From contig JAAOMT010000324.1 in the NCBI GenBank assembly GCA_016748015.1, positions 124,001 through 188,000 on the forward strand: a stretch of 64,000 bases of DNA, written 5' to 3'. Within the stretch, counting starts at the first letter, position 1. Every line of letters starts with the position of its first letter. Under the pieces are notes generated by a model. It was not told the origin of the DNA and did not search any database. It was given only the letters and a program-made list of their open reading frames with translations. The translations under genes were made by a program, and so were the position numbers. The stretch comes from Geosiphon pyriformis uo1 (lineage: Eukaryota > Fungi > Glomeromycota). This document shows, piece after piece, positions 1 to 64,000 of the stretch.

Positions 1-2950
1 TATTGAAAAGTATTTTGACTTAGTCTCCTATTTTTATTATTGAATCAGTAGTTAAAAATATACTGGAAAAGAATAAAAAGCTTTAATTGGTTTTATAAAA
101 TATATAAAAAGCTTATAATTCTGTAAAGTAACATTATTTAAGGACTAGCTTGCAGTATATTAAAATATATAATCAGTTTATTAAATTTTTTGAGAACATA
201 TATAAGAATTGGATCAATAAAGTTATGACTGATTTTGAACTTTCAAGTGGTTATAAAATACATGATGAGTTAGATTAGAGTAAGGTTTTTTTTCTTCTTC
301 TTTGGAAGATTTTTTATAATCTGCTTTTATGTAAAATTAAAAGGCATAAGCATTTATATAGATACTGAATTAATACTAAGTTTGTAACCAAGACTGGCAG
401 AATTGAGACTGTTGATAGGAAAACTTTATTTTTTGCTGCTGGTGCTTTTATTAATAACACAATTTAAATCAAAAATAGCCAAGCTTCTATGTAATATATT
501 TTAAATATTATAAATGAGTTCTTTAATATTAATAACTTTCTAATTAATAATAAAAAGACAGTGGCTATTTCTATCAATCAGGATATTAAGAATGTTTCAT
601 TAATGATTAATAATCTGCCAATTTTGATTGCTAAGAAAGATATACTATACAGATACTTAGGCATTTTTTTATCAATTAAGAATTTTTTTAAGTCTAGTTT
701 GACTCAAATTTATACAGATGTTAGATTTTTTTCCAATGTAGTATTGAGAAAAGTAATTATAAATAAACAGTTTTCTTATTTGATATTGGTTATTTTATAG
801 CCCATAATTAACTATTAGTTATAGTTTAGTTTTGTTGTATTAGATATATGTTATAAGTAGAATATAATAATTAGAAAAGATCTTAAGACCAAGGCTTGTT
901 TGCCATATGACTTTCTAGTAAGACTTTGCATTATTTTTTTTTGTATAATCTGAAACTTTTTGAGCAAGTGCAGTCTAAAGAAAAAGTGACTTCTTTAATT
1001 GTCTTTTCCAATATACTGAGCATTTTTAGGCATTTGTTTAAGTATAGGTTTTTGAATTTGCAGATTTTGGAATAGTCTTCTTTGGATCTATTACAATTTC
1101 TTATTAAGTTATGTGTTAGTCTGGTAAACAATTTTTTGGCTAAGGTTGTTAAAATTTTTTTGGCCAATGATTAATCTTTGATAAACAATTTGCTTAGTGC
1201 TTTTCATGATTTTGATAGAATTCCAATATCTGATATTTTGGAAAAATCTCTGTATTATCATTTTGTTTTTTTTTTGAAGTCATTTGGTATTGCTTTTGGT
1301 AACAGATTTTTAAACAAAAAGAGATGTGTTATGGACTAAAAAACATTTCAGAAGTAGAAAAAATTGGATCTTAGAAGCTTTGTGTTTCTTTGGTTTAAGT
1401 TAACATTTGTGTTTTTGAGTGAAATAAATTTTTTGGAGATTGAATCTGCTAATGCTTATGGATTACGTAAATTAAATATGTTAATGTTTGAAAAATTTTC
1501 TAATATGCATAGGAATCTGTTTGAAATTTGGTCTGATTTTATTAAGGTTTACATAGACAGTTCTTTAAGATACATTGGTTTTGCTGAAGTCACTAATAGA
1601 GTGACTGCTTATTTTCTGGCTTTAAATATGAATATTAGTATAAAAATGCATAGGCTTTTGTTTTTTATATTAGCTGAATTACAAGCTCTTGTGTTAGTAT
1701 TAGAGTGTGTTCTGTTTTTTGTGTTGTAGTTTTATATCTGAATAGCCAATCTGCAATTAATGTATGTTTATCTAAGGTTTTGTTTATTACACTTAACTTT
1801 TACAATCAGTGTTGAATTAAAAGAAAACATATTGCTAATTTAATTAAGGATAAATATCTTTTTGTTATGTAAGTAAAAGTTAAAAGACATTTAAATATTC
1901 CTGGTAATGTTTAGACTAATACAATAGCAAGTGAAATTGTTAACTCTTCTTTTTATTGCCAGCTGGGATTTGTAAATGGTTTTTAATAACTGATAAAACA
2001 GCTGTATCTGGTAATACTTGTCATTTCATTTATAATTTGTACAAATCTATTTGTCATGTTTATTGGAAAACTGGTTTTAGTTTTAATATGATTCTGAGTA
2101 TAATGATTAAAGAAATAAATTGGATGGCTGCTGCAAAAGTCTGGCATCTTGATTTACATATGCTTTCTGAATTTACAAGTAGAAAATCTGTTAACCAATA
2201 TACATATTTAATAAAGACTGTACATAAATAGCTACTTGTGGTAGTTAAAAAAAAGTTGTATAACAAAACATATTTTGGCATACTGTGTAGTAAAATAAAG
2301 TTGTTTGATCACATTTTTACTTGTGTTGGGGATATTGGTATTTAGAAAAACATTTTAGCTAAGGTTTTTGTGAAATAGATGTTATTGGCAGATGCTTTTT
2401 GTTTGTCTTTTTCTGCTGTTTTGCAGATGTTTTTTCTGTGTTCTTTAGATATAAATCTGTATACTACTATTTACAAAAAATTTGTGTTAAGTAAATAATG
2501 CCAGACTTGCTTGGTTTTTAATAGAAAAAGAGAGACTGCTTCTGCTTTTATTAATTATGTAAGACATTTGATGAAATTGTATTGTACTAAGATATATCTT
2601 ATAAAGTCTAAGCATAAAATGAATATGGAAAAAACTAGGTCAATTAAAAATGATAGTTTGGTTTTAGATTTGTCTTGTAGAGTGGTATCTATTTTATTGA
2701 GTAGAGTAGTTTGGATGCTTGATATTATAGAAGCTTTTGTTGTTAATTTTGATAGACATATACTGTGCTTTTTTTTTCTGGTTTGGGTAAAAATGGTTTT
2801 GTTTATATAGACATATAATGTTGTCTTGTTTGGTCTGAGTGATTGGCCATATGTAATAAGAACATGAACTGCATTTAGTTTGTTTTACCTAATTTGGATC
2901 TATGTACTAGATAGTAGTTAGACTTTATTCATAAATCTTTTAATAAAAAA
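1..2950 (+). mobile_element. Degenerate LINE (non-LTR retrotransposon), 3' part of ORF2 (RT, RNase H, C-terminal Cys/His region), 3' UTR and A-rich tail; cut by the window start
   Basis: ORF fragments align by eye with ORF2 of the LINE at 54.8-61.6 kb (YRYLGIFLS, DVRFFSNVVLRK, VYIDSSL..LAELQAL RNase H, DLHMLSEFTS). The 3' UTR (gtctgagtg..tgtactag) is shared and there is an A tail at ~2942-2952. Many stops. Confidence 0.88.
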
Positions 2951-3399
2951 AATATATATTAATCTAACTATAACTTATTAGACTATAATAAAAAACTATA
3001 ATAAAATTTATTAAATTGAATTAAATTAATTTATTGGTTTTTAAGTAGTTGATTTTAATTGATAAAAATTTAATGTATATAATTAAAACTAATAACAATT
3101 GTATAATCTGATTATTTAAAAATTATTTTAAAACTTTTTAAAAAAAAACTAATAAAAAAACATATATTATTAATTATATATTTGTTATTAATATTAAAAT
3201 TTAAATATATAATAGTTTGTTTGAATTTAAAAAAACTTTGAATTAAATTTATTATATTATTTTTGTGTTTAATAAAAATAAATTAGATTAAATTTGGTTT
3301 ATTATAAAAATTATAAATATTTTAATTATTTTGTTTTAAAATATAATTCTATTTTTTTACTTAAAAAGTTTTATAAATATGTATTTTTAAAAAATATAT

Positions 3400-6300
3400 T
3401 ATTATAAATAGATTTTTAAATATGTTTGATTGGTTTTATAATTTAGTGCTTGGTTTTTTACTAAAAATTTTAGTAAAAAAATTTTTGTATAATAAACAAA
3501 AATTTAATAAAATTATAATTATTAATAGATATATGTTTTTTTAACTTAATAACTAATTTATTTTGGTGTTTACACTTTTTTAATAAACAATTCTAATCTT
3601 AATAACTATATTTATGTATTTTTTATTAACCAATCTTTAATATTATAATCTTAGTACTTTTTTTAATTAATTAATAAACAAAAAAAATAACTAAAAAAAT
3701 AACTAAAATAGAAATTAATATTTTGTTAATAACTATAATTAAGAATTATTATTCAAATATAATTAAGTTAATATATTTAATACGAATAATATTTAAATAT
3801 AAAAAACATTTTAGATTTTAATAAAATAAGCCAAGATTTATTAATAAATAATATTAAATGTATTTTAATAATTATGTTTATTAAGTTAATTATGGTTTAA
3901 TTAAAGTAATAATAAAAATTAAACTAATCTCAAAATAAGTTTGTTTTGTTTTAAAATATTTTTTTTTGGTTTTTATATTTTTGTTATATATATATAAATT
4001 TTTATAATATAAAATTTCTAAAATTTTTATAATTATTTTAAACATTTACTAGAATTCTTGGTATTCCTAAAATTTTTAAAATTCTTGATATTATATGTTT
4101 TAATATTTTACTATTTTTTATTAGTTATTTTATACTATATTATTTTCTGTTTTCTTATATAAATAATATTATCTTCTTTTTTTAATATTAAGCTTTAACA
4201 AAATTTTTTAAGTTTCTTTTTTAAATAAGTTTGAGTACTTTTTTATTATTATAGCTTTGAAACTTTAGTTTTTAATTTTTCAAATTATAAATTGGTTATT
4301 TTTTCTAACTAGTTTGCTATTAAGTTTTTTATAATTAAGTATAATAATATATAGTTAATAGATTGTTTTTAAATAGATTATTAAATTGTTTTTTTAATAA
4401 AATATTTACTTATTGTACTGTTTTTTATTAAATATTTTGTTAAAACTCTCTGTATATAAAGTCTAAATATTTAGTTATTGGCCTAAGTAATAATAACAGT
4501 ATGTAATTAAAAACTGTTTTTTCTATTTTTTCTGTTTTTTTTAATTAGTTTTTCTGATTAAAAAAATATTATTGAATTTTTGAAAATATCTTTTATTTTT
4601 CTATAATTTTTTTTACATAATTATCTATTTGTTTATTTTTTTTATCATAGAGTTTTTTTAATTGTTTTTTTTTTGTATGTTTTTATAATAAATTTTTTGA
4701 TTGTTAACTGTTATTTTTATGTTTAAGTTTTTAGTTTTTAATAATTAAAATAATTATTAAGCTATTAAGTAAATATTATTTGTAATTTTTATTTTGTTAT
4801 TCTATTTTGGCTATATTTATATAATAAATGTTTGGTTTTATAACATATTAACTTTAATTATAATAATTGGTTCTAAATTTTATAAAATTTTATTTAGTTT
4901 AATTAGTATTTTTTGTACTTTTAATTATAATATATTGGGTTTTGCTAATGTTTTATTATAATATAAACTAAGTTAATTATTATGTATATTTTAATTAAAA
5001 TTTTATTTTCTAATCATAATTTATATGTTTTATTTTTAAGTATTTCTTTAATATAAAATAGTTTATCTTACTTTGAATTAAATTTTTTATCTTATTGTTT
5101 TTTTATTTTTATATAATATAAAAATACTTGTTTCTAATTTTGAATTTATTTGGTTTGTTTAATAATTAATTATTATATTTTTTTGGTTTTTTTATAACTC
5201 TTTAATATAATTAAATAGTTTTTTTCTTTTATTTTTTAATATTTTTATTAAGTTATATATTTATCTTAATAGTGTTTTTTAGAATATATTGTTTGTTATT
5301 GGTTTAATTAAGCATATTATTTTTTTTTGTTATTAATAGTATTATTGTTCTATTATTTACTAATTCAAATAATATTATTTAAATAATATCTTGTTTTATT
5401 GTTTAATAAGCAAATAGTATTAATAATATAAACAAATTTTATTTTTTTAATTCTTTTAATTGATCTTGATTAATATTTTATATAATGTTTTATTAAATTT
5501 TTTGATTAAAATATTTGTTTATAAATAATATAGTAATAATTATAGTTTTTTTACTTCAAATTTTTGGCTTTAATTTTATTAGTTTTTTGTTTATAAAGTA
5601 GGTTTTTTGATCTAATAACAGTTTTTTTGAACATTTATGTTAATATATTAAATTTTGATAAACAAATTTAACTATTAATTTTGTATTAATTTTTTATATG
5701 GTTTTAGCTTTTGGCTAATAAAATAGTTTATAATAATAACAATATATTTGTTGTTTTTAGTTGTTATTAATAATAGTTTAACTAAGTTAATTCTAATTTA
5801 ATTGAATAATTATCTTACTTAAATTGGTTTTAGTGACTCTATTAATTGTAATAATATATATATTAATAATATAATTAACTTAGTAATTTAATTAATTTAT
5901 AAATTATCATGTAATAATACTGTTTATAAAATTGTTATTAAAAATAAGCTTAATAAATTAATTAATAATCTTGGTTTTTATGTATATAATAATAATAAAT
6001 TGAATTAAATTTAAAATAACTATTAAATAATGGCTTTTTATCTTTTAATTTAAATAAAAAAATAATAATAAATATATTATCTTTGGTAATAACTACAGAT
6101 AAAATTATGTTGTAATTATTGATATTATTATTAAATATAATTATTTTGATTACAGTTAAAAAACTTAAATAGTTTTAAAAATTTAAGAAAATCGATTGTG
6201 TATTTTTTGAATTTTTGGTGCAATATTTTGTTTGTAAATTAATAGTATTAGGAATTAATTAATGTGTAATTATTATTAATTTTTAATTCTGTTGGATGAT

Positions 6301-6609
6301 TCTTGGTTTTAAGTTTTATAGTTAAGTTAAAATAAAAACTATGATTAATATTATGATGTTAATTTTCAAGCTAATAATTAATAGACAATAATTAATTAGA
6401 TTTAAAAATAAAGTATATATATTGGTTGTATTTAAAATTATTGTTGTAATATTAGTAAATAGTATTGTAGTAATTAATATTTTTTTGGCTGAGTTTTAAA
6501 TTTGTAGTTTGGAATTAAAATTCTTTAATTAGAGTTTTAATATTGATTTTTCAATTATTGGTTATTTAATTATAATCTATAATTAATTTTAAGATAGTTT
6601 TATTTATGA
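3400..6609 (-). mobile_element. Extremely decayed, internally deleted family-A Ty3/Gypsy element: 3' LTR ~3400-4168, PPT, ORF3, integrase, then directly protease and gag
   Basis: The reverse complement of 4160-4210 matches the ORF3-end/PPT/LTR start at 46950-46995. Integrase remnants lie at ~4870-5820, protease remnants (IKLI..S..SIIT) at ~5830-5960, and a degenerate LTR hairpin motif at ~3720-3750. Confidence 0.72.
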
Positions 6610-6679
6610 TATTACTTATAAAAAAAGTACAAGAAAAAAAAGTAGAAAAAGCAGATAGAAAATAGACCAATAGAAGAAT

Positions 6680-6895
6680 AATACTTAGCAAGAAAGCACA
6701 ATATTAAAAAATTATAATACATTGCTTAGCAATGTGTATATTGTTAATAAATTATGATACACTGCTCAATAATAAGCACATTATTAGAGAATTATAACAC
6801 ACTGCTTAATAATAAACATATTGTTAGAAAATTATGGCATATTGCTTAACAATAAACATATTATCAAAGAAAATAGAGCACACTGTTCAAGAAAA
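6680..6895 (+). repeat. U3 tandem array type I (~40-bp unit containing the dyad CACATTGC-TCA-GCAATGTG), decayed
   Basis: Repeated cacattgcttagcaat / cacactgctcaataat units; cleaner copies at 31445-31635, 40610-40755 and 47060-47270. Confidence 0.8.
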
Positions 6896-7376
6896 TGTAA
6901 GATTTTATATAACAAAAAATATGTATATATAATAAAAATATTAGAAACAGAAAAAACAGAATCAATATTGACAATCAGTTAGAATTTATTAAATATCCAA
7001 TATTTTTTTCTTCAAAAGATAGTTTTTTATAACTTAAAGTGGAATCAAATCACATATTAATAAAATATTAATTATTACTTAAATTCATGTTATCATTGCT
7101 TAATTAAGAAAAATTAATTACTTCTATTCTATTAATACTCTATATTAATAGAATTCAATACTTAACTACACTAGACTAATAGCTCTTGATTATAACTATT
7201 GATGAGATACTAATTTTTTATTTTTTTTTATTTTATTTTTTTGTTGTTTACTAATTAATTAAAAGAATTAAGTACAAAGTATTTGACCTCAAGAATAGTC
7301 TGATAAAAGATCCAAAAATAAGAATAAAAATTTAAAAATAGCTTACCAAAACGACATGACTGCCAGAATAAACTGG

Positions 7377-8234
7377 TATTACTTATTATTAATAAAAATA
7401 TAAAGTAGTTAATTAAAAGTAGACATAGTAAAAGAGAAATTTCAGAATTTTTTTTGAAAAATCACAGAATTCTAGGAATTTTAGGATTTTTTTGAGAAAT
7501 TACAAAATTCCAGAAATTTTAGAATTCTTGAATAAAGAAATTAAGAAAATTTAAGCAATTTTGTATAATATTAATTATGTATATATAGCAAAAATGAAAA
7601 GCAGAAAAAGACAAAATTCAGTTTAGAATTAATACCAACAATTAATTAATTATTCAATACTTCTCTTTTCAAAATGTAGTTTTCTACAACTTGAAGTGAA
7701 CTCAAATTATATATTAATAAAATATCAATTATTACTTGAATCTATGTTATTGTTATTTGATTAAAAAATATTAATTATTGCTATTCTATCAATATTTTAT
7801 GTTGATAGAATTTAACACTTAACTATACTAAACCGATAGCTCTTAATCACAGTTATTAATAGGATACTAATTTTTTATTTTCTTTTATTGTTTTTGTTGT
7901 TTCATTTTGTTGTTGACTAATTGATTAAAAGATTAATGTGTAAAATTATTGACATCAAAAAGTACTGGTAAAAAACTTAGAAACAAGAATAAAAACTCAG
8001 AATTTAAGGATAGCTTACCAGAAAAAACCAGCCATCAAGCTGAGAAAAAAATTCACAAAATAAACTTTCAGAAGAGTACTAAACAATCATTGAATCTCTG
8101 TTCATTATACAAAAGACTTAATCAAAATCTTCAGATCACAAAAACTTTTAAATATTATCAATATTGACAAGCATTTGAGTACCAAGTTATAAGTTTGTTA
8201 TTTGTATTAACACTCCAAATAATCATTTGTAATA
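7377..8234 (+). repeat. Solo LTR (family A, type II U3 array) inserted in the A2 5' LTR
   Basis: tattact...gtaata termini; flanks ctgg/ccag are compatible with a decayed ccgg TSD; the host LTR sequence aataaac|cagccatca resumes afterwards. Confidence 0.85.
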
Positions 8235-8536
8235 CCAGCCATCACACTGAAAAAAGAAATTTACAGAAGAAACCATTAATTAAATCTCTGTTTATTATAC
8301 AAAAAACTTAACCAAAACCTTAAGATATTATTAACTATATTAATTTTTAAGCACCAAGTTACAGGTTTGTTATTTGTTTTATTCCAAATAATAACTTATA
8401 ACATTTGATGCTTTCTATAAGGTATAATTCAACAAAAAACCAGCACTAACATTAATTATCTGAAAAAGTGGCAAACCAAAAAATTATAAGAAAAGATTAT
8501 TTAGAATTTGTGAAATCTTTATTTTAATATTACCAA

Positions 8537-9562
8537 TGTTATCTAAGTAGAAAAACCAATTCAAAGTTATAAAGAAACATGACCAAAATATGACATAATA
8601 CAGAATAGTGCACAATAATGTTGGATAATGCATTATAACTTAGAATAATATAGGATAATGTGTTATAATGTGAGATAACATAGAATAATATGTAATAACA
8701 CCAGATAACGTGTTATAACATAAAAGAATAAAGCAATAACAGAAATAGCAAAGCAATAGTTAGCAATAATGAAACAATCAAAAGCAATTTTGTAAAACCA
8801 AAAAAATATATAAAAACAAGTAGTTGTAAAAGTTAGAGAAAAGAGATATCTAGATACAAACCACTAGATAAGAATTAAATATTTTTATTTTTTCCATCAT
8901 TTATTCTATTCCATATTCATCTTCTGAAATAAATCAATTATTAAGAAATTAGAATCACAAATTAATGTTCTTGAACTTCATAAAATTTACATAAATTAAC
9001 TATTGTTTCATATCTTTGTTTCAGAACAAATGCTCTTAACATAACTGCTTCAAACTATTAATAATTTGGACCAGTCACTTTTGATCACAGCAATTGATAA
9101 TAATAATTTATCTTTTTTTATTTTTTTTATTTTTCTTTTCTTTTATTTTTATTTTTTTTCTTTTTTATTTTCTCTTGTAGAGCAGCAACATAATAAAATT
9201 GACTGTCTGAAAATAGACTTTGTGATAGTCTGGTAAAAGAGGGAAGCTCCTCCTAAGTTTTGGATATTAATATTATCTTAGTAGCTTACCAAAAGAGCAA
9301 AAAGACAATGCCAGACTCTAATAACTGTGCTCATTAGCTTGAAAAAGATAGCTCATATTTATAAAAAGTTGTAATCAGCAAAAACCAAATTTCTGTGCCT
9401 TATAACCAAAGAACTCAACAGGTAAAATCACAACCAGTAAATAAAACTTTCAGAGACTGATAATCAAGACTAAGCCAATAGAATTACATAAAACATATAT
9501 TACTGATAATTGAGAACACTAAACATTATCATTTCCCTATTCTACCAAGTTTACTTATAAAA
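8537..9562 (+). repeat. 5' LTR of B1
   Basis: tgtta start; colinear with 27903-28960; followed by a TGG-type PBS. Confidence 0.9.
8575..8760 (+). repeat. U3 tandem array type III (10-nt period, ATAAYRYRNN)
   Basis: ataacacaga / ataatgtgtt units; also at 27945-28100 and 52815-53020. Confidence 0.8.
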
Positions 9563-9627
9563 TTTGGTACGCTCTGTGAGGTTATAAAATCTACAGAGAC
9601 AGAGCATTCCAAAGATTTACAAAAATA

Positions 9628-12600
9628 GTGACTATTAGAACAATAGGAAAGGATCACAACTTATATAAAAAAGCATTATTTTAATACTTTTGAGAAGACT
9701 TGGGAATATCTGCAGAAACTGTTATCACAGAAAACCAATTTTGTGATTATTTGTATGCAAAAATTAACTGTTTTCTAGGCCAAACAACAGATACTGAAAA
9801 ACTTAAAGAACAAATTCATCAAAAACTATTAGTTCACTTAATAAATACTACTATCTAAACTATAGCCAAAACTCTTTATATACTTGATAAAGACATCAAG
9901 TACTATGCAGAAAAATATTACTCTCAAGTAAAACAACCAGCAAGGCCTGAAAAATACGAGTCCAAACCCAATAACACAGTAGCCACATGAGAACAAGCTC
10001 ACTTCACAGTCAACAAAAAACCAAAATTCTTTTTTCTAACAATTTTATCATATCATCAGACACCTGAAAATAGAATTGTATTTAACCCAACCACAGAAAC
10101 CCAGGCAGAAACACCATGAACTCCTGAAAATCAACACCCATAGAGTCACAACAATTAGATCAGATCCCTAGAAGAATACAGATCATTATTTAGGAATCTT
10201 ACCCCAACAATCAATAAAACAGACAGAAATATGTCAATGTAAAAACTACTACTAACCCAATCTTTGACTAAATTATCAACTACCCCCCCCAAAAAAACAG
10301 CTATTTTCCAGCCTATTGGGAAAATTAACAAAGGGAAACAACCAAAATTAGCACCAAGAGAACTCTCTAGCACACAAACCCAGTAAAACTCCATTCACTT
10401 ACCAAATTATGACCTACCAAGATATTGTCAAATTAGAAAAAGTCTCAAGAGAAGAAAACAATATATACTTATAGATTGTGGAAGCTGAAAAAGTAATTAC
10501 CACCAACAACTGGAATAATGACAGAGCTATTCAAGCACTGTCATTTTTATTGACTGGAACCACAAACTTGTGATATCAAAGTCTGACAGAAAAACCCACC
10601 AACTTTATTGCCTTTAAACTTGTCTTTTTTTGATACTTTTGCGACCCCAATACTCTTATCAGATTACAGAATCAATTCAGCATAATAAAACAAAAAAATC
10701 ATGAAGCAGTGACTACTTATCTTGGATGATTCAACCAAGTTTTTCAGCAAATACTGGCAATTGAAAGAGATTACTACACCACAACACAAGTTTTTAATCA
10801 ATTCATCAAAAGACTAAGGAGTAATTTCCTGAAATCCATAAAACTTTGACATCTGACAAATCTACCAGATGCCATCACCCTTGCTTATGATTTTAAGTCA
10901 GCTAAACAAGAAGCTAATCACACCTAAGCCATTAATCTAGCCATCAATGAAACTTTTGATATTGATGCAAAAATAATTCAATTAAGTGAAAAATTAACTC
11001 AGAAAATTGAGAAATTCTTAACCAGTACAACAGAAACTTATCAGCCACTTCAACAAAAAAACAATAACAGCAGTAGGTACCCCCAATAACAAAAACATCA
11101 GCAACAACAACAATCTTGGAGATCCAACCCCCACAATTGCTATTATTGCCAGAAATCTGGACATATTGCCCAAAATTGCCAACAGAAATTAGTAGACCAG
11201 AATTGAGAAACTTAATACCAACACCCAAGATATTTCCAGGCAATAGAATCCCAATACTTTGTGTTCCAGTATCCACTGCCTCAATACACACCACTAATTA
11301 TGTATACTCAACAACTGCCTCAGAACTATTATTAGCCATTATAGCCAATGACTCAAATAGCATTATAGTATCAAAACTCTATTTATAATCTACTTAGACC
11401 TTGTACAATTGACTACAACCAAAGATGAAGGAATTCTAGCAACAATCAGATACAAACTAACAGTGGACTATTGTGACCTCTCAATCAGAATAATGTCTCA
11501 TCTTAATTAGCACCAACCAGATACCCAAATCAAGCCTTATATTTTAGTCTTACTGAAAACCAAGATTTTTTAGTTCTACATCATTAGAAAAGAAGAATAT
11601 AGAAGAAATGCCCAACCCTTCAAGTTAAAATCAAATCAACAATACCATTCCACCTATCACTATCACTGAAGACACTACTCTTGCCACTATTTTTTCCTTT
11701 AATATTAACAATTTAAACACCAACAGCTTTTTCAGTAGAGCTGCCATTAATCAGAATAAACTAATAACTGCTCTGTATATTGACACTAAAGTTAAAAACA
11801 TGGATATTAAGTTAATTTTTGATAGTGGATTAGCAGATAGTATAATTATAAAGCAACTTATAGATTAATTAGGTTGTCAAGTAGACTGTGTAGTTACTGC
11901 TCAAATATTAACCACAGATGGAAATACTAAAACTCTGATAGGAAAAATTGACAACTTTCTCTTCAAAATTGATGAAATTCAAATCTCTACCAAAGTGCTT
12001 ATTATGGAGGCCACCCAATATCAAGCCCTCATAGCAAATGATTGGTTAGCCAAAGCTAATACCACCATTAACTGAAACACACAAAAATTACAGATCACTT
12101 TTAACAGACAGCATGCACAAGTTTTAACTACATGTGGACACTTTAAAGCTCAAAGCCCAAAAAAACTGCTGATTGAATTTGAAGACTCAATACCACCACC
12201 AACAATAGAAGCCTATCAAGTTTTTTGGGCTGATGATTACTAAGCAGAGTTACTCCTACTACCAACTTGAGAAAAAAAAGGCAAGAGAAAAGCAAAAGAA
12301 GAACTACAATTAGCATCTGCAAGTTTTTCTGCCCCAAGTCAAGGAAGTCAATAGTATTAAACCCTGAAATTAATTTGTGTCAACTGTGGAAAAAAGTTAT
12401 CTTCTATGGGTGCATATATTGAAGATGACAAAAAATGGCCAACTGCCACCAAATATTATTGCAGACCTTGTGTATTAGAAAAATTTGGTAGATTAAAACA
12501 ACAAGATAAATGGGACAATACACTATGCTTTGTCTGTAACAAAATTTTGCCAGATGAAAAAATATGAAACAATATTTCCAGCAGAGAAAGAACATGTAAC

Positions 12601-15400
12601 AAAGCATGTCAATACACTATTTTGATCAATAATTGGGTACAAAAAGAAACCCCAATCGAGAATGTCTAGAGATAAGCACTCAATAAATTGGATAATTACC
12701 TGCACAATAAACACGAAATATAGAGAATGGCAAGTGCCAAAGCTAAAGGTGCTACACTTGGTAAAATATGAAAAATCAAAAAAAATCTGTTTATACCAGA
12801 ATATAGTGGACCTGACTACATTACAGAAGATTTCTTCACAGATAATCTAGATGCATTTCAAGATCAATACCAGAAATTGGTCTTAACTCGAGAAGAGCAA
12901 AAACAGTAATTAGCTAACCTAAACATAAAACTGTGTGATTATTGTTTGATCCCTTATCACTTTTAGTACTGTGACAAATGTGATCTTATGTTCAATTCAT
13001 CTCCAAGAAAACTATACCTGATTACCAAACTACCTGAACCTGAGATAGAAGAGGAATTAATCACCAAGGACATGTTGTTTCAAGATCCAACTGAAGATAC
13101 TAAAACAAAACAGTATTTCACTTATCCAGATTTTTTTAAAGAATTAGAATTAAAATAGTACAGTAACAACAAGGAAAAAATCTATCCTGAAAGAGTACAT
13201 AATATTGATGCTGGTTTTGACTTATAATACTCCAAAAAATTATTTATAGTTATAGCCACATTCTCTTGTAAAAATAAATCTTAAGATAACATTAGAAATC
13301 CCTATTAGTAAAATAGTACAAGTTGCCTTTTGATTCAGCCTGGCCAAAAAAAAAATTGATGTAAAAGGAGGAATCATTGATGCCAAATATATAAAAAACA
13401 TCATCATAATGCTACAAAACAATTCAGACAAACTTTACAAAATAGAATCACAAGAAAAAATTGCCCAAGCTATTTTTCTATTTCTAGTCAAAGTACCACA
13501 ATTAACCCCAGTAACAATTCAAAAAAAATTAGGTCTTACTGTCCAAGAAATCAATGAGTTTAGATTAAGTAGAAAAGGAAACATACCAGTTAACTTTACA
13601 GAGAAAAACAGTAACCAAATAAAACTTATCTACACCAACATAGTTATTTCTATTCTCTTATATCAATAATACATCTTCAAAATAAATTGAAAGATCCAAG
13701 ATCAAGTTCTGTTATTTGAAGCCAATCCTGAAATCTGTTCTTTAGCCAATATTGCTAACTTATATCTACTAGCCAAAGCTTATAAACACTTCAAAATCTC
13801 CATCCACAACTCTATAGAAGATGTTATTAAAATTCCCAAAGGGACTTTCATTGGTTTCATCTCACTAAACATTCAACATTCCAAAAAACCCCAGCCTATT
13901 TTAGATTTCACACAGCTATTTTTATTCTGCAATATTACCTCACAAGTATGAAACTTGCTAAAAAAAAGTTACCTGTTTACATCAGAAGAAATTGACAAAC
14001 TACACTTGGAAAACTTGAGTATTCTTCAACAAATGCAACTTAAGGTTTTCTTGAATTAATATGTTGATGTCTTTGCCAGCAAAAATGATTTCAGATACAC
14101 TGACATTGTGAAATATCAGATTGATATGAAAGATACACAACTTATTAAACAGCAGACCTACTAAGTACCTCTATTTGATAATAATTTAATTAAGCAAGAA
14201 ATACAACAAATGCTTAACAATGGCTTGATTAAAGAATCACTAAGCCTTTAATCCTCTTCAGTGGTTCTGGTCACTAAGAAAAATGGGAAAATAAGATTTT
14301 ATGTAGGCTATTAAAAGCTAAACAGTATTACCTAAGAAAATAGTTACTTCACACTTTTTATTCAAGAAATTCTGAACAATTTAGGAAACAAAAAATGGTT
14401 CTCATCATTAAATCTAGCCAGTAAATATTGGCAGGTTGAAATGGATTTTAAAAACAAAGAAAAAATGGCATTTACTATCTGAAACAAAAACTTTAAGTTT
14501 AATGTAATGCCCTTTAAACTCTATAATGCTCCTGCTATCTTTTAGCATTTTATGGATGTTATGTACAAAAAAATCTTGTAGAAATTAGTTGTAATATACC
14601 TAGACAATGCCAACATCTTTTTGGAAACATTCAATGATTACTTGCTCTATCTTTAGCAAGTTTTCAAATGCCTTCATAGTGCTAAATTGAAACTCAATCC
14701 CAATAAATGCTTTTTTGGAAAGACCAAGTTGAAATTCCTAGAACATGTAATTGGCAAAAACAGAGTCAAACTTGATCCAGATAAGGTCCAAAAAGTCAAA
14801 AATTTTCCAGTTCCAATTAATCTTAGAGAATTACAAGAATTTTTAAAATTGGCAAAATACTATCAATAATTTGTCAAAAGATTCTTAACTATCACAAAAC
14901 CACTTTACCAGTTGTTGTCCAAACATGTACAGTATCTATAGAAAAAAGACCAATAAAAAGTATTTAACTATCTCAAACAGCAATTGATCACATTCCCAAT
15001 TTTGATTTACCCAGATTTTACTAAATGATTCATTATTGCTACAGATACCTTAAAAAATGCTCTAAGAACAGTCTTATCACAAATAGAACCAGACAATAGA
15101 AAACATCTAATTGCTTACACCAGTCATAGCATTAGTTCAGCAGAAAAAAATTACAACACAACAGATTTAGAATGTCTCACCATTTATTAGGCCATACAGA
15201 TATGGAAACACTATCTCAGTTTGTTTTTTGACTTATATACTGATCATAAAGAACTTGTTTGGTTACTCAACAATTCACAACTAGAGGGAAAATATGCAAG
15301 ATAGAGTATTTATCTGCAACAATTCTCACTTAAAGTTCATTACAAGAAAAAATCCAAAAACACCAATGCTGACAATTTGTTAAGAATACCACAAACCTAA
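9628..15400 (+). pseudogene. B1 Gag-PR-Cys-rich-dUTPase-RT-RNase H polyprotein pseudogene
   Basis: CYYCQKSGHIAQNC knuckle, FDSG, CVNC/CRPC/CDYC clusters, EKIAQ, KLNPNKCFFG, NAD..RIPQT*; numerous stops. Confidence 0.88.
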
Positions 15401-15499
15401 TCCCAGACTTATAGACACAACTAATTACTACCGACTACATCAATACCTATTGACACTACATTTTAAGAAGATATTATCTTAACAAAAACAGAATACCAT

Positions 15500-15923
15500 T
15501 GTTACAGAGGATTATTTCTGCTGTTGAAGTAAATAACAACCCATAACTTGGTGCTCATGAAGCTACTTCTATTGATGAGATTCTGTGAGCATTATATCTG
15601 AAGATTTTGATGGAGTCCTTTGTATAATGGACAGAGATTCAATAGTTGTTTTATCCATAGCTTCCCAGACTTGCAAGTTTGTCAATTCTTTTCTCGGCTT
15701 GGTGGCCAGCAATCCTCTGGTAAGTAATCCGTATCTTCTGTACATGTCCTACCCTCTCGCAGAGGTCTTTTACCAGGCAATCTTTGATGTCAGTAATCAG
15801 CACTTTTCAATCAATGGATTAGTGCACAATAATAAATCAAAATAAAATAAAGAAAAATAAGAAAAAAAGAAAAAAAGAAAAGAAATAAGCCAAGAAAATT
15901 TGCAAATTAGTATCCCATCAATA
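15500..15923 (-). repeat. 3' LTR remnant of A1 (distal half only)
   Basis: Colinear with 24023-24444; similarity stops abruptly at 15923. Confidence 0.9.
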
Positions 15924-16167
15924 ATAACTCTTTTGTCAATTCTTTTATTGCTAATTTTACTTTCACCATGATTTTGTCCACCGTATTTTCAGTTTTCTTT
16001 GGTGTTCTGAGTTGTAATGTCTTTCTAGTATCTTGATATCGAATGGTTTGTTGGTTGATTGTAATCTCCATTTCCTGGTGTTGGATTAATTGAAAGAGTT
16101 GTTGTGCTAGTGTGTGAATGTTGTCTGTAATTTCCATTTTTCTGATATTTCCTGTCACGTCTACCAT
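15907..16167 (-). pseudogene. A1 ORF3, N-terminal part, fused by deletion to the LTR
   Basis: MEITDNIHTLAQQLFQLIQHQEMEITINQQTIRYQ is homologous to the ORF3 starts at 32347 and 52046. Confidence 0.78.
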
Positions 16168-16191
16168 GTCTTTATATATTCTTTTGATTAA

Positions 16192-17567
16192 TCAATTTAA
16201 CATGTTGTTGTTAATAATAACTATTGGTTCCAGATCTTGTGGAATCTCATCTGGTCGGACTAGTATTCTCTGTACTCCTAATTGTGAAATATTACTGGTA
16301 GATGGTAGTGTGATGTCACAATATGGCTTCAGTTGATCTCTATGTGTTGCTTTGGTTAAAATTTTGTTATCCAATCTTAATTTGTAAGCTTCATTTCCTA
16401 GAATTTCTTTTATGTGAAATGGTCCATCCTATTTGGGGTTGAATTTTCCACTCCATTGTTTTTCCGCTTTGGTATGATGTAGTAATACTTTGTCTCCAAT
16501 CTTGAATTCAACTGGTTTGTCTGGTAGTTGTGTTTTTCTTTTTGTTTTTCTTGTGACTTTTGAATATTATCAGCTGCTCTTCTTCATTTGTTTTCCAATG
16601 TTTCCATTAAGTCATATGTTCTTCTCAGCAATGTTTCTTGAAAATTTTCTTCTGTTATTGGTTCAGCTAGATATGTATTAATTTTTCTCTTCACTAGTAA
16701 CATTGCTGTTCTCCCATATACTAATTCAAATAGTGTTGCTTGTATAGTATTTTGTTTCATTGTTTGATAAGCAAATAGTACTGATGGTATGAACAAATCC
16801 CAATCGTTCTGGTTTTTTTGGCTGAGCTTAGCTATTGCTTTATACAGTGTTCTATTGAATCTTTCTACTAATCCGTTGGTTTGTGGATGGTATGATGATA
16901 ATAATGGTCTCTTGATTCCGAATTTTTGGCTCAATTTTGTTAATGTTTTGTTTACAAAATGAGTTCTTTGGTCTGATAATAATTCTTTTGGACATCCATG
17001 TCGACAAATCAAATTCTAATGAACAAATTTGGCAATGGATTCTGCATCTGCTCTTTGAATTGCTTTTGCCTCTGGTCATTTAGTAAGATAGTCCATAGCT
17101 ACCACTATGTATCTGTTTCCTCTGCTGGTGATTGTTAATGGTCTGACTAAATCAATTCCAATACAGTCAAATGGTTGTACCACTTTGATTGATCTTAATG
17201 GTTCACTGGGTCTTGTTTCTTCTTTTCACTGACAAGCATCACAATTTTGAACATATTGAATGATGTCTGGGTACATTGATGGCCAATAGTATTTCTTTCT
17301 GGTTCTTTCTATGGTTGCTTCTTTGTGAAAATGTTTTGCTGTTGGATTTGAGTGCATGTTGAATAATATTGTCTCTTTTTCTGGCTCCATAATTACTGTG
17401 GTTGGTTAATCTGGATCTCTTCTATTTTTTTGATAAAGTATATTTTGGTAAGTGATAAAATATTTTGATTGTTGTTTGATACTCTTTCGTTTTGTTTGAG
17501 ATAAATTCTCTTTGAATTGTTGAATGTTTATATAATGTTGCAATTGTTGATATTTTTGTATATTCAT
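16192..17567 (-). pseudogene. A1 integrase (HHCC zinc finger, DDE core, GPF/SH3-like C-terminus, no chromodomain seen)
   Basis: ATG at 17567 (MNIQKYQQL); MHSNPTAKHF...CDAC; IGIDLV; ELLSDQ; YHPQTNGLVERFN; DGPFHI. Confidence 0.9.
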
Positions 17568-17630
17568 CTTTTGTTGTATTTTTCTGTTGGTATTGTTCTG
17601 GTTTTGTTATATTTTTGGGTTGAAATGTTC

Positions 17631-20600
17631 TTAGATTTGTCCTATTCACGATAAACCGTCCGCATTTCCATTGTTTTTTCCTTTTTTATAATGTATAGTA
17701 TACTTATATGATGCAAGTGCCATTTTCCATCTTGACTGTTTTCTATCTCCAAATTCTTGTTTTTGAAGTGATATTAATCCTTTGTGATCTGTGTACACCT
17801 CAAATTTCTGGCTCAAATATTTTTTCCATTTCATAACTGACTAGTATATTGCTAAGTGTTCTTTTTCTGGTGTTCTATAGTTCTTTTCGGCCAGTGTTAA
17901 ACCTCTGCTGGTATATGCCACTGAATGTTCTCTGCTGTCTAGTCTTTTTTAAGATAGTACTGCTTTTAATGCCTGGCCAGATGCATCTGTGGTGATAATA
18001 AATGGTTTGCTGTAATCTGGATAGATCAGTACTGGAGCTTGTATAAGCTTTCTTTTTAGAATATCAAAAGCTTTTTGTTGACTTTCAGTTCATTCATATT
18101 TTGTATTTTTGTTTTGCAGTTGGTTGAGTGGCTGCACTATCTTGGAAAAGTTTTTGATAAAATGTTGATAGTAGCTGGCGAATCCCAAGAATGATTTCAG
18201 TTCTGTTATATTGGTCAGCACTGAAAAGTTTTTTACTATCTCTATTTTCTCCAGATCCGTTTTGATGCCATTTTTGCTGACTATGTGTCCTAAGAATTTT
18301 AGTTCTGTCTTGCCGAAGAAGCACTTTGTTGCATTTAACTTTAGTCCTGCTCTTCTTAGTCTTTCGAACACTTGTTGAAGATGATGAAAATGATCATCAA
18401 ACGTTTTTGAGAATACATTGGTGTTGTTCAAGTATACAACTACTGATTTTCACAATAAGCCAATATAAACAATTTCCATTAGCCGTTGGAAAGTTGCTGG
18501 GGCATTGGTTAAGCCGAATGACATCACTTCAAATTCGAAATTCTTTTTTCTAATAGTAAATGCTGTCTTCTCTTTGTCAGCTGGATTCATGGCTACTTGC
18601 CAGTAACTGCTGTCCAAATCTAATGTTAAGAGCCATTTGTTCCCACTGAAAGCATCGAATAATTCCTGTATTCATGGAGTTGGATAACTGTCTCCACAAG
18701 TTACACCATTGAGTTTCCTGTAGTCTACACAAAACCGGATTTTTCTATTCTTCTTATGGATGAGTACCACTGGTGATGACCATGGGCTCATTGATAGTTG
18801 AATTAGCCCCATTGTCAAGCATTCTGTTTATTTCTTGACAAATGATTTCATGGCTGGCTGGTGGTACTCTGTATGCTTTTTGTTTGATTGGCATTGTATC
18901 TCCAGTCTTGATCTGATGCTGGATGATGTCAGTTCAGCCAAACTCATTTTCACTGGCAAAGATGTCATTAAAATTGTTGAGTAACATTTTGAGCTACATA
19001 CATTGAAGTGGATCTAAGTTTCCTATGTTCATTTGTTCCAATTGTTTTGGTTGGAGCAAATAACATTCATCTCGTTCATAGATTGTTTGTGATGTGATGT
19101 TAACATATCCACAAAGTTGTGGAAAGTCTAAAATGGGGTTTGGTGGTTGGTCTTCTATTTCTGTGGTTACATATCTGATGGTGATTCCTTCTGGTATGTT
19201 GATGACATTACCAGTGTTGTTGTAGATAAGAATTTTTATGCTGCTATAGCTTTTGGCTGGTATGTGGAGATTGATTAACCCAATCTCTTCTGATTTACAA
19301 AGGTTTGCTTCAGCTTCAAAAATTTGTCCTTGCTTCTTTTCTTTCCTTCCTATTGTTAACATGTACTGGCTATATGGTGGAATGGAAATAGCTTGACCAG
19401 TTGAGATAATTTCTTCTTGGCCAACAATTTCTTCCTCTGCCATATTAACTGGTACATCTATTCTACCCATTGATCCAAATCCCTGTATTCTTCTCACTGT
19501 TATTCTTAATTCCTCTCTCTTTTCCACTAATACTAACTGAGCTACTCTAACCACAAGCAGAAATATTGTCTGTGCTATTTTTTCATTGAGCTCTATTATG
19601 TAGGCCTTTTTTGAGTCATTTTGTAGCATAGCGATGATATTTTCTACATATTCTGTGTTAATTATTTCTCCTCTTATATTGATCTCTCTTTTTGCTAAAC
19701 TACTCCTAGATGTTAATTGAACTATTGTTGTTGCCAGAATTTCTAGTGCTATTTTCAGATCAATGCAGATGTGTGAATGCGGTTCCAATTTGATGGCATT
19801 ATTTCCTGGATATCTCAGATCAAACCCTGCGTCCGTATAATGCACATGTTCTGGCATAATACCTTCTCCATTGTCACTATACCATTTCAACTCTTGTTCC
19901 TTGGAAAGATCTGGTAGTGCAATGTATTGTTTATGGTTTAAATCAGAGTTTGAATCTGAGTTGGAATCATTTTTGTTGTCATTGTCATTTTGAACAGAGC
20001 TGGAACCGATGTTTTTGTCATTATCGTTGGAGTCTGAATCGCAATTGATCAGCAATTCTGATTCCGATGCACAGCTGCTGATTGGTTTTTCTTCTTCAGG
20101 GATCAAGTAGATTATGCGTGGTGGTAGATTGTAAAGGAGGTCACAATCATCACAATATTCAAAGTCACTGAGAATTAAACAATGGCGACACAGTCTTGTA
20201 TTCAACTGTGCTAGCCATTGTTCTTGCTCTTTTCTAGTGGGTGCCAAGTTTTGGTAGTGTTCATGGAACTCTTCAGGTTCCAGAGAATTTATGGCTGGCT
20301 TTGCATTCCAGTTAAGCTCGATGAGTTCTGGTAAGTTGTTTTTGATTTCTCTGATTTCTTTGGGTGTTGCTCCTTCTATTTTGGCGATTGCCATTCTCCA
20401 CAATTTGTTGTCATCGTGTGGACAACTGTCTAGTCACTGCACGGCTCTTCTCCAGGCTGCTTCTATTGGGGTTCTTTTCCTTATCCAGTCACTTATTAAA
20501 ATTGTGTATTAACACAACACGTCACACGTTCCTTCACGTCCTGGGATGTTGTTCCACATCCCTTCATCTAGTAGGGTCTCCCCACAAGTGAGACAAGATT

Positions 20601-23600
20601 GGTTATCCCATTTTCCTTGCCTCTTTGGTTGTTCAAAGCATTCAAATAAGCATGGATGACAGTAAAACTTTGTTGTGGTGTGGTATTCTTCATCATTGCC
20701 ACAGCATGCGCCTATTGACAACAGTTTCTTACCGCAATTGACACATACCAGCCTTGGCCATTGATAATTGGATTGTTGTAGAGTGTGGTGGATGTAGGAA
20801 TTATAACTGTTGGTCGTTGGTGGTGTTCTTTCTTCCTTTTCTTTTCTTTTTCCCTTATCTTCATTCCATTCCCGACTTGAGGCTTCTTCTTGTTTATTAT
20901 TGGTCCAAGTCAGATCGTTGGTTTCCCAGGTAAGTTCCTTTCTTTGCTTTCCCTTAGGGTTGTCGTCTCACAATAGTACTGGTGGTAGTTCGTAGTGGTC
21001 TTTGTTATTGGTCCCAGCATCAATAGTGGTTTTACAGGTAGGTTTTTTTCCATTGTTATTGTCGTCCTAGGCGAGTATTAATGGCAGCTCGTTGTGGTCG
21101 GCGTTGGCCCATGAAACTTGGTACACTTCCCAGGTAAGTTTCTTTTTCTCTTTCTCTAGTTTGATCAATAGTTTCTCTTTTGGAGGAGTCTTGAAATAAC
21201 CACACGTGGCCGGTACACATATGTGTTGGCCCTGATATGTTAGCTGGAGTTCCTGGGTGTTCCAGTCTAACATTACGTTGACTTTGAATAGCCAGTCATT
21301 ACCAATGAGAGCTTGATATTGAGTGGCTTTCATTACTAGAACTTTAATAGGAGTCACAATACCATTGACTTCGAAAGAGAAGTCATCGATTTCGCTGATT
21401 GGAGTTTTGGTTGCTCCATCAGCTGTAATGACTCTGGCGCTGGCAGCTCAATCAACTCGGCAACCTAATTAATCCATGAGTTGTCGTGTGATGATACTGC
21501 CTGCTGAACCGCTATTGAGAATCAATTTGATGGATTGACCATCAACCTTAGCATTTGTGTACATCGCAGTGATGGGTTTTTCATCAAGAGTGGCTCCACT
21601 AAATAATGGTGTACTTGACAGTTCTTCGATCTCAAATGGGAAGATGGCGGCTAGTAATTCGTTGTTGGTAACTGTTGCTGACAGAATATTGCTAATAAGT
21701 GTTTGTTGTTTTTGGATGGGTTCTTGGTTGCTAGTTGAGGCATCTTCTGGGGTAACCAGGAGACTTAAATAGTGTTGGGAAGTCAGGTTTTGGGTGGCAC
21801 CTGTACCCAAATTCCGAGAACGGGGTCTTAAGCTCTGGTGAGAGGAGCTGGGGACCGGTTAATAAACAATCATTGCCGATCTCCAATTTTGAGCAATTCT
21901 GGGTCTTGGGTTTCTTGCTGTCATCGTAGCTGAGTTTTGGAGCAGTGTTTGGATTGATGGTTGAGACCAATAAATTATTTGGGGCTGTGGCTGATAAATT
22001 ACTGGAGGTTGCTGTTAATAAATTGCTGAAGGCTGCTGTTGATAAATTGATATACTGGCAGTTGATAAATTGGTTGCTGCGTCATTGGCAAGTAAGTAGT
22101 TTGATATTGGTCTTGATTTTGATTCAAATAACAATTCGGAGTTTGGAACTGGCAATTGGGATTTCTGTATTGATTTTTCAATCATTGGTTGCTATAAGTA
22201 TGGCAATTAACTCGAATATGGTCTTGTTTACCATAGTTATGACAGACACGCATTTCCAGCTGCCATGGTGGACTAGGTGTAGTCAAAGATAATAACCGTG
22301 ATTGATTTTGGAAATGATTTGCATTTCCTGAATTATGGCATCGTTGTGGTATTTGATATATGGCGCGATTGTCAGCTAAGTATTCCTCTAGTTTCTGATT
22401 AATTGACTTACTGAATTGTTTCAGTTTGGAGTCCAATTTAGATGATCCATTCATTACTAGGTTTACTGCTTGGGCATGGTTGGCTTCTAACTTAGCTGTT
22501 TCAAAATCTCTGGCATGTATAACTGCGGTAGGGAGGTCAACTGGATGCATTGGGCGTACTCACTGGAAAAGGTTACTGCACAAATCTCTAATAAATTGGT
22601 TTAAAATCTGTGGTGCTGTAAAATAGTCAGCTTGAATTGCTTGGATCTGGTGTAGGTTTCTATGGAAGCATCTTAGGTAAGTGGTAACTGCTTCAGTATC
22701 TCCTTGTTTGATGGTGGTGAAAAGATTGGCTAATTTGTTGATACTATTATTGTTGCTGAAATATCTTATGAATTCCATCTTGAAGTTGTTGAAGTTTTGG
22801 GGTTTAACAGCTAGACTTTAATACTATGCATCTGTGGTGTCTTTTAAAAAGTATGGGATGGCTTGAAGTGCTCGGGCGTTATTTCATCCGTTCACAGTGA
22901 TGGCTTTCTCTATGTCATTCAGCCATACTTGTACATTGTCTTCTTTGCCAGTAAAGTTGTTAAGTTTTGCAATTGGTGCATAGGCCATTGGATCTAAGTT
23001 GGGTTGTTGTGGTGGCTGTTGAAGTGGTTGTTGTTGTACTGATTGTTGGGGTAGTAGTTGAAATGGCTGTTGTATGGGTTTGGCTACTGGATTAATTGGC
23101 AGTTGATCGATGATAATTACTGGAGGTAAGTTTTATTGATTACTTAATTTGGGGTTTGGATTGTTCTGCCTTTGATGATTCGGGGTTTCAATTTCCAAAT
23201 TTTCTAGATTTAGACTTTGCTGAGCTTGAAAATTTGGGGTTTCAACTTCTGGGTTTTCAGTGATCAGGTTTTGATAAGTAAATTTTTGATCTTCCAATTC
23301 TTCTTCTTCTTCTTCAGATAGTTCCCATAGGGTAGCAATTCCAAAGTCCAGTTGAGGCGACAGTGATCGAATTTCTGATGGAGTTGGTGATCGTGATTTA
23401 AATCCTTTAAAATACACTCCATATGGCCCTAGTAAATCTTCTTTTTGTTGTTTGCTTTGGAACTAGAATCTTCCAATTGTTAATATTGCATTTGAGATGG
23501 ACGTGTCTGCTGATGAGATGTTGATGGTGCTTCCAAGTGTGTAGTGATATAATGAAGTGGTTGGTGATTTTACTCTGTGCTTCTTCCAACTAGGTAACTG

Positions 23601-23963
23601 TATTCCTTTTGGTGTTGCTGCTGGTGTTTGTATTCTTTCTTTACCTTTGTCTGCATAGATAATAGGAAATTGTTGTTGAGTGTATCTTTCAATAGTCTGG
23701 TTGATTTCTCTGATTATTGGTGCAAAACTATAGTTCCTTGGTAAGTTGGTGTGTTGGAATAATTCTGTGTAAAAGTTTTCTCTTGCTACTTCAATGTTAA
23801 CTGTTCTTCCTAAGCATTCAGTGATTTTGTCATTGACATAAAAATTGAAGGCTGATTTGGCTGGATAATGATTACTGTTTAATTCTAATTGTTGGCTGTA
23901 TTGTTGAAACAAGGATTTTGCGAATCCTAAATGGTTTGCTCCTATATTTTCTGATTCTGCCAT
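17631..23963 (-). pseudogene. A1 Gag-PR-Cys-rich-dUTPase-RT-RNase H polyprotein pseudogene
   Basis: ORF-track fragments: MAESENIG..., capsid (AKLNNFTG..VWL), CHNYGKQDHIRVNC, LILNSGSAG, DAGFDL/RSS/EKIAQ/GFGS, RFCVDYRKLN, LKFLGH, YTDHKGL, NADGLS. Confidence 0.92.
19460..19860 (-). other. dUTPase domain within A1 ORF1
   Basis: All five trimeric dUTPase motifs are recognisable: DAGFDL, SRSS, (G)II(D)xxYxxxI, EKIAQ, R(G)xxGFGSxG. Also present at ~13190-13570, ~35620-36004, ~42660-43050 and ~48460-48755. Confidence 0.9.
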
Positions 23964-24003
23964 ATTTAGATTTGGGTTGGTACTGGTTCTCTGTAGGATT
24001 ATA

Positions 24004-24022
24004 CCTCACAAGGAGCACCAAA
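24004..24022 (-). promoter_or_regulatory. Primer-binding site TT-TGGTGCTCCTTGTGAGG, elongator tRNA-Met-like
   Basis: Lies directly after the LTR end; variants at 39961-39979, 9563-9581 and 8404-8422. Confidence 0.8.
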
Positions 24023-24870
24023 TGTTACAGGAGATTATTTCTGCTGTTGAAGTAAATAACAACCCATAACTTGGTGCTCATGAAGCTACTTCTATTAATA
24101 AGGTTCTGCGAGCATTGTATCTGAAGGTTTTGATAGAGTCTTTTGTATAATAGACAGAGATTCAATAGTTGTTTTATCCATAGCTTCCCAGACTCGCAAG
24201 TCTGTCAATTCTTTTCTTGGCTTGATGGCCAGCAATTCTCTGGTAAGTAATTTATATCTTCTGTACATGTCCTACCCTCTCGCAGGGGTCTTTTACCAGG
24301 CAATCCTTGATGTCAATAATCAGCGCTTTTCAATCAATGGGTTAGTGCATAATAATAAATCAAAATAAAATAAAGAAAAATAAGAGAAAAATAAAAAAAA
24401 AAAAAATAAGCCAAGGTGATTTGCAGATTAGTATCCCGTCAATAGCCATGATCAAGAGCTATTGTTCCAGTGTGGTTAAGTATCACTTATTATCAACATG
24501 AAGTGTTAATAGTGGAAAGTGGATTGAGATATGAAATAATTATTTATTTGATGATTTTTGTTTCTAGGCTAAGGATTCTGTGGTATTGATTCTGTCTTTT
24601 CTGTTTTTAATACTACTGCTATATATACATAATTGAGATTTCTCAATTCCTCAATTCTTTACGACAGGAATCCTGAAATTCCTGGAATCCTGCAATTCCT
24701 TTGAGAGGAATCCTGGAATTCTGAAATCCTGTAATTCCTCGTCAAAAAATCCTGAAATTCCTGGAATCCTGCAATTCCTGAGAAGAATCCTGGAATTTCA
24801 CATTTACTATGCTTACTTCTGATTGGCTAATAATTATGCTAATATATTTCTTATATTTCTATGAGTAATA
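24023..24870 (-). repeat. 5' LTR of A1 (848 bp)
   Basis: Termini t(g/a)ttac...gtaaca; type II array; TATA-like tgtatatatagc at ~24618-24630. Confidence 0.92.
24645..24800 (-). repeat. U3 tandem array type II (GGAATTGCAGGATTCCAGGAATTTCAGGATT-like units)
   Basis: Repeated tcctgaaattcctggaatcctgcaattcc on the + strand; also at 25665-25830, 7435-7560 and 4010-4090. Confidence 0.85.
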
Positions 24871-25589
24871 CCATATAAAAACAAGCCCGAAATTATTTTA
24901 TTTAAGACAACCAACTATATCAATAAGAATATTGAAACTGTCCCACCTTACAATAAGTTATCAAAAACAGTGAAAAAGAAACTATATTACATAGTATGCA
25001 TTCTGATCCAACCACAGAACATTTTAACAAAGATGCTATCCTTAAAAGAATCCTAAATTTATACTATTGGCCAATAATATACAAAGACATTTTCAAATAT
25101 ATGCTTAATTGTAACTTATGCCAGCAAAGAAAAGGAGCCAGAACAATGAAACCACTTTGACTCATTCCAGTTGGAAATCTATTTGATAGAATTGAAATCA
25201 ATTTGATTGGTTTTCTTTTTATAACATTCAAAAAAAATTGTTATATCACTGTAACTGTAGACTACTTGACAAAATGGCTAGAAGCCAGAGCCATCCAAGT
25301 AGCAGATACTAAAACAATAGCTGAATTTGTATATCAAGATCTGATTTGCAAACATGGATGCTTAAAAAAACTCCTATCTAATCAAGAAATGCATTTTGTT
25401 AATAATACATTAACTAAATTAAGTTAATAGTTTGAAATAAAATATTCTTTATTGTTACCATATCACTTACAAATAAACAGACTAGTAGAACAATTTAACC
25501 AAATACTGTGTAAAACATTAGCAAAAATAAGTTATGAAAATAAACAAAAATGAAACTTATTTATATTTTCTGTACTCTTTGCATACCAA

Positions 25590-26525
25590 TGTTACTCATA
25601 GAATATAGGAATTAAATATTAGTACATAAATTAGCCAATTAGAATAAACATAGTAAAAGTGAAATTCCAGGATTCTTTTTAGAATAATTGCAGGATTCTA
25701 GGAATTTCATGATTCTCATATAAGAAATTGCAAGATTCCAGAATTCCAGAATTCCTCTCAAAGGAATTGCAGAATTCTAGAAATTCTAGGATTCTTGATT
25801 AGAGAATTGAGGAATTCAAAGAATCTTGTACAATAAAATTTATGTATATATAGCAGTAGTATCAGAAGCTAGAAAATTAGACTTTTAGAATCAGTAGAAC
25901 TCTCAAAGTCAATTAGACTTACAAGTCATAATTATTAGAATCTTTTAGCTAGAGACCTCTCAATTTAGATTTAATCTAAGCAACCTTTTATATTACAAAT
26001 ATCTAATAAATAATTATTTATTATCTCAAATCTACTCTTCACTATTAACACTTTATATTGATAGTAATTGATACTTAAACCACATTGGAACAATAGCTCT
26101 TAATTACAGCTATTGATAAGATACTAACTTTTATTATCTTGGCTTATTTCTTTATTTTTTTTTATTTCTTTTATTTCTTTTATTTTTATTTTTATTTTTT
26201 TGTTGTGTACTAATTAATTAAAGAATTAAAATACTGAGTTATTGACATCAAAGATTGCCTGGTAAAAGACTCTTGCGAGTGAGTAGAGCACGTAAAGAAA
26301 TTATGAATTACTTACCAGAGGAGTACTAGTCATTAAGCTAAAAAAAGAAATTGACAGAATTGCAATTCTGGAAAGCTATAGATAAACAACTATTGAATCT
26401 CTGTTCTCAACCAAAACCTTCAGATAAACAATACTTTCAAATCACTATCATTGTGAAATAGCTTCTGAGTACCAAGTTACAGGTTTTGTTATTTGATTTA
26501 AAACCCCAAATAATCATCTATAATA
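25590..26525 (+). repeat. Solo LTR (family A, type II array) inside the B1 integrase
   Basis: tgttactc...taata termini; TSD ccaa/ccaa; integrase sequence gcataccaa|acactaaa resumes afterwards. Confidence 0.92.
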
Positions 26526-27902
26526 CCAAACACTAAAACAAAATATGACTCAGTTCACACCATTTAAATTAGTTTATAGAAGAAAAGCCATTCTACCTAT
26601 TAAAAGAAAAATATAGTCATACCCAACAGAAGCTATCACTAAAGAGAATTTTAGAGTGATCTTATACTATAGAACATACTAGTTCATGGAAATATTAGAA
26701 AATAATCATAGAACAGCAGTTGACAACATTAGCAATGTTCAGAAACAACAAAAAGAAAGATATGATAAATGTCTATCTGAACAACCAATGAAATTCAAGA
26801 TTGGAGACCAAGTACTATTACATTATACAAAAGCTGAGAAACAGTGAAGTGAAAAGTTCAATCCAAAGTAGAATAGTCTATTCTATGTACACAAAGTTTT
26901 AAGCAATAGAGCTTACAAATTATGATTGAAAGACAGAATTTTAAAGAAAGTAGCACATAAAAATTGGTTAAAAATTTATCATGCAAAACAAAAATTATTA
27001 TTATCAATATCTCAACTAGGAACACAAATTTTATTAATCAGACCAGAAAATATATCACAAGATCTGAAACCAATTATCATTATCAAAACGTAAACAACAT
27101 ACAGCAAATTAAATTAAGAAATTTAAAATATATATAACATTTAAAAAGCAGTAAGAAATGATAAAACTTTCAACATAGACCTATTAGATCAAATTTTACA
27201 ATTCTTAAAACAACTATTTAATGCAATTTAACAATTTTCTGCTTAAATAAAAGTAATAATTGATAGAAAAGAGATATAATATAAAGATAGGAGCAAGAAA
27301 AAGGAGGGCAAAAGTTCAATTAGAACTAACCAGTCCTATTCTTATCTAATGCCTGAGAAAGAAAATTGGAAAAAAAATTTCTCTCAGGTGGGACAGAGAA
27401 TAAAAAAAGTTAATAAAAGATATTTGGTTCCTGAGTTTGAAAAAATTAAAGAAGCTTTAACTCATGAGACTGAACTCTCCAAAACAAAGGAATAAACATT
27501 TGACAATGCCCAAAAATAAAAAAAAAGACTTCTTCCAACATATTGGTTCTACAAAATTGGTAAACAACTAGATTTGAAGACATTATATGGAGACCTTAGC
27601 CAGAAAACTTTTAACAAAGAAGCAATACAACAAGTAGAAAAATTTGTAGGGAAAAACAATTTGACCCTATATTACAAAGCAACATACTGATTATATGTTG
27701 CTTTTCAATATTGTTCAAACATACTGTTATATAAATTCATAAAGACTATAATAGTTAATAACATAGGATGAATAACCAATTGACAGTTCGAAAATCTACA
27801 AAAAACAATACTTAATGCAACTATTGAACACTACATAAATAAAGCCATAATAACAGATACATATAATTTCGCAGAAGCTCAATTTTAAAAAGAAAGAAAT
27901 AA

Positions 27903-28960
27903 TGTTACCTGAGTAGAAAAATTGATCCAAAGTTATAAAGAAACATAACCAAAACATGACATAACACAGAATAGCATGCAATAGTATTGAATAATATATT
28001 ATAACTTAAAATAATACAGAATAATGTGTTATAATATGGAATAACACAAAATAACATGTAATAACACCAGATAATGTGTTATAACATAAAATAACCAGAA
28101 ATAATTTAAAAAAAAGAAGCAAAAACAGAATTAATAAAGTAATAGTTAGCAATAATGAAACAATTAAAAACAATTCTGTAAAACCAAAAGAATGTATAAA
28201 AACAAGTAATTATAGAAGTTAAAGAAAAAAGATATCTAGATATGAATCACTAGACAAGAATCAAATATTCTTACTCCTTCTATCATTTATTCTATTCTAT
28301 ATTCATCTTCTAAAATAAATCAATTATTAAGAAATCAGAATCATAAATTAATGTTTTTGAACTTCATAAAATTTACGTAAATTAACCATTGTTTTATACC
28401 TTTATTCCAGAACAAATATTCTTAGCATAATCATCTCAAACTATTAACAATTTGGACCAGTCGCTCTTGATTATGGTAATTGATAATATTAATTTATCTT
28501 TTTTTATTTTTCTTTTCTTTTATTTTTATTTTTTTTATTTTTTTTTATTTTTTTTTATTTTTTTATTTTCTTTTGTGGAGCAGCAACATAGTAAAATTAA
28601 CTGTCTGGAAATAAACTTCATAATAATTTGGTAAAAAAAAGAAGCTTTTTTTAAGTTTTGGATATTAACATTATCTTGGTAGCTTATCAGAAAGATGAAA
28701 AGACAACACCAGATCTTAATAACTGTGCTCATTAGCTTGAAAAAGATAGCTTATATTTATAAGAAGTTGCAATCAACAAAAACCAAATCTTTGTGTTTTA
28801 TAACTAAAAAACTCAATGGGTAAAATTACAACCAGTAAATAAGACCTTTAGAGACTGATAATCAAGAATAAATCAACAGAATTATACAAAACATGCATTA
28901 TTGATAATTAAAAACACTAAATGTTACCATTTTCTTATTCTACCAAGTTTATCCATAACA
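27903..28960 (+). repeat. 3' LTR of B1
   Basis: tgtta...taaca; preceded by a purine tract; matches 8537-9562. Confidence 0.92.
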
Positions 28961-30814
28961 CCAAACTCATCTTAAATTAACAAGTAACCATTGGCCAGTA
29001 AAATCAGTTTTTAATTACTATGTTAACAAAAAAATTAAATTCTACTTGAAAAACTAAAAAGATTCAGAAGCTATTCTTAACAATTTTTATAGTGAATTAT
29101 TCCAAAGCATTATACTTCTACTAAATCTTTGTTTGCACCAATAATCACAGAAATAAACAAAAAAATTGAAAATTACATTCAACAGAAATTTTTTATTACT
29201 TTTGCAAACAAAAAAAACTATAAGCTCCAACAGAAACACCAAGAAAAATACAACCACCTACTTAGAAGAAACCAAAAGTTATTTTACCTATTTACTTGTC
29301 ATACAATTATACACCAGGAAGTACTATACATATACTATCAGAATTTATATTACTATTAACTACAAAAACACTATTATTTAGAGTTTTATTTTAAAATAAT
29401 TAAAAAAAAGCCAAATTATTAAAAATCTATAGTGATTTTTTTAAAAAATTTAAATCATAACTGACAAACATTATTAAGACTTTGATTGCCACCACTTCAA
29501 CCAGATTTTAGATTTACTAGTTATTGGGAAGATATTAATACAGAAAAAAAAGAAGACAGTGATTAGAAAAATAATAATCAAAACTTAATCCCAAATAATC
29601 CAGAAATACAAACCCCAATTGTTTCAACTTAGCAAAACTTGAACAATCCAAATTCCACTCCTATTATTTAACAAAACCTATCTTCAGTGATTGTGATCAA
29701 TTTACTAGTTGTACTAATTGCCTTATCACAACAACAAAAATAACAATTAACACCCATAGCATATATATTTATTGCCAAACTCAAGAAATTTATTGGCAAA
29801 GAGAACAATATCCAAGTATGATTGAACAATATTGTCAAAACAATTACAGTTAATAACTGGGACAACACCAAAGTTTTTTAAGTTATTCTCTATTTCTTAT
29901 AAGATATTGCTAATTTATGATATCAGAACTTAGTTAGCAATTCACAAACTTTTGATGCATTTAAAACTACATTTTTGCAATATTTTAGTAATTACAACAG
30001 TATTAATCACCTGTTAACTAGCTTTACTACTATTAAACAAGACAATACTAAAGCAGTTACCACTTACTTGAGACACTTTTACAGAAATCTGCACCAAATT
30101 CAAGCAATTTAAGCTGATTACTTTATCAAAACACAAATTTTGAGCCAGTTTATCCATAGATTATACAATAGTCTTTTATAATAAGTATATTTAATATATC
30201 CAAATACTTTCTAGAATGCAGTCACACATGCCAAAAATCTTGAATTAACCAAACTTAAAGCCAACTATGTTCAAGCCATCAACTTAATAATAAATAGATC
30301 ATTTGAATTGAATACCAAATTGAAGCAATTTGGTAAAGCCATTAATTAAAAAATTAAGAAATACTTAGCTAATAATCAAACAATCTATTAACCTCCATAA
30401 TACTATAACAATCAAAGAAACTCTAATTAATTCCAGAATTAATTACATCTATTATTTTTATCAACCAACCAATTATGACAGTACAAGATGTGTATCTGTC
30501 ACTATTGTAATAAACAAGAACACTTAAAATTAGACTACTATGCAAGATTAAATAACCAAAAATTGGGAAATCAATATCAAAATTCCAATTATCAGTTTCA
30601 AACTCCAAATTATATCCCAAATCAGAAACAATATCACTTATTACACTCCAATGATACAACAACCAATATATTCCTCTTCAATATATTAAACTCCAGGACC
30701 AGTTATCTATTAGTCATAGCCACAAGTTATTTATTAACCATTACAAATTCAAGCATTGTCACAAAACTTAGTTTAAATGTCAACCAACAACTAAAGACTG
30801 AAAATTACTCATAT

Positions 30815-31697
30815 TGTTACAGATGATTATTTGGGGTCTCAAATTAAATAACAAATCCATAACTTGGTGCTCAATATCTTGACAATGCTAATGATACTGG
30901 TACATTGGTTGTATCTGAAGGTTTTAGAGTTGAGTTTTTTGTATAATAGACAGAGATTCAATAACAATATAATTGGTTGGTAAGTTGTGTTCCCAATTTC
31001 TGTCTTCAGCTTGGTAGTCAGTTTATTCTGGCAGTTATGCCCTTCTGGTAAGCTATCTGTTAATATATATATAATTTTACCCTTATTTCTGGGTCTTTTA
31101 CCAGGCTATCCGTGATATCAATTATTCAGCACTTTAATCCTTAATCAGTTAGTATATAACAGTAAAAATCAAAGAAAAAAAGAAATAAAAAAAAATAAAA
31201 AAATGAGCCAAGGCAATGTGTACGTTAGTATCTTGTCAATAGTCATAATTAAGAGCTATTGTTTCAGTGTAGTTAGGTATCAATTACTATTAACATAAAG
31301 TGTTAATAGTGGAGAGTGAATTTGGATAGTAAATGATTTATTTATTTAATATTTGTGGATGGAAGATTTCTAACTAAAAGATTCTTATCTTTCTATTTCT
31401 AATACTACTGCTATATATACATAATTAATGTTCTATGAGATCGCTTATATTCTCTAGTGATGTGCTATGATTTCTTGAGCAATGCTCATATTGCTGAGCA
31501 ATGTGCTCTAATTTTCTAACATCACTCTATATTGCTGAGCAATGTGCTGTGTTTTCTGATATTGCTCCACATTGCTGAGCAATGTGCTGTAATTTCTATC
31601 ATTGTTCTACATTGCTAAACAATGTGCTTATATGCTACATACTATTTATTTATTGGTCTATTATTCTTCCTATATCTGTTTTTTTTTATGAATAACA
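30815..31697 (-). repeat. 3' LTR of A3
   Basis: Colinear with 39980-40823; tgtta/taaca termini. Confidence 0.92.
31445..31635 (-). repeat. U3 type I palindromic array, cleanest copy
   Basis: cacattgctgagcaatgtg-like dyad repeated 4-5 times at ~39-40 bp spacing. Confidence 0.88.
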
Positions 31698-31711
31698 TTA
31701 TCTCCTATTTT

Positions 31712-32347
31712 TTAATATTGAGCTCTGTTGAAATTTTCATTCTGAATTAGCTCTAATACTTCTTTTTCTAGTATTGTTTATTTGACTTTATTTTTTACGT
31801 CTTCTACTTGTATATTGTTCATTTTTCCCCATTGGTTAATAGTTATAGTTTTTATGTCAGAGTGTAATAGTATTTCTGGATAATTCTGAAATATATTGTG
31901 CAGTCAGTAAATTGTTCTCACATGTAGTGTTGAATTTGTCTTTTTCCCAATAAATTCTTCAATTTGCTGTATTATGTTTTGGTTAAATATTTTTTTGGAT
32001 TTGTTAATATACAACTCTTGAATATTTAACTTTTGACCTAACTGGTAGTAACAGTATGATATTGGAAGTTGTTTTGTCCATTGCTTCCAATTCTTTTTTG
32101 TAAGTTCTTCTGTTGGTGCCATAATAAATATTTTCCCAAAAGTGTTTTTTACTTTTTCTATTATTTTATTTGACCAGTTTTTATCATTCTTTGGTAATCA
32201 CTGATATGGTGTATTCTTTGTCTTTCTTTTGGTGTTTTGATAGTAAATTGTTTGGTTGTTAACAATAATTTTTATGTCTAAAGGTTGTTGACTTAAGGTC
32301 TGGAATAATTGTTGAGCTATAATGTAAATATGATCTGGTATTTCCAT
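31712..32347 (-). pseudogene. A3 ORF3, ~211 aa, unknown function
   Basis: ATG to TAA in one frame (636 nt) with a few point stops; MEIPDHIYIIAQQLFQ...YCYYQLG...FNRAQY*. Confidence 0.8.
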
Positions 32348-32409
32348 TTTTTTTCTTGGTTGTCTTTGTTACGTATATTGTGTCTTTATATACTCTTTTA
32401 TTGTTTGAT

Positions 32410-33770
32410 TTTACATGTTTGGTCCAATGATTATAATTGGTTCCAGATCTTGTGGAATCTCCTCTGGTTGAACTAGTATTTATTGTACTCCCAATTGTAG
32501 AATATTATTGGTAGATAATGATGCTATTTGGTGATATGGTTTTAGTTAATCATCATGTGCTGCTTTGGTTAAAATTTTGTTGTCCCATCTTAATTTATAA
32601 GCTCTATTTCCAAGAATTTTTTCTATGTGAAATGGTCTGTCTCATTTGGGATCAAATTTTCCACTCCATTGTTTTTCTGCTTTGGTACAATGTAGAAATA
32701 CTTTGTCTCCAATCTTGAATTCAACTGGTTTATCTGGTAATTAGTTATTATGTCATTTTTTTTGCTTTTTTTGAGACTTTTGAATGTTATCAGCTGCTTT
32801 TTGTTGTCTGTTTTCTAGTGTTTCTATTAGATCATATGTTTTTCTCAACAATGTTTTTTGGAAATTAGCTTTTGTTATTAGTTTAGTTGAATATGTGTTG
32901 ACCTCTATTTCAACTGGTAATGTTGCTGTTCTATTATATATTAATTCAAATGGTGTTGCTTATATAGTATCTTGTCTCATTGTTTGATAAGCAAATAATA
33001 CTAATGGTATAAACAAATCTCATTCATCTTGGTTTTTTTAACTGATTTTGGTGATTGCTTCACACAATGTTCTATTGAATCTTTCAACTAGTCCATTGGT
33101 TTGTGGATAATATAGTAATAATAATGGTCTTTTTATCTCAAATCTTTGACTTAATTTTGTTATTCACAAAATGAGTTCCTTGATCTGATAGTAATTTTTT
33201 TGAAAATTTGTGTCGACATATCAAATTTTGATAAATGAATTCAGCAATGGATTCTGCATCTGTTTTTTGAATGGCTTTTGCTTCTGGCCATTTTATGAGA
33301 TAGTCCATAGCTACTGCAATATATCTGTTTCTTCTACTGGTGATTGTTAATGGTTTAACTAAGTCAATTCTAATGTGATTGAATAGTTGTCTTACTTTGA
33401 TTGGTCTTAATAGTTCACTGGATTTTGTTCCACTTTTTCTTTGACAAGCATCACAACTTTGAACATATTAGATGATGTCTGGATACATTAATGGTCAATA
33501 GTATTTTTTTCTGGTTCTTTTTATGGTTGGTTCTTTATGAAAATGTCTTGTTGTTGGATCTGAGTGCATGTTAAACAATATTGTTTTTTTTTTTGATTCT
33601 GTAATTACTCTGGTTGGTTGGTTTGAATTTTTTCTGTTTTTTCAGTAAAATATATTTTGATAATTGATGAAATATTTTGATTGCTGTTTTATGTTGTTTT
33701 GTTTTTTTTAAGATAATTTCTCCTTGAACAATTAAGTATTTATATAATGCTGGAGTTGTTGGTATTTTTG
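32410..33770 (-). pseudogene. A3 integrase
   Basis: MHSDPTTRHF, CDAC, YYPQTNGLVERFN, KFDPK; colinear with the A1 integrase. Confidence 0.85.
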
Positions 33771-33783
33771 GGTTGAAATGTTT

Positions 33784-36700
33784 TTAGATTTGTCTCATTC
33801 ACGACAATCTGTCAGCATTTCCATTGTCTTTTCCCTTTTTATAATGTACTGTATAATTGAATGGTGAAAGTTCTATTTTTCATCTGGCATGGCAATCGTC
33901 TGCAAATTTTTGTTTCTGGATTAAAGTCAATCCTTTGTTATCCATATATATTTTAAACTTTTGGCTCAAGTATTCTCTCTATTTAATAACAGCCCAATAG
34001 ATTGCTAAGTGTTTCAGTGCTGGAGTTCTATAGTTCTTTTTAGCTGGACTTAAACTTTTACTGGTGTAAGCTACTAGATGCTCTCTTTCATTGGGTCCTT
34101 TCTGTGATAGTACTGCTTCCAATGCTTGACCTGATGTATCAGTAGTAATGATGAATGGTTTGTTGTGATCTGAATACATCAATACTGGAGCTTGGGTAAG
34201 CTTTCTTCTCAATGTGTCGAATGCTTTTTGTTGAGCTTTAGTCCATTTATACTTCACATTCTTGGTTTGTAGATGGTGAAATGGCTGAACTAGTTTAGAA
34301 AAGTCTTTAATGAAGTGGCAATAGTAGCCTGCGAATCCCAAAAATGCCCTTAGTTCTGGCAAGTTGGCTGGTACTGAAAAGTTTTTAACTACTTCAATCT
34401 TGTCTGGATCTGTTTTGATTCTATTTTTGCTCACTACATGTCCCAAAAACTTGAGTTCAGTTTTTCCAAAAAAATATTTGGTTGTATTTAGTTTTAATCC
34501 AGCTCTTCTTAACCTTTTGAATACTTGTTGAAGATGATGCAAATGATCATTGAATGTTTTTGAGAACACATTGGTATTATTCAAGTATACAACTACTGAT
34601 TTCCATAGTAATCCAGTATAGACAATTTTCATGAGCCATTGGAATGTTGCTGGAGCATTTATCAAGCCAAATAGCATAACTTCAAACTCAAAATTTCTTT
34701 CTCTTGTGGTAAACACTGTTTTTTCTTTGTTGGCTGGATCTATGGCTACTTGCCAATAACCACTATTTAAAGTCTAATGTTAAAAACTATTTATTTCTTC
34801 CAAAAGCATCAAATAGTTTTTGGATCTTTGGAGTTGGATAGCTATCACCTTTTGTTACTCTATTCAGTTTTCAGTAGTCTACACAAAAATGGATTTTTCC
34901 ATTCTTCTTATAGACTAGTACTACTGGTGATGACCATGGATTCATTGATGGCTGAATTAGCCCATTGTCAAGCATCTGGTTGATTTCTTGACAAATGATC
35001 TCATGGCTAGCTGGTGGTACTCTGTATGCTTTTTGTTTAATTGGCATTGCATCTCCAGTCTTGATCTGATGCCAGATGATATTAGTTCAGCCAGATTCAT
35101 TTTTGCTAGCAAAAATGTCATTAAAATTGTTGAGTAACATCTTGAGTTGCATTTATTGAAGTGGATCTAAATTCCTCATATTTATCTGTTCCAATTGTTT
35201 TGATTGGAGCAGATAACATTTACTTCATTCATAGATGGTTTGTAATGTAATGTCCACATATCTGCAAAGCTGTGGAAAATCTGGAATGTGATTTGGTGAT
35301 TGATCCTCAACTTCAGTGGTCAAATATTTAATAATAGTTCTCTTTAGTATTTCAATGACACTTCTGGTTGTATTGTAGATAGGAATTTTGATGTTTTTAG
35401 GGCTTTTGGCTAATATGTAGAGATTAGTGAGTTTAATCTCCTCTGATTCGCAAATGGTGGCTTCTGCTTCAAACAACTGAGCCTGATTCTTTATTTTTCT
35501 TTTTATAGATAACATATACTAATCATATAATGGAATGGAAATTGATTGATGAGTTGAGATAATTTCTCTTTTGTCAATAACCTCTTTCTCCGCCATATTA
35601 ACTGGTATGTCTATTTTATCTGTTGATCCAAATCTCTGTATCTCTTTAGCAGTAATCCCTAATTCTTCCCTGTTTCCTACTGACACTAATTGAGCTATTT
35701 TTACCAAAAATATTGCTTATGCTATTTTTTCATTTGGCTTTATGATATAGGCCTTTTCAGAGTCATTTTGTAGCATAGCAATAATATTTCCTACATACTC
35801 TGTGTTAATTATTCTTCCTTTGATGTTGATTTCTTTTTTTGCTAGGGTACTCTTAGATACTAATTGAACCATAGTTGTTGCTGGAATTTTCAGAGCTATT
35901 TTGAGATCAATACATGTGTGCAAATTTGGTTCCAATTTGATGGCTTTTTTTTCTGGATATCTTAGATCAAACCCTGCATCAATATCATGTGTGCATTCTG
36001 GCATAATATCTTCATTATTGTCACTATATCATTTGAGTTCCTGCTCCTTAGATAGATTAGAAAGTGCAATATATATTTCAGAGTTTGAATCAGAGTTTGA
36101 ATTGCTGATATTTTTGTTGCTATTTTGAGTGGAGCTGGAACCATTATTTTTATTATTGTCATTGTTAGAGTTTGAATTAAGATTGAAAATTGATTCTGAT
36201 TCTGATGCACAGTTGCTGATTGGTTTTCTTTCCTCTGGGATTGTGTAGATTATACATGGTGGTAGATTGTAAATGAGATTACACTCATTACAATATTGAA
36301 AGTCACATAGAATCAAACAATAGTCACATAGTCAAGTGTTGATTTCTTTCAAGCATTGCTTCTGCTCTTCTCTTATAAGTGCTAACTCTTGATAATGTTC
36401 GTGGAATTGTTCTGGATCTAGGAGATTTATAACTGGTTCTGGGTCCTAGTCAAGTTCTATAGGTTTAGGTGGGTTATTTTTAATTGTTTTTATCACTTCT
36501 GGTATTACTTTTTCGATTTTGGCAAGTGCCATTTGCCAGATTTCATTATTGTTGTGCGGACATCTGTTCAGACATTTGACGGCTCATCTCCAGGCAGCAT
36601 CTATGGACGTTCCTTTCCTCACCCAGTCACTTATCAGAATCATATATTAACATGATTCATTGCACGTTCCTTCTCACCCAGAAATGTCATTCCATATTTT

Positions 36701-39700
36701 TTTGTCCAAAAGAGTTTCTCCACAAGCCAAGCATGGTTCATTGTCCTATTTTCCAACTTATTTTGGCCTTCTAAAGTGTTTAATGATGCATGGGTGGCAG
36801 TAAAATTTTGTTGCCAAAGTGTATTCCTCATCATTGCCACAACAAATGCCTATTGACGACAATTTCTTACCACAATTAACACATACCAGTTTTGGGTAGC
36901 AATAAGTGGATTGGTAGGGTGTAGTGTAGAAATTATAAGTGGAGTTGCTGTCAGTTGTTGGTTTTTCTTCCTTCCCCTTTCTTTTTCCCTTTTTGTCTTC
37001 TTTCCATTTCCAATTTATTTGTTCTTCCTGGTCATTGTCAGTTTCCCAGGCTTGGTTGGCTTTCCAGATAAGTTTTTTGCTCTGTTTTCTTTTGTTGTTG
37101 TCATTCTATGAAGGTACTGGCAGCAGCTCGTTGTGTTCAGTGTTGGTCCAAAAAACTTGGTAGGCTTCCCAGGTAGGTTTTTTCTCCTCTTCCTCAAAAT
37201 TTGATAAGTGAGGTTGTCAAGTTGGTGGTCTTGAAATGGCCACACATAGCTGGTACGCATGTGTGTCAGCTGTTCTGGCTAATTTGAAGCTCCTGCATAT
37301 TCCAATCAAGCAACACGTTGGTTTTGGATAGCCAATCATTCCCAATAAGTGCTTGGTATTGAGTGGCTTTTATAACCAGTACTTTGATTAGGACCATAAT
37401 ACTATTAACTTCAATGGGGAAGTTGTCGATCTTACTAATAGAAGTTTTTGTTGCTCCATTAGTGGTTATGATCCTGGTACTGGCAGCGTGATTAACTTGG
37501 TAACCTAATTGGTCCATAAGTTGTTTTATAATGATGCTGCCAGCTGATCTATTGTTTAGGATCAGTTTGATGGAATGGCCATTAACTTTGGCATCAGTAT
37601 ATATGGCCATAATAGGTTTTTCTTCCAGAGCAGCTTCACTAAATAATAGCGTGGTTGATGGTTCTTTGAGTTTAAATAAAAAGATGACATCCAGTAATTT
37701 ATTCTTGGTGATGGTAGCTGGTAGAATGTTGCTGATAAGTATTGGTTGTTAGTTGGTCTCCAGATTATTGGGTTGAGTCTCTTTTGTGATAACTAAAAGA
37801 CTTAAATAGTTCTGGAAATTTGGATTTTGGGCATATCTGGTGCCTGAATCCCATTGTCAAGATCCTGTTGGTTGTGTGAAAGAACTGGAGATCAGTTGGT
37901 GAACTACCATCAATAATCTCCAGCTTTGTTGGATTAATCTTGGCCTTTGGGTTCTATTTTGAGGTAAGTTCTGTAGCGGTGTTTGAATTTGTTGGGGCTG
38001 ATAAATTACCTGAGGCTGTAGTTGATAAATGAGTTGTGACTGTAACTGATAAATTGTTAGGGTTGTTGATTGATAAATTGGTGCTTGATATATTGGTAAA
38101 TGATAAAATGGGTACTGTGTTATAGGTATGTAATTTTGATAATATGGCTTTGAGTTTGGTAGATTATTCGGAATTTGAAACTGGTAATTGGGGTTTTGAT
38201 ATTGATTTCCTAATTGTTGGTTATTTAAGCAATGGTGGCAATTGATTTGTAGGTGTTCTTGTTTACCATAATAGTGGTAAATGTGCGTTTCTTGTTGCCA
38301 TTGTTGATTGGTTGATGATGATGGACACAACTAATTCTGGAAACAATTCGCGTTTCCAGAATTATTGCATCATTGTGGTGGTTGATAAATTGCATAATTG
38401 TCAACTAAGTATCCCTCTAATTTCTGATTAATGAAATCACTAAATTGTTTCAATTTGGAATCCAATTCAGATGATCCATTCATTATTAAGTTAATGGCTT
38501 GGGTGTGGTTAGCTTCAAGTTCAGTGGCTTCAAAATCCCAGACATTTGTAATGGCTGCTTGCAGATCAATAGGATGCAATAGACATACACATTGCAGAAT
38601 GCTACTGCATAATCCGCAAATAAACTGATTTAAGATCTGGGCCACTGTAAAATAATTGGCATTGATGGCTTGGATCTGGCACAGATTCCTGTAGAAGCAC
38701 CCTAAGTAAGTAGTGACTGCTTCATTTTTTCTTTGTTTGATGATAGTGAATGTGTTTGCTAACCTGTTGATGCTGTTATTGTTGCTAAAATATCTTAAGA
38801 ACTCAATTTTAAATGCATTGAAATCTTGGGGTTTGTTGACCAGGCTTTGGTATTATGAATTGGCAGTATTCTGGAGAAAATATGGGATGGCTTGCATGGC
38901 TTTAGCATCATTCTATCCATTAGCTGCAATGGCTTTCTCCACATTATTTAATCATACTTGGGTGTTGTCCTCTTCACTGGTGAATTTTTCAAGTTTGGCT
39001 ATTGGTATGTATGCCATTGGATCTAAGTTGGGTTGTGGTTACTGCTGAATTTGTTATTGAGGTAGCAATTGTGGCTGTTGTTGCTATTGGGCATTTGGTG
39101 GAGCTGGTGGTGGATTGATCATGATTACTGGAGGTAAGTGCTGATTAATTATGTTGGAGTTTTGATTATTCTGATTTTCTGGAGTTTGATTAACTGGAGT
39201 TTTAATTTCTGAATGTTTTAGGATCGGGTTTTGCTTATTAACTTCCTGATTGCTACTCTCTTCTTCCTTGGAATCAGTTATTTCTCAAGAACTAATGGCT
39301 CCAAAATCTGGTTGTGGTGGTGGTGATTGAATTTCTGATGGCATTGGGAATTGTGATTTAAATCCCTCAAAATAATTGCTGTATGTTCCTAATAATTCTG
39401 TCTTCTTTTGTTTACTTTGGAATGGAATTCTGTTTAGTGGCATTGTCATGTTTGTTGTAACTGTGTTTATTATATTAATAGTGCTTCTGGATGTGTGGTG
39501 ATATAATGGATTAGCAGGTGAATCAAATCTTTGTTTCTTTCAAGTGGGTAGTTGGATTTGCTTTGGTGTTCCTGCTGGTGTTTGTAGCCTTCTTTTGCCT
39601 TTGTTTGCAAAAGTGATAGGAAATTTCTGTTTGGTGTATTTTTCAATTTCTCTGTTTATTTTTGTAATTAAAGATGCAAATAGAAAATTTTGTGGAAGGA

Positions 39701-39917
39701 TGGTGCTTTGGAGTAATTCACTGAAGAAGTTGTTGAAAGTAGATTCTGGATCTTCTTGGTCTTTCAAGTGATATACTATTCTTTTGTTGATGTAGCAATT
39801 GAAAGCTGATTCAGTTGGTCAACTATTATTTGTTAATCTAAGATAAATGTGATAGTGTTGAAATAAAAATTTTGCAAATTCTAAATGGTTTGTTCCTATT
39901 TCTTCAGATTTTGCCAC
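33784..39917 (-). pseudogene. A3 Gag-PR-Cys-rich-dUTPase-RT-RNase H polyprotein pseudogene
   Basis: The Gag and protease fragments (39767, 38645, 38330, 37610) share one frame; 245-aa RT/RH fragment at 33979-34716. Confidence 0.9.
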
Positions 39918-39979
39918 TGTTTAGATGATTATGGTTGGTGCTGTTCTCTGTAAAATTATACCTCACAGGGAGCACCAAA

Positions 39980-40823
39980 TGTTATAGATGATTATTTGGA
40001 GTCTCAAATCAAATAACAAATTCATAACTTGGTGCTCAATATCTTGACAATGCTGGTAATACTGGTATGTTAGTTGTATCTAAAAGTTTTAAAATTGAGT
40101 CTTTTATATAATAGACAGAGATTTAATAATGATATAATTAGTTGGTGAGTTGTGTTCCCAATTTCTGTCTTCAGCTTGGTGGCTGGTTTATTCTTTAGTC
40201 ATGCCCTTCTGGTAAGCTATTTGTTAATATATATATAATTTTACCCTTATTTCTGGGTCTTTTACTAGGCTATCCATGATGTTAATTACTCAGTGCTTTA
40301 ATTTTTAATTAGTTAGTATATGACAGTAAAAATAAAAGAAAAAAATAAATAAAAGAAAATAAAAAAATGAACCAAGGTAATATGCACGTTAGTATCTTAT
40401 CAATAGCCATGATTAAGAGCTATTGTTCCAGCATGGTTAGATATCAATTATTATCAACATAAAAAGTTGATAGTAGAAAGTAGATTTGGATAGTAAATGA
40501 TTTATTTATTTAATATTTGTGGATAAAAGATTTTTAACTAAAGAATTTTTATCTTTTTACTTCTAATACTATCATTATATATACATAATTGATGTTCTAC
40601 AAGATCACTCATATTTTTGAGTAATGTGCTATGATTTCTTAAGCAATGTTCACATTGCTAAGCAATGTGCTCTAATTTTCTAACATTGCTCCACATTGCT
40701 GAGCAATGTGCTATGTTTTCTGACATTGCTCTATATTGCTAAGCAATGTGTTCACATACTACATACTATTCATTCATTGGTCTATTATTCTCCCTATATC
40801 TGTTTTTCTTTTTATGAGTAACA
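39980..40823 (-). repeat. 5' LTR of A3
   Basis: Adjacent to the PBS; type I array at 40610-40755. Confidence 0.92.
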
Positions 40824-43800
40824 ACATGCAACAGAATTAAAGATTAATAATAGTAATATACTAATTAATCCTTAGTTTATTGTATTAATTATCAAGATCA
40901 CACTAGTGGAGTTCAGAAAGTGGATTTACCCAAAACCTAAATTCTTAAAACTATTTAAGTCTTCTGATTACTTTAGAAAACAGTGTATTCAACAATTTGA
41001 AAACCAATTAACAACCACTTACGAACAACATTCTACTAACAACTATTACAGAGAACAAATTACTTGCCACCAACATTTTTTTTGAATTAGAAACTCACTT
41101 AGAAACACTATTCTTTAGTAAAGTTATTCTTAATGCCAAACTAATTACCACCATATATACTGATGCTAAAATTGGTAATTACTCTATTAAAATAATTCTT
41201 AATAGTAGTTCAGCAGACAGTATCATTACATGACAACTCATAGACCAATTAGATTACCAAGTTATTTATGCTATTAGCACCAGAATTATTATCACTAATA
41301 GAGCCATCAAGACTTTTATTGGTGAAATTAACAACTTTTTGTTTGAAATTAATAATATTATAATACCCATCAATGTTTTTGTAATAGAAGCCACACAATA
41401 TCAAGCTTTTATTAATAACAACTGGCTGTTCAAGACCAACATTGCATTTAATTGAAATATTTAAAAGCTACAGTTCAGTCAAGATAATTAGCAAACTTAA
41501 GTATCTGCTACCTGTAACCACTTTAAAACAAATACTACTAACCAATTATCACTAATTGAGTTTAAATAAAAAAAGAAGAAACCTACCTAAAAAGCTTATC
41601 AAGTTTTGTGGACTGATAACAAACACAATAAATTATTACCAATATTTTTGTGAGATAATAAAGAGAAAAAAAAAAAAAGAACAAGCCAGAAGTAACCACA
41701 ACCACTGAAAAAATAACTAATGGCTGTAATAAATTATACTCTATAGATACAAGAAAAAAACTACCTTATATTCTACTAAAATGTATCAATTATAAAAAAA
41801 ACTTTTATCTATAGGAGCTTGAATCTTGCCAGAAAAAAACTATTGGATGCATATTTACTATTATTGTAAACCATATTACTGAAAACATTTTGGTTATCTT
41901 AAGTAACAAGAAAAGTAGGACAATAAGCTATGTCTTGCTTATAAGGAAACACTGCTTAATAAAAAAATATGGAATAATATTTCTGATTGAAAAAAAATGT
42001 ACAATGTATTATGTTAATACACAATTCTTATTAGCAACTGGTTAAACAGAAAAACACTTTTCAATGCTATATAGAACCAAGCACTTTCACACTTGGACAG
42101 TTATTTACACAACAAAGATAAAATTTAACAAATAACAAGTGCCAAAATTGAAGACAATTTACTTAACAAAATATTGACTATCAAAAATAATCCATTAAAA
42201 CCTGTTGAAACTATTTATATTTCCAATTTAAATGTATTTATTGACATTTTAAACAATTCAGAACAATTCATAAACACTACCAAGATTTAGCACTCACTAA
42301 AAAAAAACAAAAGCAGTATTTAAAACAGTTAAATGCAAAATTTTGTAAATATTGCTTAATTCTTAATAACTTCAAATATTGTGATAATTGTAATCTTATC
42401 TATAATCTATTATTATGTATGATCTATTTAATCTCCAAAAAAAAAACCAATCAGCAAATGTGCATTAGAATTGGAATTGAAAATCAATTGTAATTTAGAC
42501 TTTGACAATAATAACAACAATAGTTCTAATTCTATTCACTATGACAATAACAACAATAATTCAAACTCTAATTACAATCCTAAACAATATATTACACTTT
42601 CAGATCTGTTAATAGAGCAGGAACTAAAATAATTTAGTAATAATAATAAAAATATTATATTAAAACATACATATAATACTGATACAGAGTTTGATCTTAA
42701 GTATTTAGAAAAAACTGTTATCAGATTAAAATCTCTTTCACACATCAGTATAAATCTGAAAATAACACTGGAAATTTTAACAACAACAATAGTCTAAATA
42801 GTTTTTAGATCTAATTTAGTAAAAAATAAAATTAATATTAAAGAAGAAATAATTGATACAAAATATGTAGAAAATATTATTGCAATACTACAAAATGACT
42901 TAGAAAAAGGATATGTAATTGAACTAAATGAAAAAATAGCACAAACAATATTCCTGCTATTAGTTAAAATAGCTTAGTTAGTATTAATAAGAACAAAAAA
43001 AAAGTTAGAGATTACAGCAAGAAGAATAAAAGAATTTGAATCAACAAACAGAATAGATATACTAGTTAATATATCAGAAAAAAAACAATTAATAAGAAAG
43101 AAATTATCTTCATTTATTAATCAATTTCTATTTTCTTATATAATCAGTATATAGTAGTTATAAAAAGAAAAATAAAAGACCAATTCCAAATTTTTGAAGC
43201 TAAAACAAACATTTGTGAATCAAAAAAAATTGCTATTACTAATTTCTATATATTAATCAAAAACAACAAACACATCAAAATTTCCATATACAACACAACT
43301 AAAAATTTTATAAAAATATCAAATAGAACTACTATTAGATACTTAAGCACTAAAGTTAAGAATCAAATATCTACTACCATTTCAAATTTTCTACAGCTTT
43401 GCAAATATGTGGACATTATATTACAAATTATATATGGACAAGAAGAATATTATTTGTTGTAACCAAAACAATTAGAACAAATGAACTTGAGGAATTTAGA
43501 TCCACTTTAACAAATACAACTAAAAATGCTACTTAACAATTTCACTAATATTTTTGCCAGTAAAAATAAATTTGACAGAACTAATATCATTCAATACCAG
43601 ATCAAAACTGAAGATATAATGTCAATCACACAAAGAGCATACAGAATGTTATCAGCTAGTCATAAAATCATTTGACAAGAAATCAACAAAATGTTGGACA
43701 ATAAGTTAATTCAATTATTAATGAGTTCATGATCATTATCAATGATATTAATTTATAAAAAAAATAAAAAAACCACTTTTGTGTAGATTATAAAAAACTC

Positions 43801-46800
43801 AATAGTATTATTTATGAAGATAATTATTTAATTTTATGAATTTAAAAGTTATTTGATGCTTTTAAAAAAAAAAATTGTTCTTAACATTAGACTTAGATAG
43901 TGGTTACTAACAAATAGCCATAAATCTAACTAATAAAAAAAATAGTGTTTACCACCAGAGAAAAAAATTTTGAATTTAATGTTATACTATTTGGCTTAAT
44001 TAATGTTCCAGTTACTTTCCAATAACTTATGAAAATTGTTTATATTAGGCTGCTATAAAAATCAGTAGTTGTTTATTTAGACAACACCAATATGTTCTCA
44101 AAAAGATTCAATGATCATTTTTATTATCTCCAACAAGTGTTTAAAAGATTAAAAAGAGCTAAATTGAAATTAAATGTAACTAAATGTTTCTTTGGCAAAA
44201 CTAAACTCAAGTTTTTGGAACATATTATAAGCAAAAACATCATCAAAACAGATTCAAACAAAATCGAAATAGTTAAAAACTTTTTAGTATCAATTAACTT
44301 GATAAAACTAAAAACATTTTTGGAATTTACTAGATACTATTACCATTTTATCCAAAACTTTTCCAAACTGACCCAACTATTTCACTAGCTTTAAGTAAAG
44401 AATGTTAAATATAAATGAATGAAAACTTAACAAGAAGCTTTTGACATCTTAAGAAGAAAGCTTATTTAAACTTCAATATTAATCTATTTAAATTACAACA
44501 AATTATTTATCATTACTACTAATGTATTTAGTCAAACATTGAGAACTGTATTGTATCAAAAAGAAGCAAATAAATAAGAACATTTAATAGCATATGCTAA
44601 TAGAAATTTAAGTTCAGCCAAAAAGAATTATAACACTTTAGCATTAAAATATTTAGCTATCTATTGGGCTATTATCAAATAAAAAAAATATTTAAGTTAA
44701 AAGTTTGATGTATATACTGATCACAAAGAATTGACATCATTTAAAAGCAAAAATTTGAAAATAATTGCCATGTAAGATGAAAATAGAATTATTACCATTT
44801 AATTATACTATACATTATTAAAATAGAAATGCTAATAGTTTGTTACAAATTTAACAAATCTAAAAACATTTTAAACAAAAAATATAACAAAAAATAAACA
44901 CATAAAAATATCAAAAATTCTAATATTATATTAATACTCAGCAGTTCAAAGAGAAATTATCTCAAAAAAAACAAAACAACATAAAACAACAAGCAAAATA
45001 TTTTATTACTTACCAAAATATATTATATTAAAAAAACAGAAAATACCTAAATCAGTCACTTAAAGTAATTACAGAACCAAAAAAAGAAACAATATTGTTC
45101 AACATGTATTTAAATTCAACAACAGAACATTTTTATAAAGAAGCAACTATAAAAAGAACCAGAAAAAGATATTATTGGCCAGTTATATATTCAAATATCA
45201 TTTAATATGTTTAAAATTATGATGTTTGTCAGAAAAAAAGAGAAACAAGACCTAGTGAACCACTAAAACCAATTAAAATAGGACAACTATTTAATTGAAT
45301 TGAAATTAACTTAGTTGAACTATTAATAATAACCAGCAAAGACAATTAATATATAGCAGCAGTTATAAACTATCTTATAAAATGGCCAGAAGCAAAAGCA
45401 ATTCAAAGAGCAAATGCAGAATTTATAGCTAAATTTATACACCAAGATTTAATTTGTTAACATGAATGCCCAAAAAAATTATTATTAGATCAAAAAACTT
45501 ATTTTGTAAACAAAACATTAACAAAATTAAGTCAAAAATTTGGAATTAAAAGACTATTATTATTACCATATCATTCCCAAACAAATGACTTAGTCAAAAA
45601 ATTCAACAAAAAATTGTGTAAAACAATAGCCAAGATTAGCCAAAAAAACCGGGATAAATAAGATTTGTTTATACTATTAGTATTATTTGCTTATTGGACA
45701 ATAAAGCAAAATACTATATAAGCAATACTATTTAAACTTGTTTATAGTAAAACAGCAATATTATTAGTTAAAATAGATATCAACACATATCTAACAAAAC
45801 CAATAACAGAAACCAACTTTCAAAAAATATTGCTAAGAAAAACATATGACTTAATGAAAACATTAGAAAACAAAAGGCAAAGAGCAGCTAATAATATACA
45901 AAAATTATAGACAAAACAAAAAAAACAACATAATAACCAATTATTAGATAAACCAGTTAAATTCAAGATTGAAGACAAAGTATTCTTATATTATACCAAA
46001 GCAGAAAAACAATAGAATGGAAAATTTGATCCCAAATAGGATAGATCATTTTACATTGAAGAAATTCTAAAAAATAAAGCTTATAAATTAAGAGAGAACA
46101 ACAAAATCTTAGCTAAAACAGCACATGGAAATTAACTGAACTATATTACAATATAATATCATTATTTACCAGTAATATTTCACAACTAGAAATACAACAA
46201 ATACTAGTTCAACTAGATAAAATTTTATGAAATCTAGAACCAATCATAATTATTAACACAAACACATCAGATTAATTTACAAAATAGTATATAAAAAGAC
46301 ACAATATATGCAATAAAAACAACAAGAAAAGATAAAAATTTCAGACCACATCTATACAATAGTGTAATAATTATTCCAGACTATAAATCAAAAACAATTA
46401 GATATGAAAATTGTTATTAATTATCAAACAATTTGCTATTAAAACACCAAAAAAGAAAAAAAAACAAGAATTACCTCATATTATTGACCATAAAACCAAA
46501 CAATACACTAGTTAGATAAAATTATAAAAAAAATAAAAAACACTTTTGGAAAAATATTAGTGATAATTTTAACAAAAAAGCTAACCAAAAAAAACTAAAA
46601 GCAATAAATAGAACAACTTCCAGTATCATATTGTTATTATTAGTTAGGACAAAAATTAAATATTCAAAAATTATATATCAATAAATCCAAAATAATATTT
46701 AATCAAAAAATAGTATAACAGATTGAAAATTTTATTGGAAAGAAAACAAATTTTAGACTATATATTAAAACAATTTATTGACTACACATCATATTTTAAA

Positions 46801-46987
46801 ATTATTCAGAAATATTACTACACCAAAAAATGGAAACAATAATTGTTAACCAATAGAAAAAAATAAACAACTCTCAATATAAAAAAATAAAGAACAAAAT
46901 CAAACAAACAGTATTAAAAAGAAAAATAATAGACTTGATTCAAAATAAAAATTTTGACAGAGCTTAATATTAAAAAAGAGAAGATAA

Positions 46988-47995
46988 TATTATTTATAAA
47001 TAAAGTACAAAAAAAAAAGTAGAAAAAACAGATAGAAAAATAGACTAATAAGAGAATAATATTTAATAAGTGAGCATAATATTTAAAAAATATAATATAT
47101 TGCTTAGCAATATATATATTATTAGTAAATTATGGTATACTGTTCAGCAATAAGCATATTATCAGAAAATCATGATATATTGCTTAGCAATAAACACATT
47201 GTTAAAAAATTATGATATATTGCTTAATAATAAGCATATTGTTAAGAAAAATAGGGCATATTGCTCAAGAAAATATAAGATTTTATATAACAAGAAATAT
47301 GTATATATAGTAAGAGTATTAGAAACAAAAAAGACAAAATCAATACCAATAATCAGTTAGAATTGATATCAACAATCAATTAGAATTTATTATTTACCCA
47401 ATATTTTTCACTTTAAAAAGTATTTTTCTACAACTTGAAGTAGAATTAAATTACATATTAATAAAATATTAATTATTATCTAAATCTATGTTATCATCAC
47501 TTGATTAAGAAATATTAATTATTTTTACTCTATTAATACTTTATGTTAATAAAATTCAATATTTAATTATATTAAACCAATAGTTCTTAATTATAACTAT
47601 TAACAGAATACAAATTTTTTATTTTTCTTTTCTTATTTTTTTTTATTTTTTTTATTTTTTTTTGTTTTATTTTTTTGTTGTTTATTAATTGATTAAAAAA
47701 ATTAAGCACTGAGTATTTAATGTCAAAAATAATCTGATAAAAAACCCAGAAATAAGGATAGAAATTTAAAAATAGCTTACCAGAAAAACATGACTGCCAA
47801 AATAAACCAGCCATCATACTGAAGAAAAAAATTCACAAAAGAAATTTTTAATTAAATTTTTGTTTATTATACAAAAAACTTAACCAAAACCTTCAAACTC
47901 CAAAATCTTCAGAAATTATTAACATTACTCAACTATTAAATACTAAGTTACAGATTTGTTATTTGTATTAACATTTTAAATAATTACTTATAATA
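46988..47995 (+). repeat. 3' LTR of A2
   Basis: Follows the PPT aaaagagaagataa; type I array; U5 terminal hairpin. Confidence 0.85.
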
Positions 47996-48524
47996 TCATT
48001 AAAATTTATTGAATTTGTTTTTATTCTAAATTCAAATATTTTTGCTAATATTATAAGTAATACAGAACAATTTCATAAACATTACCAAGAATTGGCATCT
48101 ACTTAAGAAGAGCAAAAACAGTATTTAAAACAATTAAATACTAAACTCTGTAAATATTGTTTAATTTTTAATAATTTTAAATATTGTAATAAATGTGACT
48201 TTATTTATAATTTATTATCATGTATAATTTATTCAATTCTTAAGAAAAAAGAACCAATTAGTAGATATGTTTCAGAATTAAAATCAAAAATCAATTATAA
48301 TTCAGATTTTAATAATAATAATAACAATAATTCTAATAATATTAACAATAGTAATAATAATAATTTAACTTCAATTTAAATTTTAAACACTATATTGTGT
48401 TTTCAAATTTTTCTATGAAGCAGAAAATTAAATAGTTCAGTAATAATAATGAAGATATTATGTTTAAATACATCTATAATATTAATATAGAATTTAATCT
48501 TAAATATCTTGAAAAGAATAATCA
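47996..48524 (+). mobile_element. Very decayed family-A fragment (end of the Cys-rich domain to the start of dUTPase)
   Basis: Colinear with 42190-42710 (EQFHKHYQELA, LNTKLCKYC, KYCNKCDFIYN). Confidence 0.75.
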
Positions 48525-50583
48525 TGTGAAGAAAGGAATCAATGTAAAAAGAGGAATCATTAATGCTGGATATACCGGAAATATCATTGTAATACTACAG
48601 AACAATTTGGATAAGTCCTACAAAATAGAATCCCATGAAAAGATTGCCCAAGCCCTCTTTCTGCCCTTAGTCAAACTACCCCAACTAACCCTGGTCACAA
48701 CCCAAGCAGAATTAAGCCTCACTGCCTGAGGAATCAGTGGGTTCAGATCAAGTGGAAGAGAAAATGTACCAGTCAATCTCATAGAGGAAGACAGTAACCA
48801 GGTAAAACTTATCTACACTGACACCATTATTTCTATCCCTTTCTATTGATAATATATCTTTAAGGTGAATTGGAAGATTTAAGACCAAGTCCTGATATTT
48901 GAAGCCAACTCTAAAATTTGTGCCCTAGCAGATATTGCTAACTTATATCTCCCAACAAAAACTCATAAACACTTCAAAATTCTCATTTACAATCTGACCG
49001 AAGATGTTATAAAAATTCCTGAGGGAATCCTTGTCAGTTCCATATCCACAAATATTCAGAATCCCAAAAAACCCCAGTCTATTCCAGATTTCGCGCAATT
49101 ATTCTTATTCTGTGACATTACATTCCAAGTATGGAATTTGCCAAAAGAAAGTTATCTGTTCACACCAAAAAAAATTAATAAATTGAATTTAGGAAACTTA
49201 AGTACCCTGTAACAAATGCAACTTAAAGTCTTTCTAAAACAGTATGCTGATGTCTTTGCCAGCGAAAATGAGTTTGGACGTACTGACATTGTGAAACACC
49301 AAATCGATACAGGAAATGCTTGACCGATTAAGCAATGAGCCTACTGAGTACCCCCATCTAACGATAACCTTATTAAGCAAGAAGTGCAACAGATGCTTAA
49401 TAACAGTTTAATCAAAGAATTGTTAAGCCCTTGGTCCTCTCTAGTAGTCTTAGTTACCAAGAAAAATGGAAAAGTGCGATTCTGCGTGGACTACAAAAAA
49501 CTAAACAGTGTTATGCGAGGAGATAGTTATCCCACTTCCCTAATCCAGGAAATTCTGGACAATCTAAGGAAAAAGAAATAGTTCTTGTCATTAGATTTAG
49601 CCAGTAGTTATTGGCAGATTGAAATGGACCCCAAAGACAAAAGAAAAACAGCATTTACCACTCAAGATGGCAATTTCAAATTTAATGTAATGTCTTTTAA
49701 ACTTTGTAATGCTTCTGCCACTTTTCAATGCCTCATGAATGTAGTATACAAAGAAATCCTTTGGAAATCAGTCGTAGTTTATCTGAATAACACCAATGTG
49801 TTTTCAGAAACATTTGACGACCATTTGCTCCACCTTCAATAAGTGTTTAAACGCCTTCAAAATGTCAGATTAAAACTCAATCCCAACAAATGCTTTTTCG
49901 GAAAAACCAAACTAAAATTCTTAGGGCACATGATCAGAAAAGATGGAGTTAAGCCCAATCCAGACAAAATCCAAAAAGTCAAAGACTTCCCAGCCCCAAT
50001 CAACTTATGAGAATTACAAGGATTTTTGGGATTAGCAGGATACTATCAAAGATTCATTAAGGGATTTTTCATCATTGCAAAACCCCTCCATTACTTGTTA
50101 TCCAAATATGTACCATACCTATGTAAAGAAGACCAGCAGAAAGCGTTTAACTATTTCAAGCAGTGATTGATCACCTCTTCAATATTGATCTATCCTGATT
50201 TTACCAAACATTTCATTGTCGTTACAAATGCCTTAAAAAATGCACTAGGAGCTATTTTATCTCAGATAGGATCAGACAAGAGAGAACATCCAATTGCATA
50301 TGCTAGTTGTAGCACAAGTCCAGCAGAAAAAGTATATAGTGCAATAGACTTAGAATGTCTTGCCATTTATTGGGCTGTACAAACTTGAAAACATTACCTC
50401 AGTCAACTATTTGACTTCTATACTGATCATAAAAGACTTATTTGATTACTCAATAACCCACAGCTGAAAGGAAAATATGCATGATGGAGCACTTATTTGC
50501 AACAATTTCCACTCAAAGTCCACTACAAAAAAGGATTCAAGAACACAAATACTGACAGTTTGTTGAGGATGCCACAAATCTGA
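48525..50583 (+). pseudogene. B2 dUTPase-RT-RNase H; one frame with point stops only
   Basis: ORF fragments at 48460, 49384, 49585 and 50167 and the TGA at 50581 are all in the same frame. Confidence 0.9.
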
Positions 50584-50593
50584 TCTCAGACCC

Positions 50594-51961
50594 ATAGACA
50601 CAACCACCTACCAACAAATACATCAGTACCTATTAACACTATATTTCAAGAAAATCTTATCTCAACAGGAACAGAGTATCATACAGAAACAAGCAAAAAA
50701 CTACTTTATTCAAAATAACCAACTCTACCATTGAGAATAACAAAATCACCTCACTTCACAATGATTAATAAAAAACAGTGAAAAAGAAACCATATTATAT
50801 AGCATGCACCCAGATCTAACAGCAGGACACTTCAACAAAAATGCTACTCTAGAAAAAACAAGCAACCTATACTATTGGCCAACAATATATAAGGATATTT
50901 TTGAATATGTTCTTACTTGTGATTTATGCCAAAGAAGAGGAGAAGCAAAATCAACAGAACCACTTTAACCCATTCCAGTTGAAAATCCATTTAATAAAAT
51001 CAGGATTGACTTGGTTGGTCTTCTCTTAATTACATCTAAAGGAAATCAGTATATTGCTATAGCCATTAACTATCTTACAAAATGGCCAGAAGCCAGAGCA
51101 ATTCAAGTGGTTGATGCCAAAACAGTCACTGAGTTTGTACATCAAGACCTAATTTGCAGACATGAATGTCCAAAAAAATTGTTATCCAATCAAGGAATGC
51201 ATTTTGTCAACAGTACGTTAACAGAATTAAGCCAATGGTTTGGTATAAAACATTCTTTATCATTACCATACTACTCACAAACAAACGGACTGGTAGAACG
51301 GTTTAACTGAATTCTGTGTGAAGCACTAGCTAAAATAAGTCAAGAAAATGAACAAGAATGGGACTTATTCATACCTTCAGTACTCTTTACATACCAAACA
51401 CTAAAGCAAAATATGACACAATTCACACCATTCAAACTAGTCTATGGAAGAAAAGCCACATTACATATCGAATAAGAAATATCGCCTTACCTAACAGAAA
51501 CAATCACCAAAGAGAATTTTGAAGTTACCTTATACCAAAAAATATACCAGCTAATGGAAATATTAGAAAACAACTGAAGAACAGCAGCTGATAACATTAA
51601 TAATGCTTAAAAATGGCAAAAGGAAAGACATGACAATCGCCTATCTGAACAACCAATAAAATTCAAGATTGGAGACCAAGTACTATTACATCATACAAAA
51701 GCTAAAAAACAGTGGAATAGAAAGTTTGACCCAAAGTGAAATGGTCCATTTCACATACAAGAAGCTTTAGGAAATAGAGCTTACAAATTACAATTAGAAG
51801 ACAAGATTCTAAAGAAAGTAGCTCATGGGAACTGATTAAAAATTTATCATGCAAAACAGCAGTCATCATCATCAATACCTCAATTAGGAACACAAATTCC
51901 ATTAATCAGACCAGAAGATATATCATGAGATCTGGAACCAATCATCATCATTGAAACATAA
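50594..51961 (+). pseudogene. B2 integrase, separate reading frame (456 codons)
   Basis: (M)DTTTYQQIHQYL...MHPDLTAGHF...CDLC...TNGLVERFN...GPFHI...IIIET*; +1 relative to RNase H. Confidence 0.87.
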
Positions 51962-52045
51962 CAGTAATACATGACTATTTAATTGGAAAATTCAAGTATA
52001 TATAACATCCAAAAAAACAGCAAGAATTGATAGAACTTTGTCAAC

Positions 52046-52780
52046 ATGGATCTTTCAAATCAAATTCTACAACTCTTAAAACAACTGTTTGATGTAATTC
52101 AACAGTTTTCTGCTCAAATAGAAATAACAATTAATAAAAAAAAGCTATGGTACAAAGATAAAAGCAGGAAAGAGGAGAATGAAAGTTCAACTAGAACTAA
52201 ATATTTCTTTCCCTATACACCACCCAAAAAGCAATATTGGAGGAAAAATTGCTTTTGGGCAGAAGGTGAAAAAGAAAGAGAGAAGAGACGAGAAAAAGGT
52301 TACAAAAGAAGATACTTGGTCCCTGAAATAGAAGAAATTAAAAAATCTTTATCTCGTGGAACCGAACTTCCCGAAACAGGGGAGTGGACATTAGACAATG
52401 CCCAGGAATAAAAAGAAAGACTTCTGTCAGCCTATTGGTTCTACAAAATTAAAGAGCAGCTTGACTTGAAAACATCATATGAAGACCTCAGCCAGAAAAC
52501 GTTCAACAAAGAAGCAATGCAACAGGTAGAAAAATTCATAGGAAGAAACAACTTAATCCTATATTACAAAGCAGCATACTGACTATACGCTGCCTTCCAA
52601 CATTGCCCAAACGTACTACTAAACAGTTCTATAAAAACCATAATGGTTAACAACATAGGACGAATAACCAATCAACAGTTTAAAGACCTACAAAAAGCAA
52701 TACTCGAGGCAACCATCGAACATTACATGAATAAATCCATAATAATAGATATATACGGTTTTGCAGGAGCTCAATTTTAA
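52046..52780 (+). pseudogene. B2 ORF3, 244 aa, unknown function
   Basis: 735 nt from ATG to TAA in frame, with two point stops; homologous to the family-A ORF3. Confidence 0.82.
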
Positions 52781-52793
52781 AAGAGAGAGATAA

Positions 52794-53791
52794 TGTTACC
52801 CGAGTAGAAAAACATGACCAAAACATGAACAAAATGTGATATAACACAGAATAATATGCAATAATGTGCAATAATGCATTGTAACTTAGGATAATGCAGA
52901 ATAACACATTATAATATAAAATAACACAGAATAACATATAATAACACCAGATAATGTGTTATAACATAAGATAACTAGCAATAACATAGAATAATGAAGC
53001 AATAACAAAAATAACAAAGCAATAGCTAATGATAATGTAACAATTGAAAGCAATTCTGTAAAACCAAAAGAATATATAAAAACAAGTACTCATAGAAGTT
53101 AGAAAGAGGACAGATAGCTAGACAAGAATTAATTTTCCTTTACTCTCTCATATTTTAGCCTATACACACATTCTAAAATAAAATCAAATATTCCAAATTC
53201 ACAAATCTATGTTCTCCCAACTTCTATGTTTTAATTGAATCATTGTTGATTACCTCTATTCTAGAACAGATGCCATTAGTATAAATGCCTCAAATATTAA
53301 CAACTTGGACCAATTGCTCTTGATCATGGTAATTGACGGGAACTAATTCTTTTTTTTTTTTCATTTTCATTTTTTCTTGTTTTTTTTTTGTTTTTTTTTG
53401 TTTTCTTTTTTTTTGTGTGGAGCGACAACATTGGAAAATTGATTGTCTTGGAATAGACTTCGTGATAGTTTGGTAAAAAAAGGAAGCTCCCCCTACAGTT
53501 TTGGATATTAATGTTATCTTGTTAGCTTATTAAAAGGGCGAAAAGACAATGCTGGACCCTAACAACTGTGCTTGTTAGCTTGGAAAAAAATGTTCACATT
53601 AATGGAAAGGTTGCAATTAACAAGAGATAAACTCTGTGCCTTATAACCAAAGAACTCAACGGGTAAATTTATGTACAGAAATAGACCTTCAGAGACTGAT
53701 AACACTAATACTGAGAAAAACATACAAACTTGAAAGACTAAAGTAAAGCACCAAACATAAATACCATAAACATGGAATTCTATCCATAACA
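52794..53791 (+). repeat. 3' LTR of B2
   Basis: Similar to the B1 LTRs; type III array; conserved hairpin module at 53306-53347. Confidence 0.9.
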
Positions 53792-54926
53792 ACATATAAG
53801 AATTAAAGAAAAAAAAAAATAAGATAACAACTTTTATCTCAATCATTCTTTTATCACAAATTTTTTTTTCCCTACCTTTAAGTATCTGAACATTTTGGAA
53901 TAAAAGATTACTTATTGGTTATTTTTTACCCTTTTTCTGAAATATGTAATTATAGTATTTGAAGATTATTGAATAAAACATAACTGAAGAGTACATCTGA
54001 TATCTGATATTGAATTCTAAGAATGCTGATATAAAACATAGAATTATACCAGTATATGATTATTTGTTGACAATATGGACTATTTTTCTACTTTTAGATT
54101 CTCCAATTATCTTTTGAAAAATATAGCAATTGAAATATTTTATGAAACTGATCTTGTATATTAAATTCATATTTATTCAATTCACTCTTTAAAATTGAAT
54201 TCTCTTTGATTTCTTTCATCATTTTACAATCTTGTTCTTTCTTGCTATCTATTAGCTTGTTACTTCAACTCATAACAGTATTTTAAAGTTTAGTATTGTT
54301 TTGGTTAATTTAAATAACCAAACATTTTTAAATATATGTATTTTAAATATAACTATTATTAATTTTAATTTTTACAATATATATTAAATTAAATAAAAAT
54401 TTATTTATTTATTAAAATAAAATTAAAAACTATATTAATATTATTAATAATAAATATATAAATATGTTTATAAATATATTTATAATTTTACTTTTTATTT
54501 TGTTTTTTAATATTAGTAAATAATTTTTTATTTTTTAAAAAAACTGTTTTTAAAAATACTTATTATTTTATAAGTTTGTTTAATTTTATTAATTTTGTTA
54601 AAGCCAAATATGTTAAAAAATTTGTAAATAAGTTTTAATTTATAATTTTAATCTAAAAACTGTAATAATATAATATTTTAATAGATATTTATAAATTGGC
54701 TTAACTAACTTAATTTTTACTGTTTTTTATTTTTATTTTTAAAAGTTTTATATATAAAATTGTTTATTATTTTAAAAAAAAACTATATAAATTTTTTTTT
54801 TTATTTTATTTTAATGAGTAAGGTCCAAACACTACCTAGTACAATACATCATACAAGTGATCTAAACTAAGTGTGAATCATGCTCTTTCTACACATGACC
54901 AGCCACTCAGACTAGTCAGGACAACA

Positions 54927-57900
54927 CTAGGCACTTATACGCACCAAGACCAAGTTACCTACACCTGAAAAGAATAAACTAGATTTACGAAACCCAAAAC
55001 TAACACCAAGAGCATCAGTAATACCCAACAATTTAACTACACCAGACGAGAGCACCAAAGGAAGACCAGAAACCGAGATAGGAATAGAGCCGTCACATGG
55101 GATCAAGCCACCTTTCTCCATAACAGCTCTGTGTTTCACACGCACCAGCCAAATATCATCACAGAATGCAAGACAGAATTCGCGAACAAATGCCACAATA
55201 TTTTGAGCCGCCGTTTTAGAGTCCTTGAAAACAGAAAGAGATTCACGATACCACTTATTGAAAACAAAGCCCTTACTTATAACCGTACTAACAACAGCAT
55301 TGGAAGCGCAATCAGAAAGCAACTGTGAAACACATGAAGTTGAGTGAGACAAACCCGAGCGCATTTCCCAAACAGATGCATGAGTGTTCATCAACCGAGC
55401 ACGATCACTAGCATCAAAAGGGCAAGAAAAAACATGATCTGAAATCTCAACATTACCACAAAACAAACACATCACACTGGGGTACCCCTTACTGTACAGT
55501 CACTTACACACAGCAACAGGAAGATGATAATGCAACGCCTTCATAAAATATGTCCAAAAACTAGCTGTATGAGTACTAGTAAAACCAGCGGCCAAATGAG
55601 AGTCCGAATGTCACACCAAACATGATCTGGACCAATCAACATCAGCATGCAGACTGTCCACCAAAACCTGAGAACCAGAACCAACCTCTCAATATGCATG
55701 GTAAATAGAGCGGAAAACACCACGAACAAAATGTCTAAAATTACCAGAAACCACAGCACCACCAGCTCTGAGAAAATGTTCATTGATCCTATGAAGAAGA
55801 TGCACACCAGAAGACGCAGCAGCCCTAGCCAAAGTGTCAGCACACTCATTGCCCAAGACTCCGGAGTGACCTCTAACTTTAATTCAATTAACATCCAAAT
55901 TCTTGCAATGAATGACATTAGAAATATGGCAGCGTTTGACCCAACACCGATTTCTAAAATCTGGATGATCCAATATTAACTCTGACTTGCAAGCATCCAA
56001 AGCGGCCTGGCTGTCCGAAAACAGATTGACCAAACAAGAAGGAGGAATGCACTTGAGAGCCAAAGAAATGGCCTGTAACTCCACCATGGTAGAAGAAACC
56101 AAACCAGAAACTTCCACACCCAAATTCAAATCAATGTCCCCAAAAAAAGCAGTGGCGCCAGCCTTCATACTAAGAGTACCCAGCCCATACAGAGAACTAT
56201 CTGTAAACAAAGAAAGGCAATCAGAATCAACCTCCAACAAATGATTGCAGACAACATCAAACTCACAAGACTTAAGAACATCAGACAAGGCAACATTCAG
56301 TGGTGAAAGAGAGCAAATGGGAAAAGACCCAGAACCAGACAAAAAGTGAACAGCAACATTGAACTAATCAGGAACTGGGCCCCAAGGGTCCAGTCTCTTC
56401 CACCACTTGAAAGTCCTCCATTCAAAAACAGAACCAGTTTGATCGCAAAACTGCTCAACAAAAGCAATTCCATATTGCCAAAGTGAAGAGACACATTTAT
56501 AAAAAACTGGCTCGCCAAGAACAATAGACATTGAAGTTCCTTTTTGAAAACAAAAAGCTTTGGTCATGAGACCACCCAGAGAAAGGTCACAACCCAAAAA
56601 AATTCAGACAACACCAGCCAAAAAATTATTCAAAGGACTGACACTAATATGAGAAGGAAAAAGCAGAGGGTGGTGAGAGCGCCAGCTAAGAACTTGTAAG
56701 TCATGAGATCTATGTGCGAACAAGCAGTCTAAGATACCCACAGAATTAGCGAAGCAAACAACAGCAGCTGACTTGCTCTCTGCCTGGACCTGTTCAAAAG
56801 ATTTCAACCCATACAAAGAAGGATGATGAACAGCATTATTGGAAAAATCGAGCAGTAGGCCAGATTTGGACTTCAAAACTTTACAAATTATAGTGTCCCA
56901 TTTTGCACACACACTAATAGAAACAAAACTAAACTGAGTCCTATAGACAATTATGGGGTAAAGAACCACTGAGACCAAATACGAGAACTGCTTATCAGAA
57001 ATAGCTTTTCTTAGAACAACATTGGTGAAGAACCTGACATTCAAGTGTGCCTTAGCCAAGCTAGGCTTCGACAAACCTTCAGTAGACAGAAAGATACCCA
57101 GGTATCAATGAAACTTTCCCCTTTTGGCTATCAAAATAGGCAAACCACTGATCAACAAATGAGGATCGGAAACTCTGCAATTAATGAAAATAGCCACCGT
57201 CTTGTCATTATTGATTGAGATGTTATTGACTCAAAAGAAATCACTAACAACATTGAAAATATGTTGGATGGCAGCCTGGCTGCTACCAATTCAAATCGTA
57301 TCATCAACGAAAGCACCAGCTTTGAGGAAAGAAGTTAAACCAGCCTGAGATTCAGCGTGATCAGTGTTGGCAACACAACAAGAGTCTAACCTGTATCCAC
57401 ATACACTTTCTTGTCTCTTGACTTCACACAAAAGAGGATCATAAAATATGCGCCAGAGAAGAGGAGAAAACACCTCCCCTTGGTTCAAGCTATTATGAAC
57501 CTGATATCCATTGGTCAACCCAAAATTCATCATAACTCTGTTGAACTAATCATTGTAAATGCTACCAAAAAATTGAATGAATTTGTTACACATCTTTATT
57601 CTAACCAAGCTTTTTCTCAGATGTTCCCAACCAACAGAGTCATAAGCCTTCCGCATGTTCTGCAAGACCAGCCACAGCTCTCGGTTCTTTTCCAAAGCAT
57701 CTTTTATGACCAATCCAATAGCAAAAATAGGAGATTGCATTGTTGTACCTTTTAAGACAGAAAAATTATCCCCTCTCAAAACATCAAAAACACTACAAGC
57801 CAAAAAAATCCTGTCCAAAAGCACTTTAGAAAGGACTTTGCGAGCTGTCTCAATCAAAGCAATAGGATAGGTATTTGTGAGAACACCCTCCCATTCATAT

Positions 57901-59615
57901 GGTTTGGGAATCATCAACACCCAAGCCTTCTTCCAAGGCCCAGGAACAGATTCACACTCCAAGCAAACATTCAAAAGCACTAAAAGCATATCCAATACTG
58001 ATTTGTCACAATGTTTCCACAACTCATTCGAGATACCAGAGAGACCAGCTGCTTTTCCATCAGGCAGACTTGAAATGACATTAGACATCTCATCAAAATC
58101 AATCGGGCACATTACACCAGAAAAAGCGTCATCAAAAACATACTCCAAAGGCTGGTATTGGTGATTTCAGACACCAGTAACATCAGAAAATACACCGCAC
58201 TTCCTAGTCCAAACCTCCATGACCGCATCTACTTTGGCCTTAACCAAATTAGGCTCCAATACCAACTCATTATCAACAACCAGATGATCTAAAGTTACCT
58301 TGCGAAAAGGATATTCTAACATGCTCCTAATAGTAAGACCCTTGTTTAACTCGAAACTTTCTATTTTTTTATCTATCGCCAACCTGATCTGAGATTCCCT
58401 AATCCGCCCTGCTTCAGACATCTTGGAGAAGTGATAAGACTTTTTGACTTTGGACAAAACTGACTAAATAGCATTGAAGTGGGAATCTGACAGAAAAAGA
58501 GACCTCACCATAGAGGCATTGACTGAATCCACACCTTCCCACCTGTCGAGCAAGGATGTAAACTCCTCAGCAGAATTCAGACAAGATGCTTTAACTAACT
58601 TAGACATCAAGAGTTCTAGCCTGTGAAACTTGGACAATTCCTTGCTAAAAATTTTATCAAAGTCCTTGAACCACTTCCTCTTAAAAACTGCCTCAGCAGA
58701 CAGACACATCACTTTACGAAGAGCAACCCACATTGAATCCAAGTCTGAGCAGATCCTGGCTGCAAGAAAATCATCATAAAACATAGCAGCATTTGCTGCA
58801 GTATCCTTCTCAAATTTGGCTTATTTAATATCATCCGCACTTTTGCAATTGTATTTCCAGCGATTCTTATTTGCCTGCTTGTGGACAGAATTCAACTGGA
58901 CATCTAGCAGACCACCTAAACCCACCCACACTAAAACAGCCTGATGATCAGTATTAAAGTATTCCCCAACACTAACCACATCACGACCCACCACTGTATT
59001 GACTAGGTTTAAAGAAATGAGCATATAATTAATCATCTTAGCAATGCCCTGAGAATTAGACCAAGTTGGCAATTTCCCACAGGAGTTCCCACCCAGGGCA
59101 TTAACCAAACCCATGTCCAGGCATTTCCTAAAACTTACACACTTACGAGAGCCGTTTTCATTAAAATCGGCACCAAGAATGATAAAAGAAGATTCATTGA
59201 CAGCCTTTGCAATAAGAGAGTTGATGTCGCCAGCTTGAGAAAACTGAGCCACTGAAGAGACACCAGTGTACAGCCCCAAAATTGACACAGACAGTTTATT
59301 CTTAAAAAGCAACCTGATGAACAGGAGCCGACCAGGCACTTCCAAAATCTTACAAACATGTCGCACCAAAGAAGAATTCATGACAATCACCACACCTGCA
59401 CTTAGATAACCAGATTCTATACCAAAGGTAAACACCCGTACACCATCAAATTTGTTGACAATCCAGGGGCAAACCTTTCTCTTTAATTTTGATTCCATAA
59501 AAATAGAAATTAAATTGTTCATATTCTTATGCCAACGAATGATATCGTCTTGTTTCGCAGGATTGTTCATTCCTCTTACATTACACGTAGCCACCTTTCA
59601 AACCAGATCACTCAT
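54927..59615 (-). pseudogene. LINE ORF2: AP endonuclease, RT, RNase H, C-terminal Cys/His motif
   Basis: ATCNVRG, ESKL, GADFN, TDH; KAYDSV, QGEVFSP, AFVDDT; FTDSS..ELQAI..SDSQ; CLFC..E..HVFSC. Confidence 0.93.
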
Positions 59616-61486
59616 TGGGAATAGGAGGACACCTGAGACCCTGAGTTAGCACACAACTGATCAAACTTCCCCAGAATCATACCAACAGAGGTGTTAAAAG
59701 CTGCCAGCTTGGATTCTAAAGAACCCACCTTAAAGGTCAAAATCTTTGAACTACTTGAACCTAAATCTGAACCAACAGAAGGAAGTAAAGATGTCACCAC
59801 AGGAACAGTCAGAGTAGCATCCAAAACCATATCAATATCGGCAGCCACTGGGACAGCCAAAACACCAGAAGAAAAAGAAGGGGGAGCCAAAGACACCAAA
59901 TTCATGCCACTAAGTTTGTGCACAATACGAGAAACCTGATTATGTAGGAGCCCCAAGGAACGTTCCAAAGATGCCAAACAAGCACTCAACAAATAATCAT
60001 CATTTGGAAGTAGAGGACTACCACCACCTAAACCAGAAATACCAAGAGAGAAGACACTAGAGTCAAAACCAGAACCAGAAGAAAAACCACCAGAAGAGGG
60101 AGCAAAAGACACCACTTGGGCCCATAACTTGCCACCAAAAGCAGCAGAGCGAGAAATAGGAACATTTTTCTTTGCGTACAGTTTGGCCAGCTGGAAGCAA
60201 TTGGCACTGGAGGCAGGCTTTTTAAATGAAAATAAGGGCACAAGAGATGATACATTCAAAGCATCACACTCAAGAGCTGAATGACCAAGACGTCCACATT
60301 TCCCACACCGAATCACATCAAATCTAGTCCATGAGAGTTGAACACCACCAAGAACAGGCTCAGTGAGAAAAGCAGAATTCAGATCATTCTCAGATTCAAA
60401 GCCAACCACAGCACAATAAATTCTATTACCAGTGTCTAATGAACAATTAATGATGCAAGTCTTGCCATCAGTCCTATCCAAAAGATTACTAAGATCATGC
60501 ACCGTTGTTCCCACCAACAATATAAACAGAAGTGCCCTAAAACAATCCCTAAAGGCCCAGATATCACAATCTCCCATGGCTTTGGCCACACGTACTGAAT
60601 CTTTCCTGATTAAGAATGACCATCTTGACGCTAACTGATCTGCTTGACTCAATTTGGCAAACTCCACCACAGCCTTCTGCCACATGCCAATTAACTGAAT
60701 CTTGATCAACTTGATTTCTCCAAACTTGGCGACTGTGGCGACAATTATTTCCTTCGGGATATCCATGGGAATTTCTTTAATCACCACAGCTCGATCTGAA
60801 TGTACTCCTGATTTTATGAGATTAGTGTTTACGATGATCCCTTTTTCCCTGGCTAATGACGCAGCCTTTCTCATGCTTTCTTTTGATGTGAAAGTAGATC
60901 TGATGATCTCTTCAAATTTTGAGGGAGTAGTGGCCCCCCCAAAACCATTGACTGAAGAAAAAATTTTCCTAATTAGCCGGGTCTTTGCCATTGCTGAATT
61001 ACTCTCTACAGCTGAGAGATCAATATCCAATGCAAAGGATTTTTTGATTGATACTTCCACAGAAGTCTTAATAATTTTTGGATTGATCTACTTTTTTTCC
61101 AGAGAGATAGGCAAGCAAGGAGGAAGCACAATTTCATCATCATCCATAGCAAAATTAGGAGAACCAAGTGGAAAGCCAAACACTGTACCAGTATTAACAC
61201 ATTTTGCTTTGAGAATAGTGGCAGCTGAGTCCAGCGGAGACCTCTCACTTATACCAGACATGCCAACATCCTCATCATCACCAGATATACTATCCACATC
61301 AGAATATACACTATCATCAGACCCAGATTTACTCAAAGAGATATTCTTCTCATCACCAGAGTGTTTAACATTCCCAAGAACCACCTTTTTTTTTTGAGCA
61401 AAAGAACCACCAGCAGGACCATGGAAAGCACTTTTGGGCACCTTTTTTTTGGACATATCACTGCTCGAAACAGTCTTCAAATCCAC
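59612..61486 (-). pseudogene. LINE ORF1 (RRM-like regions, CCHC knuckle, C-terminal coiled coil); one internal stop at 61088
   Basis: CGKCGRLGHSALEC; VVIKEIP..FGEI..I...AVVEF; LASLERSL and VGSLESKL heptads. Confidence 0.88.
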
Positions 61487-62306
61487 AATGAAAGGATTAT
61501 TAAAGAAATATTGAAAGATTTGACAAGAAAAAACAGAAAACTTCTTTTTCAGAAATGCACCTTTTTGAGGATTTTTAGGAAGTAAGAGAGAAAGAAGTTT
61601 TTTATATAATTTTAAGTTAAAAATTATTTATATTTATTATAATTTATTAAAAAACTTTGGTTATATTTTCTTATTTATATTAAATTCTGTTATATAAAAA
61701 AATATTATTGTTGTTTTAATAAAATAGCATGTTTTATTTAATTAGTTGTTAATTCTTTGATAATTAAATATTATATAATAATAAGATTAATAATTATATA
61801 AATATAGTTAGTATAAAAAGTTTTGTTTTCAGAAATTGGTTTTTAAAAACATTAAAAATATTTAAAAATAGTTTTAAAACTATTATAAATTTTATTAAAA
61901 TTGTATATAATATAGCTGGTTATTTTAAGTTAAATATATAATTGCTTAATTTTAATTTTAAAATTATTTATAAAAAATAAAATTTAATTATTAGCAATAG
62001 ATTATAATTTTTAAGTTTATTATTAAATAGCTTTGTTGTAAATATTTATAATTTAAGTTTTAATTATAGTATTTTAATTAATTTTGGTTTTAAAGTTTTA
62101 TTATCTTTAATATTTATGTTTTTAATAATATAAATTTATAATATTGTTTTAAGTAATTAATTATATATAAAAAAAACATAAATTATATTTTTTTTTAAAT
62201 TTAATATATTATAATAAATAATAATTGGACTGTAATTATTAATTAATATAAAAAATTTAATTAAACAATACAGTTAAATATTAATTCAAAATAAATTCAG
62301 TAAATA

Positions 62307-62308
<2 letters not shown>

Positions 62309-62346
<38 letters not shown>
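62309..62346. repeat. (TTA)n microsatellite
   Basis: About 12 perfect units. Confidence 0.9.
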
Positions 62347-63537
62347 GACCAAATTAAAAAAAGCTTTTGTTTATAGCCAAAAAAAAATTAAATTTTATAA
62401 TTAATGTTAATAATATATTAAAAAAAGAAAAAACCAAACTTATTTTTAAAAAAAAAACAGATTTTAAAACAATTAAAGTGTTTTAAAAAACATAAAAAAA
62501 CACTATTTTTAAATATTTTAAAAAAATGTACAACAGTAAAAAAAAGTTGCTTTTGTATTGTCTTGGTTTTTTTAGCTATTTGAATAACAATAAAAAAATA
62601 ATTGTAAAAAACAGTAGCTTTATTATTAATTTATAGTCAAAAACTTTAGAACTTTTTGCAATAATAATAAAAATATTAAAATTAGTTTTAAAGTATTATT
62701 TTAACTAAAAAAACTTTTAGCCAAAAACTAATAATATGTTTTTAAAATAGTTAAAAACTGTTTTGTTTTAAAAATATTTAAAAAAAGCATTTTTACAAAT
62801 AAAAAAACATTATTTACTTTTTTTATTTTTTGTTCTAATATAATTATTATAGTTTTATGTACATAAATAGTGATTTTCATTAAGTAATTAAAAAAATTCT
62901 TTTTAACCATTCTGTTTTTATAATAAATTATTATTAATTATTCAAATTTTATAAGATTAAAAATTAAATAATAATATTTTATTAATATTGTGTTTATGTT
63001 TTTTAAATTTAGATTCTATTATTAATGCAATATTATTTTAAGTTTTTAATAAATAATTATTTAATTGTTTTGTGTTTTTATTTTTGATTTATATATTTCT
63101 TTAATAAAAATAATTATAACTTCTATTATTTTTTTGATGATTTCTTTATTTTCATAACATTATTTTACATAAAATTCTCTTTTAAAAATAAGTTATCAAT
63201 TTATTATGACTGAGATTTACTTGAAAATTTGAATTATAAATCTAATTTCAATATTTTGAATCCTTTTTCATTTGAGAATGATTTCAAAAAGTTACATCAG
63301 TGCTATTTTGAGTTTCATTGGCATAAAAGTGTTAGAAGTGAACCAACAATTATCGAGAGACAACAATGAGATCTAATAATTTAATGACCAAGAATATTCT
63401 TTATCGGTTGGCGCTATGATAGAGCTCTCGAGGAATAAAAGTTGAAGTCGAAAAATGATCATACCCATTTTTTATCCATGATCGTTATATATTGAATTGA
63501 AAACTATTCTGGTAGAGTTCCAAATAAAATATTGTTA

Positions 63538-64000
63538 TTACCACTTAATTGGCAAATTCGCACGGTTTGCCACTGCCAATTTGTGGACCTGATTCTTTTT
63601 TTCTAGTACTTTGCTAACCCCATTAATAACAGCCAAGATCTCCATCCCAAACCTGACCCCAAAACTTTTCTCTGGCCGTTTATCGCTAGCCTCTATTATC
63701 CATTTAATAGCACGATGATGCCGTTGTCGTTCATTTAATGGTCCAGGAACCTGGATAACTTTGACACCCTTGCGTTGGGAAATCACGCGAACCAGAGGGG
63801 AGGCGGTTTCTATGGCTGCATGAAGAATTTCAACAGGATTTGAATGGGTTTGGATTTGGATAATATGAAGAGCGTCATTAAGAATGGCTTTGGCTATGGT
63901 TTTTTTACCGTCCCGCATTATCATGTTGGTCACATGCGAGAGAATTGGATCATGTCTCGGAGGGATTATATCTTGTTTTATATCGGCGCCGAAAGCAGAT
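63538..64000 (-). CDS. RSM7: Mitochondrial ribosomal protein uS7m, nuclear-encoded; C-terminal part, continuing beyond the window
   Basis: The frame is open to the window edge: DPILSHVTNMIMRDGKK..A..I, P.EIL..AI...SP, QVP.PL.ERQR...AIKWI, KK..VHKLAVANRAN. The DPIL.H.TNMIMR.GKK form is typical of fungal Rsm7. Confidence 0.9.
   Translation of the reverse strand, partial: SAFGADIKQDIIPPRHDPILSHVTNMIMRDGKKTIAKAILNDALHIIQIQTHSNPVEILHAAIETASPLVRVISQRKGVKVIQVPGPLNERQRHHRAIKWIIEASDKRPEKSFGVRFGMEILAVINGVSKVLEKKNQVHKLAVANRANLPIKW

Follow-up and report, generated by a model that had tools for sequence, protein, structure and literature searches.

The locus described here raises the question of whether an LTR retroelement can encode its integrase as a gene of its own, or whether the stop codon lying between RNase H and integrase is a scar of sequence decay. 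The window, which is the whole stretch of 64,000 nucleotides of Geosiphon pyriformis DNA that was analysed, is a nest of decayed LTR elements (copies A to F), and LTR sequence amounts to 41.2% of the genome of this fungus according to a passage in PMC11952901. A sequence-only reading had proposed that element A represents a Ty3/Gypsy lineage with separate cistrons for Gag-Pol, integrase and a third open reading frame (ORF3), with accessory domains and a structured leader. A is a dead, partly deleted Ty3/Gypsy copy of a wide lineage that carries integrase as its own gene.

Structure and setting of element A

Element A is an LTR element on the minus strand with exact ends at positions 15500 and 24870 (Table 1). 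Its termini read TGTTAC...GTAATA, the latter being a decayed GTAACA. The element was inserted inside the integrase gene of copy D, and the empty site for this insertion is visible in copy E; 4-bp target duplications are likewise present at copy B, copy D and a solo LTR. A is a dead copy that decayed through C-to-T changes: its LTR pair shares 92% identity across 412 aligned bases, 30 of the 32 differences are transitions, and the CpG observed/expected ratio is 0.34. The PBS presumably resembles elongator tRNA-Met, and no tRNA genes for comparison were found in the window or in 30 loci.

Table 1. Coordinates of element A, its parts and its sister copies in the window
Feature	Coordinates	Strand	Remarks
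5' LTR of A	24023..24870	-	848 bp; U3 with palindromic repeats, U-rich tract, CTGGTAA/TTACCAG pair, U5 hairpin
TATATA; AATAAA in 5' LTR	24627; 24548	-	TATA and poly(A) roles inferred
PBS	24004..24020	-	pairs with upstream U5 segment in predicted fold
gag	22200..23963	-	long N-terminal part, Retrotrans_gag/Ty3 capsid, decayed zinc knuckle, decay stops
Aspartic protease	21289..21555	-	PF13975, E 1.4e-09
Cys-rich domain	20130..20754	-	limits approximate; between protease and dUTPase; also in B and D
dUTPase	19471..19857	-	PF00692, E 3.9e-15; motif 3 decayed in A
Second domain	19069..19458	-	about 130 aa, between dUTPase and RT; in 5 window copies
RT and RNase H	17631..18987	-	closes at conserved TAA 17631-17633
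Spacer, RNase H stop to integrase AUG	17568..17630	-	63 nt, A-rich, AUG-free
Integrase ORF of A	16192..17567	-	own ATG; N-terminal extension, HHCC, core, SH3-like end; decay stops, one frameshift
ORF3, 5' remnant in A	15924..16137	-	about 72 codons; truncated by the deletion of about 0.9 kb
3' LTR remnant of A	15500..15923	-	U5 side only
Target site duplication CCAT	24871..24874	+	4 bp; other copy 15496-15499
Copy B	30815..40823	-	same family as A; both LTRs, whole ORF3 region (from 32347), PPT 31698-31713
Copy C	about 40900-47996		
Copy D	8535..15499	+	left part; resumes 24871, ends near 28970; second family; insertion target of A
Copy E	47997-53700		second family
Copy F	4100-5900		
Best-kept ORF3 (copy E)	52046..52777	+	244 codons, 2 decay stops, ends just before PPT

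The copies of the window fall into two families with clearly diverged RT domains, the first comprising A, B, C and F and the second D and E. Compared with copy B, A lacks about 0.9 kb, namely the 3' U3, the PPT and the larger part of ORF3. The full layout is therefore a composite of A and its sister copies, which supply the ORF3-PPT-LTR end. The layout proposed earlier accordingly holds in A as to the order of domains, the LTRs and the PBS, but the complete ORF3-PPT-LTR end is found in B, C, D and E. Copy D is interrupted twice, by A (15499/24871) and by a solo LTR (25590-26522) that belongs to the family of A; both are independent insertions into its integrase gene. Palindromic repeats of 9-11 nt in tandem make up the U3 regions (24640-24800, 25650-25800 and 40640-40780); they vary from one subfamily to another and possibly serve as transcription-factor sites. 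The window additionally contains a better kept non-LTR (LINE-like) element on the minus strand (54930-61627) with a long ORF1, RT and C-terminal RNase H, and a fragment of this element at 24-892.

The Pfam matches in A follow the order Gag/Ty3 capsid, protease, dUTPase, RT, RNase H, integrase H2C2 and rve. A single Gag-Pol frame, as had been claimed, is present in copy B, whereas gag and protease lie in different frames in A. The Cys-rich domain is without a Pfam match, and Cys-rich spacers are present in other members of the RT clade described below. With respect to the claimed tandem of a dUTPase and a dUTPase-like domain, the dUTPase was confirmed by its Pfam match and has relatives at the equivalent place in the clade members P0059, P0092 and L032, but the second domain is without detectable dUTPase similarity. 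Its comparison with dUTPase profiles by hhalign gave probabilities of 0.4% and 1.7%, a Pfam search with 37 homologues gave no dUTPase similarity, a PDB sequence search gave no match, and among the other sequences searched no match was obtained outside the five window copies; its structure model reached a pLDDT of 34. In the clade members P0064, P0072, P0091 and P0096, a PF00293 domain, a long acidic tail rich in Cys/His or a dUTPase located downstream of RNase H was observed, showing that accessory domains were captured repeatedly.

The integrase gene is closed by a stop codon 2-7 codons past the integrase end motif EPIxII in all six copies, and relatives end their integrase at the same motif. 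ORF3 starts 54-84 nt after this stop and ends at the PPT. An uninterrupted homologue of 244 residues, P0002, has the same start and end. All 36 named relatives of ORF3 belong to G. pyriformis, and a search of 1.84 billion representatives yielded 46 hits, among which all seven of the more distant ones that were looked up are likewise from this species. The product is predicted to be a basic, soluble, mostly helical accessory protein, and a role as soluble regulator is a guess. No transmembrane stretch was detected in three ORF3 proteins (top 19-residue hydropathy 0.39-1.18), so that the transmembrane or fusion features of Env-bearing Gypsy elements are missing from ORF3. No Pfam match was obtained, and the structure model (pLDDT 63) gave no Foldseek match; the best VIA Z score of 5.5 falls on one long helix. 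A kinship of ORF3 with the downstream ORFs of L010, L026 and L057 was rejected, as no similarity was found. A short motif ahead of the PPT is common to the window copies (52758-52793) and the distant element L010 (9181-9215); it lies inside ORF3 in the window and outside any ORF in L010 and is therefore likely a cis-acting DNA or RNA element.

The stop codon behind RNase H

The stop codon stands 4-5 codons past the RNase H end motif in all five window copies, which represent both families, and it is real and not a product of decay. The RT-RNase H regions of these copies contain 58 decay stops at 40 positions, none of which is common to more than three of the five copies; the integrase regions contain 51 decay stops at 37 positions, with one Trp site common to four. 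It is extremely improbable that the RNase H stop is itself a C-to-T product in dead copies of an active element with a continuous pol. Such an origin would fit the heavy transition decay and CpG depletion of the copies, the recurrence of 12 of the 40 RT-RNase H decay-stop positions in two or three copies and the possible change of CAA to TAA. It is contradicted by the presence of the stop in five of five copies and in relatives with uninterrupted frames, by the out-of-frame spacer of the second family and specifically by L010, L014, L022, L026 and L057. Intact relatives with a continuous pol, which would have spoken against the earlier proposal, were not seen within the clade, the members with open frames keeping the stop. 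Contigs from the DNA sequencing run X1, which may derive from the source sample, cover positions 15400-20600 (53,838 pieces) and provided a weak hint in the same direction: the best-supported 40 of 487 differences include three internal stops of A, and the RNase H stop is not among these 40. In some of these contigs, the spacer is about 33 nt shorter, as in copy C.

The distribution of the stop was followed among RT relatives. Of 120 listed proteins, 117 contain a near-whole RT-RNase H domain, and 45 of these, including one from Rhizophagus irregularis, end at most 25 residues from the RNase H motif; 44 of the 45 group with the window copies. In a tree of 219 rows, to which 80 metagenome loci and 59 contigs from assemblies labelled as prokaryotic were added and which contains no curated references, the window RTs fall into a clade of 80 rows with a support of 95 that also includes Rhizophagus proteins. 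Within this clade, 62 rows end at most 25 residues from RNase H, seven have non-integrase tails and 11 were unscored; the 11 include the two Rhizophagus clarus gene models P0071 and P0073, the sole cases in the clade in which RNase H and integrase are joined. An IQ-TREE analysis of a 52-row subset recovered the clade with an SH-aLRT value of 92, apart from the elements with integrase before RT. The support of the clade is regarded as moderate. Pol is continuous in the sister rows L020 and L024, and the window RTs are nested among Gypsy-type rows with a continuous pol.

In each of the 13 clade loci in which the RNase H end is visible and no long tail follows, a stop codon occurs within 1-20 codons. 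L010 is a complete 9.7-kb element of this layout; its open frames comprise gag, a frameshifted pol that closes at RNase H, then integrase and two further ORFs, and PPT and LTR follow. The lineage has a separate integrase gene across RTs that share only about 50% identity. The claim of separate cistrons for integrase and ORF3 is borne out and extends beyond the two window families: the RNase H stop marks the RT clade as a whole, and outside the window it is present in members with uninterrupted frames. No clade member was found among viral contigs. The loci L049, L054, L069 and L124 also have a stop near RNase H but fall outside the clade and were excluded from the count of junctions. The contigs filed in bacterial or archaeal assemblies carry 59 Gypsy-type loci (L089-L147) and likely represent eukaryotic contamination.

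Expression of integrase and ORF3

The spacer between RNase H stop and integrase start is in frame in A (63 nt) and C (30 nt) and out of frame in D and E (10 nt). The spacers of A and C each contain a second in-frame TAA, possibly resulting from decay. Within the window, the integrase ATG is intact in A only, being ATA in C, D and E and deleted in B. The junction was screened in 12 clade loci that show the integrase start. Stop and start overlap in two of them (TAATG in L010 and ATGA in L025), six have spacers (L080, 14 nt; L016, 38 nt; L014, 63 nt; L081, 74 nt; L057, 110 nt; L026, 163 nt), and in the remaining four (L013, L022, L030 and L098) a short ORF intervenes, with junctions of up to 524 nt. 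The intervening ORFs occupy positions 1608-2072 in L013, where the ORF abuts integrase (TAAATG), and 2548-2748 in L022, and they overlap integrase in L030 and L098. The L014 spacer is in frame without a second stop, and L081 has an out-of-frame AUG 16 nt upstream of the integrase AUG. All three relative frames and all three stop codons occur across the clade junctions. In the alignment, the integrase Met occupies a single position immediately ahead of the helix that follows the linker in fused integrases, which indicates that the whole enzyme is encoded in the second ORF. Six of seven spacers are AUG-free compared with about 4.1 expected from shuffles, a difference that is uninformative.

The leader had been suggested to be structured and to supply RNA elements for the expression of the downstream cistrons. 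The LTRs of both families contain the complementary pair CTGGTAA/TTACCAG and a U-rich tract. Folding is strong only at the U3 repeats and at the U5-PBS end (z -4.7 and -4.5), and most R/U5 windows fold no better than shuffles. The latter corresponds to a long hairpin in which U5 and PBS of the first family are paired; copy D is without a clear hairpin of this kind. In a consensus fold of seven LTRs, 5 of 34 pairs are changed on both sides, a value matched by 52 of 500 shuffles, so that covariation does not exceed that of the controls; paired changes can also be mimicked by C-to-T decay. A comparison of the leader with Rfam gave no match of note. Support for a structured leader is mainly confined to the U5-PBS hairpin, and the LTR elements as expression route found no support, no feature being linked to integrase expression. 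Two ACTAAC/T branch-point-like motifs flank the U-rich tract at 24330-24450 on the minus strand and in other LTRs, and eight AUGs precede gag; a leader intron or a ribosome shunt is possible. The junction itself, with its overlaps and short A-rich spacers, is the better lead.

We consider the chances about even that integrase is made by termination-reinitiation on the same RNA, as a separate cistron. The Gag-protease-dUTPase-RT-RNase H frame ends at the RNase H stop, after which a fraction of the ribosomes would restart at the overlapping AUG of the TAATG or ATGA type or, otherwise, continue scanning through a short A-rich spacer until they reach the next AUG, over 63 nt in A and 10 nt in the second family. 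This would release free integrase at a lower level than RT; not being fused to Gag, it would need its own route into the particle, possibly by binding RNA or Gag, and ORF3 would likely be expressed from a subgenomic RNA or by a second restart. Restart is favoured by the overlapping junctions, by the conservation of the integrase Met and by the fact that the relative frame varies freely. UAAUG coupling works in the fungal hypovirus CHV1 with an efficiency of 4.4%, and AUGA is a listed type of stop-restart junction, according to passages in PMC2699510. The spacing argues against it in part, as only two of 12 junctions overlap and one lies within 14 nt, and the remainder, with spacers of 38-163 nt or an intervening ORF (up to 524 nt), are long for coupled restart. 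Moreover, no restart signal was found in the 12 loci, since a TGGGA motif is absent from the 90-120 nt before the stop and the folding of this segment is not unusual (z -2.0 to 1.4).

Those long spacers and intervening ORFs would be accommodated more easily if integrase and ORF3 were translated from a subgenomic RNA, spliced at a leader donor or transcribed from an internal promoter within the RNase H region, a route that we regard as less likely than restart but as its main rival. Precedents are given in passages of PMC7828637, which describe foamy virus Pol as a free protein translated from a spliced mRNA, and of PMC5408684, in which ORF3s typically derive from spliced messages; the branch-point-like motifs of the first-family LTR, the upstream AUGs of the leader and the intron assumed at the junction in the gene models P0071 and P0073 point the same way. 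Exact stop-start overlaps would serve no purpose on such an RNA, however, and in three of the 12 loci (L010, L080 and L081) no YAG acceptor occurs in the interval that separates the integrase AUG from the nearest AUG upstream. Readthrough or frameshifting, by which pol would be one polyprotein across the junction, is improbable to a clearly greater degree. The in-frame spacers of A, C and L014 would permit it, but the use of all three frames and three stop codons, the conserved integrase Met, the overlaps and intervening ORFs that cannot be read through and the second in-frame TAA in A and C argue against it.

Taken together with termination-reinitiation as the preferred reading, we tentatively propose, at somewhat less than even confidence, an unnamed Ty3/Gypsy clade, abundant among fungi of the arbuscular-mycorrhizal type and dominant in the genome of Geosiphon, that would have a truly polycistronic RNA, express free integrase and accessory proteins by stop-restart and package integrase unfused. 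If true, this would be a way of expression and assembly that is new among LTR retroelements and would provide a ready-made standalone integrase gene, a possible source for Ginger-type DNA transposons.

Comparison with known retroelements

The window elements resemble canonical Ty3/Gypsy elements (Metaviridae) in their TG...CA LTRs, short target duplication, PBS, PPT (in B, C, D and E), Ty3-type capsid, order of protease, RT, RNase H and integrase, and Gypsy-type integrase. They differ in that the canonical Pol is one protein with protease, RT, RNase H and integrase, as described in passages of PMC12440569 and PMC4427930, whereas integrase is here a separate ORF outside the Pol polyprotein. The chromodomain at the integrase C-terminus that marks chromoviruses gave no match in L010 or copy A, the integrase ending with EPxxxI and a few residues. 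No LTR lineage with a separate integrase ORF was found in the open-access literature that was searched. Troyka and Kuafuorterviruses were considered and rejected, the passages on them giving no sign of a split pol.

The accessory set had been regarded as unusual, but passages in PMC2864245 describe a dUTPase between protease and RT in PosPlaTy3-5 of Postia placenta, and those in PMC5408684 a third ORF together with dUTPase in bdelloid rotifer elements; with both features published and a second dUTPase-like domain not demonstrable, the set is less unusual than had been claimed. The passages on dUTPase-bearing fungal Gypsy elements (PosPlaTy3-5, Phanerochaete and Tuber Tmt1) and on the rotifer elements contain no split pol. 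The window elements differ from them further by the missing chromodomain match and by an ORF3 without transmembrane stretch or Pfam match.

Junctions of the UAAUG and AUGA types, as in L010 and L025, are reported in passages of PMC2699510 for caliciviruses, SART1 and the CHV1 hypovirus. In these RNA viruses and this non-LTR element, coupling was established by experiment according to the same passages, whereas it is here proposed from sequence and most junctions have spacers. In foamy viruses, Pol is produced separately from Gag and requires a packaging route of its own (passages in PMC7828637), as would the integrase here, although in those viruses the whole Pol is separate and spliced and here only integrase is separate. 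The elements with integrase before RT (L058, L074, L078 and L109) share an RT-RNase H frame that also ends just after RNase H, but their integrase lies upstream in the same frame, which is not the case in the window copies, and they belong to another clade. We take these elements to be those named Gmr1-like.

LTR retroelements normally carry integrase into the particle as part of Pol, so that a clade with separate integrase must control its amount and package it otherwise; complete elements such as L010 make integrase dosage and packaging directly testable. The lineage also bears on annotation. A search with the dUTPase region yielded 527 hits, all 120 listed ones being G. pyriformis proteins, and hundreds of 'hypothetical proteins' of this species thus match pieces of the element. 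Tools expecting a continuous pol would annotate intact members as defective or place a spurious intron between RNase H and integrase.

What the first reader, a model, noticed from the sequence alone, without database searches (positions are those of the whole stretch)
24427..24469. Covarying hairpin + branch-point-like motif + long U tract conserved in every LTR of both families
Consensus: UGGAM-CAAUAGC-UCUUGAUCAYG-GCUAUUG-ACGGGAUACUAAY followed by ~50-90 nt of U-rich sequence. It is seen at ~3720, 7172, 7830, 9067, 24427, 26086, 28453, 31224, 40388, 47575 and 53306. The stem changes compensatorily (CAAUAGC/GCUAUUG in A, CAAUUGC/GUAAUUG in B2, CAGUCGC 5' arm in B1), while the 11-nt loop and ACGGGA are nearly invariant. 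It is the most conserved non-coding element between the families and matches no motif I recognise.
Basis: partly seen in the sequence, partly recalled or inferred. Interest (0 to 1): 0.75.

Follow-up and report, generated by a model that had tools for sequence, protein, structure and literature searches.

The report
Palindrome-loop hairpin in fungal retrotransposon LTRs
The end repeats of two related jumping-gene families in a mycorrhiza-type fungus have diverged beyond alignment except for one 45-base stretch, a predicted RNA hairpin with a self-complementary loop that likely lets two copies of the element's RNA pair up for packaging, although its loop could instead bind the splicing RNA U2.

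Summary
The motif is real: 11 full copies and one truncated copy, one per LTR, on the coding strand of Ty3/gypsy elements whose gag relatives are all named Geosiphon pyriformis. It is the only LTR block shared above chance between families A and B. 'Covarying' is overstated: most variation is C>T/G>A decay, one stem pair shows a true double change (one copy), and two B copies break that pair. No Rfam match; no homologue found outside the window; no RNA data. New here: the loop holds the palindrome UGAUCA, and the hairpin lies between the TATA box and the primer-binding site, so I read it as a likely dimerisation/packaging signal (0.4). It is not an HIV-type DIS: the loop's flanking bases are pyrimidines. 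Main rival (0.25): the branch-like motif and U tract load U2 snRNP, and the loop heptamer is the exact complement of U2 G25-G31, the strand freed when the branch helix forms (chance about 0.003, found post hoc; 5S rRNA pairs equally well as a control). Two loop positions separate the two models.

The parts
24023..24870 (-). 5' LTR of a family A Ty3/gypsy element (decayed TG start, ends TGTAACA; 4-bp target duplication)
   Evidence: 92% identical to the surviving part of the 3' LTR at 15500-15923
24620..24628 (-). TATA-like box, downstream of 39-bp U3 tandem repeats (24668-24797)
   Evidence: function inferred
24543..24548 (-). AATAAA; a similar hexamer lies upstream of the hairpin in 10 of 10 LTRs with this part; candidate poly(A) signal that would put the hairpin in U5
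   Evidence: weak in AT-rich DNA, RNA ends not mapped
24465..24469 (-). Conserved 5' flank UGGAM; predicted short lower stem and 3x1 purine-rich internal loop with ACGG
   Evidence: 3-4 pairs with two G-U, no covariation, marginal
24458..24464 (-). Hairpin 5' arm
   Evidence: pair probability 0.98-1.0 in the folded 646-nt leader; z -2.7
24447..24457 (-). 11-nt loop; no transversion in 11 copies
   Evidence: central six bases unpaired with probability 0.92-1.0
24449..24454 (-). Loop palindrome UGAUCA (candidate kissing sequence)
   Evidence: seen in the sequence; intact in 3 of 11 copies, others differ by transitions; chance 0.09-0.12
24450..24456 (-). Loop heptamer CUUGAUC, exact complement of U2 snRNA G25-G31
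   Evidence: chance 0.002-0.003 for U2 19-32, 0.008-0.012 for U2 15-50
24440..24446 (-). Hairpin 3' arm
24427..24439 (-). ACGGGA plus branch-site-like UACUAAY; can pair with U2 33-44
24349..24409 (-). U-rich tract
24326..24345 (-). Second branch-like CTAAC and first downstream AG (AAG); family A only
24240..24299 (-). Second conserved stem CUGGUAA/UUACCAG closing a variable domain; its 5' arm resembles a splice donor
   Evidence: in 11 of 11 LTRs examined; no true covariation; pair probability only 0.13 in the whole leader
24154..24162 (-). Conserved AAUCUCUGU, complementary to ACAGAGA (23988-23994) just after the PBS
   Evidence: probability 0.54 in this copy, about 0 in two more decayed copies
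24071..24079 (-). U5 segment complementary to the PBS
   Evidence: pair probability 0.7-0.98 in two A leaders, 0.8-0.96 for six pairs in one B leader
24003..24020 (-). Primer-binding site (starts TGG, two bases after the LTR)
   Evidence: primer tRNA not identified by a tool
3711..3767 (-). Motif copy, heavily decayed
7161..7217 (+). Motif copy, family A
7818..7874 (+). Motif copy, family A
9056..9112 (+). Motif copy, family B1 (5' LTR)
15895..15924 (-). Truncated copy (3' arm onward) at an internal deletion breakpoint
26075..26131 (+). Motif copy, family A solo LTR
28442..28498 (+). Motif copy, family B1 (3' LTR)
31221..31277 (-). Motif copy, family A (3' LTR)
40385..40441 (-). Motif copy, family A (5' LTR)
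47562..47618 (+). Motif copy, family A (3' LTR)
53295..53351 (+). Motif copy, family B2 (3' LTR); least decayed B copy

Best explanation
This is a conserved sequence block in the LTRs of Ty3/gypsy retrotransposons, predicted to fold as a hairpin in the element's 5' leader RNA, and it likely serves as the dimerisation/packaging signal: the exposed loop palindrome UGAUCA would pair with the same loop of a second genomic RNA. Shown: the block, its place between the TATA-like box and the PBS on the coding strand, its unique conservation between families, the palindrome. Predicted by folding: the hairpin with an open loop, and a more stable two-strand duplex. Inferred: that it is transcribed as R/U5 leader, that loops kiss and mature into an extended duplex with help from Gag, that the G-rich flanks are Gag contacts, and that the U tract is a spacer that keeps the hairpin apart from the downstream PBS domain. 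It is in both LTRs because reverse transcription copies R/U5 to both ends.
For: Only A-B LTR block above chance, between families whose integrases are 70% identical over 54 aa. Hairpin probability 0.98-1.0 and open loop in the 646-nt leader of the best copy, 0.85 in a second. Two-strand duplex -31.6 vs 2 x -9.8 kcal/mol, with the palindrome paired. A palindrome cannot change by one step without losing pairs, which fits a loop with no transversion in 11 copies (inference). With the U-G pair closed the loop is 2+6+1 nt over a stem and a purine-rich 3x1 internal loop; HIV-1 SL1 has a 9-nt loop with a 6-nt palindrome (PMC4066764, passages) and an internal loop bound by NC (PMC516450, passages). 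Ty1 dimerises through palindromes at nt 13-29 of its 5' UTR, upstream of the PBS (PMC6844567, passages). The rest of this leader also looks like structured replication RNA (anti-PBS stem).
Against: A 6-nt palindrome occurs in 9-12% of random 11-nt loops. The bases flanking it are pyrimidines, whereas HIV-1 needs three purines and A272C abolishes the long-lived kissing complex. Only two of its six pairs are G-C. The U-G closing pair that gives the 2+6+1 layout has probability 0.31-0.37. Any hairpin gains energy as an extended duplex, so one search is weak support. The model does not explain the conserved CU before the palindrome, the ACUAAY or the length of the U tract. The two B1 copies do not fold into the hairpin. 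No RNA or dimer data.
Confidence: 0.4

Rival explanations
1. Splicing-factor landing pad. UACUAAY plus the AG-free U tract would recruit branch-point protein, U2AF and U2 snRNP; in the strong form the hairpin loop also pairs with U2 G25-G31, the strand released when the branch helix forms and later needed for U2/U6 helix Ia, so that U2 is loaded efficiently or held in a stalled state. This would control leader splicing, nuclear retention or 3' end formation of the element's RNA.
For: Loop heptamer is the exact complement of U2 25-31 in Rfam-confirmed U2 genes; chance 0.002-0.003 for U2 19-32, also when a palindromic loop is given. G25-C45 and C28-G42 are BSL pairs and G25-C28 pair with U6 (PMC13019295, passages). 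The tail extends the branch helix (random flanks as good in 2.8% and 7.3%). RRWACTAAY follows the stem intact in 8 of 12 copies, both families. Two-site score beats 59 of 60 and 56 of 60 shuffles of two U2 sequences; U1, U5, U6 and two tRNAs are at chance. A donor-like CUG/GUAAAA follows in 11 of 11 LTRs.
Against: Found post hoc. The 5S rRNA control scores as well (-19.9 vs -18.6; 89 of 90 shuffles beaten). The first AG is 49-100 nt away and is AAG in 8, GAG in 2, TAG in 1 of 11, while 94% of Fusarium acceptors are YAG and 83% of their U tracts lie before the branch site (PMC5677156, passages). A GT donor-like site 15-20 nt before the hairpin exists in some A subfamilies only. RRWACTAAY is common in this window (25 found, 21 expected). 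The host's own U2 was not available. The U2 genes were fetched with a pattern that fixes nt 23-45, so their identity there is by construction.
Confidence: 0.25
2. Protein-binding hairpin for Gag, an export factor or a translation factor, in which neither the palindrome nor the U2 match matters; the U tract aids translation of a long leader with many upstream AUGs.
For: Sequence conservation of loop and flanks without covariation; 9 AUG triplets in the 646-nt A leader, the last being the gag start.
Against: Leaves both the palindrome and the U2 complement to chance; no positive test.
Confidence: 0.15
3. 3' end signal: hairpin and U tract act downstream of the poly(A) site in the 3' LTR as a U-rich downstream element or termination pause.
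For: AATAAA lies 75-140 nt upstream in 10 of 10 LTRs with that part; U-rich downstream elements are usual (own knowledge).
Against: The U tract starts over 130 nt from the hexamer; does not explain an invariant 11-nt loop; hexamer is common in this DNA.
Confidence: 0.1
4. DNA-level element: a downstream promoter site with a poly(dA:dT) tract, the inverted repeat being two protein half-sites.
For: TGATCA is a palindrome in DNA too; lies about 160 bp after the TATA-like box.
Against: Spacing from the TATA box varies widely between subfamilies; the arms differ between families at pair 5 while staying complementary in one B copy.
Confidence: 0.05
5. Pairing with 5S rRNA (loop plus tail are a colinear complement of 5S nt 31-45 when the 3' arm is looped out), or a self-cleaving ribozyme.
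For: 5S two-site score beats 89 of 90 shuffles; tail of the 53.3k copy forms 10 pairs with it.
Against: One non-host 5S sequence only; the B1 tail breaks the pairing after five pairs; no Rfam match to 5S or any ribozyme at E up to 10 and 5; the two possible loop-tail pseudoknots need a one-base linker across 7-12 pairs (seen from the sequence).
Confidence: 0.05

Closest known systems
HIV-1 SL1 / dimerisation initiation site (PMC4066764 passages; PMC516450 part 1 of 4 and passages)
   Same: Leader hairpin, about 7-bp upper stem, 6-nt loop palindrome, possible 2+6+1 loop, asymmetric purine-rich internal loop below
   Different: Flanking bases are pyrimidines, palindrome is A/U-rich, site lies inside the LTR upstream of the PBS, followed by a branch-like motif and long U tract; dimerisation untested
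Ty1 PAL1/PAL2 (SL1) dimer contact (PMC6844567 passages)
   Same: Fungal LTR retrotransposon; palindromic contact in the 5' UTR upstream of the PBS
   Different: In Ty1 the palindromes form the stem around a 3-nt loop and no kissing step was confirmed; here the palindrome is in an 11-nt loop, in a Ty3/gypsy element
Spliceosomal branch site with extended branch helix and U2 BSL strand invasion (PMC13019295 passages; PMC13167188 listing only)
   Same: UACUAAY, upstream bases able to pair with U2 39-44, pyrimidine tract downstream
   Different: No conserved YAG or upstream donor; pairing of a substrate hairpin loop with the BSL 5' strand was not seen in the passages read
Proposed Ty1 lariat intermediate and Dbr1 dependence (PMC5399748 passages)
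   Same: A branch nucleotide inside an LTR
   Different: The Ty1 branch is proposed at the last base of U3 and remains disputed; here only a branch-like sequence is seen, apparently in R/U5
Cassandra, Helenus and Ajax: LTRs with small-RNA-derived parts (PMC10886601, parts 1-2 of 6)
   Same: A conserved small-RNA-related block inside LTRs
   Different: Those are short non-autonomous elements with sense 5S or tRNA promoters; here no tRNA or 5S match is detected and the elements are full-length

Membership tests
Ty3/gypsy LTR retrotransposon (host element) | gag, then RT-RNase H, then integrase | tested here: met
   Retrotrans_gag, RVT_1, RT_RNaseH, rve in that order on the coding strand
Ty3/gypsy LTR retrotransposon (host element) | TG..CA LTRs, PBS, polypurine tract, target duplication | tested here: met
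   4-bp duplications at three insertions, one with a transition
HIV-1-type DIS | 6-nt palindrome in an apical loop | tested here: met
   UGAUCA, intact in 3 of 11 copies, others decayed
HIV-1-type DIS | 9-nt loop, 2+6+1 | tested here: inconclusive
   needs a U-G closing pair of probability 0.31-0.37
HIV-1-type DIS | three flanking purines | tested here: not met
   C, U and Y here against A272, A/G273, A280
HIV-1-type DIS | RNA dimer forms and depends on the palindrome | not testable with these tools
   only a computed duplex energy
Spliceosomal 3' splice region | CTRAY branch consensus | tested here: met
   intact in 8 of 12 copies; fungal consensus
Spliceosomal 3' splice region | YAG acceptor close behind | tested here: not met
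   first AG 49-100 nt away, YAG in 1 of 11
Spliceosomal 3' splice region | conserved upstream donor in the same transcript | tested here: not met
   donor-like site in some A subfamilies only
Spliceosomal 3' splice region | junction or lariat in RNA | not testable with these tools
   no RNA run could be laid
Rfam families, including self-cleaving ribozymes, 5S and tRNA | covariance-model match | tested here: not met
Cassandra/Helenus/Ajax (Pol III promoter in LTR) | sense 5S- or tRNA-derived promoter in a short non-autonomous element | tested here: not met

The most novel reading that the evidence does not exclude
The hairpin is a two-handed U2 snRNA clamp encoded by a retrotransposon LTR: its tail forms an extended branch helix with U2 33-44 while its loop captures U2 25-31, opening the BSL and blocking U2/U6 helix Ia. 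Because the same loop carries the palindrome, it would switch between binding U2 in the nucleus (retention, stalled splicing or a first-step-only branch) and kissing a second genome for packaging. It would give a defined spliceosomal branch site in which to test the disputed lariat intermediate of LTR retroelements.
Probability: 0.15. Interest if true: 0.85.

Novelty: new variant of a known kind. Interest (0 to 1): 0.47.

Why it matters
Little is known of the RNA signals by which Ty3/gypsy elements dimerise and package their genomes. A 45-nt block that outlasts the rest of the LTR is a ready candidate in an early-diverging fungal lineage, and is a marker for finding these LTRs. If the loop instead pairs with U2 25-31, it would be a kind of substrate-U2 contact that my searches did not find described, and would bear on BSL opening and on the Dbr1/lariat question. 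Both readings can be told apart by two loop positions.

Tried and rejected
No whole genome is held for the window. No RNA holder listed; three DNA contig sets were laid, one of which may be the window's own source: the motif bin and the TATA bin were the deepest of 30 and 2,696 contigs lay on the 66-nt stretch, but depth is not copy number and the second lay gave no variant table. Outside homologues: viral contigs 0 with two patterns; GTDB genomes 0; metagenomes 44 pattern hits, 44 of 44 judged chance (no clean stem with U tract or branch motif); RT search in viral contigs 0, then 23 distant elements with an alignment; 399 Mycoplasmatales genomes scored for host contamination gave 3 distant RT matches in one; none of these 26 loci holds the motif by profile or covariance model. 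Supplements of PMC11952901, PMC11075540 and PMC8647823 hold no match to two 8-mers of the loop; one file of the last was not searched, and their repeat libraries may lie outside the files held. The truncated LTR at 15923 is an internal deletion with a short shared word at the junction, not a splice product. Database gene models that run from the LTR into gag gave no usable junction. Short sense matches of the 5' flank to U6 and of the second stem to the U1 5' end are not kept across subfamilies; set aside. A likeness to the simian retrovirus CTE and to the hairpin ribozyme is recalled, comes from no call, and fails on inspection. A U5 box that may pair with the anticodon arm of the primer tRNA rests on a recalled tRNA; two searches for such a tRNA gave none usable. 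The protein atlas gave no answer. The 1000-shuffle repeat of the two-site test was not obtained, so its counts rest on 60-90 shuffles. Four papers were not held. Literature searches that showed no description of this motif in their listings; most subscription papers are outside that library.

Full report
Setting. The window is a nest of decayed Ty3/gypsy retrotransposons plus one LINE. Family A carries gag, dUTPase, RT-RNase H and integrase in gypsy order; family B has the same dUTPase and integrase domains, with integrase 70% identical to A over 54 aa. All 98 relatives found for the A gag N-terminus are named Geosiphon pyriformis, so the host is that fungus or a close relative (inference). 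The A LTR at 24023-24870 (minus strand) has U3 tandem repeats, a TATA-like box at 24620-24628, a TGTAACA end, and a PBS two bases later. CpG is depleted to 0.23 of expectation, and differences between related LTRs are nearly all transitions in every C context: 31 of 33, 99 of 104, 144 of 151, 106 of 118; between the two B lineages 137 of 201. This decay must be discounted before reading conservation.

Observation. Eleven full copies are found by pattern (0 in 100 shuffles), profile and covariance model, and a twelfth begins at a deletion breakpoint. With U tracts masked, it is the best local alignment between A and B LTRs in 3 of 3 pairs and the only one above the maximum of 150 shuffles. So the claim that it is the most conserved non-coding element holds. 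The covariation claim does not: 91% of cells pair, but of four pairs changed on both sides three are double transitions in single copies; the one true change is A-U to U-A in the 53.3k copy, and the two B1 copies have C-A there and do not form the hairpin as they stand. With three lineages and this decay, significance cannot be reached. The loop shows no transversion in 11 copies; ACGGGA is intact in 2 of 11 and altered by more than decay in B1. Rfam has no match at gathering score in the window, nor a meaningful one at loose E-values in an A and a B LTR.

Anatomy. In the folded 646-nt leader of the best copy the 7-bp stem has probability 0.98-1.0 and the loop centre is open; a second A leader gives 0.85; the B1 leader gives 0. 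Below the stem a marginal 3-4 bp helix with a purine-rich 3x1 internal loop can account for UGGAM and ACGG. The loop holds the palindrome UGAUCA. After the branch-like motif come 49-100 nt without AG; family A alone has a second CTAAY shortly before that AG. Further down, both families keep a stem CUGGUAA/UUACCAG, a segment complementary to ACAGAGA after the PBS, and a segment complementary to the PBS. These blocks are colinear in A and B but not individually significant. An AATAAA upstream of the hairpin in 10 of 10 LTRs suggests that the hairpin is in U5 (weak, unmapped).

Best reading. The most conserved hairpin of a retroelement leader, with an exposed palindrome, fits a dimerisation/packaging signal. 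HIV-1 uses a 9-nt loop with a 6-nt palindrome (PMC4066764, passages); palindromes recur in retroviral dimer links (PMC516450, part 1 of 4 and passages); Ty1 uses palindromes upstream of its PBS (PMC6844567, passages). Against it: a palindrome arises in 9-12% of random loops, the flanking purines that HIV-1 needs are absent, the 2+6+1 layout is a minor fold, and the CU, ACUAAY and U tract stay unexplained. It works like a DIS at best; it is not a member of the HIV-1 type. Confidence 0.4.

Main rival. Using Rfam-confirmed U2 genes, the loop heptamer is the exact complement of U2 G25-G31 and the tail pairs with U2 33-44. U2 G25 and C28 are BSL pairs and G25-C28 later pair with U6 (PMC13019295, passages). 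Chance of seven Watson-Crick pairs with U2 19-32 is 0.002-0.003, with U2 15-50 about 0.01, anywhere in U2 0.04-0.05; the tail extension is matched by 2.8% and 7.3% of random flanks. In a two-site test U2 beat 59 of 60 and 56 of 60 shuffles and five of the six control RNAs were at chance, but 5S rRNA beat 89 of 90, which shows how easily such matches arise; the 5S pairing is broken in B1 while the branch helix is compatible with the 28.5k copy after decay and broken at one place in the 9.1k copy. The splice context is poor for a fungus: YAG in 1 of 11, U tract after rather than before the branch site, no shared upstream donor. Confidence 0.25 for a splicing-factor site, 0.15 for the loop-U2 contact. 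The two models share the GAUC core and are not exclusive.

Reach and limits. No copy was found outside the window in viral, metagenome or prokaryote collections, nor in 26 loci of more distant gypsy elements; these collections hold little fungal repeat DNA, so this says little about distribution. All evidence comes from 12 decayed copies in one window. Eight literature searches showed no description of the motif in their listings. Four look-ups in this scan's notes gave nothing that bears on it.

Verdict. A real, apparently undescribed leader element of a fungal gypsy lineage; most likely a new variant of a known kind of signal; covariation unproven; one surprising and cheaply testable alternative. 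Interest 0.47.

Noticed in passing
window 24071-24079 with 24012-24021 (-); 9542-9571 (+): A U5 segment pairs with the PBS in both families (probability 0.7-0.98 in A), like retroviral U5-PBS stems; a Tf1-like self-priming reading was considered and judged less likely because the TATA-like box is about 550 nt upstream.
   Followed up: partly
window 24120-24128 (-) and matching places in all 10 LTRs checked: A conserved ACCUUCAGA box about 110 nt before the LTR end may pair with the anticodon arm of the primer tRNA (recalled tRNA-Met; not verified by a tool).
   Followed up: partly
window 24240-24299 (-) and 10 other LTRs: Second conserved stem whose 5' arm looks like a splice donor and whose 3' arm resembles the U1 5' end; the enclosed small hairpin differs between families (ACCC/GGGU vs AGGG/UCCU).
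   Followed up: partly
window 18994-20433 (-), 13334-13669 (+): Both gypsy families encode a dUTPase upstream of RT.
   Followed up: no
window about 31700-32400 (-), 46250-47060 (+), 15930-16230 (-): A decayed extra reading frame lies between integrase and the 3' LTR; not identified.
   Followed up: no
window 15496-15499 / 24871-24874, 25586-25589 / about 26526, 30811-30814 / 40824-40827: Target-site duplications are 4 bp.
   Followed up: partly
window 54927-61627 (-): A less decayed LINE with an RNase H domain; a fragment of it lies at 24-892.
   Followed up: no
window 54320-54784 and 61930-62322: Very AT-rich self-complementary stretches flank the LINE.
   Followed up: no
P0092-P0189: 98 database 'hypothetical proteins' are pieces of this gypsy gag; several begin in LTR sequence and look like gene-model artefacts.
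   Followed up: partly
L045-L129, L134-L136: Several prokaryote MAGs hold tandem arrays of eukaryotic U1 and U2 genes, that is host contamination.
   Followed up: no

Follow-up and report, generated by a model that had tools for sequence, protein, structure and literature searches.

Integrase encoded apart from Pol, behind a conserved stop codon, in Ty3/Gypsy-type elements of Geosiphon pyriformis and their relatives

Retroelements at the locus

The DNA analysed here, a stretch of 64,000 nucleotides from the glomeromycete Geosiphon pyriformis that we call the window, has a GC content of 29% and consists of nested, decayed retroelements. Five copies of LTR elements from two families can be recognized, namely A1, A2 and A3 of family A, and B1 and B2 of family B, and across the five copies Gag, protease (PR), dUTPase, reverse transcriptase (RT), RNase H (RH) and integrase (IN) are encoded. 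Element A1 has inserted into the integrase of B1, which is further interrupted by a solo LTR of family A. The principal features are as follows:

15500..24870, minus strand: element A1, with LTR ends, the 4-bp target duplication CCAT, gag-PR-dUTPase-RT-RH, IN and ORF3
about 24023-24870, minus strand: 5' LTR of A1
15500-15923, minus strand: shortened 3' LTR of A1, 92% alike to the 5' LTR over 424 nt
24003..24020, minus strand: putative primer-binding site of A1, a TGG tract recognized by sequence, 2 nt inside the 5' LTR
15411..27090, plus strand: integrase of B1 in three pieces (15411-15499, 24871-25589 and 26526-about 27090)
25590..26525, plus strand: solo LTR of family A within the B1 integrase, with the 4-bp target duplication CCAA
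27175..27177, plus strand: start of B1 ORF3, now ATA
48502..50583, plus strand: dUTPase-RT-RNase H section of B2 Pol, in a single frame
52046..52411, plus strand: B2 ORF3, 121 aa, with no Pfam match

The LTR termini of A1 are of the TG...CA type, with one end decayed. In A3, matches to PF03732, PF19259 (below the cut-off) and PF13975 point to a Gag with a Ty3-type capsid and an aspartic protease, and both domains are undamaged in a relative from our metagenome scan (locus L009). The best solved relative of the integrase profile is Ty3 Gag-Pol (7q5b, E 2e-47), followed by the integrase of PFV. The residues H72, the H79 region, C109, C112, D139, D199 and E235, which make up the HHCC and D,D-35-E signatures, are invariant in 85 relatives and partly decayed in the window copies. 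The closest RT neighbors are Gypsy-type Pols, in trees built from sequences other than named reference lineages, and those relatives that bear names come from Rhizophagus and Cetraspora (Glomeromycota), which would by itself suggest a host akin to that group of fungi. By structure and domain order these are Ty3/Gypsy LTR retrotransposons that lack the canonical single Pol-IN frame: they share with members of that group (Metaviridae, e.g. yeast Ty3) the LTRs, the 4-bp duplication, the primer-site tract, the Ty3-type capsid and the order PR-RT-RH-IN, but their integrase lies outside Pol.

Two further remnants were noted in the window. Positions 4100-5830, with 12% GC, are a leftover of the IN/ORF3 region of family A in which C>T decay has advanced further. 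A decayed LINE-like element occupies 54900-61700 on the minus strand and 1-900, where endonuclease-, RT- and RNase-H-like stretches can be discerned by eye; a Pfam search with three pieces of it gave no match.

The RNase H-integrase junction

In all five copies the Pol frame is closed by a stop in one and the same alignment column, 11 residues past the N of the NAD motif of RNase H:

15398-15400, plus strand: B1 Pol stop TAA, followed by the spacer 15401-15410 and the integrase start ATA at 15411
17633-17631, minus strand: A1 Pol stop TAA
33786-33784, minus strand: A3 Pol stop TAA; the integrase start is lost in a 59-nt deletion
44861-44863, plus strand: A2 Pol stop TAA, followed by a 30-nt spacer and the integrase start ATA at 44894 (junction 44861..44896)
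50581-50583, plus strand: B2 Pol stop TGA (TAA in most family copies)
50584..50593, plus strand: B2 spacer of 10 nt, directly after the stop
50594..51961, plus strand: B2 integrase ORF in the +1 frame, with an ATA start (ATG elsewhere), 456 codons and 12 stops including the terminal one
17568..17630, minus strand: A1 spacer of 63 nt, A-rich and unstructured, containing another in-frame TAA (17609-17607)
16200..17567, minus strand: A1 integrase ORF with its own ATG at 17567-17565 and one frameshift near 16535

The initial annotation had described the end of RNase H as NADxLxRxxQ(I/T)-stop in every copy. The stop is indeed present in five of five, but the motif holds only in part, reading NTD in B2 and NAN in A2, and its Arg codon has become a stop in A1 and A3. 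The other features it had read from this region were borne out. Both B1 and B2 have a 10-nt spacer followed by ATA-GAC in the +1 frame; this ATA is probably a decayed ATG; other copies of family B show ATG there, and the ORF3 start changed in the same way, with ATA at 27175 in B1 as against ATG at 52046 in B2. B2 is free of net frameshifts, since 694 codons, beginning with dUTPase and running up to the stop, lie in one frame and the 456 codons of the integrase likewise in a single one, and A1 has an integrase ATG of its own after 63 nt. This ATG falls on the same integrase residue as the ATA of family B. In A1 and A2 the integrase shares the frame of RNase H and sits behind two in-frame stops. 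The stop and spacer of family B read CTRAT-NN-CAG, which looks like a branch point followed by a splice acceptor, possibly by chance.

Persistence of the stop among genomic copies

One objection is that the element was an ordinary fused one and that its copies, once dead, acquired the stops by decay of CAA or CGA codons. C>T decay is certainly heavy in these copies, most commonly in the CpA context, and has produced many such stops in each of them. Nevertheless, among 378 gap-free in-frame codon columns of RT-RH the maximum is three stops of five, with no column at four or five; the product of the per-copy stop rates at CAA/CAG/CGA/TGG columns is about 0.001, a figure that treats as independent copies that are not. 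A wider set of columns contains one further five-of-five stop, farther upstream, in a stretch over which A1 has lost the frame.

Other genomic copies were sampled through the contigs of run X1, which may derive from the window's own sample and whose depth is not equivalent to copy number. For family A, 1658 contigs cover the A1 junction, and a total of 35 variants reach 3%. The stop at 17631-17633 and the second stop at 17607-17609 carry no such variant, while the bases flanking the former do vary, at 17630 (63 contigs) and 17634 (29 contigs). At a decayed Arg codon just five codons upstream (17648) the ancestral letter is retained in 36% of the depth, and since no other letter reaches 3% at the stop itself, the latter is not a product of C>T decay. 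The family A integrase start is ATG in about 87%. For family B, represented by 352 contigs, TAA stands at the stop in 9615 of 9714 units of depth, no variant occurs at 50581 among the 40 of 97 variants listed, and ATG is seen at the integrase start in five contigs, at 452 of 2003 units of depth, and also in loose ends.

The warning in the initial annotation that CAA>TAA decay is common was well founded as regards the extent of decay but not as an account of this stop, which is fixed in copies where decayed codons are not; moreover, undecayed relatives are split at the identical place (see below), leaving an origin by decay with next to no chance of being correct. The comparison of codon states across genomic copies and relatives that it had proposed found the stop kept and ATG at the integrase start, and its counter-expectation of young copies with an in-frame RH-IN fusion, in family B as well, failed to overturn the separate frame. 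In the family A spacer, positions 17585-17629 form a run of 45 nt devoid of variants at the 3% level amid neighboring coding DNA that varies; this may be either a conserved signal or an effect of assembly.

Intact relatives with separate Pol and integrase

Among the Pol relatives ranked 3 to 37, 29 of 35 end no more than 32 aa past the RNase H motif, five have no motif and one runs on; over all Pol matches the corresponding figure is 45 of 120. For instance, Rhizophagus irregularis GBC38296.2 is a 1338-aa Gag-Pol that terminates at the RNase H motif. On the integrase side we considered the best 120 of 864 matches, admitting only proteins of 179-573 aa; in the column of the A1 ATG, 100 of these have Met and 20 a gap, with no other residue seen, and 94 of the 100 begin at that Met. 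The length filter and the gene callers both favor Met starts, though not in that particular column.

A metagenome scan with the alignment of stand-alone integrases, and hence with a sampling bias towards them, yielded 544 loci, of which the best 80 were studied. The integrase start could be placed in 67 (in 54 by column 1 of the profile and in 13 by the first Met), and the RNase H end also in 43; left out were L082 and L084, whose starts are unsure, and the viral contigs L001 (a fused control) and L002. The 43 loci with both ends represent 40 distinct families, none has a fused junction, and the integrase ORF is unbroken in 32. Locus L009, with a 1612-aa Gag-Pol followed by a 424-aa integrase, illustrates the arrangement. 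Searching the viral contig collection with the integrase alignment returned nothing. The genomic copies and the intact relatives thus agree in upholding the central claim of the initial annotation, a separate integrase ORF after a conserved stop. We have very little doubt about the Pol stop, about the integrase having a frame of its own, about the conserved Met at its start or about the spread across the clade: the separate integrase is a clade-wide feature rather than a peculiarity of the window locus.

A few relatives are fused. Among the longer integrase relatives are three close NCBI gene models, of which P0244 and P0245 join RT to IN without showing the junction ends, and P0246 has no RT match. 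True fusions come next, at 36-40% identity (P0247, P0248 and P0253), and in P0247 RT-RH-IN and the ORF3 of the relatives all lie in one frame. P0034, P0244 and P0245, high-scoring NCBI models that lack both the RH end and the IN start, were rejected as fusions; they probably represent joins across predicted introns. In an RT-RH tree of 87 rows a single branch (SH-aLRT 96) separates 24 fused from 53 split rows, where split means, for protein rows, a short tail only. After the addition of 23 further fused rows, all 53 split ones fall in a clade (99) beside four fused and five unlabelled rows, and an AU test on 71 rows does not reject a clade made up of split rows alone (p-AU 0.925). Three long-branch viral RTs without integrase, used as the outgroup, place the root on the split side, a rooting that we do not trust. 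One possible history that fits is a single origin of the split by fragmentation of a polyprotein.

Translation of the integrase

A stand-alone integrase would need a different route of expression and packaging. The start itself is, judging from its context, a real start codon: a purine occupies -3 in 60 of 67 integrase starts as against 249 of 393 internal Met codons, G occupies +4 in 53 of 67 as against 117 of 393, and the second residue is D, E or N in 66 of 67. Met followed by D, E or N is the pattern for acetylation by NatB. In 24 spacers of 6-170 nt we counted 11 ATGs where 23.4 are expected. Across the 43 loci the integrase lies in frame 0, +1 or +2 relative to Pol in 10, 20 and 13 cases, and the Pol stop is TAA in 24, TGA in 10 and TAG in 9; as all three frames and all three stop codons occur, readthrough or one single frameshift is ruled out. 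Spacers range from -20 to 943 nt, with 13 of 43 overlapping (as TAATG, as ATGA or by -8 to -20), 21 of 0-100 nt and 9 above 100 nt; stop and start are 10, 30 and 63 nt apart in the window and within 100 nt in 34 of 43 loci.

We propose, with a probability of roughly 0.5-0.55, that the integrase is produced by terminating ribosomes that restart on the full-length RNA. Ribosomes would terminate at a true Pol stop after RNase H and restart nearby at the integrase's own ATG on the same RNA, by a short backward or forward shift at overlapping junctions, and by a short scan across the AUG-poor spacer (10 nt in family B, 30-63 nt in family A) at spaced ones. This would keep integrase below the level of Gag-Pol, and the free protein, beginning with Met-Asp, Met-Glu or Met-Asn, might reach the particle by attaching, at its site of synthesis, to the genomic RNA or to Gag/Pol, with no need of release from Pol by the protease. 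Several observations sit poorly with restart. Some of the spacers above 100 nt are probably due to a stop that came too early in a Pol tail, but those of L014, L046 and L059 are long for restart; none of the junctions in the window is an overlapping one, and position -3 is C in family B; and in 22 loci a hairpin within or beside the spacer would hinder scanning. Restart after a long ORF normally requires a helper element, none was found in the window, and the calicivirus TURBS core UGGGA occurs upstream in just 2 of 14 tight junctions.

The strong context of the start and the scarcity of AUGs ahead of it would suit equally well a separate subgenomic mRNA for the integrase, transcribed from a promoter inside the element or spliced to an acceptor immediately 5' of the ATG. 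Such an mRNA would also accommodate the spacers above 100 nt in 9 of 43 loci and the presence of ORF3 after the integrase in about 25, so that several downstream cistrons need access; further, in B1 and B2 alike CTRAT-NN-CAG is found 4 nt upstream of the start, and the A1 ATG is directly preceded by AG. Foamy virus Pol, too, is made from a spliced mRNA. However, the relatives have no fixed acceptor, the last AG lying at positions that vary between -2 and -93 and being missing altogether in 5 of 29 spacers, the family A spacer is rich in A and lacks a pyrimidine tract, and overlaps of -1, -4 and -8 that a separate mRNA has no need of recur across unrelated families. The evidence favors stop-restart over this route, which is possible but distinctly less probable. 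Recoding into an ordinary Pol-IN fusion, by readthrough in family A and +1 frameshifting in family B, would be in keeping with the shared frame in A1 and A2, with the +1 frame and stop-U context of both B copies, and with the in-frame TGA-CTA that the clade has at junctions further upstream (8 of 13, picked by hand). Against it stand the two fixed in-frame stops of family A, single contigs with spacer changes of 32-34 nt in that family, the variety of frames and stop codons among relatives, the occurrence of TGA-CTA at 0 of 10 in-frame integrase junctions, and the invariant Met in start context, which would be unnecessary; we regard it as very improbable.

A further alternative is that an RNA element before the integrase start recruits ribosomes internally or processes the RNA, families with short spacers having a reduced form. 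It draws on a two-helix motif of about 40 nt, present in 22 of 86 sources with a single occurrence per locus and located in every case close upstream of the integrase ATG:

L009 5189-5236: two-helix motif
L011 4460-4506: two-helix motif
L020 582-629: two-helix motif (19 further loci have it)

The helix ends 3-10 nt before the ATG in 20 of 22 cases, being adjacent (by eye) in L030 and 32 nt away in L018. Eight of ten pairs change on both sides and 95.8% of the cells pair, in an alignment that was fitted and whose sequences are related. None of 500 shuffles matched the motif score and slid controls scored far lower. A purine-rich bulge of 12 nt begins with GGUGNAA, which we take to be reminiscent of T-loop motifs. 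In the tree the motif tracks with elements that have long Pol tails. Rfam applied to 17 motif-bearing loci gave four weak matches, none on the motif, and exact pattern scans found no instance in viral or genome contigs. As a general means of expressing integrase the element is nonetheless improbable: it is missing from most loci with an integrase start and from the window, where a covariance model search did not find it; 19 of the 22 loci built the model; most of the folding energies do not stand out (z -3.1 to +0.5); and a role in packaging or in binding a protein would suit it just as well.

Comparison with known systems

According to the available text of PMC3248453, pol is one polyprotein of AP, RT, RH and INT. 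The accessible part of PMC2774666 recognizes five states of the integrase, namely downstream of PR, downstream of RH, both truncated and reversed (REM1), lost, and upstream of gag (PVCV), and a separate downstream integrase ORF is not distinguished among them there. A separate downstream DDE integrase in an LTR element is undescribed in the freely accessible article text that we searched; no such description occurs in the accessible portions of PMC2864245, PMC3248453, PMC2774666, PMC2836005 and bioRxiv 2021.03.30.436303. Stop-restart has precedents elsewhere: the available text of PMC5972666 lists the UAAUG of influenza B, SART1 and LINE-1, the last with a spacer of 63 nt, equal to that of A1. 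With such termination-reinitiation systems (influenza B M1/BM2, calicivirus VP1/VP2, hypovirus, SART1 and LINE-1 ORF2) the present elements share overlapping or close stops and starts, and their relatives have the same TAATG and ATGA junctions, but here there is no TURBS core. Stop-restart is unreported for an LTR-element integrase in the literature examined, and our proposal of it here draws on the junction sequences.

Stand-alone Gypsy-like integrase ORFs are also characteristic of the Ginger1/GIN DNA transposons, and an origin of Ginger1 from a Gypsy element is raised in the accessible part of PMC2836005. The likeness we draw is one of layout; the integrase here lies within an LTR element beside RT-RH. 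We also considered whether this might be a Ginger DNA transposon, with terminal inverted repeats and no RT, and rejected the idea, given that the integrase sits between RT-RH and an LTR.

Foamy viruses (spumaretroviruses) make their enzyme ORF without Gag and package it non-covalently. Foamy virus Pol keeps RT-RH-IN in one precursor, whereas here only the integrase is set free.

Implications

In LTR elements and most retroviruses the loading and dosage of integrase are, in the textbook account, secured by covalent linkage in Gag-Pol. Our broader picture, which is tentative and which we hold with well under even confidence, is of a large undescribed Gypsy lineage, typified by arbuscular-mycorrhizal fungi, whose Pol has been broken into a polycistronic Gag-Pol/IN/ORF3 arrangement; free integrase would arise by stop-restart, and in one branch a new class of structured RNA might drive initiation or tether integrase to its genome for packaging. 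If true, packaging of integrase without a polyprotein would be seen here for the first time in an LTR element, and the lineage would make a plausible stepping stone both towards integrase-only transposons and towards reverse-transcribing elements that have no integrase. A successful lineage that dispenses with the Gag-Pol link would offer natural material on how integrase is recruited and dosed, and is likely an added case of polycistronic translation in eukaryotes. The analysis of the window contributes junctions with a spacer, a test of the stop across genomic copies, a hairpin sub-lineage among the relatives and fused relatives. There are also consequences for annotation: gene callers fuse the two ORFs over the junction or label the integrase a DDE transposase, and filters for intact elements that demand one Pol ORF would overlook active copies.

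Further features of the relatives

The ORF3 that follows the integrase in about 25 loci is conserved, about 140 aa long and predicted to be all-helical, for example:

L042 5455-5871: ORF3
L011 5890-6330: ORF3
L030 3694-4140: ORF3 (about 22 more loci have it)

Its structural model is confident (pLDDT 94.8), and it had no match in Pfam, Foldseek or VIA (best Z 4.8), with uninformative matches in Atlas; the window ORF3 has no detectable kinship to it. In L055 the ORF3 (6546-6941) has a helix-turn-helix match (PF13412, E 8.5e-06). Domains appended to Pol also differ among relatives: some have dUTPase or NUDIX domains, and L033 926-3013 has a thymidylate-kinase-like P-loop domain after RNase H (PF02223, E 0.0016, below the cut-off). 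In-frame TGA-CTA is found between Gag or protease and RT in L019 (2882), L029 (3290), L036 (902), L059 (2926), L079 (1585), L014 (870), L033 (372) and L049 (3552), and as we take TGA-CTA to be a readthrough signal, these sites are likely read through. In L033 and L049 the protease, too, is split from RT. Finally, Gag ends with TTTAAAC(TAC)TAG followed by a likely hairpin in L053 (244) and L055 (1975), presumably resembling a -1 frameshift site.
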